Program-made: the position numbers and the translations under genes
Shown here: positions 1-64,000 of the stretch, piece after piece
Numbering within the stretch: position 1 is the first letter of the stretch
Layout of the letters: each line of letters begins with the position of its first letter
From: Lepidodermella squamata
Lineage: Eukaryota; Animalia; Gastrotricha
Length of the DNA stretch: 64,000 nucleotides
NCBI GenBank assembly: GCA_047495785.1
Contig: JBLDXI010000029.1
Coordinates: 1,488,001-1,552,000 of the forward strand
Direction: 5' to 3'
The notes under the pieces: generated by a model
Database searches by the model: none
Told to the model about the DNA's origin: nothing
What the model saw: the letters and a program-made list of their open reading frames with translations, nothing else

Positions 1-850
1 TTTCGCGCATGTCTAATAACTGTGCGCACTCACGCTTTTTTTCATCATTGACGCGCGATGCGTGCAGTAATTGGCTGGGAAAAGGCACGCGCTATAGCAA
101 AACGACAGCCTACGTCGGGCACTTTTATTTATAGCCGGCTTAATTTCACTGCGCCAGACTACGCTTGATAACGTGACTTATTCAGGTGCGGCAAAATATG
201 TTCAAGAAAACACGCGTTTCTCAGAGCGAATGGATAATTATGAGACTATTTCAATGAAAAATCTTGTGTTTTTCTACTCGATTGAATTTGACAGCCGATC
301 AATGTTTGATTTGAGACGACAAGCTAAAATGTATGATTTCTTTGCCCCATTTCAATCGACATTTGAACGACAATCCTAAACAATCGTCTGTGTTGAAACT
401 ATACCTACTGCGGTTGAGAGAAAATGTATGCTATGATGAACCAGCAGCTGATTTATGTATTTATTCATCTAACTGCGTTTGCTCAACAAATTCTGAAACT
501 TGAGCGGGCTGGATGATCCTGATTTTTCGGCAAAATCTTGAACATTTCTAAACTGTCCCAAATTTTGTTCGGCTTATCTTGGAAATTTAACGCGTAAATT
601 TTACCACTCGATACGGCACTGTGAGTTTCAAGATTCTCTCTAGAATTTGAAAAGGCTTATTCGTGAATATCTAAAATTTTTGGTTCCGCAAGACCCTGGG
701 AAATTCGGTTCGAAAAAAATTGAGGTAAAATTATTAGGCGGTTTAGTAAAACTTCAATAAGCTACACGATTCCTACAATTCGAAGGAGGACTTGCAATAG
801 GATAGATTTTATTTGGTCATTAGCATAATAATATATTCAAATATTACAGA

Positions 851-1047
851 CAGGGATGTGATCGAAAGAAAAGTGCAAACTTTGAGTCTTAAAAACTTTT
901 GAATGGGTGATCCTGGAGGACCAAATTTTCTACCACAGGTGGCACATAGGTATGGCTAACCCCAGTTAAAATTTGGCTGTTATCGGGTAGTTCATTGTTG
1001 CGTAACAATAATTGCAAATTTACACTTTTCCTTTGATCACATCCCTG
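851..1047. mobile_element. MITE with ~28-bp terminal inverted repeats (CAGGGATGTGATC...) and apparent 3-bp TSD AGA
   Basis: Begins CAGGGATGTGATCGAAAGAAAAGTGCAAA and ends TTTACACTTTTCCTTTGATCACATCCCTG. Flanked by AGA on both sides. Paralogous empty sites near 5101 (TACAGAGATATCAC) and 11295 (TACAGAGAAGTAC). Confidence 0.8.
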
Positions 1048-1350
1048 AGAGAATCACAAAATAAAATAAAAAATCAGTATCTTCACGGCATAACACGGCT
1101 TTTGTCGCATAACAATACTTCATATTATAGCAATTAGCATTACACAGTCCTATCAAGTAAACTCACTACTTGGCATAACCTCTGTCGTCACGGCCAAGAA
1201 AGACTGAGGACTATAGGCTATAGGTATCATACCATTGAACTTAATTTCAAAAAGTCACTGGTAACTGGTGTATAACATAAATAATTAGTTATTAATTCAA
1301 ATCAGTATCCAATACACAAAAACGACATAAACTTCGAAGAAATAGCATCT

Positions 1351-3247
1351 TCAGGGCAAATTTTTCTTGTACCAAAACTTGAGTATCGTGCCAGCCAAAT
1401 CGCGCTCAGCATTGTTCTGAATTTGAACAGATCCAACCTATCATAATTATTAAATGATTAGGTACTATTTATTAATTTTTTCAACATTTCATTCAAATTC
1501 GAGATAAAACCGGGTGATTTCTAAAATCAGCCAGCAAATAATATGCAAGTTTCGAAATTTCGTTTATCTGTAATTCTTTAATTTCTCGAGATAATGTATT
1601 GGGTATCTATCAAAATTACCGAATCAAATGTAGTGAACGGCATAGATTCCGGCGAAAAGGCAGGGGTCGAAAGATTGGCGGTAAGCAACGACATGTTGCG
1701 CGTCAAATCGTCAGCCATCGGGCTAGCAAGGCATTGCCGATAGACCTTGATACTGTTCGCGTTCGCCCACCATTTGTCATGCGCGAAGCAAAAATCAATT
1801 GCGTCGTCAATTGTGACGAGAACCCTTTGAAATATAGAATATATCCTACACCTTTACAAAATTTGCGGTGAGCGGAACCAAATCTGCTTGTTGCTAGTAG
1901 GAGTTGCTTTTTAAATAATTCTACGAATTCGAGGCGAAGCATGAGTTCTGAATGGAACACACAGTCTTTTAGAGAATGATACGCTGAATTTCAGTCATTT
2001 TTTTTATAATTATAGTGGTCAATCTTGATACGGAAGCAATACTCAAAAGTGATTTCAGACCACCAGAAAATCCCAAAATGGTTCCGCTACAGCATAACAT
2101 TTGGCTTCACTTACGACAAATTTGGGTGCGCTGGACTGGTGACTGTTGTAAATACCATCGAGAAGAAGCAGTTGCAGAAAGCTGTCACACGCAGCGGGTC
2201 GTGGCCGACTGCCGCGTCAAAACACGCCATGTTCTTGTTGCCTTTACATTCGTCTGGGCCGTTTTGGCACTCATAAATGTATTTTTTGTTTGTTACGTTG
2301 TAATGAGACTAAAGTTGAAGGCAAAAAATATATATGCATAAGTAAGTATTTCTGCTATCAGAACTAAACATTTGCCCGTTGTTGCACAAATTTTCTAAAC
2401 TATACAGGGTGGCCACAAAATTCTGCAGAAGGCGAATTCGATGCGCATCGATTCAATGAGAAGTTTCAGGAAATTGAGGATTGGCAAACGAATGCTTTGT
2501 CATTCTTAAACTTCTTGAAACTCCTCATTAAATTGATGCGCATCGAATTCGCCTTCTGCAGAATTGTTGGCCATCACCCTGTACACCGCATTTGTTCCAA
2601 TAGTAGCCCAATCGTTACCCTACGGTTGAAGGTTAATGTCGGCTCGAAACCTTGAAAAATGAGCGATTAACCAGAAATTATTTTTCGAATTACTCTAAAT
2701 TTTAAGAATGAAATTTTAGTAGCCCGCGCTGCTATAGGAACAAATACGGTATTACATAGGACTCTTGTAGGGGAGAGTGCAGTTGGAACCATTTAAAGGA
2801 CAGAATTTGACGGGGTTCCAACAGTCAATATTTTTCGCTTGAAAATGTTAAAGGGTGAGCACTAAAATCGAACTTCAAGTCGACCTAACTTTTTTTTATA
2901 AATTAATGATTCAAATTTTTTAAAATTACAACAGTTTTTCCGTATGGCACGAAGTTGATCTGGTACAGTTGGCTCGGTAAGACGCTGTAGAAGACCAGCG
3001 GGCCGACTTCACCGAGAAAAAACTGAGCGTCATTCTGGCCAAGCGATTGAAAATAGACGGAGACCGCCACCGGGCTGTAGGCGGTTAAATTTGACGGCAG
3101 GCCAGCGATTGCCTGTGAGAAGTTGGCGAAACGAGCCGGGAAGCCTGGCATAGTGGGATTGCCTCTGCCCTTGCTTTGGCTATTTACTGCCAATAGCAAA
3201 TCAGCTGCGAGAAGAACGGCGGCGGCCATAAAAATTCGCGATGACAT
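1351..3247 (-). CDS. GILT-like protein copy 1, lacking active-site cysteines; exons 3247-2930, 2308-2115, 1824-1620, 1437-1351
   Basis: Signal peptide; VSVYFQSLGQND at the CxxC position; FVPYGK; signature variant CQNGPDECKGNKNMAC; PFTTFDS; last exon VGSVQIQNNAERDLAGTILKFWYKKNLP*. All junctions are GT-AG and in frame, but the model needs an extra intron 2114-1825. Confidence 0.75.
2405..2581. mobile_element. Tc1/mariner-type palindromic MITE in intron 1 of GILT copy 1
   Basis: TA|CAGGGTGGCCA...CACCCTG|TA, with almost the whole element an inverted repeat. Empty site in GILT copy 2 intron (AAACTATTCACCGCATTTG, ~6452-6470). Confidence 0.85.
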
Positions 3248-3839
3248 GATTATTCTTTTAATACTTGCAATATTGCTACATTTTAGAAAAAACAGCAAAA
3301 TTACCACTTGAGAAAAAAAGTTACTCATCATCGACTTCATAATATTTGGCAAGTACTATTCAGCAGCTTTTCGAGAGAAATTAAAAATGAAATAGAAAGT
3401 AAAATGTGTCGAAGCTCGAAGCTAGCCAGTGAGTCAAAAAACCTTCCGCAAAACGTTGGACGAGCCCCTCCAACCCATCAAAGAGTCATCCAAAGCTTGA
3501 GGATGGATGGCCAATAACGCTTAGAAGGTAGATTCTAGCAATCTGAAACAGGACCATGACAAGGCCGGGAAACTAGTTGATATTGAATCCCTGTATAGGC
3601 TTCGATAATATCCTAAAGGGATGGTACAAGGGGTACCTAAAGGGATGTAGCTGCTTGGCAACTGCGACTATTTTCCCGGCTAAAGGCAATCTTTGCCCAT
3701 GCGGGAAGATTTCTTGCCTGGTAATTTTCGTCAAATGGAAAAGCAACAAGTTACAACCCGGCCGATTAGGAATTAATAATGGAGCAATAAGGCCGAGTAA
3801 GAATGCGACTTTTCAAAAAATAAGTGACAATAAACTAGC

Positions 3840-4800
3840 GAACAACCTAAAGGCTTCATTTATTGCAAACAATATTCCAGTTTTTGTTTGGAGTTCAGAA
3901 TTGTATAAATCCTCAACAGGTTTATATAGGCAATGATTCCCGCTACAGCGGCGTCATCGCGTTAGGAATCGTTCTGCTCTGCCGATGCACTGTCGTCGGC
4001 TTCGGCCGGCTACCACTGACGTCATTGCCATCGGCGCGCACTGCTCAGGCAAGTCGCTGCATTTTCAGCCAGCTTCACAATGCCACCACCGCGCGCCACC
4101 CTGTCGAACGCCGTTATTCAACTTTTTGCTATTAGGTCATGTGAGGTCATCGTCGAGTGCGCGGTCTGAACGTCCTAATTGCGAGAAATTCAAATTGTTA
4201 ACAAGTTTTTTCGTTTGCGTTTTCATTTGGTTTAAAGCCAATTTCACTATAAATCTATTCTGCCTATTCAATTTCTTCAGTCTTAAAAAAATGTTAAAAA
4301 AATTTAAACATTTTTAAAAATAAACAATAGTAATGCTCGATTGTTCTATAATTTTCTTTCGGTTGCTTCATATGCTGCCGCACATCACATGTGAAATATC
4401 TTTTTGAACAAAATGAAAATGCAAAAGAAAAAAGGTGTAGAAAAAACTTACTAGCGACTCAACATTTTCGGGTGGCTATTTTCGAAGGGTGAACTAGGTC
4501 GCGATTATAGGAACGCTGGTCGTTGGTTGAGATTCAAAAAATCGCATACATAGGTGCTTTCAGACACCGGGTAACTTTACACTTCAGGACGTAAAAATGA
4601 GCGTTGTAGGTAGGAATGACCACAGCTGAAACGCTATATCGATTGGATTAAAAAAGATACCGGCGAAATTGTCTGAAACTAGGTCAATTACACCTACCTG
4701 CTACTGGTAGCAAATTCAAATTTCAAATCACGAGCCCAAATGTTAAATAGGCACCGCAAAAACTCCAACTTCTTGCGACATAAATGATTTTCATTTTTCT
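3840..4800 (-). pseudogene. Degenerate unidentified gene co-duplicated with the GILT unit (other copies ~8000-8995, 9900-10320, 13490-14420, 19240-20300)
   Basis: Blocks such as GATTCCCGCTACAGCGGCGTCATCG and TTTCAAATCACGAGC recur upstream of GILT copies 1-4. The minus strand shows a GTAAGT donor (~4450) and protein-like fragments broken by different stops and indels in each copy. Confidence 0.45.
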
Positions 4801-5735
4801 TGAATTTAATAAGAAAGTTCTATTTCGAATCCTATTCCAGAACCTATACCCCGACAGCCTGCCAGCTATTATTGGTCCCTGCATCAAGTCGCTAGCAACG
4901 AAATCGTTGATTTTGATACTTCTTACGTCAGCGATCTGGCTTATTCTTCAAGTTCTGGGAGATTCGGTTGGAAAACATTCGAAGTAAAATTATCGGGCGG
5001 TTTGATAAAACTTTCAGGAAGGTATGACACGCTAAAATCCAAGGAGGATTTGAAATAGGATATTTTATTTGGTAATTAGCCTAACATTAAAGTCAATTAA
5101 TACAGAGATATCACAAAATAAAATGAAAAATCAGTATCTTCACGGCAATTTTGTCGCCATACCAAAACTTCATATAACAAATAACAGTATACGGTCTTAT
5201 TAATTAAAACTCACAAGGCGTAACTTTTGCCACCACGGCCAATAAGGAAGATTGGGGGCTTTAAGCAATTTCATAAGGTCACTAGTATAATAAAAATAAT
5301 TAAGAGTGACTACTATGATATGTACGAGATTTTCGCTAGTCGTACATATATTCGAATGAAAACTTAGAATTTCAGCCAATTACTCAATTTTAATCCTCGC
5401 CCATCGGTTATGGTGGCTCCACCTTAACAAAATGTGATTTTAACAAGTTAAAATAAGGCTCAAAAATACCTAAAAGTGCATTTCCAACTCAGTTTGACAC
5501 TATCAATCGAGTTGATTAGACAAAACTTGAGCCTCTCTTCTTAGGAGGTATTGCTTCGGGCAATAATTGTGTTTGATTGCCTTATAAACTAGTTTTTTAA
5601 AAGTTTGCTTATTAAACTAGTTGGATTCCCAATCCAACTATATTGCTTATTAGACTACGACATATATGTACGAGCAGCCATTCCGAATAATCAATTCAAT
5701 ATCAGCCACAAAGTGAAAGAAAGAAATCAGCATCT

Positions 5736-7295
5736 TCAGGGTAAATTTTTCTTGTACCAAAACTTGAGTATCGTGCCAGCCAAATCACGCTCAGCATTAT
5801 TCTGAATGTTAACAGATCCAGCCTGAAATAATTGAAAGATAACGCATTATTAAATAATTTTTTCAACTTTTTTAAAGATCTACGTGAGGAATTTTTTTCA
5901 ATTTTTTCAAATTCGAGATAGAACCGGGTGATTTATAAAATCATCCAGGAAATAAGCTGCACAATGTTTCGAAAATTTTTCCAACAAATAAGATAATGTA
6001 TTAGGTATCTATCAAAATTACCGAATCAAATGTAGTCCACGGTATAGATTCAAGCGTAGAGATAGGGGTCGAAATATTGGCAGTAAGCAGCGACATCGTG
6101 CGCGTCAAATCGTCACCCATCTGGCCCGCAAGGCACTGCTGGTAGATCTTGGTACTGTTCGCGTTTTCCAACCATAAGTGCGATGCGAGGCAATACTTAA
6201 TATCGCGGTCCATTTCCAAGAAAGGAAATGTCGATAAGGCGTTGAAGACGCAGTTGAAAAACGCAACCGCGAGCGTCAAGTCGTGGCCGACTGCCGCGTC
6301 AAAACACGCCATGTGCTTGTTGCCATAACATTCGTCTGGACCGTGTTGGCATACATAGTCGTATATGTGAGTTGTTGCGTTGTAATGAGACTAAAGTCGA
6401 AGACAGAAATAATCAGAACTAAACGTTTGCCCGTTGCTGAACAACATTTCCAAACTATTCACCGCATTTGTTCCGATTCGCTAATAATATAATCACCCAG
6501 CCCTATAACAGTAGCCCATTGTGGAGGGGTCAAGTCGGCAAAAATTCAAAGAACAGAATTTGAAATCAGACAAATCACAATTCAACTCCAGCGTAGCCAA
6601 AGTTGCCTCCTGCTGAAAAAAATTTAGCACCAAAATGCGCTCTTACAAATGTTGAGAATTTCATAGTTGATTCAAAGCAATCCTTATTTCCTGGAATTTG
6701 AAAACACTACATAATAGTTATAAGGGTGTAATCTTTCATAGATCGTAGAATTCGAGTTGAAAATGCCAGATGACTAGTTTTGTATAAAATAAAGCCAAAA
6801 CGGGGTTGCAAGTTGTACAATGAAACGATGACTGGCAAAATGATCACTAGACCTTTCCTGTCCTAACTCAATCTGTCCTGCAATTATATGTTGCTTTTCC
6901 TAACATTGTCGAGCCGCCCTCTCTTCTTCGTAAATTGATTATTTTTAATTTTTGAAAATTACAACAGTATTTCCGTATGGCACGAAATTCAACCGGTACA
7001 GTTGACGCGGTATGAAGCTGTAGAAGACCAGCGGGTTGATTTGACCGGTGAAAAACAGAGCGTTAGGCTCGCCAATCGATTGAAAATAGACGGAGACCGC
7101 CACCGGACTGTAGCCGGTTAAATTTGTCGGCAGGCCGGCTATTGCATGCACGAAATTGGAGAAGCGAGCCGGGTAGCCTGGCATAGTGGTATTGCCTCTG
7201 CCCTTGCTTTGGCCATTTACTGCCAATAGCAAATCAGCTGCGAAAAGAACAGCGGCTGTCATGGAAATTCGCATAAACATTATTATTCTTTTCAT
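5736..7295 (-). CDS. GILT-like protein copy 2, lacking active-site cysteines; exons 7295-6963, 6390-6022, 5822-5736
   Basis: Signal peptide; VYFQSIGEPN at the active site; FVPYGN; CQHGPDECYGNKHMAC signature; IPWTTFDS; in-frame GT-AG junctions. Start Met is uncertain among several. Confidence 0.88.
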
Positions 7296-8915
7296 AGAGG
7301 CACTACTCTACATTACAGAAAAATCAGCAAAAATATCACATAAGAAATGTCATTTATGATTGGCGTAATATATTAATCGATCAAACGGCCTATAAGATGA
7401 TATGGAATTTCTTGACCGATACGTAATACCGATTCTTTTAATACAGGCAATTATGCTATACTTAAGGACAAACAGTAAAATTCACACATGAGAAACATTC
7501 CTAAAAGATAGACTTGTTTTGAATTCGAAAGGAAAATAAATAATGTCTAGGATAGTAATCGAATACTTGATCTATGGGTCTAAATTTGCAACACAAAATT
7601 CGATCATTCTGGCATAATTCAAAAGTCAAAAACCTCAACCCTCAACCTATAGACTATAGCCCCTCGAACCCATCAAAGAGTTCTCTCAGCATCTAACTAT
7701 TGCTTCAAAGTCTGGAACAATAGATGGCGCTTCAATTAACCGTGAAGCTTCAAGCAGCAATGCTTCCCGGGAATATATGTATTAAGATAAGTGCCAATAA
7801 GGCTAAGAGGGTAGATTCTACATCAGAACCATGATAACACTAAGAAACTAGTGGACATTCGAGAAATTGATTCCCTGTATAGGCTTGGATAACATCCTAA
7901 AGGGATTGAACAAGTTACAATAACCCGAATTGATAGTTTTGGGATCAATAAAGGAGCAATGAGGCCGAGTATATATGCAAAAATATGACTGGGAAACAAA
8001 CTAAAGACTTCATTTATTGCAAACAATATTCCAGGTTTTGTGTGGGGGTTCAGAGTTGTATAAATCATCAGCGGGTTTGTATGGGCAATGATTCTCGCTA
8101 CAGCGGCGTCATCGTGTTAGGAATCGTTCTGCTCTGCCGATGCACTGTCTTCGGCTTCGGCCGGCTACCACTGACGTCATTGCCATCGGCGCTTACAGCT
8201 CAGGCAAGCCACTGCATTTTCAGTCAGCTTCACAATGCCACTCTGTCGAACGCCGTCATTTAACATTTTGCTATAAGGTCATACTTGTCGCATAGTCGAG
8301 TGCGCATCAAAACGTCCTAATTGCAAAAAATTCAAACTGCTTACTACTTATTTATTTTGTATTATCATTTTCTTCAAGCCCAATTTTATATTGGTGATAA
8401 ATTTTTTCTGCCTACTCTTGTTGTTCATTTATTTTATTCTTTTCAAATGCAACTTCTGCTTGATTTTTTCATTTTTTCAGCTGCTTCATACCTAAAAGTA
8501 CTGCACGAAAGCAGTTGATAAAAATTGGGCGCTGGGCCAGCATTGCTAGAGAAATTTAAATTTGTTTTGAACAAATGAAACAAGAAAGATGTATAGAAAG
8601 GACTTGCTAGCCACTCAAGAGTCAACATTTATACGGGTTTTCTTTTCAATTGGTGAACTAGGTCGCGGTTTCAAATTAGCCTGATGATTGATTGATATTG
8701 ATTGAGATTTAAAAATCGCAGGTAATTTTGCACACAGGTTAAATGAGCGTTGGAGGAATGATAGGAGCCGAAACGCTCTATAGATTGGATTAAAATCAAA
8801 TATGCTGGTAAACTTGGCACGTGTCTGAAACTAGGTCAATGACTCCCTTCTGTTTGAAATTTGAAACCACGAGCCCAGCTGTTTTCTGGTCTAAAAAATT
8901 CCGACTTCTAGGCGC

Positions 8916-10552
8916 TTAAATTATCTAATCCAGGGGAACTGGAATAATGTTATAATTTCTGAAATAACGAGGACAGTCATGACTAGCATCCATTTGGTAA
9001 AAAAAGGTCCGTAATCCTCTTAAAAATGCTCAACTTCTCTTTAGCGAAGCGAGCTTTGGCCTTTAGCAGGCGCAATTGGTGACGATTCGCCATCAGGAAT
9101 GATCTGAAAAACCTCCAAACCAAGAAAAATATCAAATTTACCGTTATCTCTTTTTTAATCTCAATGCCGATTAGACGTGGCAACTGAAACGGTCTTACCC
9201 ATGGATGGCGCCAGATCAATTATCAGGGCTGGGTTTGTATATCCACTATATCTAACGTCGATGGTCGACTAAGCACCTTGTTCAATTAGCTGCCGTTGAA
9301 TAATCGCCAAATTCCAACTTGAGTCAATTCAAACCTGGGTGCGAGCGCAGCGAGCTTTAGCTGACGGTAAAGTTGAAGATTTTGTGTCAGGATTAGCCGG
9401 AAATTGCTTCAAAACTCCTCTTCCATTGGCCTCAGGCCTCATAACGGGATATCTCTAATTACCGAAGTTCCAAACCAAAATGATGGAAGATAACTATTTT
9501 TCTTAATTCCAGTGAAATCATACAATTCTACTGCCCGACCGAGCTGGGGTGTCGCGACACCCCAGCACCCCTGTACTTCGCACCCTGCATGTAGTACGAA
9601 CTTGCCAGCTATTTCTTTTTGCTGCTACCGATGAAATCGTTGACTTTGATTATTCATAGTTGTGAGTTTCTCAAATGACTCGACAACTCAGAGCAAAAGT
9701 TCTGTATTGATTTCGATACTTCATTCGTCAGCGATGTGGATTATTCTTCAACTTCTTACTACAACGACAAACCTTTTCGCCATGTTCGGTAGTTCGCGAA
9801 TCACGGATTCAACTTCGGCCTCTGCGGCTCCGCTTGGATCTTGGATACGTACCGATCTCGAATCGAACCCTTTTGCATAAATTGCAATGCCTCATTGAAA
9901 TTGTACTTTGAACGACTACTGCGAAACGCTAAAATCGATTGGGTTACAATTGAAGAAGCTGGTGAAATGGGCCAAGTGTCTGAAACCAGGTCAATGACAC
10001 TTATCTGTTGCAGGTAACCATTTCAAATTTTAAATCACGAGCACAGATGATCTCTAGCGGGCGTATGAATTCTGAATTCCCAGCATAAATGATTGCTGAT
10101 TGCAGGTGAATTATTGGAATTGTGTATGACTCTGGGTCAGGTATCCGATTGTGAGGTTCTAAACTGTCGTCCTGCTAGCTGAACACGATTTTATCGGAAA
10201 GCTGATAAGAATTTTGGAGTTTGGTCATCGGACGATATGAGAAATAATCTCCTTCTATAATTATGCGACCAAAATTAATAATTTCATTTTTCTTCAATTC
10301 AATTCAAGTTTAATTCTATTTCGCATAGACAAAGCATCAAACAAGGTATCAAACAAGTCATAACTGTATAGGGGTGGGGGTGATTTCCATTTTTCTCCTG
10401 CCTTTGTCCTCTTCAAATCCGGAAATGGTATAGACGCAAAAGTCGAGGAGAGGGTAAATAAAAGCATTATTATTAAATTATCTAATCCAGGGGAATTGGA
10501 ATAATGTTATAATTTCTGAAATAACGAGGACAGTCATGACTAGCATCCATTT
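8916..10552. repeat. ~78-bp near-perfect direct repeat (8916-8995 and 10473-10552) enclosing a mosaic ~1.5-kb insert
   Basis: TTAAATTATCTAATCCAGGGGAAYTGGAATAATG...GACTAGCATCCATTT occurs twice. The insert contains discoidin-pseudogene pieces (~9600-9900) and a block highly similar to ~19996-20297. Confidence 0.8.
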
Positions 10553-11180
10553 TCGGCAAGGCTAGCTATTTTGAAGTTCAAAACTATCTATAACGAAGCC
10601 CTGCTAGCTTAATTTCGGACTGCTTAATTCTATTCTATTAATTCAATTCTTAATCTAATTATTATTATTATTATTACTATTATTATTATAAAATCCCGAG
10701 AAATTAACCATCTATTTTCTCGCAAAACTCTCTTTTAGGTTCTAACAACAAACCTGAAAGAGCCAGCACTGATTCAACAAAATCTTTCCCACCGAAATGT
10801 CATGATTCAGCTGAACATGTTCCGCTCCTTTCTCGAAGGTATACGCGGTCTTACGCAGTCTTAAATTATATCTTTGATCTGGCCGTGCAAAATTCGGCGC
10901 CAAAACATTCGAGCCAAAACCTCCGGAAGGCATGACACGCCACAAAATGTCTACAATTCAATCTTGGAATAAGGCTAACTGTCATGTAACAGAAAGTAAA
11001 ACGTGAGAATGTCTATCAGCCGATGCCATGTACCCGAAAGCAGGTAACGGAATGTTCAAAGAACCGAATGCAAACGTCATATTGTCAAATCTCCGATTGT
11101 CAAACACCCGAAAATTTTATAACATATTTTATTTGATCAATATCGTAACATTATAATAATCAAACACTAAATATTGTTAA

Positions 11181-11220
11181 TGTCTGAAGATGACGTCAGA
11201 TGACGTCAAAACGTCACAAT
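11181..11220 (+). ncRNA. Minimal hammerhead-ribozyme-like motif (Penelope-like element type), probably inactivated
   Basis: TGT-CTGAAGA-T-GACGTC-AGAT-GACGTC-AAAACGTC-ACA: CUGANGA core, perfect stem II, AAAA where GAAA is expected, GUC site, 3-bp stem I, AATAAA just downstream. Confidence 0.45.
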
Positions 11221-11482
11221 CTCAAATAAAAAAGGAAAATGGTCGCAAATTGTTTACATTAAAAATTTCAAAAAGAAACATCTAACTAAATATTACAGAG
11301 AAGTACAAATAAATTACAAAATCAGTATCTTTGTGGTAAATTTGTCGCATAACAATACTTCATGTAACAGTAGTAGGTTAAGCAGTAGGTTAAGGTCACT
11401 GGACACTGGTATAATATAGCTAATTAATTAAATACCAGCAGTAAAGACCAGCCATAAAATGAAATAGGAAAAATTAGCATCT

Positions 11483-13078
11483 TCATGGCGAATTCTTCGC
11501 GTACCAAAACTTCAGTATCGTGGCAGCCAAATCGCGCTCAGCGTGCCCCTGAATGATGGCAGATCCAACCTAAAATAATTGCACGAATAGGTATAATTAA
11601 TTCTTTTAATAATATTTCGTGAGCTTTACGCGAAGAATTCTTAAAATTTTTGGTAATTTAAAATCAGCCAGCAAATGTTATGCAAAAGAAATTATTAAGA
11701 AATTTTTCGGAAGTGAATTTTTTCCTTCAATATATAGCATTCGTTTCAAAAATATAGTGTTGGTAGATGTGCTCATGCAATATTTTTTGATACAGCACTC
11801 GTAACTCGTAAATCGTTTGTATCTGAACTCGCCGTACTCGATTTACTCATCTTCACTCGTCTTCGACTCGTTCCGATTCGTAAATCTCGGCCGGCTCCGT
11901 TCAGATATAGACTCTTTACTAGTGCTATACCAGACAAATATAGCATTCGCTCAAAAAATATAGTGTTAGTACCCATGCTCATGCAATATTTTACGATATA
12001 GCACTCGTAATTCATTCATATCTGGATTCTCCGCACTCGATTTGGTCATGCCCGCAATCTCGTGCTACGAATCTCAGATATAAATGAAACACTCGTACTA
12101 TATCATACAAATATAAGCTATTGATGTATCAAAATTACCGAATCAAATGTAGTCCACGGAATAGACTCTGCCGGGCGCGTAAGATACGCTGTAAGCGAGG
12201 ACATCGTGTGCATCAACTGGTCGCCGGTCCGGTTCGTACGGCACTCCTGATAGACATTGTTCTGGTGCTCATTTAACCCGCTTCTCTGATGTGCGCTGCA
12301 CAACTGTTCACATGTTGCGATAGAACTAACCGATTGTAAGCTCGTGAAGACGCAGTTGAAAAAAGAAACCACCCGCGTAACGTTGTGGCCGACTGCAGCG
12401 TCAAAACACGCCATGAACCTGTTGCCATAACATTCGTCTGGACCGTTTTGGCATTCATACCCGAATTGATTAGTTGCTGAGATGAAATGAGACTAAAGTT
12501 GAAGAAATAATTAAACGTTTTTCTTTTAACAGCATTTTCTTTCATCACAGCGTAATATATGCCCGTTGCTGAACAGAATCATAATAAATTCCCATTTTCA
12601 GAATAAGGCCTGGATTTTAAGAACATTACGTAATAGTTGAACGCTTTACTAATTTTACGGTTAGTGGCATTTTTGAATTTTGGTTCATCTGTTAAAATAA
12701 AAAATGTTAAATTGTAACAGAATTTTAGATTGCTGTTTCTGAATTGTTTCTGAATTGATAATTTTCGAGAATTACATAAGTATTTCCGTATGGCACGAAA
12801 TTGATCCGGTACAGTCGATGCGGTATGACGCCGTCTTCGATCAGCGGGCCGATTTGGCCGAGGAAAAACCGAGCGTCCCTCGGGCCAAGCGATTGAAAGT
12901 AGACGGAGACCGCCACCGGGTTGTAGCCGGTTAAATTCGTCGGCAGACCAGCTTTTGCCTGTTTGAAGTTGGAGAAACGAGCCGGGTAGCCTGGCAGCGT
13001 GGCATCGCCTCCGCCCTTGCTTTGGCCATGTACTACTAGCAATTCAGCGACAAAAAGAACGGCGGCTAACAGGAACAT
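11483..13078 (-). CDS. GILT-like protein copy 3, lacking active-site cysteines; exons 13078-12776, 12492-12139, 11569-11483
   Basis: Signal peptide MFLLAAVLFVAELLVVHG; VYFQSLGPRD; FVPYGN; CQNGPDECYGNRFMAC; IPWTTFDS; last exon ...ILKFWYAKNSP*. Confidence 0.88.
11732..12070. repeat. ~208-bp tandem-unit dispersed repeat in intron 2 of GILT copy 3; further copy at ~15852-15962
   Basis: ATATAGCATTCG...GCACTCGTAA occurs at 11733 and 11938. GAACTCGCCGTACTCGATTTA...CAGATATAGACTCTTTACT is shared with 15852-15950. Confidence 0.75.
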
Positions 13079-14765
13079 TCTTTTAAAATAAGCAATATTT
13101 CTACACTTCAGGAAATACAGCAAAATTAAGGCATGAGAAAAAGTCTTAAGAGCTGTTCTGAATTACAAAAGAAAATAAATAATGGCTGAGATATTATTCG
13201 GATATTTGATCAATGAGCCTTGTTTTGCAACACTAAATTTGGTTAGCATATAGGCACGATTTTTCCGATTTATTGATATCTGACCTTTTTGCTTGAATGA
13301 TGAATGATCCTAATGATCCTTGGCAACTACAACTATTCCCTGGCTGCAGGCAAACTTTGCCTATTATCGCGAGACCGATCCTTGTCGGATTACCAGATTC
13401 GTCTGGTAATTCAGTATGGAAAGTTACAACCAGGCCGAAATAAAATCAATGGAAAAATAAAAATAAAAAAGACTCAAGAACGAATTAAATACGTCCTTTA
13501 TTGCAAATAAAATTCCTGGTTTGGTCGGGAGTTCAAAATTATAAATCCTCAACAAATTTATATAGGCAATGATTCCCGCTACATAACTTCGCGGTAGCGG
13601 CTTCGTGTTAGGAATCGTTCTGCCCTGCCGATTCATTGTCTTCGGCTTCGGCCGGCTACCATTGACGTCATGGCCATCGGCGCTCACAGCTTAGGCAAGT
13701 CGCTAACTAACACTGCGTTTTCAGCCAGCTTCACAATGCCACCACCGCGCCACCCTGTCGAACGCCGTTATTCAACTTTTTGCTTTTATGCCATAATATG
13801 ATGACTTGTCGCATCGTTGAGTGCGCACCAGATAGCAACAAATTCAAATTGCCTACATAGAAAAAACCTTGCTAGCGACTCAACATTTACGGGTGGTTTT
13901 TATCGATTGGTGAATTAGGTCGCGATTGTAATTAGTAATCTGGGGTTGGTTGGGATTGAAAAATCGTATAACTATGGGTGATTTCGCAGGCAGGGAAAAT
14001 TTAGATAGTTCAGGACGCCGAAATAACCGAAGCCGCAGCGCTAAATCAATTGAATGATAATCATAGATGCTGGTGAAATTGGCATGTCTGAAATTGAGTC
14101 AATGACGCCTATACCAGTTACAGATTACAATTTCAAATGTCAAATCACGAACTCAACCGACTTCTTGCCGTAAATGATTGATTTCAGGTAAAGTATTGAA
14201 ACAATATGATTTGTCTTAAATGAGGACAACGCTGATACCTACCATTATGGGCCAGGTAAGCGATTTTAAGTTTATCAATACCTGGCAAATGAGGTCCTGC
14301 TAGCTTAATTTCGGACTGCTATATGAACACGATTTTATCGGAAAATCTGGAGGGGATTCATAGTTTAGTCATCGGACGATTTGTGAAATAGCCACCCTCT
14401 GTCATTAGGCTTTTATTTCATTTGATTTTCATTGAAATAAAAAAAGCTTATTTGTATTTTGAATCCTATTCCTAAACCTACACCGACATGTAATACGAAC
14501 CTGCCAGCTGTTTTTCAGCGAATGTCTCTGCGTTAATCGGTCCGGTCTCGATCAATCGGCTCACACCGATTATTCTGACATATCATACACAAACTATAAA
14601 TATTTGAGTTGGGAAACAGGATTTAATCGGTTTGCCTCGTTGAATATTGTGGGCGTCCTTTTCACCTTCATTTCAGCAGCGCAGCATGTTCTACGTGGTA
14701 GGAGACGTTGCTAGGTGAAACTACCCACAGGCACGAACACATTTTATTAGTTACCTCGAGCCAAT

Positions 14766-15850
14766 ATCAAAACGACGCTGGGGCGAATTTTAGCTCTAAT
14801 CTTGTTTGCTGTGATATGGCCCCGAGCAATATGTGGAGGCTATCACTACAATATCTACCCCGGAAAGGCAGTCGGCCCAGTTACAGCCGGCTACAACCTG
14901 TCGATTCACCTTGTTGGAAATCTAAGCTCGGTTGAACTAGCCTTAAACTGTATGGCTTCGTGCAATTCCAACGATCTTTGCAAATCTGGTCAATTCACTG
15001 CGAGTAATCTAACTTGCCTTCTGTGGAGCTTCGATTTATCAGGCTCGCAGATCGCACAACTTTTCACAAGTGCAGTTGCAACATCATGTTCTGTCGCATC
15101 AAATGGTCTGATGTGGCCAATGCTCGGCGAGATCTTGTACGCAAACTCGAATTCGGGATGCAATTTTAAATTCGGCTTGGACAGCCCCTTGTTTGCTGCA
15201 ACAAGTCGCTAGCGACGAAATGGTTGATTTATATACTTCATAAGTCGGCGATCTAGCTTATTCTTCAAGTTCTTACTACAACGACGAACTCATTCGACAT
15301 GTTCGGCTGTTCGCAAATCACGGATTCTACTTTGGCTTTGCTGCTGCGGCTCCACTTGGCTCGTGGATTCGTGTCGATCCCCAACGATTTGTTTGGATGA
15401 CTGAATTCCAATACTTTTGCATTAATTGCCAGCCGAAACTGAAAGTAGAGTACAGTTTTGATGGGCTGAATTTTTATGCCATCGACACCGGCCATGGAGA
15501 ACCAGTGTTCACCGAGACAACTTGAAGCGAAAACACAACCGCGATTTTCACCCCCTTCAGGCCTATTCTAACGAAACACGTCAAAGTTTCAAACACTTTT
15601 GAAAATAAAACTGTAAACTATTTGAGCAAGGCTAAAATTGCTGTGAAGGGGAGCCCCGCTCATTGCTTCGAACCGCTCGGCATGGAAACCTACGAAATTG
15701 AAGATTCCTAACTTCCGACCGAACGAGTCACGGCAAAGCCGTATTATTCTAGGCTGAATTGGGGATTGGCTGCGTATGCTAACACCGTGCCTTTGACGAT
15801 CGACTTGAAGAAGCAGGCCCTGCCTGTGTTACGCATTGTCTCCGGAAATT
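14766..15850 (+). pseudogene. Secreted PAN/apple + discoidin (F5/8 type C) domain pseudogene
   Basis: Signal-peptide-like KTTLGRILALILFAVIWPRAICG follows ATC (presumed lost ATG). PAN-like CMASCNSNDLCKSGQF...CLL. After a frameshift near 15200: SSSSYY..HVRL..SWIRVD..LKVEYSFDGLNF..PILTKHVKV, then CFEPLGMETYEIEDS*L (second discoidin start). Stops at 15241, 15523, 15709. Truncated by a repeat. Confidence 0.72.
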
Positions 15851-16744
15851 GGAACTCGCCGTACTCGATTTATACTCATCTCCACTCGTCTTCGACTCGT
15901 TCCGATCGATAAATCGGCCGGCTCGTTCAGATATAGACTCTTTACTCGTGCTATAACAGACAACTATAATATACTTTATTAGTGGATTCGCGCGACAGAA
16001 ATGTTTCATCCCGGGGTCATAGCAACAATAAATTGACCAATCAGCGCGCGGGTCAAAGCTTAACTTACTACTTGAAACACAATGTCGTTCTCGTTTAAAT
16101 TTGAATTTAGAAATTTAGAATTTAACCCGCATCTGATCATTTGCGACACATGGTATTCCGCTCTTATCTCATGACTCATGAGTGTAGGCAGTCTCTCTTA
16201 AACTATGCATAATTAAGTCAATGATCTCACCCTACTATTCGGTGAGAGCCAAAACTTCAGGATGGTATGACGCGCCACACTAAGATTTCGCAGTAAGATG
16301 TTTTATTTGGCCAAAAGCATAATAATCAAATATAAATTATTACAAAGAAATTAAAATAAAATAAAAATCAGCAAATTCGCGGTAAACTTGTTGCATACCA
16401 ACACTCCATATATAACAATTTGCAGTAGGTTAAGGTTACAGGTATAATATGGATAATTAATTCAATGCCAGTTAATACCCAGCCATAAAATATATAAAAA
16501 ATTGGCATTTTTTTAAATACATGTTTTGTTAAGTATCATGTTTTGTTTGGGTTCAACCCCGCGATTATAGAAAACCAATAATAGTCAAAAATAGTAATTG
16601 TTTTTTTCAAAGTTCATCATCATGAAATATTGCTGATTAAACATAAGTTCAGAAAAATCAAGGGCGTCAAACACGAGACAGTAATTTCTCTTAGCAGATA
16701 CGTCTTTTCTCTGTGGGAAAGTCAGAGCCCCGAAATTTGCATCT

Positions 16745-18281
16745 TCAAGGCAAATTTTTCTTGTACCAAAACTTCAGTATTGTGCCAGCCAAATCGTCGG
16801 AACCACGTTGAATAGCAACAGATCCAACCTAAAATAATTGCATGTTTAGATATAATTAATTAATTCTTTCAGTGAATATCATTTCGTTAGATTAACGCGA
16901 ATAATTGTCAAATTGTTTGATAATTTCTAAAATCAGCCAGCAAAAAATATGCACAAATGTTAGTTGGGATATTTTAATTATAAGATTATGTATTAGGTAT
17001 CTATCAATATTACCGAATCAAATGTAACCCATGGCACGAATTGAATCGGGTTCGAAAGATTGGCGGTAAGCAAGGCCATCGTGTGCATCAAATTGTCGCC
17101 GGTCGGGCTCCTAAGGCACTGCTGATAGACTTCGTTCTCGTTCACGGTTAATCCGCTTTCTTGCGGCGCGCCGCAAATAGTCGTTTCAATTGAGCGAATA
17201 TCGATATAGCTAAATGTTATTAAGGTCGAGAAGGCACATTTCAGAAAAGAGACTGCACGCGTAACGTTGTAGCCGACTGCCGAGTCAAAACACGCCATGA
17301 ACCTGTTGCCGTAACATTCGTCTGCACCGTGTTCGCACTCATAAAGGTATTCTCCAGTTGCTGAGTTGAACGATTCCTAAAGTTAACATTTCATTTTCAT
17401 TTTCAACAGCTTGTTTTTTATCCCAATTCAAAATTAAATTAAATTAAATTGAAATCAAAAGTTGAAATACTTCAAACACAGCCAATTAAAAAGGGTTGTT
17501 TTCGAATATAAATTTTACATCGTGATTGATTACCATGTGTTCTCAAAGTACAATGGCCAGGCCTTGCATTGAAAATCAAGAATAATGCACAGCCCTATAC
17601 TCTGACGCTATTGTGGACCTCCCGGCTGAGTCATTTTTTACCGAAGCGAAGCCTCGATAAAAAATGTTGAAATGCCGGGGAACGTTGAAAAAATTGAAAT
17701 TAATATTAAGGGGGGACGGGGGAGGGGGGGGGGGGGGTTATTCAAAGGTCGAAAATGCTTGCGTAATAGTTAGCATGTGTTAGTTTTATTTATACTATAG
17801 GCACCGTTATACTTTGGATCCAGTTATACTTTGGATATAAGTACACAATATTTTCATCTAGTGGCAATTTTTGAATTTTGGTTCTGCTGTTGGCGCTGCT
17901 GAAAATTAAAACATTGTTTGATTATCAATAGACTGATTTTAAATTTTTGAAATTACAACTTACAACGGCATTTCCGTATGGCACAAAATTGATCCGATAA
18001 AGTTGAGGTGGTAAGACGCGGTTTTCGATCAGTGTGACGATTACACCGACGAAGTACTGCCAGCAAGCCGAGCTAAGCGATTCAAAATAGATGGAAACCG
18101 CGACCGGCCTGTAAGCGGTTAAATTTTTCGGCAGGCCAGCTTTTGCCTGTGCGAAATTTGCGAAACGAGCCGGGTAGCCTGGCAGCGTGGCATCGCCTGC
18201 GCCCTTGGTTTGGCCATGTACTGCCAATAGCAAATATGCGGCGAAAGGAACAGCTGCTAACAGGAACATTTGCGAAAACAT
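16745..18281 (-). CDS. GILT-like protein copy 4 with SxxC active-site variant; exons 18281-17964, 17376-17014, 16828-16745
   Basis: IYFESLSSAC; FVPYGNA; CEHGADECYGNRFMAC; VPWVTFDS; last exon ...ILKFWYKKNLP*; in-frame GT-AG junctions. Confidence 0.88.
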
Positions 18282-18738
18282 GATTATTCTTTTAATAAAG
18301 GCGATTTGCTACACTTCAGAAAAAACAACAGAAAACAGAATTAACAATTCATAAAAGATGCTCTTTTCTAAGTTTTCGACAGAAACTAACAGCGCTGCCT
18401 CGAGCCTTAAAACTGTCGCGCGGAAAGCTGAATTCTGATCTGATCTGTTGTCAGTGTCAGCGGTGAAGGGGAATGTTAGGAGCCCTCAAGGGAATAATTT
18501 AGAATATGAAAATCCTATGTTGAAAACATATGATGTAGAAATCAGGGTGCTAAAATCACCAGGAATAAGCTGGGCCGATAGTCTTATGAACAATAGCCGA
18601 TAGTCTTATGAAATGAACAGATGTGCTGAAAAATTGGTTTTCATCCAGAGATAAAACATTCTGCCGTGAAAGGGTTAAGAATATGTGAAATGGAGATGAA
18701 CCATCTAGCTGCTAGAAGTGAGCGCCTCCGGCATCTCT

Positions 18739-18984
18739 ATCATTTCCAAGCCACCTGCCGGCTATACAAGCAACCATAGACATTTCGGGGTTGTTTACAG
18801 TGATGACAAATCGATCACCGATGATACCAGTGCATGATACGGTGGTGTATAACACAGCGCCCCGATGCAGCAGCGTGAATTTTTACCATCGCCGGTCATC
18901 ATTGGTGATCAATTTAACACCACTGTAAACAACTTCGAAATGTCTATGGTTGCTTGTATAACCGGCAGGTGGCTTGAAAATGAT
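18739..18984. mobile_element. Fold-back MITE-like palindrome with ~90-bp arms upstream of GILT copy 4
   Basis: ATCATTTCCAAGCCACCTGCCGGCTATACAAGCAACCATAGACATTTCG... is mirrored by ...CGAAATGTCTATGGTTGCTTGTATAACCGGCAGGTGGCTTGAAAATGAT. Confidence 0.8.
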
Positions 18985-20642
18985 TATTCGAGACGCCAGA
19001 GCAGCTCCATTCCATTAATTTGACTTACGTAACCACTTACAATTGATAATTCAAGTTTCGAGAAAAGTTCAAGCCTGCCATCTTGGGTCTTGGTAGTTGT
19101 TATGCTCGCTAGCTACAGGCCCAGGCAAACTAAGGGGGCCCGGAATTAAGCACAAAATTTCCTCAAGTAACAAGGCCGAGTACCGAGTACTTCAGTATGC
19201 GAATCACATTAAAAAATCAAAACAAAAGATACTAAATACTTCATCGCAAATAAAATTCTAGGTTTTGCTGGGAGTTCAGAATGTTATTAATCCTCAACAG
19301 GTTTATGTTGACATTGATTCCCGATTATAAAGACATTTCGTCTTTCGTCGTGTTAGCGGCTTCGTGTTCGGCCCGGCCTGTGTTATGCACTGTCTTCAGC
19401 TTCGGCTGGCTACCACTCTGACGTCACAGCCATCGGCTAATAGAGCTCATTTGGCAATGATTCCCGCTACAGCGGCGTCATCGTGTTAGAAATCGTTCTG
19501 CCCTGCCGATGAACTGCCATCAGCTTCGGCCGGCTACCACTGGCGTCACAGCTACCGGCGCTCACAGCTTAGGCAAGTCGCTAGCCAACGCTGCGTTTTT
19601 ACCCAGCTTCACAATGCTGCCACCCTGTCGAACGCCGTAATTTAACTTTTTGCTATAAGTTCATACGATGACTTGTCGCATAGTCGAGTGCGCACCAAAA
19701 CGTCCTAATTGCAAAAAAAAACAATTTTTTTTTACATGAAAAAACATGAGTTGATTGTTTTGAAAATCTCTAGCGCCCATTAATGAATGATTTCTTCTGA
19801 ATGGAAATATGATTTGTTTCGAGATCAGTACTGACTAAGCTAAATTAGCCAAGAAGTGAGCGACCCTCTTGAGATCCTAAAGAGTCAAAAAGGTGCTGAA
19901 TACGTTTTTAACACAGAAAAACGGAAGTAATTTTTTATAGTTGGGTCATCGGACGATTTGAGAAATAATGATCACCCAGTATAATTATGCGAGAAATTTT
20001 AAATCACGAGCCCAGATGATCTCTAGCGGGCGTATGAATCTGAATTCCCAGCATAAATGATTGCTGATTGCAGGTGAATTATTGCAATAGTGTACGACTT
20101 TCGGTTAGGTATGCGATTTTGAGGTTCTAAACTAGCAAATGTCGTCCTGCTAGCTGAACACGATTATATCGGGAAGCTGATAATAATTTTGCTGTTTGGT
20201 CATCGGACGATTGAGAAAAAATTGCCTTTTTTAATTATGCGACCCAATTTATTAATTTCATTTTTCTTCAATTCAAATAAAGTTTAATTCTATTTCGGAT
20301 AGTGATGCGAATCTCCTTGCTATTTTGCAGGGGGAAACTAGGCGAGTTCATGTATGTTCGCGTTTATCGGTCCTGGCTCTGGGCTCGATCCATCGGCTCC
20401 CACCGATTATTCTGCCATCATACTGCCATCAGACAGCTAAACTTATACCAAGGGAGTTGAGAAAACAAGGATTGAATCAATTTGCTTCGTTGAATATTGT
20501 AGGAAATTTCTGACGTGCAACTTTTTCCATCAAACAGTCTTTTCATCAAACAGCGAACAGTCTTTTCTTTTATTCATAAATGAAGCCAATTTTCAGATCA
20601 CAATAAAAATAGAATAAAAATAACCCTCGGTGACTTCGGATT

Positions 20643-22716
20643 TCACGGCAGATTTTTCGCGTACCAATACTTTAAAATTGTCCCAGCCATTTCGAAGTAA
20701 GCGACCCTGATTATCGCATCAGATCCAACCTGAAAAATTAGCAAAATTTAAAAGTACGCAATTCAAATTGAAAATCAAAAGATTTTCATAATTCTCTAAT
20801 AATTTTGTGATCATTAATGACCGATTAAAATTTCGAAATTTTGAAATTTAAAAAATTAACTATTTAAATTGTTAAGTGCAAAATTACAACTCCATGACAT
20901 AGCAATTATATAGTGTAAAAAACCAGAGTTGCACTTGTATAAACAGTCTGTAAAAACACACGTGTTTAAACACATGATTAAACAGTATAAAGTTTTGGTG
21001 CCATGTGAAAATGTATAAATATAGGTGCAGAAACGTAGCAGGTTTTGACCACTATAACAAGGAAACTAAGGTGAAAGTTAAGGGAATTTCGTCATTTTGT
21101 AAACTTATCACATATCGAGACTTATACTATATAATACTTGTATTTAGATAGTGTATTAGATGACGTTGGGTAGTGGGATATACGCAGGATGAACAAGGGT
21201 TCCCAACGTGCTTGAGCTTCATCAGCGTCTTTTTCTGAAACTAAGGTTACTGCAATCGTAAAACAGATATCGCCATTGAATTCCTGGTCAAAAGTTACCC
21301 TAGAGAAGTCATAGAAAACGACTAGCAAAAAGACTTTAGGGCAATTTTTTATTACTGCAATAAAGTAATCTGGACCGGAAGTGATCCTATCTCGGAAGCG
21401 GCGATGGGTATGAAAATTCTGCAAAAGCCATTCGATCCGGCGGGGCCCTTTTCATTTTCTTTGTTAACTTTCTTTGTTGGCAAGAGCTCAGCTGTCCATC
21501 GTTAATTCTCGACGAACCGTAAAATTGTTTCGCAATCTCGCCTTTAGATTCCGTTTGCCTCGCGGGTTTGCGCCATAGGTACCTAACTGTGGCAGCTAAG
21601 CAACATGCTGCTAATCGTTTTCTTGACACGTATTATGGTAACTTTTGACGAGGAATTCAATGGTGACATCTGTTTTACGATAGCAGTGAGTCCTGTGGTA
21701 AGAAAACAAAAATATGGTTCTTGGCTAGGCGTCGAAATCAGAGCCTTAGTCTTATTATTTATATGCAGTGTTTAAACATATATTTTTACATGTTTAAACA
21801 GTTTATACGTATAAACATGTATAAATTGACCGCGATCTGTGAATAGTGCAACCCTGTAAAAAACATACCGAATCAAAGGTCACCCAAGGAATGAAAGTTT
21901 GCGGAGGTTGAAGAGCTTCGGTTCTCGCGCCCATTCTCGCGTGCAATTCCTTGCCCGTCCCGGTTGTATGACACTGAACCCATGAGTTGTAAGTAGTCAC
22001 TGATCTCGCCCTCAGAGGCGCAGCGCACCTGTTAGCGAGTTGACCAATGCGAATGCCCGAAAACACGTCCCTGAACATGCAGTTGAAAAAGGCGACCGAT
22101 TGCGTGACGTTGAAGCCGACTGCCATGTCAAAACACGCCTGGTATATGTTGCCTTCACATTCTTCGGGCCCGTGTTGGCAGGTGAATGAGTAATTTCGTG
22201 AAGTAGCATTGTATCGGGTCTAAATAATTGAAAAATATTAGGTAAATTAAATTCCTGACATTTGATTTTTTGAATTTTTAAGAAATTTTGAAATTTGTTT
22301 AGAATTTCAAAAAATAGGAATATCAGGTTTATACTTTTCGATCCGAAACAAGATTTGAATTGGGAATTCTTTTTTCTATTTCAAGTTTTCAAATTGAAAT
22401 TTTTAAACTTTTTCAAATTCACCTCAGCATTTCCGTAGGGTACGAATTCGAGCCGATACAATTCAGGCGGGATTATGCGATTGTTGACCAATGGGCCGAT
22501 TTGGTTGAGGAAAAATGTCATGCTATCAGGGCAGACAGACTCGAAGTAGATGCCGACTGTCACCGGGCTGTAGCCGGTTAGATTTCGCGGCAGACCAGCT
22601 TTTGCCTGCGAGAAATTTGAGAATCGAGGCGGGTAGCCGGGCGGCCTACCTGCTTCCAAGCTGTGGGCTTGTAATAGCAGAACAGCTGCAGAAATGACAC
22701 TGGCAAGCAAGGACAT
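20643..22716 (-). CDS. IFI30: Gamma-interferon-inducible lysosomal thiol reductase (GILT)-like protein, copy 5, CxxS active site; exons 22716-22423, 22219-21869, 20729-20643
   Basis: Signal peptide; IYFESVCPDS; LEFVPYGNA; canonical signature CQHGPEECEGNIYQAC; IPWVTFDS. Confidence 0.92.
20924..21856. mobile_element. Non-autonomous hAT-like DNA transposon in intron 2 of GILT copy 5
   Basis: TIRs CAGAGTTGCACT / AGTGCAACCCTG. Perfect 8-bp TSD TAAAAAAC at 20916-20923 and 21857-21864. Subterminal TGTTTAAACA repeats. Internal ~50-bp inverted repeat at ~21250-21300 and ~21637-21688. Confidence 0.85.
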
Positions 22717-23504
22717 TAGAGAAATCAGGATTAAAGTAATAAATTTCGTGGTCTATCTGTCAAAATGTGAAGACTATCGAAAAGTATTTTTTTACAGGTA
22801 GACAACAGCCAATAATTCTTGAATATTAGTTACCTAGTCAGGATTTTATTAATTTTTAGCGTATTAATTTTCAAAGATGATTATTTCTACGAATATGAAG
22901 CTTCACATAATTTGTATGAAGTTCACCGTAATGGAAGATTTTTTCCTGACAGTAACCTTACATGTGTTAAGGTTTAAGGTTAATAATTGTTTAGATGCTT
23001 GCCCATAGTCCGATGAATGGATGGGTTTACGGGTTTGAGGCCAAGTTATATAAACACGTTTAGGAGACGTTCTGTCGTGCTGTTCTTTCTTTATCTCTTT
23101 TCTGCTGCGGTATTACACATCAAAACTGGCCTCGTTAACAGGGACCTCAAGGTGTTGCCTCGCTCTCGGTAGAAAAAAATGAGCAATTACTTCTAGAAAC
23201 AACTATTAGTAATCATTGCACATAATAATGTGTGGAACGAATGGAAAGTGCTGAGTTCAGTGCATAAGAATTATTCCTTGAAAGAATCGGAATTAAAACG
23301 GGTCTTTCCGAACAGTCTGCCATTTATTTCAAACAATTATATGAATTATAGGGGTGTAACAAGCAATAGCTTTGTAAGCTAGTATATATATAACCTTTCG
23401 AAGGTGCTATTTCTGCTCATCAACTTGAGTTTCGAACACTAGCACATGAGAGCAATTGAAGACGATGACGAAAACATCTTCTGTCAAACAAGATGCGCGT
23501 GTTT

Positions 23505-25826
23505 TCATCGGTTGCGAGGTCCAAAAACATTGACTTTGCGAGATTTCTCGTCAAATTTGCTAAGCATTTGCGGCGACGGTAGTCGAGGCACTTTACCTGC
23601 AAGACCTGCTCCGCTTCTGTACAGTAAAGCAGCAACTAGACCTGATTGAATCTGAATTCCAACTGCAGCAGCGATATTCTGGCCACTCGTCGATTTCAGC
23701 ATAAAGACTACAGCTGTAATTGCCAGAAATAAAGTTGAAGAGAAAGCTATAGCGACGGCTAATCGCTTTACGAAGGGATAATATGGCAAGTACCGATTCC
23801 CCTTGAGTTGAACTACGTAAATTAATCCTGCTCCAAGAACGGCGAGATTCAATGCCACTAGAGTTGCCAGCCATTGACCCTTAAAATTCGACGTGCAGGT
23901 GATAGAATACTCTTCAACATAAGTATCGGTTTCGGCAATGTAGGATCTGGAATTTCCCTGTTTGGCAAGCACTGCGCGGTAAGGATCAGACGTTAACCAA
24001 CAGATAATAATGGCAAAATTTAGGAGCGGGACCACAAGTGTCCTGATGACGAATGCAACTTCCTCCTTTGCAGGATTCGGCGTGCGATATTTGCGAGGCG
24101 AATTTCGCAGCAAGACTTTCAAAGCAGATCTCAGACGGAAAACCAAGAAGCTGTAAAGAAGTGACTGGCCCAAAGCTACGGCAAATAAGCTTGCCCTACA
24201 AACAGTGTTGTTGCTAAGCATGGTCGGAGTTACCAAAAGACTAGAACCCCCTGCTGAGAGCACAAAATTCAGCATTAAGAGAACGGCGTCATATCTTCCA
24301 ACGAGCTCCTTCTTATCAGTCGAAATAATGGAGGTAACACCGCTGATTTGGAAAATTATAATCAAGCAAGCCGTTGCTGTCAATATACCAAAAACGGTAA
24401 TTGGAATTCCGGCATCGACAAATTCTTCAAAAGCAGCATCTTTGGGTAGAAAATCTGGCGCGAAATCCGCTATCACACGTATTTTAAATAACGAAGTGTC
24501 GTTGGCCGTCGTTGCATTGTCATCCAGAGCTATCGCATACCGGGCCTGAAGTCCAGTTTCCTGCGTCCAAGTAGATAAAAGCTGCGTATCGTAGTCCATT
24601 TCCATTCTGCTAGAGTAGCGAAAGTAGCCGTTTAGCATGTTTCTATACCTCAACTCGCCTATGCTCTTATTCACAGCGAGCATTATGTTCCTAGGATCGT
24701 TCTTGAAGTCCCTGAGGGTTGAGTTCCGGCTATTAAGAAGTTTCTCTGCCTCAGCCAGCGTGACGACCGAATGCAGAGCCAAATCGTAACACATAAATCG
24801 CAACGGATAATCCGCCATCTTCACATCAACTGGAAATTTCAGCCTGAGGTACGATTCGAAATCAGATGGAGTGTTCCCTAGATAGTCTCGGTTTTCGTCG
24901 TCATCAACATTAGCAAGCTGAGAGGGGGCCCCGAAATATAGCACTCTCACAGCTTGCTCCTTATATATCGAAGTGTTACAGCCTTTTGGGTACAGACTGG
25001 CTGGATACACATTAGGATCAACGAAAGCGTTGATGAACGAGAGGAACAAGTACTTATCTCCCTTTATGCCATTTTTGTATGCCTGGCACAGAAAAGGAAT
25101 CATGAAGAATGGATCAGAATTTTCAATCAAAAAAATTCTGATGTCCTTTGTGACGAATGACTGCATCGAATCATCGCTGAAGTCTGAACTCGCCTCTATA
25201 GCCTGTATCCCTAAGCCGAATCGGTTATGCGTTGCAACTGTGTAACTAGCGCCCTCTAATCCGAAATTATTTTGTGTGGCCGCGAATACTACTGCAGTTT
25301 TCTTCCATGGTGTGAATTGTTTGATAAAGCTGAGTCTTGCCATTACCGTTATTTGAGTAGAAGCCCTGAGACGCCATAGGTTCGGGTACAGGTCTCGCCG
25401 GTTTGCTAGGCCTGTTGACAGGCAAGCCCAACCTACCATTATCATATTCACGTGTGATGATGTTTTTCCCCAACTCTTACAGCCGGGAGTATAGGTCCCA
25501 CCCACTGTTAGAGGCGCTAGGTACAGCCCTGGCTCTGCTGAGTCCATAATTGATCGCATGAAGTCGATGCTTGTCGACGTTACCAGAGAACCTTGAGGTC
25601 CTTCGTCGCGATGCTCGAATTCGAGGTGGTAGTCGGGCAGAATATCAGAGCAATTGTTAGCGAAATCGTAAGCTGTTTGGAAGGCCCATCGACAGTTTCT
25701 ATTATCCCCGGCGTTCTGAAACAACGGTATGAAGAATATTGTTCGCAGGCGGTACAGCTTGCTTGATACCGCGTGATCAATGAACACAGAGAGGATTAGA
25801 ACCCGCAGCGAAATTGCAAATACCAT
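23505..25826 (-). CDS. Orphan class C GPCR, GABA-B-like (Venus flytrap + 7TM, no cysteine-rich domain), single coding exon, 773 aa
   Basis: Signal peptide; ILPDYHLEF, RDLYPNLWR, WKK, DIRIF, LCQAYKNG, CYD motifs of the ANF-receptor/VFT fold; seven hydrophobic segments with TM3 and ECL2 Cys. Confidence 0.88.
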   Translation of the reverse strand: MVFAISLRVLILSVFIDHAVSSKLYRLRTIFFIPLFQNAGDNRNCRWAFQTAYDFANNCSDILPDYHLEFEHRDEGPQGSLVTSTSIDFMRSIMDSAEPGLYLAPLTVGGTYTPGCKSWGKTSSHVNMIMVGWACLSTGLANRRDLYPNLWRLRASTQITVMARLSFIKQFTPWKKTAVVFAATQNNFGLEGASYTVATHNRFGLGIQAIEASSDFSDDSMQSFVTKDIRIFLIENSDPFFMIPFLCQAYKNGIKGDKYLFLSFINAFVDPNVYPASLYPKGCNTSIYKEQAVRVLYFGAPSQLANVDDDENRDYLGNTPSDFESYLRLKFPVDVKMADYPLRFMCYDLALHSVVTLAEAEKLLNSRNSTLRDFKNDPRNIMLAVNKSIGELRYRNMLNGYFRYSSRMEMDYDTQLLSTWTQETGLQARYAIALDDNATTANDTSLFKIRVIADFAPDFLPKDAAFEEFVDAGIPITVFGILTATACLIIIFQISGVTSIISTDKKELVGRYDAVLLMLNFVLSAGGSSLLVTPTMLSNNTVCRASLFAVALGQSLLYSFLVFRLRSALKVLLRNSPRKYRTPNPAKEEVAFVIRTLVVPLLNFAIIICWLTSDPYRAVLAKQGNSRSYIAETDTYVEEYSITCTSNFKGQWLATLVALNLAVLGAGLIYVVQLKGNRYLPYYPFVKRLAVAIAFSSTLFLAITAVVFMLKSTSGQNIAAAVGIQIQSGLVAALLYRSGAGLAGKVPRLPSPQMLSKFDEKSRKVNVFGPRNR

Positions 25827-26445
25827 TGTAGGTTGCGTGAATGAAAGTTACTGACAAGTTTTCGAATGCAGCTTCTAATACAGCTGTTACGGGCCCTCGT
25901 TGGATTTAAGTTTTCTGCGTGGTTTTCTGCCGTGTCTGATGTCTCATTTTTCATGACGTCTTTGAAACATCCGCTCAATCGAGGCTCGCACACCTCTACG
26001 GCACACCTCTACTCTGAAATGCCAATCGCAAAATACTTGATGGTCGAAATGATTATTCAGCGAAGATTCTGTTCCTGAATCTGGATCGTCAATAGCTATT
26101 ATAATGGTTTGAACGTTTTGCGATTGAACCTTTCCAACGCTCCCACATTGTGAATAAGTGGACGTAAAATTGCCGGAAAAAGACGTTCATGCCCTCAACC
26201 AGGTTTTCCGTTTCCGTTTTTTCTCATGTCTCGGTCCGGTAGACTGAATTCAATGCCGCAACGCTCCAATGTGTGTGCTGCGAACAGATTCGTCAAAAAA
26301 TGACACAAATTGATAAAATGGCAGGTCAAAAACTTTAACCTACTTTATTGGACATAATGTAGTATTATAACATTACTACACTGTTTTTTTAATTGAACTA
26401 TCCCAAACGCTTCATTTCAACATTGCAGCACAATAGTACTCTTCT

Positions 26446-29271
26446 CTATCTCTGTGACGTGGGAGCAGGGCTGACTCCACGCACGAAGGAATTCCAAATC
26501 CTTCGAATGCCCGATGGCTGATTCGCAGTACTTGCGCTGCTAGATGCAGCACCAACTTTGTAGACTCTCGCCATTCTCGGCAAGAAAATTGTGCAGATCG
26601 GGACGGCTGAAAACCCCAGCGAGTACCAAGCGATAGCGGTCGTCAGCGAAGAAGGCTGCGTCCAAAATATGGCAACTGTTGCAATCTCAGCTACAACAAA
26701 CACTAAGCAGCCATACAAGCAGATTGTCACAAACTTGGTGTCAGTAATAACCGCTGGCTTCTACAAAAATAACAAAAGTATAAACAGCGAAATTGATGAA
26801 TAAACCAAATTACCCCTCTTATTGCAAGAATCAGAAATGCCGATCTCAGAATTGCGATGATATTAAAACCTACAATCACTCCAATGATACCCTGTGTAAT
26901 GGCTGCGTTCAAGTTGGAAAAGCATGAGTAGTAGGAAAATTGGTACACAATGCTAGTGAATCTTGATGAGGGCGGAAGGGGCGATTTTACTATGGCAGCA
27001 GTTATCGGTCTAATGCCGAACCAAATAGCTAGAAAGACCGCGACCAGACTTGTGTAACCGCAGATGAAGTAAATCCCCTTCCTCATCAACTTTGCAGCTT
27101 CCTTCTGGAAGGAAACACTCGACGTGCTGACCTTTGTTTTGGTGCGCATGTGCCGATAAGCGAGTATATTTGAGATTTCCAGCTTTGCGTAGAGACTTCC
27201 GAATACGATGGAGAAACCAAGGAAAAGGAGAATATAAGAACAAGTGCAGCTCCAAGCGATGTTACTTCCACTCCAAGTTGCTATGAAAAAAACATGGCAT
27301 TGAATCAAGAAGCATCCTATCAGAATCGGATAGTTGAGAGCTGGCAAGATTCGTATTGAACCCAAGAAAGTTTTGCTAATAATTGTAAGGCGAACCAAGC
27401 CAATTGTTATGATGGCAAAGACTGCGCCAGTGGCTAATATAAGTAAATTCTTCATTTATGCTCTAAATTTCAAGTTCAACCTACCGTACAGAGATCCACC
27501 AACGCCAGTTTCAATTAGTGGCTTCATGATGACAATGATTTGGAGGCTGTCCGGAGGTGCATTGCCATCAAAAGTGCTCCAGGTTATTGGTCTTCTATCA
27601 ACTACTTTGTATCCCAATGCACTGTCCAGCTGATAGGCCTGCACGGGAACTAAGCTCCACCCACCCATCGAATTCTGCCGCATCTGGGAAATAGCAGTCA
27701 AGGAATACCCCGCCGACCATCCTTTCACCTCCATATCCGGATCCAACGGGTAATCATTGACCAGACCACGAAAGCCGACATTGTAAATGCTCTTCTCCAT
27801 TATACGGACAAATTCATCACCTGAGGTTTTGAATTTCTCACCTCCAGTGACCCAGTCGGAAAGTGTCTGGTTACCTGATCAAATACATTGGAATTAAATT
27901 TAGAGATAAGCACTCAGTTAATTTACGTTGATTGAGTAGCTTCTCCGTTTCATTAAGCCAAAACGCTGTGAATAAGATATTTTCGTACATGCGAAGTGGG
28001 TTACTTATCGAGGTAGTAACGCGGGGCGGTTTTTCGATTCGATCTTCCATGATTGCTTCGAAGTCACGCGCTGACATTCCTGATATATCGGTCATCTTTC
28101 CATCAGCCATTTCCGTGTTAGTGTGAACAGTGAGAAAAAACGAGTAACGCAGCATTTCGACCTGCATTGCGATTGTACACCACTCTTTAGTCAACGGCGC
28201 GTTTGAGTAGTCGCCTGGGGTGGCGACAGAGTTGAAAATGAAGACATAATTCGGACCATAAACGCCTGTTTTGTATAGCAGGCATAAATAATCCATGGAG
28301 TAATCCCCGGGTAAAACGATAATTCGGGCGTCATTCACTGTTGCTTCCTCAATAGCTGTTGCCATCCGCCCTATCGGGTCTGGGTTTGGTACAACCAGAT
28401 CGACCGCAGCGTATCCAATGAGGGTCATGCCAAGGCGATCCATCTCGCTTATAAGTCTTCGATCACGCTTGAAAATGAACATTCGCTATAAGTATTTTCG
28501 ATTATTGGATCAAAGTCCCAGTTAGTTACCTCAGGACCTCCTTCTGAAGTGATTTGGGTGATAAATGCGGCCTTCTTCCAACCGTTTTGCTTCATAAAGT
28601 GGGCAACCGCAGCTTGCCTATCTAGAAATGTTGTTCCGAAAGCGTAGAATGCTCGATTCAATGCGCGGTTACTCATTATATCAGCATTTGCATAGCAGGC
28701 AGACTGTGATAATCAAATATCATTATAGGAATAAACAAGCAAACTAACCGCATGCTTACCCCTGAAAAGTTGTAATGATGGAAAATTGGCGGTGTTTTGC
28801 GCCAGCCGCTGTTGTAACCTGCAAAGACTGGCAGACGATCCGACTTTCCCGGCTCAGTCAGTATTGGCATCAAACGGGAAAGAGGGCTCGTGAAATACTA
28901 TACAGATTTCGTCACCTTTGCAATTTAAATTAAACATTACTAACCAGAAGATTCTCAGCTTCATCGTACACATCAACAACAAGTTCGTAGTTGGGCAGTA
29001 GATTGGGGATCATCTGCACGCGTTCGAGAGCCAACTGCATCGACATGGAGCCAAGAGGACCTCTTGAAACCAACGGAGCAAAGATGTGCACCGTCATGTT
29101 GTAGAAAAGTGAAGCGACTATGGCTATCTGCTTGCGTGGGGGTGAAGTTCGATTGCCAAGATTGCCAGTTAGCCTAGCTGGCAACTTCGAGCCGATCATC
29201 GACAGTTTAGCCGTCTTAGTAACTTGTATTGCCATGACGGCCATCAAGCAAACTCCGAACATTTTCGTCAT
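26446..29271 (-). CDS. Orphan class C GPCR, GABA-B-like, seven exons with ~50-60-nt introns
   Basis: ORF pieces join in frame through GT-AG introns: LLPNYELVVDVYD, NGWKK, DARII, LCLLYKTGVYGPNYVFI, FRGL, PPDS, then 7TM with LGFSIVFGSLYAK and DTKFVTICLY. Confidence 0.85.
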
Positions 29272-30527
29272 TTTGTTGAAAATTTGTCCCGCTCACTTTA
29301 GATGAAATGGGCAGGACAATCTTTGGACTTTTAGAGTGCATACAATCCTGCTAATCAAGTAATTGCACGCAAACGAATCGTCACGTTCAGTCGTGCGAGT
29401 GAAATTTGGCTTTTTATTTTAATTGGTGCCATACTCGATCTCGAGCGGCATTGAGGGGGCTTTATGTCAGGTCGTCAGTTATTGAAACGTATCTTGATCG
29501 TGACTATCTTATGGAGCTTCACCCATCATATTTTTAACATTCTTCATCATTAGGAACAGTTTCGAAGAACCGTGCTTCGTAGTCGCTTGTGCTAAGTTTC
29601 TCTCTCTATGTGGAAACTGTGTATTTCGAATGCTTTCGTCGAACAGTTGTCCTTCGAGATAACAAATTTTTACTCCAACTAATTTGCGCTAGACGCTAAG
29701 CTCATCGTGAAGTATTTCTCGACGCAGAAGACTTCCTACACAACTGTCGTAAGGACTGTCTGATGTGTGCACTATATATTTTACGTTTGGTTTCGTCCGA
29801 TTTTAATTTGACTAATTGAAAATAATATCTATTTTCTTTTACCTTTTAAACTTGATTATCACCAGTTGTCTCCAAAGCATTCATTGCATCACAATCAAGG
29901 CATCACAATCAGCGATCCGTTCTCAAACAGAGTCAAGGGAACTTATCCTCTATTAGGTGTTGATTGCCCTATGTCCCTACGAGCCATATACGAGCAATTA
30001 ATAATTAATCATAATATTTACATGATGCGCTGGGTAGACGAAAAATTGTCAGTTTTGACCCGATAGCAGGAATGAACAAATTTCATTCAAAATCATTCAC
30101 TTTACTGGATGTTGCCGGAAGTCTGCGGGGTCTTGCAGATAAGTGATATCGACTCTAAAGCACTTAGGGAATTGCTGGGATTACTTAAACTGAATTCCAG
30201 CTCACGGAAGCGTGCGTACATTCTGTTTTCGATCGAAATATATCACTGATCACAAGACCATCAGCCGTTTTTTGAAGAAAGTCTGGACCAAAGCTCGGAT
30301 ATTATAGGGAGTCGAACTTTGCCATGAATTGATTTCATTTTACTCTCGGCTTTGTTCGATTTCTACTAGTTAGTTCAGGATGTTGTGCCCGATCTTGACA
30401 TCAACGATAGAAATACGATGAAATTCGAAGCCTGATTTTCATTGAGCACACCACGCTCAAAAGGAAGCAGCTCGATTGTAAAAAGATCCATGATCATCGA
30501 ACGTTTTATTTCGTTTTCTTTCAGCAG

Positions 30528-32597
30528 ATGATTTTAGTATTCAAGAACATGGTTTTTGCAGTTTCTATTCTTTATATGGCCTTGGCTGCCATAGCATTGG
30601 GACAGCGAAGACCTAGTCAACCATTGCTAATACTCTCTGTTCTAGAAGCCGGAATGGACGGGGAAGAAATTGCGACATGTCAGGTCGCCCAAGAAAAGGC
30701 GATCAAAGCTGCCAATAACAGAAGCGATTTGCTACCTGGCTACGATATCGAACTCGAATTTCTGAACGAAGTTTCAGGTGTAGTAACCTTCGCTGGGAAT
30801 CACTTTGAAAGCCCGCATTCGGAAGTTCTAATTTCTCCTATTATTATTATTGGACTAGCGCAAGGCCGTGGCTTTAAAACACTCAATTCGATAGCCTCCT
30901 ATTTCAATTCCGTTATAATTCCTTCTCATGAGAGCCAAACACAGTCACTGAATCTCGCAGAGGTGAATTTTCTTAAAAGTCTTACATCTATTAGGAAGCT
31001 CGCCATTTTCACTAATATGGACTCTAATAACATTGAAACTGCAATCAATTTGAACAATGCTCTGACATCTAATGGATTCCGAATCGCCAGACTTGAAATA
31101 GTCCACGAAATCAGTGATGCTCTAATTTTATCTATCAAAGAATCCGACATTAGGGTATTCGATCTCAAATTCAATAATAGGATCTTGTTCGATATCCTCT
31201 GTCGAATGTATGCATATGGACTGAAAGGTGATAGATATCTGTTTTTGACCTCGAATGAGAAACCTAATGTAAGCCTGCCTTTTTCTGCATATCCTAAGGG
31301 ATGTATGTGGCATATGCTTATGGAGCAGCTCGCAAGAACGATTTTCTACACACCTCATAATTTTTGTTATGACTCAGTTTCAATTGCTGTGGATACTTTG
31401 AAACGAGTGGAAACTAGCCTTTCAGCTGTCAATCTCACACTCATGGATTTCAAGAAAAACCAGCACAACAAGGTAAAGCTCTTCGCAAACTTTAGTTTCG
31501 CATCAGTTGTATTGAGAAATGGATATCGATACGAGCCTCAAGTAGCCATTTCAACATACGAACCAGGCAGCAACAATTCACTCCTATACTTACTGAAGGT
31601 AGATCCGATAAACTCCTCCAGTTACAGTATCACTACAATCCAAGGGTTGAGCAGTTCCTTTTATCCTAAAGATGCAGCCTCGGAGATTTTTAGGATGAAA
31701 GGCACTCCACCAGCAATCTTCGTTTTGGTCGTTTTCATCTCCATTTTTCATCTCACTGTCGTTGCCGCACTATCAGTGAAAATGAAACTTAAGGAATCTA
31801 ATAGGCACAAACAACCGACGGCACAGCTGATAATATTCTTGCTGAGCTATTTTACCGCCGATGCCGCTGCATTAATTTCATCTTTTACACCCGAAATGAA
31901 AGCTTGGCATTTCTGCGATGTCTCGTTGTTCTTCAGCGTCATGGGGGTTTCAATGATTTGCGGGTCGGTGGCATTTCACGTTTATTGCAGTCATAGAAGC
32001 ATGCTCCGAGTTCATCAATTTCCAAAATACGCGAAAGCCTACCGAATCAATTCTTATCCAGTTAAGCGATTCATCGTTTGTACTACATCATTCTCACTTC
32101 TTATGGCAGTAATCAACGTAGTTTGGACGAATCATAATCCTATCCGGCTTGAAGTTGCCTCCGATAAAGCAAGGCAATATTTTGAACTAGATGATGTCTA
32201 CGTCACGTCCAGCCACAACATATGCGTATCCGATTCATTGTCAACGAGGCTGGCAGTGTTGATTGCTTGCAATATGACGGTGTTGCAATATGGGGCCTTC
32301 TTTTGCGCCAAGTTGAGGGTCATGAATGGCAAGACTCTCGAGGTAATGCGCGTGGAATTGAGCTCTACATTCACACTGACATTCTTCGTCGCTGGAGTGA
32401 TGATCGGCGCCGCTGTATCAGCTTCGAGTAAGACGTCGGTCTTCCGATTGCAGGAAGAACTTCTAGTTCCACTGTTGCTGCTTTCATTCTCGATAGGGGT
32501 TAGCGTGATTCTGCTTTCGCCATTTACCGCTCAGAAGAACAAAACCCGGCCAAGGCTATTTTTATTGGAAAAACGCGCACCTTGGAACTTCGAATAA
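30528..32597 (+). CDS. Orphan class C GPCR, single coding exon, shortened Venus flytrap domain, up to 689 aa
   Basis: LLPGYDIELEF, DIRVF, LCRMYAYGLKGDRYLFL, CYD, PKDAA shared with the 23505-25826 paralog; seven TM segments. True start may be the second Met (30549). Confidence 0.85.
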   Translation: MILVFKNMVFAVSILYMALAAIALGQRRPSQPLLILSVLEAGMDGEEIATCQVAQEKAIKAANNRSDLLPGYDIELEFLNEVSGVVTFAGNHFESPHSEVLISPIIIIGLAQGRGFKTLNSIASYFNSVIIPSHESQTQSLNLAEVNFLKSLTSIRKLAIFTNMDSNNIETAINLNNALTSNGFRIARLEIVHEISDALILSIKESDIRVFDLKFNNRILFDILCRMYAYGLKGDRYLFLTSNEKPNVSLPFSAYPKGCMWHMLMEQLARTIFYTPHNFCYDSVSIAVDTLKRVETSLSAVNLTLMDFKKNQHNKVKLFANFSFASVVLRNGYRYEPQVAISTYEPGSNNSLLYLLKVDPINSSSYSITTIQGLSSSFYPKDAASEIFRMKGTPPAIFVLVVFISIFHLTVVAALSVKMKLKESNRHKQPTAQLIIFLLSYFTADAAALISSFTPEMKAWHFCDVSLFFSVMGVSMICGSVAFHVYCSHRSMLRVHQFPKYAKAYRINSYPVKRFIVCTTSFSLLMAVINVVWTNHNPIRLEVASDKARQYFELDDVYVTSSHNICVSDSLSTRLAVLIACNMTVLQYGAFFCAKLRVMNGKTLEVMRVELSSTFTLTFFVAGVMIGAAVSASSKTSVFRLQEELLVPLLLLSFSIGVSVILLSPFTAQKNKTRPRLFLLEKRAPWNFE

Positions 32598-32679
32598 AAT
32601 AAGATCACAATGCGCAATAGCAGCGTGGCTGTTTTTCGAAAAACAAAAAATCATTCAACTTGACTACAGCAAAATAACT

Positions 32680-32682
<3 letters not shown>

Positions 32683-32716
<34 letters not shown>

Positions 32717-33558
32717 GTTTTATTTAGCCTCTCCTAGACTGCACGTCATTATACCGTTTCCGGTTTTGAAGAGGGCGAAGGCAGGCAAAGATTGAAAATT
32801 GATCCTTACCCACCCCCACAGTTGAAGATTCTGCTTTTTCCGAAAAATTCATAATTATCAATTGAGTTAACAATCATGCGCCATTCATCTTTTTCAAAGG
32901 ATGCGAGTTCAGCTAATTGTAAATCAGGAATAATTTTGGTTTCAAGTTTATTTTCGCCGGGTTTTTTCTTATCACCTTTTTTCTTAGTACCCTTATTCTT
33001 TTTGTCTTTCGTAGTGTTAGATTTCTTTTTCCGGCGTATTTCCTTAGTGAGTCCTACTTTAATCAAACTCCTATGCACTCCGTTGATCCACCTGGTCCGG
33101 GGTCTTCCTCTGGGTGCAAACCACCCGAACGGGGGCATCCAGGTATAAATTGTATTTATTAGACCTTTTTCATCGTAATCACGTGATCTAACAATGTGCC
33201 CTAAATATCTTAAACGTTGTTTTTCTACTATGCGACTCACTTCAATGAGCCCTCCGCATAGAGCCAGCCTAATATCGATATTTGGAATGTAGTCCATTAG
33301 GTGGACACCTACTATAGATCGGAGCCATCGATACTCTATTGTATTTAGCCTATTTTCTTGGACTATCGAGATGTTCCAGGATTCACAGGCGTAAATGATG
33401 GTAGGTATTATCACGCAAGTTAGGACATTTAATTTTGTTGATATGGAAACCTGATTTTTGTTGCACATAAACTTATTCATAGCCCCGAATACACTACCAG
33501 CCTTAGAAATCCTATAATTCAGTTCCTCGTCAATTTTGCCATCGCTGGTGATAATACT
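32683..33558 (-). mobile_element. 5'-truncated RTE-like non-LTR retrotransposon
   Basis: Open frame SIITSDGKIDEELNYRISKA...IIPTIIYACESW...RLRYLGHIVR...PRGRPRTRW (RT thumb/C-terminal region). Trinucleotide tail, (TAA)n on the plus strand at 32682-32716. 14-bp TSD GCAAAATAACTTAT at 32669-32682 and 33559-33572. Confidence 0.92.
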
Positions 33559-33715
33559 GCAAAATAACTTATTTAACTTTTTACCCGATTTTTAATGTTC
33601 CGGATAATTCTAGTCATAGGTTTTTATTCCAGATGAAACAAGTTTATTAGACAATTAGTTCCTGATACATCAATAAATATCCAGTTAGGCATGGCTGTAA
33701 GTCCCATCCAATATT

Positions 33716-35748
33716 TCAGGCATATCTCAACACAAGGAAGTAGAATATCTGTGCTGCAGGATCAGGCAGGTGGTTGTGCGCTACCCGAGAGTCGCCAAAA
33801 AGGATTTCAGTCAGGCTCAATGCCTTCTGCACCCACAGCATCTTGCGAGCATTATCCTCTATAGCAAGATTCTCATGGACCAAATTCACAGCCATCTCCA
33901 GGGCAGCGAAGATCAACCCTTTCGCCATTCTGCGTTCGAAAAGCCATTCAGCTGTTCGAATGGCCTCTTCATGCATCTCACAATCCGACTGCGTATAGTA
34001 TAGGGCAGTTTTTACAAGAAGAGAAACGTTGTCGAGCTCTGGAGTTTTCTCTCTCATCATGGCAACCTCATTGAACAGTTCTTCAAGGTGTTGGATAACA
34101 AGTTTAGCCATAATCGGAGGGAGATCATCACTGCCTCTATTCCTTATATCTTCAACCTCAGAGTAGATCTGGGAAATGCGATCTCTTACTTGTTTAGGCT
34201 CCGAACTTTCGAGAATGCACAACCGACAATTACAAACGCGGTCGTATTTTTTGTGAATTCTATCGCGTTCTTCGAGGGGCAAATCGTCCGGTACCAAATT
34301 GAAAAGGAGTGGTTCCCCGCATTGGACATCTCGAAAAGTGCGTATCATTGTAAAATCGCCAACATAAAACCCGTAACAATTTCCGTCCAAGCAGGTTGAC
34401 TCAAAAAAAGTCGGCTGGACCCAAAATCCGACCCCTGCATCAAGGCGTATCAGATCCCTTTTCGCGGTTCTCTTGACAAGCTCTCTATCCTCAGAATTTT
34501 GCATGTCATATGTAAGCTTTGAATTTGATTTGCCAGCTTTCGCTAGCCTGTTGAACATTACTGCTAGCCTTGGATTGTTATTCAAATGCTGAGCCACGAT
34601 CTCTGGCAAGTTTTCGACTACTTCACGCTCGGGCGAAAAGTACAGAGCTTTTGCAGCGCATACCAAAGTGCCAGCTGAAATTGATTTCTTTGCCACAGCT
34701 ATGGCACCAAATCCATCCACAGGACGTATTTCTACCATGTCTTCGTCAAAGTAATCGCTGTTACACAGGAAAGGTGATTCCTCAACTTCCTTATGCATTT
34801 GAAACACGTCGTATTGCCCATCTCTAGCTTCTTTCGTTCTTAAACGTAGTTTTTTGGATAGTTCATCAAGTTCGTTTTTAGGATTCAGCACTACAGCAGG
34901 GTTGGCCAGCAGGAATTCGCACTCTTCGAGACGTCTTAGAAGTAGCAATGCGTACGCTTTCCTAAATAAAAGACGCTCGTGATTTGGCTCCAGCACGAGG
35001 CCTTGCTCGGCTTGTTGAAGTGCGCAAAATCCATCCTTCACCTGGGCAAAAACTGCTGATTTATTAGAATAAAGGATGGGGTTGAAACGATCCTTTCCTA
35101 TGGCCATGTCGTAGGATTGTAGGGCACCGCCATAGTCTCCCTCCTTAAATTTTGCATTTGCAATTTCAGAGTTTCAGATTCGCTAATACTAATTGCTGGC
35201 AGCATATCCGGAGTATAGACATAATTTTGGAAATCTTCAGTTTCTACGCCAGTTAGCTGAACGATGTTTTTGCAGGAATTGCATACTATGGTTATGAAAA
35301 GTCCCTCATCCACAATAGAGAGTGGAGAGTTGAAACTTAGCATTGAGGCGACTCGTAATTTTCGCAGCCAATTAGTTGGAGCCGCTTTCACGAAGATCCG
35401 GAGCAGACGGTTATTCTGGGTTACGCATATCAGTTGCGTTATGTCTTTGCCGTTTATTGTTCGCCGTTTGAAGATAGATGCCACAGTAATTCCACGCTGA
35501 TTTTCGTCTTTCTGTTCAGCTTCGAAGACCAGCTCTTCTACCTTCTGACTTTCGCCTGCCTTCGAGACCTTCGTTTTGTCGGAAGCCGAGACGAACTGAA
35601 TTTTAGGCCTGTCACTATCAGCCTGCAAAATCAGCTTCCGCTGCTGAACAAAGAAAGCTATGATTTCTGGTTCCTGCCACCATAGTTTCGACATGTTTAA
35701 TAATCTAGAAAAGAAACGGTATTTTGAAGTGAAATGAGGCTGGCTCAT
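33716..35748 (-). pseudogene. TPR + SET domain gene copy 1 with a frameshift at ~35160
   Basis: ORFs 35098-35748 and 33716-35107 are the two halves of the paralog. TLKL continues as ANAKFKEGDYGGALQSYDMA in another frame (paralogs TLKAAGNENF, QLKLAGNEQF), consistent with a ~4-nt deletion. Could be an assembly error. Confidence 0.75.
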
Positions 35749-36284
35749 TGATAAACGTTATCTATGGGGTGGATAACGGAGAAGATATTGCTTCATTCAT
35801 TAGATGACCTTTCCAGATAATCTTGCTTCTTTTTGGCATCAGGGGCGTTATTAAATAGTGATTTTATGACGATGACGATAAACTTTAAAACCCCTAAAAA
35901 CATCAATAATTCATAAAATCTGTCGAAAATCAAGCAGGCTGTTGATCTAGAGAGATCGCTATTGCAATCATGCTATAAGAATGTCAGCAGATTAATTGTT
36001 TCGATTTTTTCTTTTCTGAGGGCATTTCTGCTTTACGATTAAATGGTGAGTCTTATCGAAATCTCTTACCAGCAAGCAGCAAGCCCTGAAACATCAGAAA
36101 AATCACATCTGTTTCGCTTTGGCTACTAACTAATTTCGCCAGTCATAGCCGTCAATTTTTTCCGATTTTCTTTTGAAAAGTAGCAAGCAATACCAAGCTG
36201 TTATTTATTCTTGCCAAAATTGTCTGAACAGTCTGATAATAATGGATATGCCAAATGTAAATGCTGTAAAATTGGGATCGCTGG

Positions 36285-38225
36285 CTATCTTAATATCACT
36301 GAAAATGGGCCGACAGACATGGCGGGTAAATGATAAAGTGCAACGCTTTCGTCACCGAAAAGAAGCCGAGAGCAATGGATTGCTTCCTGTCTCCACTTTT
36401 CAGTCGATAAACCTCTTCCATATACGTCTTGATGTATCTTAAAAAGGTTTATGGCCGTTAGCAGAACAGCGAAAATCAATCCTTTGTCCTTCAGACTTTC
36501 ATTCAGCCTTTCTAGAGTATTAGCTGCTTCAGCCTTCCTTCCTGTTAAGATCTGTGCAGCCACTATGCCTTTCTGCAACTGATCGGCTACATTGTTCAGC
36601 CTTTCATCGGAGTTTCTTCTTATCTTAACGGCTTCATTGTGCAATTCCAAGAGGCGATCTATCGCTCCTAAAGGGCAGCCGTCAGCCGCCCTGTAAATCG
36701 AAAGAATACGATCGCGAACAGCTTTCGGCTCCGAGCTTTCCATGAGACATAGGCGACAGTTGCAAACATTACCGTAACGCCGGTAAATCACATCTCGTTC
36801 TTCAAAAGGCATATCGGGGTTCACGTTCAACAGCCGCAAGGTTTCCCCCACTTCGATCTGTTTGTAAGTGCGAATTATTTGAAAATCGCCAACTGGAAAT
36901 ATATGACAGTTGCTGTCGACACAAGTTGTAGGGAAGAAGTGAGGATGTAACCAAAAGCCAACGCCGGCATCAGAGCTTAGCGGCCAATCTCCTATTGTTT
37001 TGATAATTATTTCGCAATGAGCAGGTATCGTCACGTCGTAGGTACCGTGGAAAAATGGATCATTTACGCCTGTCAGCTCGTGAAACATTCGAGCTGAAAC
37101 AGGATTTGCATTCAGGCGGATTGCAAAATCCAGCGCGATATCAACTGTAAATTCACCTTTCGGAGAGAAGTGAAGCGCTTTTGTGGCACAAATCAAGGTT
37201 CCAGGTGGGATTGAACGCTTTGCAACGGCGCCCCGAGGAAAACCATTGACTGGGCGCAATTTCACCAAATCATCCGCAAAGTAATCTCCATGGTCAAGAA
37301 ATGGCGACTTTTCAGCTTCGTCGTGCATTTCTTTTATGTCAAAGATACCAGTTATTGATTCCTTTTGGCATTTGCGAACGATTCGCAGAATTTCATCTAT
37401 GTCCTTGTCACTTCCGGAAGATTTCTTGACAGCCTTGTCAGTCAAATACCGCTCGCATTCAGAGTATCGTCTCAAAATTAGTAAGGCTCGAGCTTTTCGA
37501 TAAATAAGGCGCCCAATGGTCGGTTCAAGCTTTAAACCTAGCTCAGCCTGTTCAAGTGCGTTGTAGCCATCTCTCACCTCCGCAAAAACAGCTGATTTGT
37601 TCGAAAGGAGGATATGGTTTAAAGGGTCATGTTGCAAGGCTAGGGTGTAATCATCCAAAGCCTGTCTGTAGTTTCTCAAGCGGAAATTCTCGTTTCCTGC
37701 CGCCTTGAGCGTATTGGCAGCTTCAATTTCGATGCGCAATGTTGGCGGAAACTTGTATTCTGCTGATTCTACTGAATTCAACAGTTTGATGCAATCAACG
37801 GACTGGCATAAAATCACATAAAAACATTTGCATTCTCCAAGCATGAAAGGACTCTTAATTGCTATCACAGAATCCGATTCCAAATTGACCAGCCATTCCA
37901 CAGTCGATTTTATATAGATTTTTGTTGGGCCTAAAGTAGCTGATACGGCAAATAGCTGAACCAGCATTTGATTCGACGTTGTTAATTGGCGCTTAATTGC
38001 CGGGACACACAGTTTGGCGACAATGTTTTCCCCTTGGTGTTGATGAAGGATGCTTTCTTCGCTTTCGTATTCCCCGGACAGGCATAGCATATTTTCGCTA
38101 ATGACGTTTATGCCGAGTTTAGGGCGATCACTTTCATCGAGCAGAATTAACTTTCGCTGGTTATACAAACAGCTCCTGAACTCATCTTCTCGGGAAATCC
38201 AGTCTTCTTCCACAGCATCAACCAT
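36285..38225 (-). CDS. TPR + degenerate SET domain protein (SMYD-like TPR-SET family), 646 aa, single coding exon
   Basis: LKAAGNENF...ILLSNKSAVF...IYRKARAL TPR motifs; RGAVAKRSIPPGTLI; GFW; GDFQIIRTYKQIEVGE; post-SET CNCRLC. Confidence 0.88.
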   Translation of the reverse strand: MVDAVEEDWISREDEFRSCLYNQRKLILLDESDRPKLGINVISENMLCLSGEYESEESILHQHQGENIVAKLCVPAIKRQLTTSNQMLVQLFAVSATLGPTKIYIKSTVEWLVNLESDSVIAIKSPFMLGECKCFYVILCQSVDCIKLLNSVESAEYKFPPTLRIEIEAANTLKAAGNENFRLRNYRQALDDYTLALQHDPLNHILLSNKSAVFAEVRDGYNALEQAELGLKLEPTIGRLIYRKARALLILRRYSECERYLTDKAVKKSSGSDKDIDEILRIVRKCQKESITGIFDIKEMHDEAEKSPFLDHGDYFADDLVKLRPVNGFPRGAVAKRSIPPGTLICATKALHFSPKGEFTVDIALDFAIRLNANPVSARMFHELTGVNDPFFHGTYDVTIPAHCEIIIKTIGDWPLSSDAGVGFWLHPHFFPTTCVDSNCHIFPVGDFQIIRTYKQIEVGETLRLLNVNPDMPFEERDVIYRRYGNVCNCRLCLMESSEPKAVRDRILSIYRAADGCPLGAIDRLLELHNEAVKIRRNSDERLNNVADQLQKGIVAAQILTGRKAEAANTLERLNESLKDKGLIFAVLLTAINLFKIHQDVYGRGLSTEKWRQEAIHCSRLLFGDESVALYHLPAMSVGPFSVILR

Positions 38226-39315
38226 GCTTGATTACAAGTCGTAAGGTCTGTATAACAAATAAATCTCTGCTATTCTGCATGCAAAATACTTGCCACGCTG
38301 CACGCTATCAAAAATATGCGTGTAGCAGCCAAAGGCTTAGTTAGAAACTTAGTAGCAATGGATTCTACTCATGTCGAGGCTGGGTTTTCAACACAGAAGA
38401 TTTAACTCTTGAAGCGTAACTTGACTCAGTATTACTTTACTATAACACTATATAGACTTTGCTATAGTATTATAGCGATATAGTGGAATAGCAGTACCTA
38501 ATTAATATGTACATATATCCTAGATTTATGATAAAGGGCTAGACGAGGCAGGTGGCCGAAGACATTACTATACTATAGACTGCCTCATTACGAGATTAGA
38601 GTGCTACACCGTGGTTGCCAGATTCTCGGCTGATTTATCAGCGCTTGGAGGTTAGAAAAGAACAGTTTTCTGCTGGTACCGCGCCTATAAATGATTTTTT
38701 CCTGAAGTTTGATCGATGGTATCAATCAAACATGCAGAGGGTATTACGAGGAACACGCTAATTATTTTCTGAGAAATATAACATCTGTGTTATATCGACG
38801 AAGAATGTCGACTTGATTGGCATGCATCACATTGGAAGTGTTGCTGAAATATTCCCAAAACATCGATTTCATGTGATTCGAATTTTAATCGAGTGTTTCT
38901 TGAGTCCTAAAGCTTTGCACACAGCACACAGCGGATTTGAACCTTTGGCAGTAAGCTCACAAACTCACTCAAAAGGGCCGCCCCTTAGGGCTGCCCTCGC
39001 CCTTAAATAGGTATCATGTTTCGAAGATGAAAGAAGAGAAAATGCAGAAGCGCCCAATTTGCATTATTTGGTCCCGAGTAAGATCGGAATACTACTTGGT
39101 TACTTGACTAATATTTTTCCGTCCATGCACCAGGATTTTTTGGTAAGCTATGTGATTTCGGCTTGACATTTTGAGCAGGCTTTCGCTAAAAAACGATATC
39201 TACTTCAGCACTACCTGCCAATAATAAAGTAACATAAGCAAAGATTCAGGTCTAGAATTTGCATCCGTCTTGTTCATGAAAAAATGCTCGCGTCTTTAGG
39301 AAACATCCAATAAAA

Positions 39316-41322
39316 TTAAGTCATGACTTGAGGATGCATTGTTAATATAACTTGGAACTGGGCAGCCAAATTAATCGGTAAATGATATGCAGCAGCTCGT
39401 CGATCTCCAAACATTATTTCTGCAAGGCGCAGAGCGTCATTAGCCGCAGCGATGCTTCTCGAAACATTGTTCTGACATGAATACTCGCGATGCAGCATGA
39501 CAAGATACTCCAGCGAAAGCTTCCTGTTTGAAGTATTTTTTGTCAACCATTTCGCGATACGCAAAGCTTGCTCGTTCTCCGCCAGGCTAGAATAAGCATA
39601 ATAAAGTTCTAAATTCAGACGCTCCACGACATTGTTGATGCCTGAAGATTTGTCTCGCAAAGTGAAAGACTCTCGTAGCAGTAAATTCAGTGTAGTAATC
39701 GCCTCCTTCGTCATCGGAGGCGTCATGGCAATTTTTCTGTAAATTTCGCAAATTCGATTGCGGAGTTCCGCTCGCTCCGAACTTTCATAAAGGCACAATT
39801 TGCAGTTGCAGACATTCCCCATTCGGCGATAAATTTCATCCCTCGCCTCGAAAGGCATTTCTACACCAGAGAACTGTAGAAACAGAGTCTCCCCAGCTTC
39901 AACACGAACGATAGTCCTAATAAAGAAAAAATCCCCGACATGGAAGCCAAAGCAGTTGCCGCCATAACAAATATTTTGAAAAAAAATCGGCTGGAGCCAA
40001 AATCCTATTGCATTCGGAAAGGACGAACGGTATGAGTCCATTATTCTAAAATACGGCGATAGCGCATCCCAGTGTACTTCTAGGGAATTCTGGTTACTTC
40101 CTTGAAACACATAGCGAAGTCCCAGCTCATTCCTACGGCTTCCGGGATACATATTGAAATCTTGGAACATTTTTTCCAGTCGATTGTTTTCTTTAAGCCC
40201 TCGAATTATGGCTTTCATGGCAACAGTTTCGTGCAAATATCCGTTAGGAGAAAGATATAGCGCTTTAGCTGCACATAGCAAAGTTCCTGCTGGCAATGCT
40301 CTCTTCGCAACTACGGCATATGGGAAACCATCAACTGGCCGTATTTCTAGCGAATCCTCATCGAAATAATCGCCATGGTATAGGTAAGGCGATTTCTCAG
40401 CTTCTACATGCATTCTGAGAATGTCGTATTTCCCATCTCTAGCCTCTAGTTGGCATTGTTTTAAGGCCTTTCGAACTTCCTGAAAATCCTCATCGGCGAT
40501 GCATGAAACCAAAGGATCTTCCAATAGCATCTCGCATTCGCCGTAACGCCTTAAAATAAATAAAGCATACGCTTTTCTGTAGAGAAGACGCTTATTCAAT
40601 GGTTCAAGCTGTAATCCTAAGTTGGCTAGTTCGAGCGCCAAGGGCCCGTTATTCATCAAAGCGCAAACAGCTGACCGATTGGAGTAAATTATTGCGTTAA
40701 ACCGGTCTTCTACATGTGCGGCATCGTATAATTCTAAAGCTCGTTGTAAATTCCCATTGCGAAATTGCTCATTACCAGCGAGTTTAAGCTGTTCAGCAGT
40801 TTCCACGTTTATTGTAGGGATTCGTATAGCAGACTCAGCTGCCAAGGCAGCTGGAACACGACTGTCTCCGAGGTTCAAAGGCTGGATAGTCAACGCAGTG
40901 TCACACACTACGACCTCGGTATGGACATCAATCGAACTCATAGCCGAGTAAGTAAAAGGGGCGACGATATTTAAAACTGTTCTAACTGCCAATTTTTCTA
41001 GCCATGCAGGGGCTGACGAATTCAAAAAAAGCCGCCCAATCTTGCGACCTTCACGCATGAGAAGCAGCTGGGTAATCGGATGGTTTTCAACTGTGAACCG
41101 CTTGATTACCGGTGCCAGCAACATCGCTGGGAAAGTTTCGTCCGAGTGAAAAGGTTCTGCAATTATGATTAACTCTTCTCCGCCCCTTGCCGCCGTTGTT
41201 ACAGTTCCATGAGACTTCATAACAAATCGTACTTTGGGCCGGTCTCTCTCGTTCGTCAAAATCAGCTGTCGTTGAGCCACAAAGAAAGCTGTAATTTCTT
41301 CAACTGGCCATATTGAATCCAT
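39316..41322 (-). CDS. TPR + degenerate SET domain protein, 668 aa, single coding exon
   Basis: LKLAGNEQF...IYSNRSAV...LYRKAYAL; VVAKRALPAGTLL; GDFFFIRTIVRVEAGE; CNCKLC; clear paralog of the neighbours. Confidence 0.88.
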   Translation of the reverse strand: MDSIWPVEEITAFFVAQRQLILTNERDRPKVRFVMKSHGTVTTAARGGEELIIIAEPFHSDETFPAMLLAPVIKRFTVENHPITQLLLMREGRKIGRLFLNSSAPAWLEKLAVRTVLNIVAPFTYSAMSSIDVHTEVVVCDTALTIQPLNLGDSRVPAALAAESAIRIPTINVETAEQLKLAGNEQFRNGNLQRALELYDAAHVEDRFNAIIYSNRSAVCALMNNGPLALELANLGLQLEPLNKRLLYRKAYALFILRRYGECEMLLEDPLVSCIADEDFQEVRKALKQCQLEARDGKYDILRMHVEAEKSPYLYHGDYFDEDSLEIRPVDGFPYAVVAKRALPAGTLLCAAKALYLSPNGYLHETVAMKAIIRGLKENNRLEKMFQDFNMYPGSRRNELGLRYVFQGSNQNSLEVHWDALSPYFRIMDSYRSSFPNAIGFWLQPIFFQNICYGGNCFGFHVGDFFFIRTIVRVEAGETLFLQFSGVEMPFEARDEIYRRMGNVCNCKLCLYESSERAELRNRICEIYRKIAMTPPMTKEAITTLNLLLRESFTLRDKSSGINNVVERLNLELYYAYSSLAENEQALRIAKWLTKNTSNRKLSLEYLVMLHREYSCQNNVSRSIAAANDALRLAEIMFGDRRAAAYHLPINLAAQFQVILTMHPQVMT

Positions 41323-43291
41323 CTTTTGCTTTAATAAACGAAAATATTCTGTTGTAGCTGAGCCACCACCATCTACTCTGCGTTATCTCAATCCACTGGC
41401 GATAAAAACACAGTGACTCGGTTGGTATTGCTGTTCTTATCACTATTTGGCAGTAGTAATGCATTATTCTCTATAGGCATGATTCACCGAGTATCTTTGC
41501 GGTTGATCTCAAAGTCTGATGATTCGCTGGATTTCAGAAATAACTCGGAAAATTGAGATTTCCAGAGCGTCGCGCTTTTTACTAAGTTTGCCCAATGTGA
41601 CGGAATTTTTCACGTAGCTTTTACCTCTGATCCATTTTTTTTCCTTTTTTACCGTGTGCATATTCTATGGCACGGGACATGCCAATTTGTTCAATTTCCA
41701 ACAGCTTTTTCGATCGTAATCCACGAAGTTCTGTTCAGAAAGACATTTTGCCCTCGTTGACCCAATGCGGCGTTGTTGCCAACACATTTGCTATTATCGT
41801 ATAACGCGGAATTCTACTAAAGCAAATAAGGAAAACGCGAACGCATCACTAAATTGCACGCAACAGTTGATGAAAAATACGGCAACGACGATGATGATCA
41901 CAGGTACTATTTGATGAGATGAGAAGATACACTGGAGTGACAACCCGCTTCACCACCAAAATAATAACAATATACGTGAGGAGAATAAGGTGTGTTGAGA
42001 ATGAAAAGACCGACTTGCACCAGTGAGCGCGCGACACAACACCAGCAAGTGCGCGGCGAAACAAAAAATTAGCCAGTAATTTCACTTTTTTCCTCATAAT
42101 CACAATTTTTCGTGTCAATTTAATTTCAATTACTACTTGGGTATTAGGTATAATAAATCGGTGCGTTTCGCAGTATAGCATGCACGCGTGTCGACTTTGG
42201 CGCAGTTGCAGACCCGCGCGCAGCTGCGAGCACGAGTGAGCGAGTGAGAGTGCGCACGAGCGGGTGCACGCTTTTGTGCGCCGGAGACGTAGCAGTATAA
42301 CACACGTGCGACGCGACCACATTATACTACCTACAACCTACATATAGTCGAAGCGACTTGAAAGCGAAAAAGTTTCGGCCCGTCAAAGGAGCCTTTTTAT
42401 ACTTATTAGCCACATCAACGCTGTCTGGTGCGACGTCGGGCCTTACTCGTTCCATTTTATTTGTGACAATAATAAAAGTTTAGAAAACACTCGCAACACA
42501 ACAACAAACACATTTTCGGCTTCGGCTTCAACACGGTCTCGGCCCGGCATGCATATAACAACCGGTATTACCTAATGATGTTTATAGCCGGCGTTGTTGT
42601 CTTACCATAAGCACAACGGCTCTTGCAAAAATTTTGACGCGCTCAGCAAAATTTATTCTCGCGCGCTCGTTTAATTCGGCTAATATTTAAGTTTTTATAC
42701 TTACAACAACGGCGACTCGGCGTGGCTTTTCTTGTAATAGCCGTGTTTGTTGGTAATATACATCGGCATACGTAAATTAAATTTTATCGCCGCACGAGTC
42801 AGGTGTACAATATTTGTGCAACGGTTTTCTCCATTGTTCGCTTTGTTTATTTTCAGGTGACGCCTTGTTTTGCACGGCCCGAGTCGTGTGTTATTATAAC
42901 AAGGCCATTACCAGCTAAAAATTGCCACCAACACCACCGGGCAGACGCCGGCACTTGACATTGCCTCAACCAGAAGTTATGGCAATTTTATTTTTCCTCT
43001 ACCGCTTTTTAACGCATTTTATCCCGCATTTTATAGAAAATACTCCTAAATTTTATTAAAACACCTCGCCGCATTTTAAAATAATCCTAAATTTTATAAT
43101 GAAAGGAGGAATTTTTTCATATTTTTTGAATTTTTTGAATAATTTTGCTAATTTCATTAGAAATGTCATTGACCTGGCTATTTTAATCTTTAATTTTTTT
43201 AGAGATTTTCCAAGTAAATTTGTTAATGTTTTACGTTGCTGTCTTGTCATCAGCATTGTTTTGTACATGATCGAACGGATACATAGTATTT

Positions 43292-46200
43292 ATGAATGTA
43301 ATCTGGCTTCAACTTGTAACCACCGTCATCGCGACTTTGGCGCTGGTCGACAAGTCTAACGCTGGTAAAATTGATAAAAATTCAAATTTTAAGCTGGATT
43401 TTTCTGATTTAATTTTCCCAGACGATTCTTCCCCCCTCTACCCACCTCCTGAATCGCCATTGGACTGTCAATTCGAGGACGATTTCTGCGGATGGCAGCC
43501 CGCCGGCACAGGTTAGTCTACCTTAATATTTTTGAACATTTTTTGAAATTTTTGAAATTTTTCTAGATTTTTACCAATGGCAACGGCGCGGTTACATCGG
43601 CAACTTAACAAAAGACCTTTATTCGCCAACTGAAGGCTACCTCAGCTGTAAATATTTATTTTCAGTTTTTTTCAAAAATTCTGAAATTTTGCGAAATTTA
43701 GATAAATATACTTACGTGGACTCGAACCTGTGCACGGCTGGGCGGGCCGTTTGCCAGGCCGCTCTCGTCAGTGTGCCAATAATCCTGAATAGCAGTGACG
43801 TCAACCCGGTGTCTTCACTGACCTATAATAATTATAGCGACTCGCCATCGACCGCGCGCGCCGATTGGTGTTTCGAATTCTACTATTTTATTACCAATAA
43901 CCTAACATCTCACGAGTGAGTTGCCGAAAATCAAATTATCGAAAAATCTAGCTGATTTCTTTTCATAGATATGACATCGATGTATTTGTGGACAAGCCGC
44001 CAGATCTGTCGTCAGATTCGAATAAGCATTCTGTAGTCACCTCAGAAAATCCTGAATGGACGCTATCCGGGGCTGGTCGGGAGAATCCGATGGCGCTGAT
44101 TTCTGGCCAGTGGCGCCATGCTATTCTCGGGGTCAAACTCGGAAGCGGCATGCATCAGGTAACAAAGAATTCATTTTTGAAATTTTGAAAAAATTGAAAT
44201 TGAAATTTTTTAAATTAAATTACTTGAAAAATTTAGAAAATATATTTTTCAAATTATTTTTAGATCACCCTGGTGTCCCATATTACCAGAAGGACAACTG
44301 GGTCCGATTCGACCGGCAGCAATGTTGTAATAGCGATAGATGGAACCCGGCTGTATAAGGGGCAATGCGTCGGTTCGTTTTTTATCAATTTTTTATATAA
44401 TTATTTTTTCAAAATTTTTCAAAATTTTAGACTTGTTCGAACAGGACATATTGACCATGAGCTATTTACCGCACGAAGGTCACGCAGAAAACGGCGAGGT
44501 AGATAGTCACGGAACCGGAATTTTGGCGTCATATTTTTTTCATATAAATTTCTTAGATGATGGGCCAAGTTTACAACGCCGCAGTTTTGAATGACATGAA
44601 TTTATGGCCACGTGGGGTGATTCCTTACGCGATAAGTCCTGATTTCAGTGAGTCACCATGATTTTTTTTATCGATTTTTTTACGCGAATTTTTTTATCAG
44701 CCACACAAGAGTCGGATACGATTCGAAAGTCGATGAAGGAGTTTGAGAAGGCGACGTGCATTCGGTTTCGCTTGAAGACGACCGAGACGAATTATTTAGA
44801 TATTACCAAGGGTAGTTGGTGTTACTCGTTTGCTGGACGTGTCTTGCGGCCTGAGAAACAGCCACTCGCCTTGCATTCGTCCTGTTTGAACTTCGGAACT
44901 GTCCTCCATGAGCTCAATGTAAGTGATCCAAGATTTTCTCACGAGCTAAAGAGAATTTGCTAGCCGTTAATTTCCAAGTATTTACTGGGATTAGTTTTTG
45001 AAAATTAGAAAATACCAGGGTATACTGGGAATTGGAATTTTTTAGCAAAAAATTATAGGAAAATTGAGGTTCAAATTTGAGGATAGCTTGAAATTTACTG
45101 TTGAAAATTGAACATCTTGAACTGAGTTCCAAATGTTTATGAAAATCTTGACGATAATTTAACTCTGTAGTTATTGCCTCGAATGAAAATTTGGTGAACC
45201 AACCGAAATTATTCAAGATTTCAATTTTAACATTTTTCTTGGTATTTATTCTGGATGTTAATGACCAATTATTAAATTCTTCTAAATTTGTGTAATAACT
45301 TTGATGCTCCGTAAATTTTCCAACAGCATACCTCAGAATTGCGCAACCATTTTATAATTTTTCAAACTTTGGGAGAGTCGTCCAATTTTTCTGAAATTGA
45401 ACCAACTGAGAGCATTTCCCATCCACTTTAGGGGATTTCACCCGACAAATTTAACAAATTGGCGGAGAAAACTCGGAAAATCCAGTAACTGGTTCGGTAA
45501 TTTTCGGTGTTTTACCCTGAACCCAATTCTCCTGATTTTCCCTCTGAAAAGTGTCTTTCAGAATTATCATTCACAAAGCGATTTTTTCGAATTTTTTTGG
45601 CCAGGAGGCCATGACTTCACCTTTTATTTTAGACTTGGTGAACCCTTTCCTAATATTAGTTTCTTTGTTCTCGCTAATTTTGGGACACACCGCAACAAAA
45701 TTCTGCTACAGGCAATTTAGGCAAATTTTGATCCCGGAAATGTTGGCTAACGAAAAGAAAACTTTCTTTACAAAGATTTTGATCCTGAGATTTTCTAATG
45801 AACGACTTGATTAGACTTGATTCGTACCCCCTTCCTGTTATCTTACATATTATGGGATTTATTTTCATGTTAACAATTTTTCTAATTTATTTTATGTTAT
45901 TTTCTGAATTTATTACAGCATGCCGTAGGATTTTACCAGTAAGTTTTGATTTCCTAAATTCATCTGAATTTTTTATGATTTTCCTCGTTGATTCTAGTGA
46001 ACATTCTCGGTATGATCGCGACGACCACGTGACCATCCAGTGGGACAACATCGCCCCAGGCTCTTCGAACCAGTTCCAAAAGTACACCCTCGACCAGGTC
46101 GACCACCTAGGCCTGCCCTACGACTACGAAAGCGTTATGCACTACTCAAGAACGGCCTACGCCCGGCTGCCGGGCCTGACGACAATCGAGCCCAAAGTCA

Positions 46201-49200
46201 AAGGCTCCGTCATCGGCCAACGCGAGCGGTTGTCAGACCTAGACGTTCGTAAAATCAACAAAAAATACAAATGCCCAGACGGCACGAACCCGATTGACAC
46301 GCCGCAGACGAGTCTGAGCTGCAGTTTCGACTCGGGGCTTTGCGGGTGGTCGCAGCCGCACGACGGCGACCCACAGTGGACGATTTTCGACCCGGACCAG
46401 GCTCATTTCGAAGCCCCGATCTCGCCGGCTGCCTCGAGCAACGGAATGGCTGATATCGGCCGGCGATCTGCCGTAGTCGATCTAACCGGGGCTATCGACG
46501 TAGCCCGGCTCACATCGCCAATGGCCTACAATTCCGGCTGTTTCAGCTTCGCGTTTTTCTTCTCGAGAAACGGCCGAAAAGCGCTGAGGGCAATTTTGAT
46601 TGATAACAACACGGCTGAGACGGTTGTGTGGCAAATGTCGGATAATGGCGATGCTTCGGTGCCGGTCTGGCGGCGTGGCAAATTTGCTGTGCCGTTGTCG
46701 AATTTTAAAATTGCGATCGAGGCCGATCCGGTTGGAACTGGCCACGGCAGCATTGCGGTGGATGATTTCAATTTTACGGCTTCGATCAACGAGTGCGCTT
46801 TTATGCCGTCCGAAGCAAGTAAGTGCGATTAAAAATTGATATTTTCGTATATTTATTTTCCTTAATTATTTTCAAATTCAAAAATTTAAAATTTCAAGTG
46901 TTCAGAATTTTCTTAATTTTCTTTTTGATTTTTTTAAGTATTAATTATTAAATTAGAGTGAATTTTTTTCTTTTTTATGGCCAGATTAAAGTTTTCAATT
47001 TTTTCGATTTTTTCTGGCTTCACAATTTTTTCATTTGATGCGAAGATTTCGTTGATGAGACTTGGAATTTTTTATGATTTAGCATATTTTTCCAACTTTT
47101 TTTGATGTTTGAATTCCATTCACTGTCAAATTTCTCTTCAAAGACTCAGTTATCCAAACTGTAAGATCAGCAATTGATAGCCGGGGATCCTCTCGAAAAA
47201 ATCAATTTATTTTCCGTTGAATCAATCCGTAGAATTTCAAATACCTGAACCTTCAAAATCGAGCATTTAATCACATTTTAATCGAGTAAAATAATCGCAT
47301 AAATTAAGGAAATAATTGAATCATCGAATTATTTCAGCTAATAATTTTCTCACTGAGATCTGTCAATTTTACTGACTCTGATTATCGAAGATGCGGGTGA
47401 AATTTCGAATCGGTCTAATGAGCTTTGAAGGTTCAAGTCAGCGGGACAATAATACAGTTGCAAGGGGTTGGAGCAAAATTAATTCTGCCGAAATTTCTCG
47501 CTGAGATCGGCCGTTTCGCAAAGTTATTTCTGTTCCAAACTCTCGTTCGCCGTTCAAGTTCAAGCTTGCGCAAGGAAATCGATCGAGCTGCCGCGTCTCT
47601 GTGAACTCGGATCAACGATTTGAATCCCGATTTTCGCATGCGATTAGCAGACATTGGGACGAAGAAGTTTTTGTTCGCAACAGCACGGCGTCGCTGAGAT
47701 TTTGTGGGCAGGTAGCTTCGTCGAGGTTTATGCTTGAGGGAAATTCCGCGATTTTCGTACATGACCGAGCTGTTGTCGAGTGGGTCGATTCTCGATTGCG
47801 AAACGTGCCTATTCAGCCGATTTTTCAGCTCCTGATTTTCGTCAAAGCTCCGCCCAAGCTTCCAGGCTCTTGTCAAAGCTAAAGAAAATTATTTTTAATT
47901 ATTTTATCAATTTTTCATAAGTTTTTATTTACCTGGGTAGAGGAGGACAAATGCTGCGAAAGCGAGAAAAATATTCATTTTTAATTCTAAAATTGAAAGA
48001 AATTCTTATTAAGTTTCTATTTTAAACCGGCTTGAGGTCTTTTAATGGCATTAATTTATTTAAGATAATTTAGCAATTAGCTCTTGCTTGTTAGTCTTTG
48101 CCGTTGTGTCGTCGCTTAAATTCGGTAAAAATCGAGGACAATTTTAGAATTAATGTTAATGATATCAGTTATATTTAGAATATATATATAGAATATATAT
48201 ATATATATATAGAAAGTTGTACCACAACAGAGTCGAACCGACAACAAATTTTCAACGTCGAATTTTTTTTTACGCAAAATGAAATGGTAAATCCAACCCG
48301 CTGGATGTGTTCGAACATTTTTCAGCCGGGATTCATTTTTTCTATCATGGAGAATTGTACCCAATCCTGAAAAAGTGAAAATTGGCCATGCTATTCGCAA
48401 AAAAATCCGGAAATAAATAAATTCTCCTTATTTAATATTTCAACATTTCAACAAAATTAAACAAAAAATATCAGAAAAAAAACTATTTTTTCGGCGAATC
48501 AAGAAAAACGATAAATGACGTAATGGCTAGGCTTCCGCCGTTTCTTTGTCAGAATAGTTTCCTTGTTGTCGGCTTTCGGGGTGGCAACTTCTTTGTTCAG
48601 GCGATTTCGACGCCTTTTCTTGTAGCCTCCAAAAGATCCAGGCCTTGACCATTTCGCGCTTCTTTCGCTGAATGCCATCGAATTGGTGGATTTTGTGTTC
48701 GAATTCAATATCGGCAAGCGACTCAGAAATGGCCGGGTGTGGTCCAAAAATTTGGCGGTTGCTATATAAAACATAAGTCCATTTTAATTAAAATAAAAAA
48801 TATTTCCCTACCTTTAAGATTAAGGCTGGCGAGTAGAATAATGATAACAGCTAGTGTTAGAAAAGAAGTCATGATCTGAAGTAAAGTTAAATTCAATGGA
48901 CAACTTGAAAATTCGTGGTGTGTCTTATCGCTTCGGGATTCAAGGGTTCGAGCTAATTTGCGCTCGATTTGCGTCAGAACTCGACGGATGATGCAGTGTT
49001 GCTTATTTTTTGCAAGTTAGCTATCAAGTTCAAGTTCCGTTCTACGTAAATAGACCTAGGTGAACTACTTCAATTGCTTCAAGGAATTTAAAATTAAAAA
49101 TTTTTAAGACCTGTTGATACAGAGAATTTGAAAAATTTTGTGGGGGATATAAATTTAATTGAAGGAAATTCGAAGTGTCTAAGGAGAAAACGTGTTTATT

Positions 49201-52200
49201 TTCGTAAATTTTCTCAATCACGACATGCATAATTGTTCAGAGGTAAGAAACGATAATGAATAACTTCAGTCAAAATGAAAATCAACGAGTTCCGTTAGAA
49301 AAGTGTATTTATGAGGGTCCGGTGCGTTGATCCTCCGCCGCTTGTAGAATTTCTCAAATCTAGCCTTCATTTTCTTTTCCAATTTTTTCCTCAATTTGTC
49401 TCGCCGCCGTCTGTGTTCCAAGCTGCCGAAAGCTAGTGATTTCGAATGAAAATTGAATCTGCGAGCCAGTCGGTGAATAGTTTTCCTCGGCCGACCGGCG
49501 GACATTGAGGCGAAAACTGGCTTCGTCTGAGAACCGCGCCGTTTGTTGGTTTTCCTACCTAGAATTCCTCTCCTCCTCTCAGGAATTCGCTTGTTTGATG
49601 CCATCGATTGACCGGAATGGATAGCCAGGTTGTAAGATGGGAAAATATTTTTAGGAATAGCCATTCTTTGCTTCACCACCTCGTAATTTTCGCGATCATT
49701 CAGCGCGGCTCCAGAGACATCTAAAAATTGGAAGAATAAATGTTACTTATGTCATTTAAAGATTTAACCCAGTTTCGTTGCTGAAATCTTTTTAATTCAA
49801 AAAAATTCTTTTTGAAACTGATTGGTGATTTATTCATGGTAATTTTGAATTAGTCAGCTCACCTGTTTGCTTACAGATTACAAGGACAAAAAGCATGAAA
49901 AACGTCTGCATAGTTAAATTGTAATCTTCTAAATTGAAAATGATTGAAAATCTTCTAATCGTTTGGCACTTTCAAAATCTGTAAATCGTCCGCCGTAAAA
50001 AGTGGGCTAATGGTTTTGAACTAATCTTCTAAGATCAACCTTTCAAATCTCAGATGAAATGGAAAAAAACACGTCGAAGTGCGAACTTTTGATTAGGCTA
50101 ATTCTTGCCGATTCCCTATATCTGAAAAAAGATGGACCCGTCAAATTAGCTGATTAAAGTGTTTTTTCGGCGGAATCGTTTAGTCACATGGTACGTTAAT
50201 GAGATGCGAGAAGGACATGTCGACCATCTTACTTCGATTAATAACGAGACTCGGCTAATTATCTTTCTCGAGTTTGCTCAGTTACGAGTTGAAGGTACCA
50301 TAAAAAGCAAAAAAAGTTAAATTTCAGAAGCTTGAAAAGGGCGATTTTAGTCGAAGATGACGGGTGAATGATCCTATAAATTTGGCATCGTTGGATAGCC
50401 TGTATCGAGGGCTCTCAGGAACAATATAAAGAATACAAATTAACCACTTGTAATTCGGCGAAAATTCGCCAAAATTCGCTAAAAATTAGAAAATTGTCCT
50501 TTTTGAAAACTCTAATTTCTAGGGAAAAAATTAATTTTATTTATTACTTGTTTTTAATCGTAAAAATTAATTAACCTAATTATTCTGTAATTAAATTAAT
50601 TTTTATTAATTTGTAATACCATTTTTCCATACTTTTTTATTTATTTTTCAATTAATTAATATATTTTTCAATTAAACATTTTTCAAGGACCAACTGTCGA
50701 TATAAATTCCCCTTCCAACTCTGCATTCGAGCTGAACTGCACGTTCGAGCGCAGCGATTTCTGCGGTTGGATCAACGTTCGACAGGTCGACGAATTCGAC
50801 TGGGTGCTCAACAGCGGGCGCACGCTGACACCCTTCACAGGGCCCGCCTTCGACCACACCCTGGGCGCAGGGAACCCATGGGGAATCTACGCCTACGCAC
50901 CCGCCTCTAGCAAATCGCCCGGAAACACGGCCCGGTTAGTCAGCCCGGCTTTGACCGGCTACTCAAGCGTTTGCCTGCGATTCTGGTACCACATGTACGG
51001 CAACGCTATGGGCACCCTGCGGATCTACAAACGGCTGATAGGCGGGCGAAATTCCGGGGATGTGTTGAGTTGGGAAATTTCTGGAAATCAGGGTACGTCG
51101 TGGCATCTGGGCGATGTTCGAATGGCTGGCAGTCCTCAGGAGGTTTTCCAGCTCGTCTTCGAGGCAACAGTCGGCCAGGGCTCGCAGAGTGACGTAGCCA
51201 TCGATGACCTCAATGTGATGTTCGACGAAACGTGCCAGACCTCGCCGAATTACCCGGCGTCTGAGGCGGGTCGTAATTCGATGTCGAACAGCATAGGCGG
51301 CGATACATCGCGGCCGGTTGATAGCGGCGACGGGGATGGCGATTGGCCGATGTTGGCGAATAATTTCAGGTACCGGCAGACCACGACCCGGCCGGCTATG
51401 ATGCCGTCTGGCCAGTTCTTGGGCCGCACTACGTCGATTGGGCGCACTTTCGGCCGCGTTTCTTCGTTCAGTATGAACCCGTATACGTACCAGAATCGAG
51501 CGATTACGACGAAGAGCCAGCCTAGCAACCGTAAGTCCTTTTGAAATAAGAAGAAATAAGATGAACCAAAATGGAGCCGTATCTCTACTCTTAGCCAGAA
51601 CATTTTACAAGCCATGAGAATAGTAATTAAGTATGAAACTTCAAAATGGGAATAAATGATTCGGGAAGAATGGAGTTAGAGCTGGTAAAACACGAACATT
51701 TCCGAAACAAATGCCATCCAATTTGGGGGTTTCGGGTTTTTTCTCCGGTAAATTGGCAATTTTTTCGATGAAATCGTACATAATGGGTTTCATTCTTTTA
51801 AGATGAATAACTTGCTTGCAAGAAACTAATACTTGGTATAAAAAAAACTAAGCACTTTGGTAAAAATATCGAAAATGTGCCCAATTCATTTGAAAAATTG
51901 TTATTCCTTTAGAAAATTCTGAAGTGATTCAAGCCTAACTATCCATTAAAAAATTCTCGTAATTGAAAAAAAATCAAAATTGTAAACCTCAATATCACAG
52001 CGGATGCACAGCTTGTTCCAAAATTTGCGCAATGATTTTTAATGTGGCAACTTTTTGTGGTAAATTAACTGGTTTTATTAAATTAAACCTACCGAGAGGA
52101 TATTCCATCTTTTATTCTTGATTCAACGGTAGAAATAACAAATTTTCGAGAAAAAACCCGGTAACCCCTATGGTAACTGGCTCGGTAATTTTCGGTTTTT

Positions 52201-55077
52201 CTCGGTTGGACCACTTTTTTCCGGATTTTTTGAATCCCATTTCCTAGTGACATACTTCATTACGTTTTGAATTTTTTTGGCCATGAGATTTGGCTCATTT
52301 AGGAGTTTCTGTACCCTTTTCCATGTATTTTCTGCTTACTTCTGGGACACACTGTACCAGTAAATGTTGGGGGAGCTTCAAAAATTTCCTTGAACCTTGA
52401 AAAATGTAAGAATGAATCAGGATTTCAAATTTCCGGAATAAGCAGCAATTCACTTTTGGTTGAGCATTTTCCTGTAAATTAGTGTCCGAAATTAATTGTT
52501 AGAGTCCAACTTGATGCAAATAGCTTCAAATCGGCAAAAATCGTGTGAAAATCGAAAAATCGATCCGATTTATAGAAATCACTTAGTCATTATAATGAAA
52601 TACCATAATTTTTGGAATAAAAAATAATTATATATCTCAACAATCACGGCCGCGTCCAAAATTATGCTGCTTTAGGAAATTGTTCGCTTGGGTAATTTGA
52701 TTGGGAATCGGGAATTTCCCCAACCTTGAGTTACCGATGTTCGATATTAGAATTATATTTCCACTGTAGTAATTTATGGAATTTGACTAAATTTTAGCCC
52801 TGTAAAACTACACGCAGGTTTTAGCCTTGTTTTTACAATCAACTCGGTTTTTTAGGCCTTATTCTTAACAGAGTGCTATAAACGTTTTATTTTCTATTTT
52901 CTAGAACAAATTTTGTTCTGCAACTTTGACGCAACAAACGTCTGCAACTGGGTTCAGGACGAAAGCCAGGACGACTTCGACTGGCAGCTGAACCGCGGCC
53001 TAACGCCATCCCGCAACACCGGCCCCATGGCCGACCGAACCACCGGCTCCAGCTCCGGGTCCTATCTCTACCTCGAGGCGAGCAGCCCGCGTCGAATGGG
53101 CGACCTCTCCCGGCTGAAGAGCCCGCTAATCACCAACCAGCCGCTAACAGGCTGCTTCCAATTCTGGTACAGTATGTACGGATCCGGCATCGGCGAGCTG
53201 CGAATTTTGACGACAAGCGCGGCGGATGGGTCGCGGCGCCTTTTGTGGCGCCTTGTGGGTGAGCAGGGCCCTGATTGGCTGCGGGGTCAAGTGTGGATTG
53301 ACCTCGAACCGAGCGGTGGGAAAATTTTCATCGAAGGCATAGTCGGCCAGTCGTACCTGGCCGATATCGCCATCGATGACTTGAGCTTCACGTCCGAGCA
53401 TTGCGAGACGTACCCGCAGCATGCGGGCATGATGCCGGATGAGGGCCTCACCTCGGAGGAGCAGCGCGACCCCCTGCCGACCCCGTCGACGGTGGATGAC
53501 GTTGTCATGCGGACGGTGACTGTCGACCCGGCGTCGGTTGAGATGATGGTGGTTGGAAGTGATGAGCCGATAACGGCGTGTTCGTTTTTGATGGGCGACT
53601 CGTGCGAGTGGCAGTTTGTGAAGGATGGCGATGCTTACTGGTACCACTCGAGGACTTACCCGTTGCAGGGAACTATGCCGCGGACAAGCAAATGTGAGTT
53701 GTTCATTTCAATTTGAAAATCTCGTAAAAAATTTGAATTTGGAATAGGTATAAAAAACTATAAGGGCTCAGTAGGCATTCAAAATTCAAAATTATCCATG
53801 ATCCGGAATAATAATACGAAATAAACTCGGAAGTTCAATCTATGAATAATCAAAAGTTAACGAAATTATCAACGATCGGAAAATTCGGAAAAACGGGGAC
53901 AAAAGGGACAAAAGGGACAAAAAAGTTCGAAAATTTGAATGAAAAATCAACGGATATTTTGGCCTTATTTTCGCTAGCCCAATCCGCGTAAAATAAAACA
54001 TGGAAACATTTTCGTCATTCCGGGTAAAATACCAAAATTACCGATCCAGTTGCCAGTCGGGGATTTCCGGGTGAATTTTTAATTATTTGTACTTCTTGAA
54101 TCGCGGATAAGAGACAGAATATTCTCTCGGTAGGTTCAATTTATTAAAATTAGTTGAAGTTTTCAAGAAAAGTTGCCAAATTCAAAATAGCTGCTTAACT
54201 TCCGGGACACGCCATACGAGCGTAGGTCGGGATTTTTGAAATGGCAGACAGAATTCATCCCTGAAATACGAAGAATTCACTGCCAAATTGAAAATTTAGC
54301 TTGTAATAAAGTTTTGAATATTAACTTTTGAAAAATATACGAACACTTGAGATGAATCAGAGTGATTTTCGAGCTTCATAGGAAAGTCTTAAATCAGGTT
54401 GAGCAAAGACCTAAATATTACCAAAAAACTTCAAGTTGAAAATTAAAATTTTCTGGTCTCATTTAATTTTTTTATGAATTTTTTTCTACAGTTACCGACT
54501 ACATATACATCCTCTCCGATTGGCTGCAGTCGTGGAAGAGCGTCTCTCTAGTCTCGCCCTACGTCGATCTTGACTCGTCGTCAATCTGCCTCAAGCTCAA
54601 CTACTTCATGACCAGCGCATCGGACTCCCTGACTGTCAAGTTCAAGTGTAAGTTCAAATTTCATTTCCATAAATGACCATGAAATGATTCTGAGGATCTG
54701 CGTGGTTTATAAACTGAATTTTTTTAATAATTACATGAAATTTCTCATTTATTTTTGGCTTATAAAATATACGGAATAATTAATCATCGGCTCAATTTAT
54801 TATTTAAATAATTGATTTATTTTCTTCAGATGGCGATGGCTCTGAGGGTGCCACCGTTGTAGTTGTGTCAAGCTCTTCGGCCGAGGCGAAATCCTCCGAA
54901 ATTTCCACGATTTCTGCCCCTGGCGACTACCCTCAATGGCGCCAGGTCACGCGAACCCTGTCACCGTCTCGGCCGGGCAGTTTCAAAGTCGCGATAGTGC
55001 TACAACACGGCCAGGCGTGGAACGGCGCCATCGGCATAGAATCAGCCAAGATACTACCAGGCCGTTGTCGGCGATAG
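43292..55077 (+). CDS. Secreted astacin (M12A) metalloprotease with five MAM domains (SP-MAM-pro-astacin-MAM x4), multi-exon
   Basis: Signal peptide; CQFEDDFCGW MAM; LFEQDI pro-segment; WPRGVIPY; CIRF; CYSFAG; spliced HELNHAVGFYHEHSRYDRD; YDYESVMHY Met-turn. MAM exons 45998-46818, 50688-51530, 52905-53693, 54492-54647 and 54830-55077 all join in phase 1. Confidence 0.9.
47433..47978 (-). CDS. Nested secreted Arg/Lys-rich protein A; exons 47978-47933, 47878-47433
   Basis: MNIFLAFAAFVLLYP|ALTRA signal peptide joined through a phase-1 GT-AG intron to the basic ORF 47433-47876. Confidence 0.75.
48499..48872 (-). CDS. Nested secreted Arg/Lys-rich protein B; exons 48872-48812, 48761-48499
   Basis: MTSFLTLAVIIILLASLNLK|ATA signal peptide, 50-nt phase-1 GT-AG intron, basic mature region (GYKKRRRNRL, TKKRRKP). 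Confidence 0.72.
49266..49911 (-). CDS. Nested secreted Arg/Lys-rich protein C; exons 49911-49863, 49720-49266
   Basis: MQTFFMLFVLVICKQT|DVSG signal peptide, phase-1 intron GTGAGC..TTTTAG. 39 of the last 137 residues are K/R by hand count. Shares motifs with protein A. Confidence 0.75.
52000..54230. repeat. Dispersed intronic repeat: forward copies ~45390-45720 and ~52000-52360, inverted copy ~53990-54230
   Basis: GTAACTGGYTCGGTAATTTTCGGT at ~45485 and ~52173, reverse complement at ~54030-54057. GGCAACTTTT...AACCTACCGAGAGGATATTC (52046-52107) is mirrored at 54117-54177. Confidence 0.7.
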
Positions 55078-55999
55078 AAATTAAACACACAAAAACCAGA
55101 AAAATTTGTATTTTAGCTCTTGCCTCTTCTTTGATCTTTCATTAAAAAAAGCAATTGGCAGCGTAACGATTGTCTACCTCGCTTTTTGGCAATGCGCACC
55201 TGAACTTGAGCAATTACTATTAAATTTTTTATACAAAAAATACCTTACGATCGAATTATACACGGCGACCACAAGGATGAAATTGTGCCAAATAATTTCA
55301 ATTTATTTGCCTAGTTTTTCTCATCTAGAGGCTCTTATGTAAAGTGTGTAAATTTCGGGCTGTCTGTTGTAAGAAATGTTCGAATCTACCTTAATCGTTA
55401 GAGATCGCTTTTACCTATATGATTGATTTCATAATCTATATATGTTATTGTTATAGTTGTTTTGCTGTTTTTAATGAAAGAGGAAAAGCGTGAACTTCAA
55501 GCGCGATAAAACGAGAGAAAACAATAAATTTACAGAAAAATATCAATTTTTGACGATTTTTCCCGTTTACCATTTTGCCCAGAGCATCAGCCCTGATGTA
55601 TGAAATATCACACCTATGTCATTACTATCATCCTGGGAAACGGCTGGATGCTTTTAGCGTGGTCGCTTTCAAACGGAAGACAGGCCACAGACAATGCATC
55701 CGCATCCGCATTTTCAGCTCGCGAACTATGGCGTGAAGGAAAAACAACGAAAAGAGCAGTAACCCTTGTTTTAAGGACGAGCTAACTTTACCAGGAGTAC
55801 TTGAATCATCAGATCCTCGAAACACGTCTCCTAACTAGTGTTAGCAAGAGTCATTTCCGGGACATCCGCAGGCAATGGGGTGATGTACATGTACAATTCC
55901 CGATATGCTCGCATGGACGAGAGTTGATGGATTAACAGTAGTAATTGAAAGCTAATACATCCACTCAGCTGTTTTTTCCTGAGGAAATACTATGCAGAT

Positions 56000-58381
56000 A
56001 TGACGCCAACGTCATCTTATATACAGATGGATGCTTTACTGACCCAGCATCACTTCGCAATTTGCCGAAAGATGAGGATTGTTAACATTTTGCTTATTCT
56101 CTCTCCACTACATCTCGCATTGACTCAGAACACGAGTACGCTGGTGATTCTGACCCAGTTGCCTTCGTCTTTTGAAAGATGCCACTTCGCGGTCAATCTC
56201 GTAGAGGAAATCGTCAACGAACACAATTTACTCCCTGGCTATCGCGTCAAATTTTTGATCAAAGACGAGCAAGTCTACAGTGGCAACGCCGCCGCAGAGG
56301 GTGTTAAATTCGCCGACCAAATACTGGCATCAAACAATACCTTCAAATCTCCGATAACTGTTGGCCCAATCGCCACCCAGGGTTGTAGAGCATGGGGCTC
56401 GATCGCGAATCATTACAACATGGTGATGATAGCTGGGTCTTGCACTGCCCCTAGCCAAACAGCCAGGCGCGATCTTTACCCGAATATGTACAGAGTTCGC
56501 GGCCCGGCAGAACTCGGCCTCGTCACTCGTCTTCATTTCATAAAACAATTCACACCCTGGAAGAAGCTGGCTCTAATCGTTGAGTCAGGTAATGTATTTG
56601 CTATTCAAACTGGAATTTTCTTCCATGACATCGCGACAGCTAACGGGATTAAGGTCCAGCCCTTCGAGGTATTTCTTGATATCAACGACGAGTTGATGCA
56701 ACTGCTGAAGAAAAATGATGTCAGAATCTTCGCGTTTGAACATTCAGACCCAGCAATGTCGCAACGGTTTCTTTGCCAGGCGTTCAAAAGCGGGTTCACG
56801 GGACGCCGTTTTACCTTCTTCATTCCATCTATTGCTTTTTTCGAGCCATCGCCAGGCCAGGCCTACCCAAGCGGCTGTTCAAGAGAGAATTACATTGAGC
56901 AGTTAAAATCAGTGATTGTCGTTGGTTCTGTCGATGTTGCACCTATCATGCCATCCCGAGTTGATGAATTAGGCATTTCGCAAGCGTCATTTGAGAGAAT
57001 TATCTCAGAAAGAGCGCAAAATCTGTCAAGAGTGGCCGAATCTTATCGCGGAAGTTGCTACGACGCCGCTCTTCAAGCAATTGTCGCTCTCAATGAAACC
57101 GAGAAAAAGCTTTCGAAGCTTAATATGAGCCTGAAGGATTACCAACAATATCCTGAACTTTTTATGAAGATAGCGAACCAAACTACTAGTTCAATACGTT
57201 ACGAAAGTTTGAGATTCAGCAATTTTCGTTACTCGCGCCGTTTAGAGTGGGACTACGAGCCCCAGGCGGTCATGACTTGGCAGCAGGGAAAAGGCTTGAT
57301 TGCTCGATACGTCGGAACACTGATGGCGAACGCAACGAATTTCAACGAGCCAAATATCATCACGTTCACAACAATTAGGCCCATCGACGCAAGTTCCCTA
57401 ACTCGTGACTCGCCTGCTGTTTATACTATAGTTACGGGGGTACCATTGGCCATTTACATCATTTTAACTATCACCGCAATCAGCTTTTTCCTTTTCCAAG
57501 TTATTTTCGTTGCGAAGAGACTCAGTATCGACAAAGAAAGACATAAAGTTATAGCGACCAACTTGCATTCGCTTATAAGTTACTTTTTTCTCTCTCTCAC
57601 CATTCCATTGCTTTCAATGCCCTTCAATTTTCGTTCGAACACGGTTTGCAATGCGGCGATTTTCGTTCTTGCTTTTGGTGTATCGTCATTTTCAAGTGGA
57701 CTAGTAATTCGGGTCATCAATTACCACGTCTTGTTACGTCGCCATTATGCACATGCACACAAGCCTGTTGGGTTAGAACGTATGCATTCAAACAAGACGA
57801 CATTTTCTATTGGATCAGCCAAGTCCCAAAACGTTCATCGAGTTGACGTTGAAATCAGGGGGGAACTACTTGCTTCATCTACGACCATTTACACAACTGC
57901 TGTCATTGTAATCGTTTTAGCTTGGCTATTCGCGGACCCAGTATTTGCTGAGTTGGTCTCTGATCCCATTGCTCTTTATGATGAAGTTGCCGATGCTTAC
58001 ATGATAACGCAACGGAAGATATGCCAATCTAAACGAGCATCTGCCTGGGTGGGAACTCTTGTCATTCTGAACTTCGTGCTGATTCTGTTTGGCTTGATTT
58101 TTGTGCTAAAGTTGCAAGCCATGGCGCAGTATTTGAAAATGTATCCAGAGGTGAAATCGGTTAATTTTTCGATGGGAATCACATCGTCCTTATTTTGTGC
58201 GTCTGCTGCCATTGGTTACATTATGGCCTCTAGCTTCCAATTTGACATAATTTTATGTGTATTCCTGCTGGCCACATCGGTATCGCACTCATTATTACAT
58301 CTGATGCGTTATAATGGAAGTAAGGTTGTAGCACCGTCACGCCCACAATCACGATTCGGAAGCCCTTTCAGGCAAATTTGA
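56000..58381 (+). CDS. Orphan class C GPCR, GABA-B-like, single coding exon (likely start Met 56072)
   Basis: MRIVNILLILSPLHLALT signal peptide; LLPGYRVKF, RRDLYPNMYR, FIKQFTPWKK, DVRIF, FLCQAFKSG, CYD, FRYSRRLEWDY shared with 23505-25826; 7TM. Confidence 0.9.
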   Translation: MTPTSSYIQMDALLTQHHFAICRKMRIVNILLILSPLHLALTQNTSTLVILTQLPSSFERCHFAVNLVEEIVNEHNLLPGYRVKFLIKDEQVYSGNAAAEGVKFADQILASNNTFKSPITVGPIATQGCRAWGSIANHYNMVMIAGSCTAPSQTARRDLYPNMYRVRGPAELGLVTRLHFIKQFTPWKKLALIVESGNVFAIQTGIFFHDIATANGIKVQPFEVFLDINDELMQLLKKNDVRIFAFEHSDPAMSQRFLCQAFKSGFTGRRFTFFIPSIAFFEPSPGQAYPSGCSRENYIEQLKSVIVVGSVDVAPIMPSRVDELGISQASFERIISERAQNLSRVAESYRGSCYDAALQAIVALNETEKKLSKLNMSLKDYQQYPELFMKIANQTTSSIRYESLRFSNFRYSRRLEWDYEPQAVMTWQQGKGLIARYVGTLMANATNFNEPNIITFTTIRPIDASSLTRDSPAVYTIVTGVPLAIYIILTITAISFFLFQVIFVAKRLSIDKERHKVIATNLHSLISYFFLSLTIPLLSMPFNFRSNTVCNAAIFVLAFGVSSFSSGLVIRVINYHVLLRRHYAHAHKPVGLERMHSNKTTFSIGSAKSQNVHRVDVEIRGELLASSTTIYTTAVIVIVLAWLFADPVFAELVSDPIALYDEVADAYMITQRKICQSKRASAWVGTLVILNFVLILFGLIFVLKLQAMAQYLKMYPEVKSVNFSMGITSSLFCASAAIGYIMASSFQFDIILCVFLLATSVSHSLLHLMRYNGSKVVAPSRPQSRFGSPFRQI

Positions 58382-58816
58382 ACTAATCTGCGTAGCGCAC
58401 TTCTTGGCCAAATAGATGTTTCGATCGTTCCCGGCCTGTTTAAAACACTGATTCATATCTTAATGTTACCTCTACATTCTCGTTCGTGGTGAGAATCATT
58501 AATAATATAAAGTTACAAATACCCTGCACGCAAAGCCTGGGGACCATGGTTTCGACCATCAATCATGGGAATAGTTGACTCATAAGCCTTATGATGATGT
58601 CTGATATCAAATGCTAAATGTCGAAAGGCAACTTGCATAAATAAAGACTATGATTATGACTATGAGAGAAAAAATGAATGGAAAATCCTTGGTTTTGAAA
58701 CACGTGAAGATTCAGTGAAATTCACGCGTGCGGACACGCTTTTTCTTGGCCGTTGCTGCGTTGCTGCGCCTATTGTTCCGTCCAGCTGGAAGCACGCGCT
58801 CTCTTGGCTAGTAGCG

Positions 58817-58849
58817 TATTTAAGACGCACTATTTGCTTCGATTCATTC
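58817..58849 (+). promoter_or_regulatory. Putative core promoter of the sHSP gene (TATA-like box + initiator)
   Basis: TATTTAA at 58817 lies 29 nt before the A of TCATTC (58846). A two-unit nGAAnnTTCn at 58705-58714 is only a partial heat-shock element. Confidence 0.4.
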
Positions 58850-58934
58850 ATCACTTGCTCATTTGAAATTTTCATTTCAAGCTTATTCGCTTTCTTTTCT
58901 TTCGCTTTCGTGTGTTTTCAAACTTCCGACTAAA

Positions 58935-60196
58935 ATGGCCGCCACCTACACCTTCCAACCGACCTACCCGACCGTCGCCCCGGTCTCCGGCTACGCCAGC
59001 CCGGTCAATGTCGAGAGCCTGCTCCGCAACAAGGTCGACATCTACTCGACCCTGAGCAACGAGCGCAGCCTCATCAACAACACCTTCTCGCAGCCGATCG
59101 TTGCCCCGACCCCGTCGATGATCAACGCCCCGGTCATGCCGACCCCGTTCGCCCGCGTCCCGACCCCGTACTCGAGCCCGATCGAGCGCCCGGTCGAGAT
59201 TGCCCGCGCCTACGGAGCCGAGACTGGCATCCAGCTGGCCCAGATCATCGCCGCCCGCATGGCCCCGATCGCCCAGCCGCAGTTGGTCCAACCGATCGCC
59301 GCCCAGTGGGGTGCTGAGATCTGCGCCCAGATCGCCGTCGAGCTCGCCCTCGCCCCTGTCGATGCTGAGATCACCAGCCGCCGCTGCGTCATCCGCGCTG
59401 CCGAGCAGGGTGCCCGCCTCGGTGCCACCGTCGCTCAGCGCCTCGCCTGCGGCCCGGTCGAGATCGAGCAGGCCGCTCGCATTGGCCAGGAGCTGTTCGC
59501 CGACATCTGCCAGCGCATCACCGCTCAAATCTTCGCCCGCCAGTGGACCGGCGTCAACCCGGCCTCGTGGATGACCTGGGGTCGCCCTGAGACCTTCGGT
59601 GCCAACACCTGGTTCAACGCTCCCGTCCACCACGACAAGCTGTACAACATCGCCTTCCGCCCATCCAGCGAGGTCGAGCTGTACACCCTGTCGAACCCGA
59701 TCCGCGTCATCGACACCGAGGGCAACCGCCAGCTGTGCCTCGTCTTCGCCCTGAAGAGCTACAAGCCGGAGGAGATCACCGTCACCCTGAACAAGGCCGA
59801 GCGTGCTGTCGTCATTGAGGCCGCCCACGAGATCAAGGACGGCAAGGAGCACCAGATCAGCCGCAAGTACTCGCGCAAGTTCGTCCTCCCCGAGGTACGT
59901 AGTTTCGATGAACGCTTTTATTCGAGCTATAACATTTTCGTCTTCTTTTGCAGACTCTTGCCAAGATCGACCTGACCAAGGTTGAGCTCAAGTCGTACCA
60001 GACCGCCGAGGGCTACCTGGTCGTCGAGTGCCAGCTGCCGAAGATGACCACCGAGGAGATCATCAACCAGTGCCCGGCCATGTCGCACATGCCCTTCTAC
60101 GGCCTGCCGATGACCGGTGCCTTCAACGCCCGCCTGCCCGCCTACCACACCGAGCTGGTCAACAACGTCCGCCCGGTCACCGTCAAGACTGCCTAA
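58935..60196 (+). CDS. Small heat-shock (HSP20/alpha-crystallin domain) protein with long N-terminal extension, ~400 aa; exons 58935-59894, 59954-60196
   Basis: FALKSYKPEEITVTL..VVIEAAHE..ISRKYSRKFVLPE|..ELKSYQTAEGYLVVECQLP is an alpha-crystallin domain. 59-nt phase-0 intron. Extreme C/G-ending codon bias. Confidence 0.9.
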
Positions 60197-60450
60197 GCGA
60201 GTGCCAGAACAGCGAATACAGCAACATGAGCATTGAAGAGAACTTTTCAAGGACTTGTTTGATGATAAATTATTGTGTATGATTCTTATTGATTCATGGC
60301 AAGCATTTTGAGAATTCCAAACAAGCAATAAAAGCAATGTTGCAAATCCAGTTTTGTGATGCAAGGTATGGTGTAGGGCCGGGTTTTAAAATCCATTGGA
60401 AAATTGAACAATTGCTAAATCGAAGAGGCTAACAATAGAAATCTGATATC

Positions 60451-60625
60451 GTTAGCGGCGCGCCAAAACAACCACTTAGATGATTCATTCGATCGTACTT
60501 GAAGTCGCCGAACGTAATGATAAAGTACGATAGGCCATTTGAGCACTGATTTTTTTCTACTCTCGATCGTACTATCCATATAAAATCTATAAATAGTAAA
60601 GTGGTTGTTTTGGCGCGCCGCTAAC
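60451..60625. mobile_element. MITE with 27-bp perfect TIRs
   Basis: GTTAGCGGCGCGCCAAAACAACCACTT ... AAGTGGTTGTTTTGGCGCGCCGCTAAC. Confidence 0.8.
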
Positions 60626-61199
60626 AGTATTCAACGACAATTTGACCTTCTCTGAAGATTTTTCAGTTTTTATTCTCTTTTTTTATTTGCCAAAATTTCA
60701 AAATATGGACCAATTATATTAATCTCGAAAGTTGATGGCGCAACCAAGAGTCGCTTGATACATCAACGTAATCGAATAACCATGATCAAAATGGAGTAAT
60801 AATTTAATAAAATATTCAGAGAACATGGCTTATCAGTAAAATCAACGTCACCCTAGAAACAGACGCTTATGATTCATTGCTGCCTCTTAGATATCAATGA
60901 ATGCAACCCATAAGAGCAATAACTTGGATCTCGGCCCCTTGCCTAACTTTCTTGGACACACTGTACTAAGGCATTTTACTTGTATGTCGCGATAATTACG
61001 CCTACTCAACTTACGTAAGCCTCAACAGGATTCTCTGGAGGCTATTGGCTGCTTCGCCACCGCGCTGTGCCGCTGTCAGCCTTTACTTGCAAATTAGCTC
61101 GATACCAGACCGCAAACAGTCCCAGCAGTCTTATGTCTGGCGATTATCTCTATCGAAAGTTCGTTTCTATTTCATATGATTGACGGAGCATTATTATTC

Positions 61200-61712
61200 T
61201 AGCCGCTGTGATTCAGAACTTAATTTATAATGTTTAACGAGGCTCGATGTTGAAGATGGGTGCTTCTCGATCTCTCTTGCGTGCTTTTCCTGATACCATC
61301 ACGAATGAGATACACGATGTTATGCCGAGCTAGTCTATTTTTCGCCATTTCAGCTGTTACATTGCTTTTCAGCGGTCTAGTTAAAACGGCTTATGGAATA
61401 AAGCAAAGTTTAATCAGCAGGAGGCCTATGACACGGTCTAGACGTAGAAGTAGTGCTAGCCAACGCAAATTTTCAGAGCGCTCATTTTTATTCCGAACTG
61501 TGGGATTTTCAGTTTTGATTATCCTGATATACATCACATGGATGATTATTGAGCCTTATGGCTTGCAAATCAACCTTCAGGATCAGAAAGATTACCAAGA
61601 GGAGGAAGATACCCATATCACCTATGTTATTTTGTCTTGTACTTCAAGCAACGAATCGATATTTCTGGCTGTATTTCAAGCGATTCTCACATGTTTGATG
61701 CTAATTCAGTAA
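61200..61712 (+). pseudogene. Class C GPCR 7TM fragment (TM2-TM5), relic of the single-exon subfamily
   Basis: CRASLFFA, RTVG...WMIIEPY, YQEEEDTHITYVILSCTSS align to the 23505-25826 protein. It stops inside TM5 and has no open upstream ectodomain. Confidence 0.7.
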
Positions 61713-61762
61713 TCATAACTTTATCCCAGAGTAAAAAAGAATTATAAAGTGCCGACTGGGGG

Positions 61763-63814
61763 TCAAGATGAGAATCGCGCCTGGGCACCCATCCGATGCT
61801 GAACACTGGTGCCGAGCGAGGTTAGCATTCGCATGAAGCGGGAGCTCAACACATACGAACTATTTTGGCGACTCAGCATTTTATCAAGCTTGTACACCTT
61901 CAAAACTCGAGGCAAGAAAATAGTCCCGATTGGCACCACAGAAAACGCAAGTGAGTACCACATCTGTACGGATGCTAAGTTGGCCGGTTCTCTCTGAAAT
62001 ATGACCATAGTTGCGGCCATTGCGACAATTGTCACTAAGCAGCCATATAAGCAAATTCTGGTATACTTGTTTTCTTTAATCACCGTAGGTTTCTAGACAG
62101 AAGGGAACATGTGAAATTGATAGGTAGCCTTCGAAATCTCACTTACCGATCTGATGATGAAAACTAGAAAAACCGATCGCAAGATTGCGAGAGCATTCAT
62201 GGAAAAAACTGCGAGGACACAACCCTGGGTGATGGGTGATCGCAGATTTGTTGAACAGGAGTAATAAGCATGTCTGTAAGCTACACTCGGTAACCGAGAA
62301 GACGGCGGTAGCGGTAGCTCCACCAGGACAACACTTATCGGAGCCATAACCAGCCAAATAGTTAAGATACCTCCAACTAGGCAAATATAGCCGAATATGT
62401 TGCAAACTCCTCTTTTCAGATATCCCAATGCCATTAGGTCCATTAGTTGGTCTACAGCAGGAGTTGGTGACTTCCTGTGACGCGAGTAGTCATCCGCGAG
62501 TAACGATGAGATCTCAAGCCTAACATAAATTCCTGAGAAAACCAGCGAATAGCCAAGAAACAGCTGGCTGTATGAGACAACGCAGCTCCATGCTATTGCT
62601 TTACCCCTCCAAGTGGGGGCGAAGAACACATGCATTTGAATCAGCAGACAGCCGATCAACACTACAAGACTTGAACCAGGCAAAACTCGGATTGATCCAG
62701 AATAGGAACGTTTCGTTTGAAGGCCCAGCAAAGCAAAACTTGTTATCGATAGCACACACGCCGTAGCTTTTGAATTTTTAAACAATTAAATGTCTTTTTT
62801 TGTTTTTTTCCTCACTCACCGTATAACGCTCCTCCAATAGTTGAATCAATCATTGGCCGGATAATGACCACAACTTGGAGACTGTCCGGGGGCGGATTGC
62901 CGTCAAATGTGCTCCAAATAATCGGACGTTTCGCAACAAGTTTGTACCCATTTTCGTTGTCAAGTCTATAGGCTAGTACGGGGACGAGATTCCAGCCCCC
63001 GGATGAGTTTCGGCGCATTTGCGAGATTGCTGTTAGGGAGTAGCCCGATGACCAGCCTTTCACCTCCGTATCAGGGTCTAATGGATATTCGTTGATTAGC
63101 CCACGAAAACTGACGTTGTAGATGCTTTTCTCCATTAGGCGCATGAATTCTTCGCCGTGATGCTGTAGCTTTTCGGAAGAGATAACCCAGTCAGAAAGTG
63201 TCTGATTTCCTACACTCAGTTTTCAATCATAAAAGGATTAACTCGGGGTCTTTTGCCTTACTTAAGTTGAGTAGTCGCTCGGTCTCGTTAAGCCAAAACG
63301 CGGTGAAGAGAATGTTTTCATACATTCGAAGTGGATTGCTGATAGCAGTAGTAACGCGGGGCGGATTTTCGACCCGCTCCGCCATGATCGCCTCGAATTC
63401 GTTTGCCGTAAGTCCGGTAACGTCCGTAGCATTACCGTCCGCCAGTTCATTGTTTGTTAGAGCTGTGAGGAAAAAGGTATAGCGCATCATTTCGATTTGC
63501 ATCGCCACAGTGCACCAATTTCGAGTAAGCGGCGCATTTGAATAGTCGCCTGGTGTTGAAACTGAGGTGGCGATGAAAACGTAATTTGAACCGTAGGCGC
63601 CATTTTTGTACAAGAGACACAAATAATCCATGGAAAAATCTCCAGGTATCACAATGATTCGAGCGTCGTTTATTGTGGCCTCTTCAATCGCCGCAGCCAT
63701 TCGTTTAACAGCTTCGGCGTAAACGGCGTAATCGTACGGTGACAGATCAATTGCTGCGTAACCAATAAGGGACAATTCGAGTCTATCCATTTCGCGCAGG
63801 AGCCGCCTCTCGCT
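61763..63814 (-). CDS. Multi-exon orphan class C GPCR, paralog of 26446-29271; 5' exons lie beyond the window
   Basis: Near-identical blocks (DARII, MDYLCLLYK, TPGDYSNAPLT, NPLRMYENILFTAFWLNETE, YPLDPD.EVKGWS, PPDSLQ) and matching intron positions. A GTAAGT donor sits at the window edge (63999). Confidence 0.85.
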
Positions 63815-64000
63815 CTATAATTCAGAAAAAGGCATTGCAATAAACATTGCGTATCCCCGAAATTCTAAGCGGTTGTTAAACAATTGTTTCGCTTTCACCA
63901 CAAGGGTTCTTTGATAATGTTGGGACTGTAGCGCTTCTAATCATACAGAGTACTCTCACTACGACAATGCAATAGTGTTGATATATTTCGTATACTTACT

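Follow-up and report, generated by a model that had tools for sequence, protein, structure and literature searches.

The five GILT-like genes (PF03227) lying in tandem in the Lepidodermella squamata genome raise the question of what becomes of a GILT fold once its nucleophilic cysteine has disappeared, and whether the resulting copies are maintained proteins or decaying duplicates. The stretch of DNA analysed, 64,000 nucleotides of contig JBLDXI010000029.1, is termed the window. The array occupies window positions 1351-22716, with all five genes on the minus strand, and is composed of the following elements.

22423..22716, minus strand: copy 5 exon 1, signal-like N terminus and active-site region CPDS (open reading frame and gene model; Pfam GILT 29.2 bits; donor GTGAAT)
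21869..22219, minus strand: copy 5 exon 2, GILT signature, helical insert and cis-Pro motif IPW (Pfam GILT 42.7 bits; acceptor TTTAG, donor GTATGT)
20643..20729, minus strand: copy 5 exon 3, with the stop codon after a conserved C-terminal helix whose last residues are ILKYWYAKNLP (matches the C terminus of the intronless homolog P0006)
17964..18281, minus strand: copy 4 exon 1, tetrad SSAC (AGC TCG GCT TGC) (gene model)
17014..17376, minus strand: copy 4 exon 2 (Pfam GILT 29.8 bits, six-frame search)
16745..16828, minus strand: copy 4 exon 3 (gene model)
12776..13078, minus strand: copy 3 exon 1, tetrad GPRD, with Gln instead of the preceding Glu (gene model)
12139..12492, minus strand: copy 3 exon 2, one additional Cys in the hypervariable segment (ATCEQLC) (Pfam GILT 27.7 bits)
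11483..11569, minus strand: copy 3 exon 3 (gene model)
6963..7295, minus strand: copy 2 exon 1, tetrad GEPN (gene model)
6022..6390, minus strand: copy 2 exon 2 (Pfam GILT 35 bits)
5736..5822, minus strand: copy 2 exon 3 (gene model)
2930..3247, minus strand: copy 1 exon 1, tetrad GQND (gene model)
2115..2308, minus strand: copy 1 exon 2a, the last 31 nt (2115-2145) coming from the left end of a MITE and adding 10 codons (Pfam GILT 27.6 bits)
1835..2145, minus strand: MITE of 311 nt in copy 1 exon 2 (genome copies and alignment to 8 copies)
1620..1824, minus strand: copy 1 exon 2b, in frame with exon 2a only without 1825-2114, cis-Pro motif MPF and not IPW (gene model)
1351..1437, minus strand: copy 1 exon 3 (gene model)

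Copies 2-5 have three exons each with canonical GT-AG introns, phase 0 throughout, and both exon junctions are confirmed residue for residue against P0006. The open spliced frames ascribed to all five paralogs in the preliminary description hold for these three-exon models, but copy 1 needs a fourth exon. The exons were searched singly, and joined coding sequences were built from window coordinates for the alignment, tree and codon analyses. In a six-frame genome search exon 2 of copies 1-5 scores 27.6, 35.2, 27.7, 29.8 and 44.6 bits against Pfam GILT (gathering score 22.4 bits), with hmmscan of the same exon giving 42.7 bits for copy 5 and 35 bits for copy 2, and exon 1 matches in copy 5 alone (profile positions 2-43). 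The signature C-x-x-G-x-x-E-C-x-G-N-x-x-x-A-C noted earlier is present in every copy, as is the GILT signature C-Q-H-G-x2-E-C-x2-N-x4-C with the variants CQNG and CEHG included, and neither the cis-Pro nor any of the six scaffold cysteines varies across the array. Where signal peptides were described before, each copy shows by eye a hydrophobic N terminus followed by a small-x-small cleavage-like site, and the derived copies (copies 1-4) retain a conserved glycosylation site in their sequences. Poly-A and TATA motifs were uninformative.

The fold was modelled for the intronless homolog P0006, not for the array copies, and this model (pLDDT 93) has mouse GILT (6NWX) as its best solved match with a TM score of 0.77 and E = 2.7e-12. 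The next-best structural matches are DsbA proteins, for which a phmmer comparison returned an E-value of 0.68, i.e. no detectable sequence relationship past the fold. The hypervariable segment of the array copies falls in the helical insert, at approximately P0006 residues 153-173.

The active-site strings were re-read as previously quoted, namely ESVCPDS in copy 5, ESLSSAC in copy 4, QSLGPRD in copy 3, QSIGEPN in copy 2 and QSLGQND in copy 1. The first codon of the tetrad is TGC in copy 5, AGC in copy 4 and GGC in copies 1-3, with copy 5 holding the nucleophilic cysteine as a monothiol CPDS and copies 1-4 lacking it; CxxC is absent from all five. The buried Glu beside the active site is also replaced in copies 1-3. 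In an alignment-based count of 93 related GILT representatives the N-terminal Cys is retained in 90/93, the Glu in 88/93 and the cis-Pro in 93/93. Loss of the nucleophile is rare (3/93), and it has occurred at least two times in this genome, in the array and in gene C, which belongs to a second cluster.

A profile search using exon 2 of copies 2-5 as query against 1.84 billion representatives gave 682 GILT relatives, of which P0006 and P0012 only are members of the subfamily. No close ortholog of copies 1-4 was found under E = 1e-30 in that search, and a word-based search with a 149-aa open frame spanning exon 1 of copy 1, which covered proteins of 82-260 aa and is uninformative on those of this genome itself, had no match. 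The subfamily clade has a support of 100/100, and within it the tree forms a ladder, (P0012,(P0006,((D,C),(c5,(c4,(c3,(c2,c1))))))), where c1-c5 are the array copies and gene D is a CPDS paralog of copy 5 located ~400 kb away. The preliminary description had read the array as a stepwise loss of the redox site (CxxS, SxxC, then none), and this order is not demonstrated. The subfamily ancestor reads CxxS and not CxxC (CPDS in P0012, P0006, D and copy 5), and one or two losses are equally parsimonious from the codons at position 1. At position 4, copy 4 has changed from Ser to Cys (AGC to TGC), a derived state, and its SxxC belongs to a side branch rather than being a demonstrated intermediate. 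The comparison that bears on copy 5 is with mosGILT (Anopheles gambiae AGAP004551), a CxxS protein that was without detectable reductase activity in recombinant form and is a secreted binder (PMC6060088). Because the ancestral state is CxxS, copy 5 may itself, by analogy with mosGILT, be a poor reductase or no reductase at all.

The branch model gives ω of 0.14 for copy 5 and D, 0.83 for the stem of the derived copies and 0.86 within copies 1-4. Equality of these values is rejected (p = 8e-15), as is equality of the stem with the outgroup (p = 2.5e-4), and a sharp shift of selection regime separates the CPDS copies from the stem and copies 1-4. The mean ω within copies 1-4 is 0.88, which is indistinguishable from 1 (p = 0.31; IQ-TREE 0.91), and most sites in these copies are therefore merely relaxed. 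This average conceals strong heterogeneity among sites, with model M1a placing 39% of sites at ω 0.10 and fitting far better than a single ω. Model M2a adds 11% of sites at ω 8.5, in an analysis of four sequences only, where gene conversion, synonymous-rate variation and alignment uncertainty may inflate it. For M2a against M1a the likelihood ratio statistic reaches 42 over the complete gene; it falls to 20.3 when the hypervariable segment is removed and to 12.2 when mature exon 1 is taken by itself, and null simulations (n=21) gave at most 11.3. About 5-11% of derived-copy codons evolve faster than neutral. A gene-conversion screen by four-taxon topologies found one and the same topology best in all regions. 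The M2a sites are columns 48, 76, 118, 121, 163, 183-193, 231 and 249-252 of the alignment; mapped to secondary structure, one lies within the tetrad and others in the helical insert and loops, and on these positions the earlier idea of diversification around the former active site would depend. In the codon comparison among paralogs proposed with the preliminary description, the site models reject near-neutrality even though the mean ω within copies 1-4 is indistinguishable from 1.

In agreement with the earlier statement that exon 3 is conserved, conservation within the genes is highest there (pairwise dN/dS 0.2-0.5). The segment following F-x-x-C, described earlier as hypervariable, is indeed the most divergent, with dN/dS of 1.2-1.8 among copies 1-4; dS is raised there too, however, so its divergence need not be wholly selective.

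Copy 1 stands apart from the other derived copies in the integrity of its exon 2. The MITE inserted there is flanked by a 9-bp duplication of its target site, which reads TATTTACAA at positions 2146-2154 and TATTTCAAA at positions 1826-1834. Candidate copies of the element number at least 208 genome-wide, with 73-84% identity, and alignment to 8 of them shows terminal inverted repeats together with 9-bp duplications. The reading frame is restored only by splicing out 1825-2114 (290 nt), a putative new intron whose GTAAGT donor lies within the MITE and whose acceptor, TTTCAAAG, lies in the right duplication. Exon 2 having been hit in this way, copy 1 is either splicing-rescued or dead. The idea that copy 1 is plainly more decayed than copy 2 was rejected, as it has one unique departure (W to F) at subfamily-invariant positions and copies 2 and 4 have the same count.

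A rival explanation for copies 1-4 is that they are functionless duplicates decaying after the loss of the cysteine, with the positive-selection signal produced artificially by the small set of four sequences, by gene conversion and by misalignment. The near-neutral mean ω (0.88-0.91), the MITE in copy 1, the W to F change in its otherwise invariant PW motif, the raised dS of the hypervariable segment and the failure of the profile search (1.84 billion representatives) and the word search (82-260 aa proteins) to find orthologs of the derived copies are all in keeping with decay. In neutral simulation, however, a single frame stays open in <1% of runs and the frames of copies 2, 3 and 4 stay open jointly in 0/4000; indels are multiples of three in 6/6 cases in coding sequence compared with 4/28 (14%) in introns, and the splice dinucleotides of the two introns shared by copies 1-4 are intact in 16/16 cases. 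Taken together, these three observations reject plain decay, and the invariant scaffold cysteines and cis-Pro and the superiority of M1a over a single ω also stand against it, making decay of the four copies quite improbable. The features separating a pseudoenzyme from a pseudogene (open frame, splice sites and site-heterogeneous constraint) are all found in copies 2-4, with copy 1 carrying the MITE in exon 2. The view that four pseudo-enzymes are maintained is consequently upheld for copies 2-4, on frames, indels and splice sites, and is too generous by its count because a transposon interrupts copy 1.

It is rather improbable that the derived copies are still redox-active via other cysteines, the site having been relocated and not lost. 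Copies 1, 3 and 4 contain seven cysteines, one beyond the six paired scaffold ones, and this seventh residue, placed at tetrad position 4 in copy 4 and in the helical insert in copies 3 and 1, could be redox-active; copy 4 acquired its position-4 Cys secondarily, and two unrelated GILT representatives, P0058 (SPEC) and P0113 (WPYC), likewise read xxxC. Copy 2 has the six scaffold cysteines alone, however, the extra cysteines differ between copies and are not conserved, and copies 1-3 have also lost the conserved buried Glu. Position 4 of the tetrad, moreover, is by established thioredoxin-fold chemistry the place of the buried resolving cysteine and not of the nucleophile. A further explanation places the change of function earlier, with the subfamily in its entirety, copy 5 and gene D among its members, long non-catalytic in the manner of mosGILT and the cysteine lost late and inconsequentially from old binders. 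The ancestral CPDS, the lack of reductase activity in the CxxS protein mosGILT (PMC6060088) and the subfamily's own N-terminal extension and absence of the usual GILT C-terminal cysteines are consistent with this. Against it, the mouse GILT CxxS mutant retains partial activity (PMC6060088), and the rise of ω from 0.14 to ~0.85 falls on the very branch where the cysteine disappears, indicating that something functional changed there. An early, subfamily-wide loss of catalysis is unlikely.

The explanation favoured here, held with somewhat better than even confidence, is that the array represents a lineage-specific expansion of the CPDS GILT subfamily, with the derived copies most likely being non-catalytic secreted or lysosomal binding proteins. 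Copies 2-4, whose anatomy, phylogeny, regime shift and maintenance are shown by the analysis, are maintained and fast-diversifying proteins of predicted GILT fold, probably without catalysis, that would be secreted and act in binding. The subfamily would have started from a secreted, glycosylated protein with a thioredoxin/DsbA-type fold, a helical insert and a monothiol C-P-D-S site, which copy 5 keeps; both copy 5 and paralog D are under strong purifying selection. A duplicate of the copy-5 type would have lost the nucleophilic cysteine, and three more serial duplications in chromosomal order would have produced copies 4, 3, 2 and 1, with the buried Glu additionally lost in copies 1-3. The derived copies are predicted to be incapable of canonical thiol-disulfide exchange with the scaffold retained (cysteines, cis-proline loop, N terminus, glycosylation site and C-terminal helix), and the paralogs may have diversified as mosGILT-like binders on a dead GILT scaffold. 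The MITE would later have struck exon 2 of copy 1, creating either a new intron with 10 residues gained or a young pseudogene.

A more far-reaching proposal, possible but doubtful, would see in copies 1-4 the visible part of a new family of secreted proteins that serve recognition and diversify rapidly on a GILT scaffold lacking the cysteine, forming an immune-type or prey-/microbe-binding repertoire through serial tandem duplication, in which the splice donor in the MITE terminal repeat would have given copy 1 a new intron and 10 residues. Under the favoured explanation of non-catalytic binding proteins, the array provides a compact natural series from thioredoxin-fold enzyme to non-enzyme, with a constrained monothiol copy adjoining four derived ones, in which the nucleophile went first and the buried Glu afterwards while the disulfide scaffold stayed. 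Dead-enzyme paralogs are common, and the finding is therefore unsurprising in kind.

Compared with GILT/IFI30 (PF03227), the array shares the Pfam match, the CQHGxxECxGNxxxxC signature, the cis-Pro VPW loop, the signal-like N terminus and N-glycosylation sites. It differs in having no CxxC, with CxxS in copy 5, no nucleophilic Cys in copies 1-4 and no Glu in copies 1-3. The typical C-terminal cysteines of GILT are replaced in the subfamily by the helix ILKFWYKKNLP, and an N-terminal segment PGYPxRFxNFxxAxxGLPxNLTxY is added. The likeness to DsbA proteins, which are CPHC-bearing oxidases of the bacterial periplasm, lies in a thioredoxin fold into which a helical domain is inserted, as seen in the P0006 model. 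The degenerate active site and predicted secretion of the array proteins suggest mosGILT, by analogy, as the functional model for a non-catalytic GILT. In contrast with the array, mosGILT is a single gene that keeps its N-terminal Cys, whereas the four tandem paralogs lack this Cys entirely and are diversifying relative to one another. If the derived proteins are binders, the precedent set by mosGILT would be carried over to a family of several diversifying genes.

Five GILT-like genes are arranged on the minus strand of the window (C29:1,488,001-1,552,000) between positions 1351 and 22716 with a spacing of ~5 kb. Six-frame motif searches locate one FVPYG, one C..G..EC.(G)N....C and one (I/V)PW(V/T)TF motif in each unit and none elsewhere in the window. 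The five-gene array of the preliminary description is confirmed and the observation is essentially right, with three corrections needed (to copy 1, to the ancestral state and to the word 'stepwise'); each of the active-site strings quoted for the five copies is found in the sequence.

Gene models and active-site tetrad codons of copies 1-5 (c1-c5), window coordinates
Copy 5, minus strand: exon 1 22423-22716, exon 2 21869-22219, exon 3 20643-20729; 243 aa; TGC CCT GAT AGC (CPDS)
Copy 4, minus strand: exon 1 17964-18281, exon 2 17014-17376, exon 3 16745-16828; 254 aa; AGC TCG GCT TGC (SSAC)
Copy 3, minus strand: exon 1 12776-13078, exon 2 12139-12492, exon 3 11483-11569; 247 aa; GGC CCG AGG GAC (GPRD)
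Copy 2, minus strand: exon 1 6963-7295, exon 2 6022-6390, exon 3 5736-5822; 262 aa; GGC GAG CCT AAC (GEPN)
Copy 1, minus strand: GGC CAG AAT GAC (GQND)
MITE in copy 1, minus strand: 1835-2145, flanked by TATTTACAA and TATTTCAAA

In the sequence-derived models the eight introns of copies 2-5 all fall in phase 0, begin with GT and end in (T)TTAG or TTCAG, and both exon junctions are validated by the homolog P0006 (251 aa, environmental assembly), which is intronless and spans them with identical residue spacing. Exons were searched individually, and the CDS joined from window coordinates was used for the alignment, tree and codon analyses only. About 30 nt upstream of the ATG, copies 1-4 share a conserved run of pyrimidines with TGTAG at its end (TTTTCTGAAGTGTAG and variants; e.g. 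18282-18320), which resembles a splice acceptor and could therefore belong to a 5' UTR intron or a trans-splice site. Immediately upstream of the array is a single-exon class C receptor (ANF_receptor and 7tm_3, 773 aa, 23505-25826, minus strand).

A six-frame search of the genome (121 Mb, 151 contigs) recovers Pfam GILT in exon 2 of all five copies, with scores of 27.6 to 44.6 bits (cut-off 22.4 bits). Exon 1 matches in copy 5 only, which fits an eroded active-site half in copies 1-4. Among 1.84 billion representatives the exon 2 profile finds 682 GILT relatives, none closer than E = 3.7e-22, and among the 12 best-scoring of these the subfamily traits occur only in P0006, from ENA metagenome contigs, and P0012. 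The predicted fold of P0006 (pLDDT 93, pTM 0.86, 85-row alignment) has mouse GILT (PDB code 6NWX) as its best solved match with a TM of 0.77 and E = 2.7e-12, and the DsbA proteins follow as the next structural matches.

Further GILT genes are present in the genome, four of them (genes A-D) forming a second cluster on the same contig (C29) downstream of a DEAD-box helicase.

GILT genes outside the array
C29:1,086,400-1,096,100, plus strand: second cluster, ~400 kb upstream of the array (L002, L005, L013, L007, L003)
Gene A, plus strand: saposin-A-like N terminus, canonical CPDC
Gene B, plus strand: CPDT, extra intron after CQ
Gene C, plus strand: SPAS, long branch
Gene D, plus strand: CPDS, closest relative of copy 5
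C24:1,654,548-1,654,922, minus strand: further gene (L001), CPDS, predicted N-terminal transmembrane segment, usual C-terminal cysteines

CxxC is found in one of the 10 GILT-like genes of the genome, and the N-terminal cysteine is absent in five. P0006 (L023:10001-10756) adjoins a gene A ortholog (L023:8006-8936) and lies downstream of a DEAD-box helicase. This order matches that of the second cluster and is retained across ENA metagenome contigs L023-L026. P0006 is the intronless ortholog of a CPDS subfamily gene from a related organism in those metagenomes, and no expanded GILT array is seen on the contigs carrying it. The maximum-likelihood tree supports the subfamily clade at 100/100 and gives a ladder that mirrors the chromosomal order, (P0012,(P0006,((D,C),(c5,(c4,(c3,(c2,c1))))))), in which copies 1-4 group at 100/100 and copy 5 joins them at 80/94. 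A long stem (0.68) leads to copies 1-4, compared with 0.15 for copy 5.

Of 93 aligned full-length GILT representatives with a single domain, 90 retain the N-terminal cysteine, with position 4 being Ser (46), Cys (40) or Thr (4), and all 93 retain the cis-proline. The glutamate two residues upstream of the tetrad (E-S-x-C) is kept in 88 of the 93 and is glutamine in copies 1-3. Two of the three exceptions to the N-terminal cysteine, the unrelated P0058 (SPEC) and P0113 (WPYC), share the xxxC state of copy 4, so this combination of a lost first cysteine and a position 4 cysteine recurs. P0012, P0006, gene D and copy 5 are all CPDS, and the ancestral state of the subfamily is therefore CxxS, not CxxC. 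Copy 4 acquired its position 4 cysteine by a derived AGC to TGC change, and the position 1 codons TGC, AGC and GGC are explained with equal parsimony by one loss or two, so the stepwise loss via SxxC described previously is a possible reading only. The cysteine loss in gene C is independent; gene C has a different serine codon (TCG) and falls in a different clade.

In a nucleotide-level simulation on the dS tree, the open frame is kept in <1% of 4000 neutral runs per copy, and copies 2, 3 and 4 are open together in none of the 4000; for terminal branches alone the values are 5%, 3% and 0.8%. Indels are multiples of three in all six CDS events versus 4 of 28 in introns. The splice dinucleotides are all intact, with roughly six hits expected by calculation at the eight essential splice positions (dS tree length ~0.74), and no copy has changed any of the six scaffold cysteines or the cis-proline.

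Pairwise dS (NG86) is 0.25-0.45 among copies 1-4 and >1 to copy 5, with overall pairwise omega (dN/dS) of 0.57-0.89. The contrast drawn earlier between a hypervariable segment after the signature and a conserved exon 3 is borne out, with omega of 1.2-1.8 after F-x-x-C versus 0.2-0.5 in exon 3, dS being raised in the segment as well. The gene-wide maximum-likelihood omega for copies 1-4 (0.88 with our own code, 0.91 with IQ-TREE) does not differ from 1 and hides heterogeneity among sites: under M1a 39% of sites fall at omega 0.10, and M2a adds a class of 11% at omega 8.5. M2a is favored over M1a for all codons (LRT 42.0, p = 8e-10), with the hypervariable segment left out (LRT 20.3, p = 4e-5) and in gap-free mature exon 1 (LRT 12.2, p = 0.002); the maximum LRT in 21 data sets simulated under M1a is 11.3, and the best topology is identical across regions. 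Selected sites (posterior >0.8) comprise one in the former tetrad (third residue), two in the hairpin preceding the signature, eight in the helical insert, one preceding the cis-Pro strand, two at the start of exon 3 and one in the N-terminal extension. A branch model including copy 5 and gene D gives omega of 0.83 on the stem, 0.86 within the derived clade and 0.14 on the CPDS copies, the last being approximate because the outgroup branches are near saturation, and equality is rejected (p = 8e-15). The proposal of four maintained pseudo-enzymes holds in part: copies 2-4 are maintained, have lost the canonical catalytic residues and, following a sharp drop in constraint, show positive selection at specific sites, whereas a gene-wide omega that does not differ from 1 and the interruption of copy 1 count against it. 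If expressed, copies 2-4 may be secreted binders, with variation that might surround the former active site in three dimensions.

Open frames had been attributed to all copies, which stands for the three-exon models of copies 2-5; copy 1 has a transposon in exon 2 and is open only if most of this is spliced out. Compared with copy 2, its exon 2 is split by ~320 extra bases belonging to a dispersed repeat, of which the genome has at least 208 candidate copies (73-84% identity in the 40 scored). Alignment with eight family copies (L015-L022) shows it to be a MITE with terminal inverted repeats of ~35 nt and 9-bp target-site duplications. Copy 1 would be either an intron-bearing gene, the intron made by the transposable element, or a young pseudogene. 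The frame is restored only with 1825-2114 removed, giving an open model of 267 aa in which 31 nt at the start of the element remain exonic for a net gain of 30 nt or 10 residues (VTSPAHPNLS...). The putative donor GTAAGT falls within the left terminal repeat, at a place that reads as the donor-like GGTGAG in the family consensus, and the putative acceptor TTTCAAAG is in the right target duplication. In this region (1825-2154, minus strand), GTAAGT and the AG of the target duplication would turn the MITE into a 290-nt intron, a possible introner-like intron gain. Where the rest of the subfamily is invariant, copy 1 departs uniquely just once (W to F in the PW motif), no more often than copies 2 or 4, and greater erosion of copy 1 at such positions is not supported.

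Mammalian GILT uses both cysteines, and a mouse GILT CxxS mutant retains reduced activity (PMC6060088). Recombinant mosquito mosGILT (CxxS) has no activity at pH 4.5 or 7.4, and mosGILT is secreted and binds Plasmodium sporozoites (PMC6060088). Non-catalytic binders related to GILT are thus already established as a kind. What is new here is a clade without the nucleophilic active-site cysteine that is diversifying among tandem paralogs. mosGILT keeps the N-terminal cysteine of its CxxS, whereas copies 1-4 are without the nucleophilic cysteine.

Follow-up and report, generated by a model that had tools for sequence, protein, structure and literature searches.

Three candidate antisense genes for putatively secreted basic proteins in a single intron of a gastrotrich astacin-MAM gene

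A long intron of an astacin-MAM gene in the gastrotrich Lepidodermella squamata raises the question of whether the minus-strand reading frames that it contains are genes and, if so, what kind of proteins they produce. The window analysed here is a stretch of 64,000 nucleotides (assembly GCA_047495785.1, contig JBLDXI010000029.1, positions 1,488,001 to 1,552,000), and all coordinates refer to its first letter. An earlier note on this DNA had described three tandem genes, here called A, B and C, as a family of secreted, strongly cationic proteins nested antisense in the intron. The host is a meprin-like astacin-MAM gene, over whose exons the contigs of a small RNA-like run (X1, contigs only) are restricted to 46522-46804 and 50688-51000. 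At 46819, an X1 contig has a loose end, ACCAACTGT, that matches 50689-50697. Since this is an exon-exon junction in a spliced RNA-like contig, the 3.9-kb intron is confirmed at the extent that had been proposed.

Within this intron, the predicted genes are found on the minus strand in the order C, B, A, with all exons inside 47433-49911 (-), and the coordinates and two-exon layout given earlier for the three models proved exact (Table 1). The mature part of the A product would comprise about 143 residues (pI 11.8, 23% K+R, two Cys at the C-terminus), that of B about 86 (pI 11.5, 26% K+R, no Cys) and that of C about 146 (pI 11.6, 27% K+R, no Cys). Overall, the three proteins carry a net charge of +17 to +28 at a pI of 11.5-11.8, and inspection of their sequences makes no repeats evident. 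A poly(A) signal is present 60-66 nt past each stop, including ATTAAA at 63 nt for B and AATAAA at 66 nt for C. The view that A, B and C are separate antisense nested genes is supported.

Table 1. Positions of the host-gene and nested-gene features in the window
Feature	Position	Strand	Remarks
Host exon (5' limit provisional)	45999..46818	+	C-terminal half of astacin domain and first listed MAM; Pfam Astacin 3.4e-30, MAM 2.3e-13
Host intron	46819..50687	+	Phase 1, GTAAGT...AG; holds nested genes A, B and C
Host exon after intron (3' limit provisional)	50688..51300	+	Linker and MAM domain; Pfam MAM 2.2e-29; covered by X1 contigs
Gene A, predicted exon 1	47933..47978	-	ATG, 15 codons and 1 nt (MNIFLAFAAFVLLYP), then donor GTAAAT
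Gene A, predicted intron	47879..47932	-	54 nt, GT..AG, phase 1
Gene A, predicted exon 2 with stop	47433..47878	-	Full protein 163 aa
Gene B, predicted exon 1	48812..48872	-	ATG, 20 codons and 1 nt (MTSFLTLAVIIILLASLNLK), then donor GTAGGG
Gene B, predicted intron	48762..48811	-	50 nt, canonical GT-AG, phase 1
Gene B, predicted exon 2 with stop	48499..48761	-	Full protein 107 aa
Gene C, predicted exon 1	49863..49911	-	ATG, 16 codons and 1 nt (MQTFFMLFVLVICKQT), then donor GTGAGC
Gene C, predicted intron	49721..49862	-	142 nt, GT..TTTTTAG, phase 1
Gene C, predicted exon 2 with stop	49266..49720	-	Full protein 167 aa

Different features of the intron distinguish these models from chance reading frames. 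Two stop-free runs of at least 147 codons occur in 0.2% of Markov-simulated introns, and the open run of C reaches 158 codons. The chief GC islands likewise coincide with the second exons, at 0.45-0.51 in A and C and at 0.46-0.49 in B; most of the intron lies at 0.13-0.39, with smaller peaks outside the models at 48919 (0.45) and 50319 (0.43). In addition, a scan of the intron for an ATG followed by a hydrophobic stretch and a GT donor returned exactly three matches, all of them minus-strand and phase 1 and each directly 5' of a basic reading frame; across the window, this mini-exon pattern occurs about 0.3 times per kb per strand, true genes included. Two codon-based measures were set aside as coding evidence. 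For each of the three genes, the codon log-likelihood favours the predicted frame over the other five, yet it is not discriminating because out-of-frame runs over known genes score equally high. A synonymous-codon test at first looked decisive but is not frame-specific, in a genome with almost no codon bias, and therefore demonstrates exon-like GC content only.

The clearest evidence comes from the comparison of gene A with a second genomic copy in run X2. Among the 14 substitutions listed, 12 are synonymous and the other two conservative (P=2.5e-6), while the silent count in the other frames tested is 1-3 of 14, and dN/dS (omega) between the copies is about 0.05. The two indels, of 3 and 6 nt, are both in frame, as compared with one multiple of three among 10 noncoding indels. 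Conservation between the copies spans about 106 codons, and silent changes are also present upstream of the first in-exon ATG; selection reaching this far implies that translation starts in an upstream exon, in support of the spliced start. Gene A is thus under purifying selection in its predicted frame, and its description as fast-evolving does not hold. The second copy is broken off at 47499, with 22 codons left before the stop, and may therefore be interrupted or end in another C-terminal sequence. Across 48519-49069, X2 displays two differences, both inside the intron of B. Taken together, gene A is very probably real. The gene status of B and C is drawn from intrinsic evidence, which makes C a likely gene and B one for which the balance is modestly favourable.

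The three proteins had been presented as one family, and this stands for two of them. A and C are significantly similar (z=4.6; 3 of 2000 shuffles reach the score; BLASTP E=2e-4), so that the ordered motifs reported for this pair are real: the blocks F-x-x-MSA-x-R-x-RK, SL..LE.RR and RIN(F)AP.P are kept in order, and the predicted helices follow a matching order. Judged by their sequences, A and C are distant paralogues. B does possess the motifs that it was said to share with them, but its kinship to A and C is non-significant by BLASTP, by shuffled Smith-Waterman and by hhalign against an A+C profile (probability 3.9%). B would be either a third copy, shortened and strongly diverged, or a gene of like design with no kinship to the pair. 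Near the ATG, TTTCAATTT is common to A and C only, and no promoter motif or upstream box common to all three genes was found.

As to relatives outside the locus, comparisons of B covered Pfam, A and C, and a related locus on metagenome contig L001, while the large protein databases were searched for A and C. No match was returned for any of the three by the Pfam scan or by tblastn on L001. For A and C, nothing was found in a word-indexed protein search, in the ESM Atlas searched by features, in a PDB sequence search or in JGI metagenome scans, and an exhaustive phmmer search of A against 1.84 billion protein representatives yielded no relative. Without an alignment, AlphaFold2 models of A (pLDDT 60, pTM 0.19) and C (pLDDT 65, pTM 0.34) consist of helices and disorder with no fold, the helices of C spanning 101-128 and 136-150. 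A Foldseek comparison of the C model with the PDB gave basic ribosomal proteins and histones at a best E of 2.4, which is meaningless. The statement that no known domain can be recognized is supported for A and C, which have no family, homologue or fold in these searches. A transposon-derived origin was also considered and rejected, as there is no Pfam match, no terminal repeats, only AT-rich chance repeats and an X2 depth like that of the flanks. The trio is single copy and not a transposon, and Rfam detected no RNA family in the window.

Secretion was evaluated on heuristics, which agree with the signal-peptide layout first proposed. The N-termini of A, B and C have hydrophobic cores of 10-15 residues, followed by candidate cleavage sites (TRA|W, ATA|K and SGA|A) with small -3/-1 residues at positions 20-23, and these leaders equal or surpass those of two references in the window, the GILT-like genes and the host astacin. 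The products are therefore fairly likely to be secreted. With regard to expression, X1 contains nothing over A, B and C, with the host exons at a depth of 4-25; this silence is weak negative evidence, X1 being a small run made up of contigs alone, but it argues against high expression. Acceptor-like sites are present just 5' of each ATG in A, B and C, and the other genes of the window mostly have none at this position; spliced-leader trans-splicing might explain such sites, but no literature on it in gastrotrichs was found.

The reading that we favour, with somewhat better than even confidence, is that of three independent small protein-coding genes, nested antisense in one long astacin-MAM intron and making secreted basic proteins. 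Along this path, the first mini-exon would supply most of the signal peptide, with the predicted cleavage site straddling the phase-1 intron, and the second exon would supply an R/K-rich, nearly Cys-free and non-repetitive product of 86-146 residues. A and C would have been born by tandem duplication of one ancestor, and for their products the models predict disorder over most of the chain and one or two long basic helices. Once secreted, the products could bind through these helices a polyanionic extracellular partner, candidates being glycans of the matrix or cuticle, a coat of egg or mucus, or the surface of microbes, and the conserved A/C blocks may represent the specific contact sites. 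The polyanion-binding role specifically is put forward tentatively. Indeed, none of the sequence statistics points to a specific function, and nothing indicates a functional tie between the trio and the host protease; the nesting would be a matter of mere location.

An alternative that we regard as unlikely is that only A, perhaps with C, works, and that B, and perhaps C too, are duplicates in decay or reading frames that arose by chance behind a plausible mini-exon. The reading frame of B is 87-94 codons long and about 2.3 stop-free runs of such length are expected by chance in the host intron; B lacks significant similarity to A or C, the codon measures are uninformative, and X1 is silent over all three genes. 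However, B has a GC island of its own, a hydrophobic ATG mini-exon of a scarce kind, a poly(A) signal and a canonical phase-1 intron of 50 nt whose acceptor leads precisely into the reading frame, while C combines its long open run with significant similarity to the constrained A. Confinement to the cell is the least probable of the alternatives, and in our view very improbable: the mini-exons would be wrongly joined or would serve as anchors, and the rest of each product would be an intracellular, basic nucleic-acid-binding protein. Such a role would fit the RRRR and KRRR clusters, which resemble nuclear localisation signals, and the arginine-rich composition and long basic helices, although these confer a structural resemblance to histones and ribosomal protein eL19 that is weak and non-significant (best E=2.4). 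It is at odds with the selection on A upstream of the first in-exon ATG and with the finding that no ATG exon other than the hydrophobic one is in phase and has a donor, in a like design found three times.

Other alternatives accept secretion and differ in the fate of the product. Like neuropeptide or prohormone precursors, A, B and C combine a signal peptide with multiple K/R pairs, and they could be cut by convertases at dibasic sites into short, partly amidated peptides, as an earlier hint at amidation-like sites had it. The dibasic sites exist, with an excess over composition in C (17 vs 10.7 expected, P=0.007), and basic residues close the conserved MSA-x-R-x-RK block; the pairs of A (7 vs 7.4) and B (8 vs 5.3, P=0.11) are nevertheless at chance. 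Gly-basic sites, at 0-2 per protein, are also present but at the level of shuffles in all three, and the peptide-precursor hint is not supported. Furthermore, in contrast to such precursors, there are no repeated peptide units and no acidic spacers, and the conservation of A runs along about 106 codons, not merely along short peptide cores, so that precursor processing appears improbable. Slightly less so, and still improbable, is that the products are parts of bulk secreted material such as glue, coat or cuticle. Gastrotrichs do possess adhesive tubes (PMC11660948), which gives this option some appeal, but the proteins are without evident repeats or low complexity, they are not detectable in X1, where the host gene is assembled, and no upstream box links the three genes.

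An antimicrobial function had also been suggested. The products are similar to cecropins and cathelicidins in that a signal peptide is followed by a strongly cationic, Cys-poor and partly helical product, but they differ from these peptides of 20-40 residues in their greater length and in having no family match. In particular, the maximum 18-residue hydrophobic moment (0.34-0.62) is not above that obtained when each protein is shuffled (P=0.32-0.97), which speaks against the suggestion, and A is under strong purifying rather than diversifying selection.

As for the arrangement itself, human NF1 offers a classical parallel, with EVI2A, EVI2B and OMG as small antisense genes that share one of its introns. 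The likeness lies in several complete small genes on the opposite strand of one long intron, in an unrelated host and with no functional link required. Unlike the NF1 trio, A, B and C are orphans, and two of them, A and C, are mutually paralogous. A further difference is provided by L001, which carries a colinear homologue of the host gene with about 80% amino acid identity (81% over the host exon upstream of the intron). At the same codon, this homologue has an intron of 64 nt that is empty of nested genes, in agreement with the lineage restriction proposed for the trio.

Since the L001 intron is short and empty and A and C are without a detectable relative, one scenario, distinctly unlikely on our estimate, is that the trio records the recent birth of genes in an intron that was expanding. 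The A/C ancestor would then have arisen de novo in this lineage or diverged there beyond recognition, been duplicated in place and come under strong constraint. If true, this would be a new family of secreted proteins becoming essential, in a case that can be dated. No new mechanism or system is revealed by the present evidence. Nevertheless, the empty 64-nt intron of L001 makes the locus a clean test case for how and when genes for secreted proteins arise in introns and, if confirmed, the trio would supply annotated orphan genes under selective constraint from a small animal that has received little study.

The three minus-strand, two-exon gene models A, B and C lie inside an intron (46819-50687) of a plus-strand, meprin-like astacin-MAM gene, here called the host gene. 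The surrounding sequence is eukaryotic, with few and mostly very short introns and a GC content of about 41% that fits the 43% published for L. squamata (PMC11660948). The host intron runs GTAAGT...AG in phase 1, and its boundaries, as proposed in the earlier note, are borne out by an exon-exon junction. Indeed, in an RNA-like run (X1) contigs in the host gene region cover only 46522-46804 and 50688-51000, and the loose end at 46819 reads ACCAACTGT, identical to the sequence at 50689-50697. X1 behaves as RNA, so this junction establishes the intron and shows that the host gene is expressed. The astacin gene is flanked by two class C GPCR genes (ANF_receptor and 7tm_3), whose ORFs are nearly intron-free and 773-793 codons long.

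Features of the window, with positions, strands and details
Feature	Position	Strand	Details
Gene C	49911-49863 joined to 49720-49266	-	167 aa, intron 142 nt
Gene B	48872-48812 joined to 48761-48499	-	107 aa, intron 50 nt
Gene A	47978-47933 joined to 47878-47433	-	163 aa, intron 54 nt
Acceptor-like sites 5' of ATG	47979-47995, 48873-48880, 49912-49935	-	
Meprin-like host gene	about 43.3 kb to 55.1 kb	+	
Host signal peptide and MAM-like start	43292	+	
Host astacin N-terminal half	44658-44960	+	
Host astacin C-terminal half and MAM	45999-46818	+	
Host MAM	50688 onward	+	
Host MAM	52913-53716	+	
Host MAM fragment	near 54808-55074	+	
Tandem secreted GILT-like genes	about 3229-3352, 7262-7295, 13078-13123, 18269-18281, 22716	-	
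Class C GPCR gene	23505-25826	-	
Class C GPCR gene	56000-58381	+	
Long ORF	30528-32597	+	no Pfam domain
Long ORF	33716-35107	-	no Pfam domain
Long ORF	39316-41322	-	no Pfam domain
GC-richest stretch	58824-59987	both	GC 0.54

The models were built by reading the minus strand and trying every in-frame acceptor, and the spliced products agree with the initial observation of three minus-strand genes in the intron. All three introns are in phase 1, with GT[AG] donors and acceptors preceded by a T-rich tract, and those of 50-54 nt resemble short introns elsewhere in the window and in L001, a metagenome locus with a colinear homologue of the host gene. Each first exon encodes a methionine and a hydrophobic core of 10-15 residues, with a candidate -3/-1 site at residues 20-23 spanning the splice junction. 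The mature parts are strongly basic (pI 11.5-11.8, K+R 23-27%, net charge +17 to +28) and hold two cysteines in A and none in B or C. An AATAAA, ATTAAA or AGTAAA signal lies 60-66 nt 3' of each stop. Strong acceptor-like sites (ttcaattttag, ctttacttcag, ttcaatttag) are found only 3-17 nt 5' of the three ATGs, where A and C also have TTTCAATTT in common; most other genes of the window lack such a site, which could be the acceptor of a 5'UTR intron or a trans-splice site.

Several features of the intron go beyond chance. In 1000 first-order Markov simulations of the host intron, one stop-free run of at least 147 codons occurred in 5.7% and two in 0.2%, while the intron itself has two, of 158 and 151 codons, each on the minus strand. 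GC content is highest mainly in the three second exons (0.45-0.51 in A and C, 0.46-0.49 in B), against 0.13-0.39 in most of the intron, with lesser peaks outside the models of 0.45 at 48919 and 0.43 at 50319. In a scan of both strands for an ATG, 13-23 codons with a hydrophobic decamer and then GT[AG], the 3.9-kb intron gave exactly three matches, namely the proposed first exons of A, B and C; density over the whole window, true genes included, is 0.32 per kb per strand.

The coding nature of A can also be read from a DNA run (X2) that holds the window's sequence together with a second, diverged copy, which could represent a haplotype, a homeologue or a different strain. Among the best-supported differences, those listed over about 47499-47818 (106 codons of A), 12 of 14 substitutions are synonymous; the two others, V to F and V to I, are conservative. 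Ten of the 14 affect the third position of a codon, and the second position is spared. Given 77.7 synonymous and 240.3 non-synonymous sites, the probability of 12 or more silent changes is 2.5e-6, and dN/dS is about 0.05, values that are approximate as they derive from the differences listed. If read in the antisense ORF or in either of the remaining minus-strand frames, only 1-3 of these substitutions would be silent. Among the listed differences, indels in A's exon are two, of 3 and 6 nt, and ten noncoding ones measure 1, 1, 4, 3, 1, 1, 2, 1, 1 and 4 nt. Exon 2 has its first ATG at codon 39, and 5' of it lie two silent changes (codons 30 and 33) and the V to I change (codon 38), so translation must start upstream, as in the spliced model. 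At 47499, which is 22 codons short of A's stop, two short X2 contigs depart from the window and continue with 22 and 27 letters that do not match it, pointing to an insertion or rearrangement of the second copy within A's last 22 codons, which contain the RINFAPTP block common to C. Over the other models, X2 contig 48519-49069 has two differences listed, both in B's intron, and 49121-49589 is identical to the window. The strong constraint on A speaks against the proposed fast evolution for recent time, even though A and C are highly diverged from one another.

Kinship holds for two of the supposed family of three. A and C align colinearly at 28% identity, with a local score of 67 against 36 +/- 6.8 in 2000 shuffles (z=4.6; three shuffles reach 67) and a BLASTP E of 2e-4, and the motifs previously singled out in them correspond to the conserved blocks F-x-x-MSA-x-R-x-RK, SL..LE.RR and RIN(F)AP.P. 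Run without an alignment, AlphaFold2 places the elements in the same order in both: a short helix at the N-terminus, then a long stretch of low confidence, another short helix following the MSA block and finally a long basic one. Confidence is low (pLDDT 60 and 65, pTM 0.19 and 0.34 for A and C, respectively). The similarity of B to A or C is not significant (z=0.6 and 1.0), and its hhalign match to the A+C profile is colinear yet insignificant (probability 3.9%, E=0.011).

Pfam returned no match for A, B or C, in keeping with the view that they carry no known domain. A and C were without a match in a word-indexed search of 5.8 billion clusters, in the ESM Atlas searched by features, in PDB sequences and in JGI metagenome scans, as was A in an exhaustive phmmer search of 1.84 billion representatives; Foldseek of the C model gave nothing usable (best E 2.4). 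For the host exon, by contrast, a close relative was found, the protein P0001 (80% identity), encoded by L001 on a metagenome scaffold from ENA. The gene in L001 matches the host gene colinearly throughout and is 2.6 times more compact (8297-12827, 4.5 kb, versus 43271-55074, 11.8 kb, in the window), its homologous introns measure 58-64 nt, and it has an extra intron before 'LNCTFER' that is absent from the window. Both have a phase-1 intron at the same position, within the arginine codon that follows CAFMPS[ED]A; in L001 this intron is 64 nt long with no gene inside, and tblastn of A, B and C over all 17 kb of L001 found nothing. Since the neighbours differ (aldehyde dehydrogenase and trypsins in L001, GPCRs in the window), L001 may be an ortholog or a paralog; in either case, the presence of the nested genes in the host intron is not ancient.

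Elsewhere in the window, the GILT-like genes have in common a signal peptide with AGLP.NLTAY.PVAV..YF[EQ]S after it. The copy at 22384-22716 is alone in matching Pfam GILT (1.2e-7), and it keeps a CPDS motif; other copies read SSAC or GQND at that place and so may have lost the redox cysteine. The three Pfam-less long ORFs (463-689 codons) may be further orphan genes. The GC-richest stretch is open for 371-383 codons on each strand, with no Pfam match for the minus-strand frame tested; it may represent a gene of low complexity, or else a repeat or foreign element.

None of the statistics singles out a particular function for the proteins. The idea of a peptide precursor was not borne out, as dibasic pairs are at the expectation from composition in A (7 vs 7.4) and B (8 vs 5.3) and enriched only in C (17 vs 10.7, P=0.007), and Gly-basic sites in all three are no more than chance level; nor did the antimicrobial idea, since shuffled sequences reach amphipathic moments as high as the best 18-residue values of these proteins. 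No repeats are evident in the proteins. A link to the host gene was likewise not borne out. X1 has nothing over A, B or C, though the host gene assembled (word depth 4-25); hence they were not abundant transcripts in that sample, which speaks against bulk material and does not imply silence. In our preferred reading they are small secreted basic proteins whose arginine-rich helices would attach to a polyanionic partner, the conserved blocks making specific contacts; this particular role we regard as possible but less likely than not. A is very probably a real nested orphan gene and C probably one, while for B the balance tilts only modestly in favour. The earlier interpretation is partly supported: the three-member family is backed only for A and C and the fast evolution of A falls away, and what stands is a group of nested orphan genes that are likely secreted and lineage-restricted.
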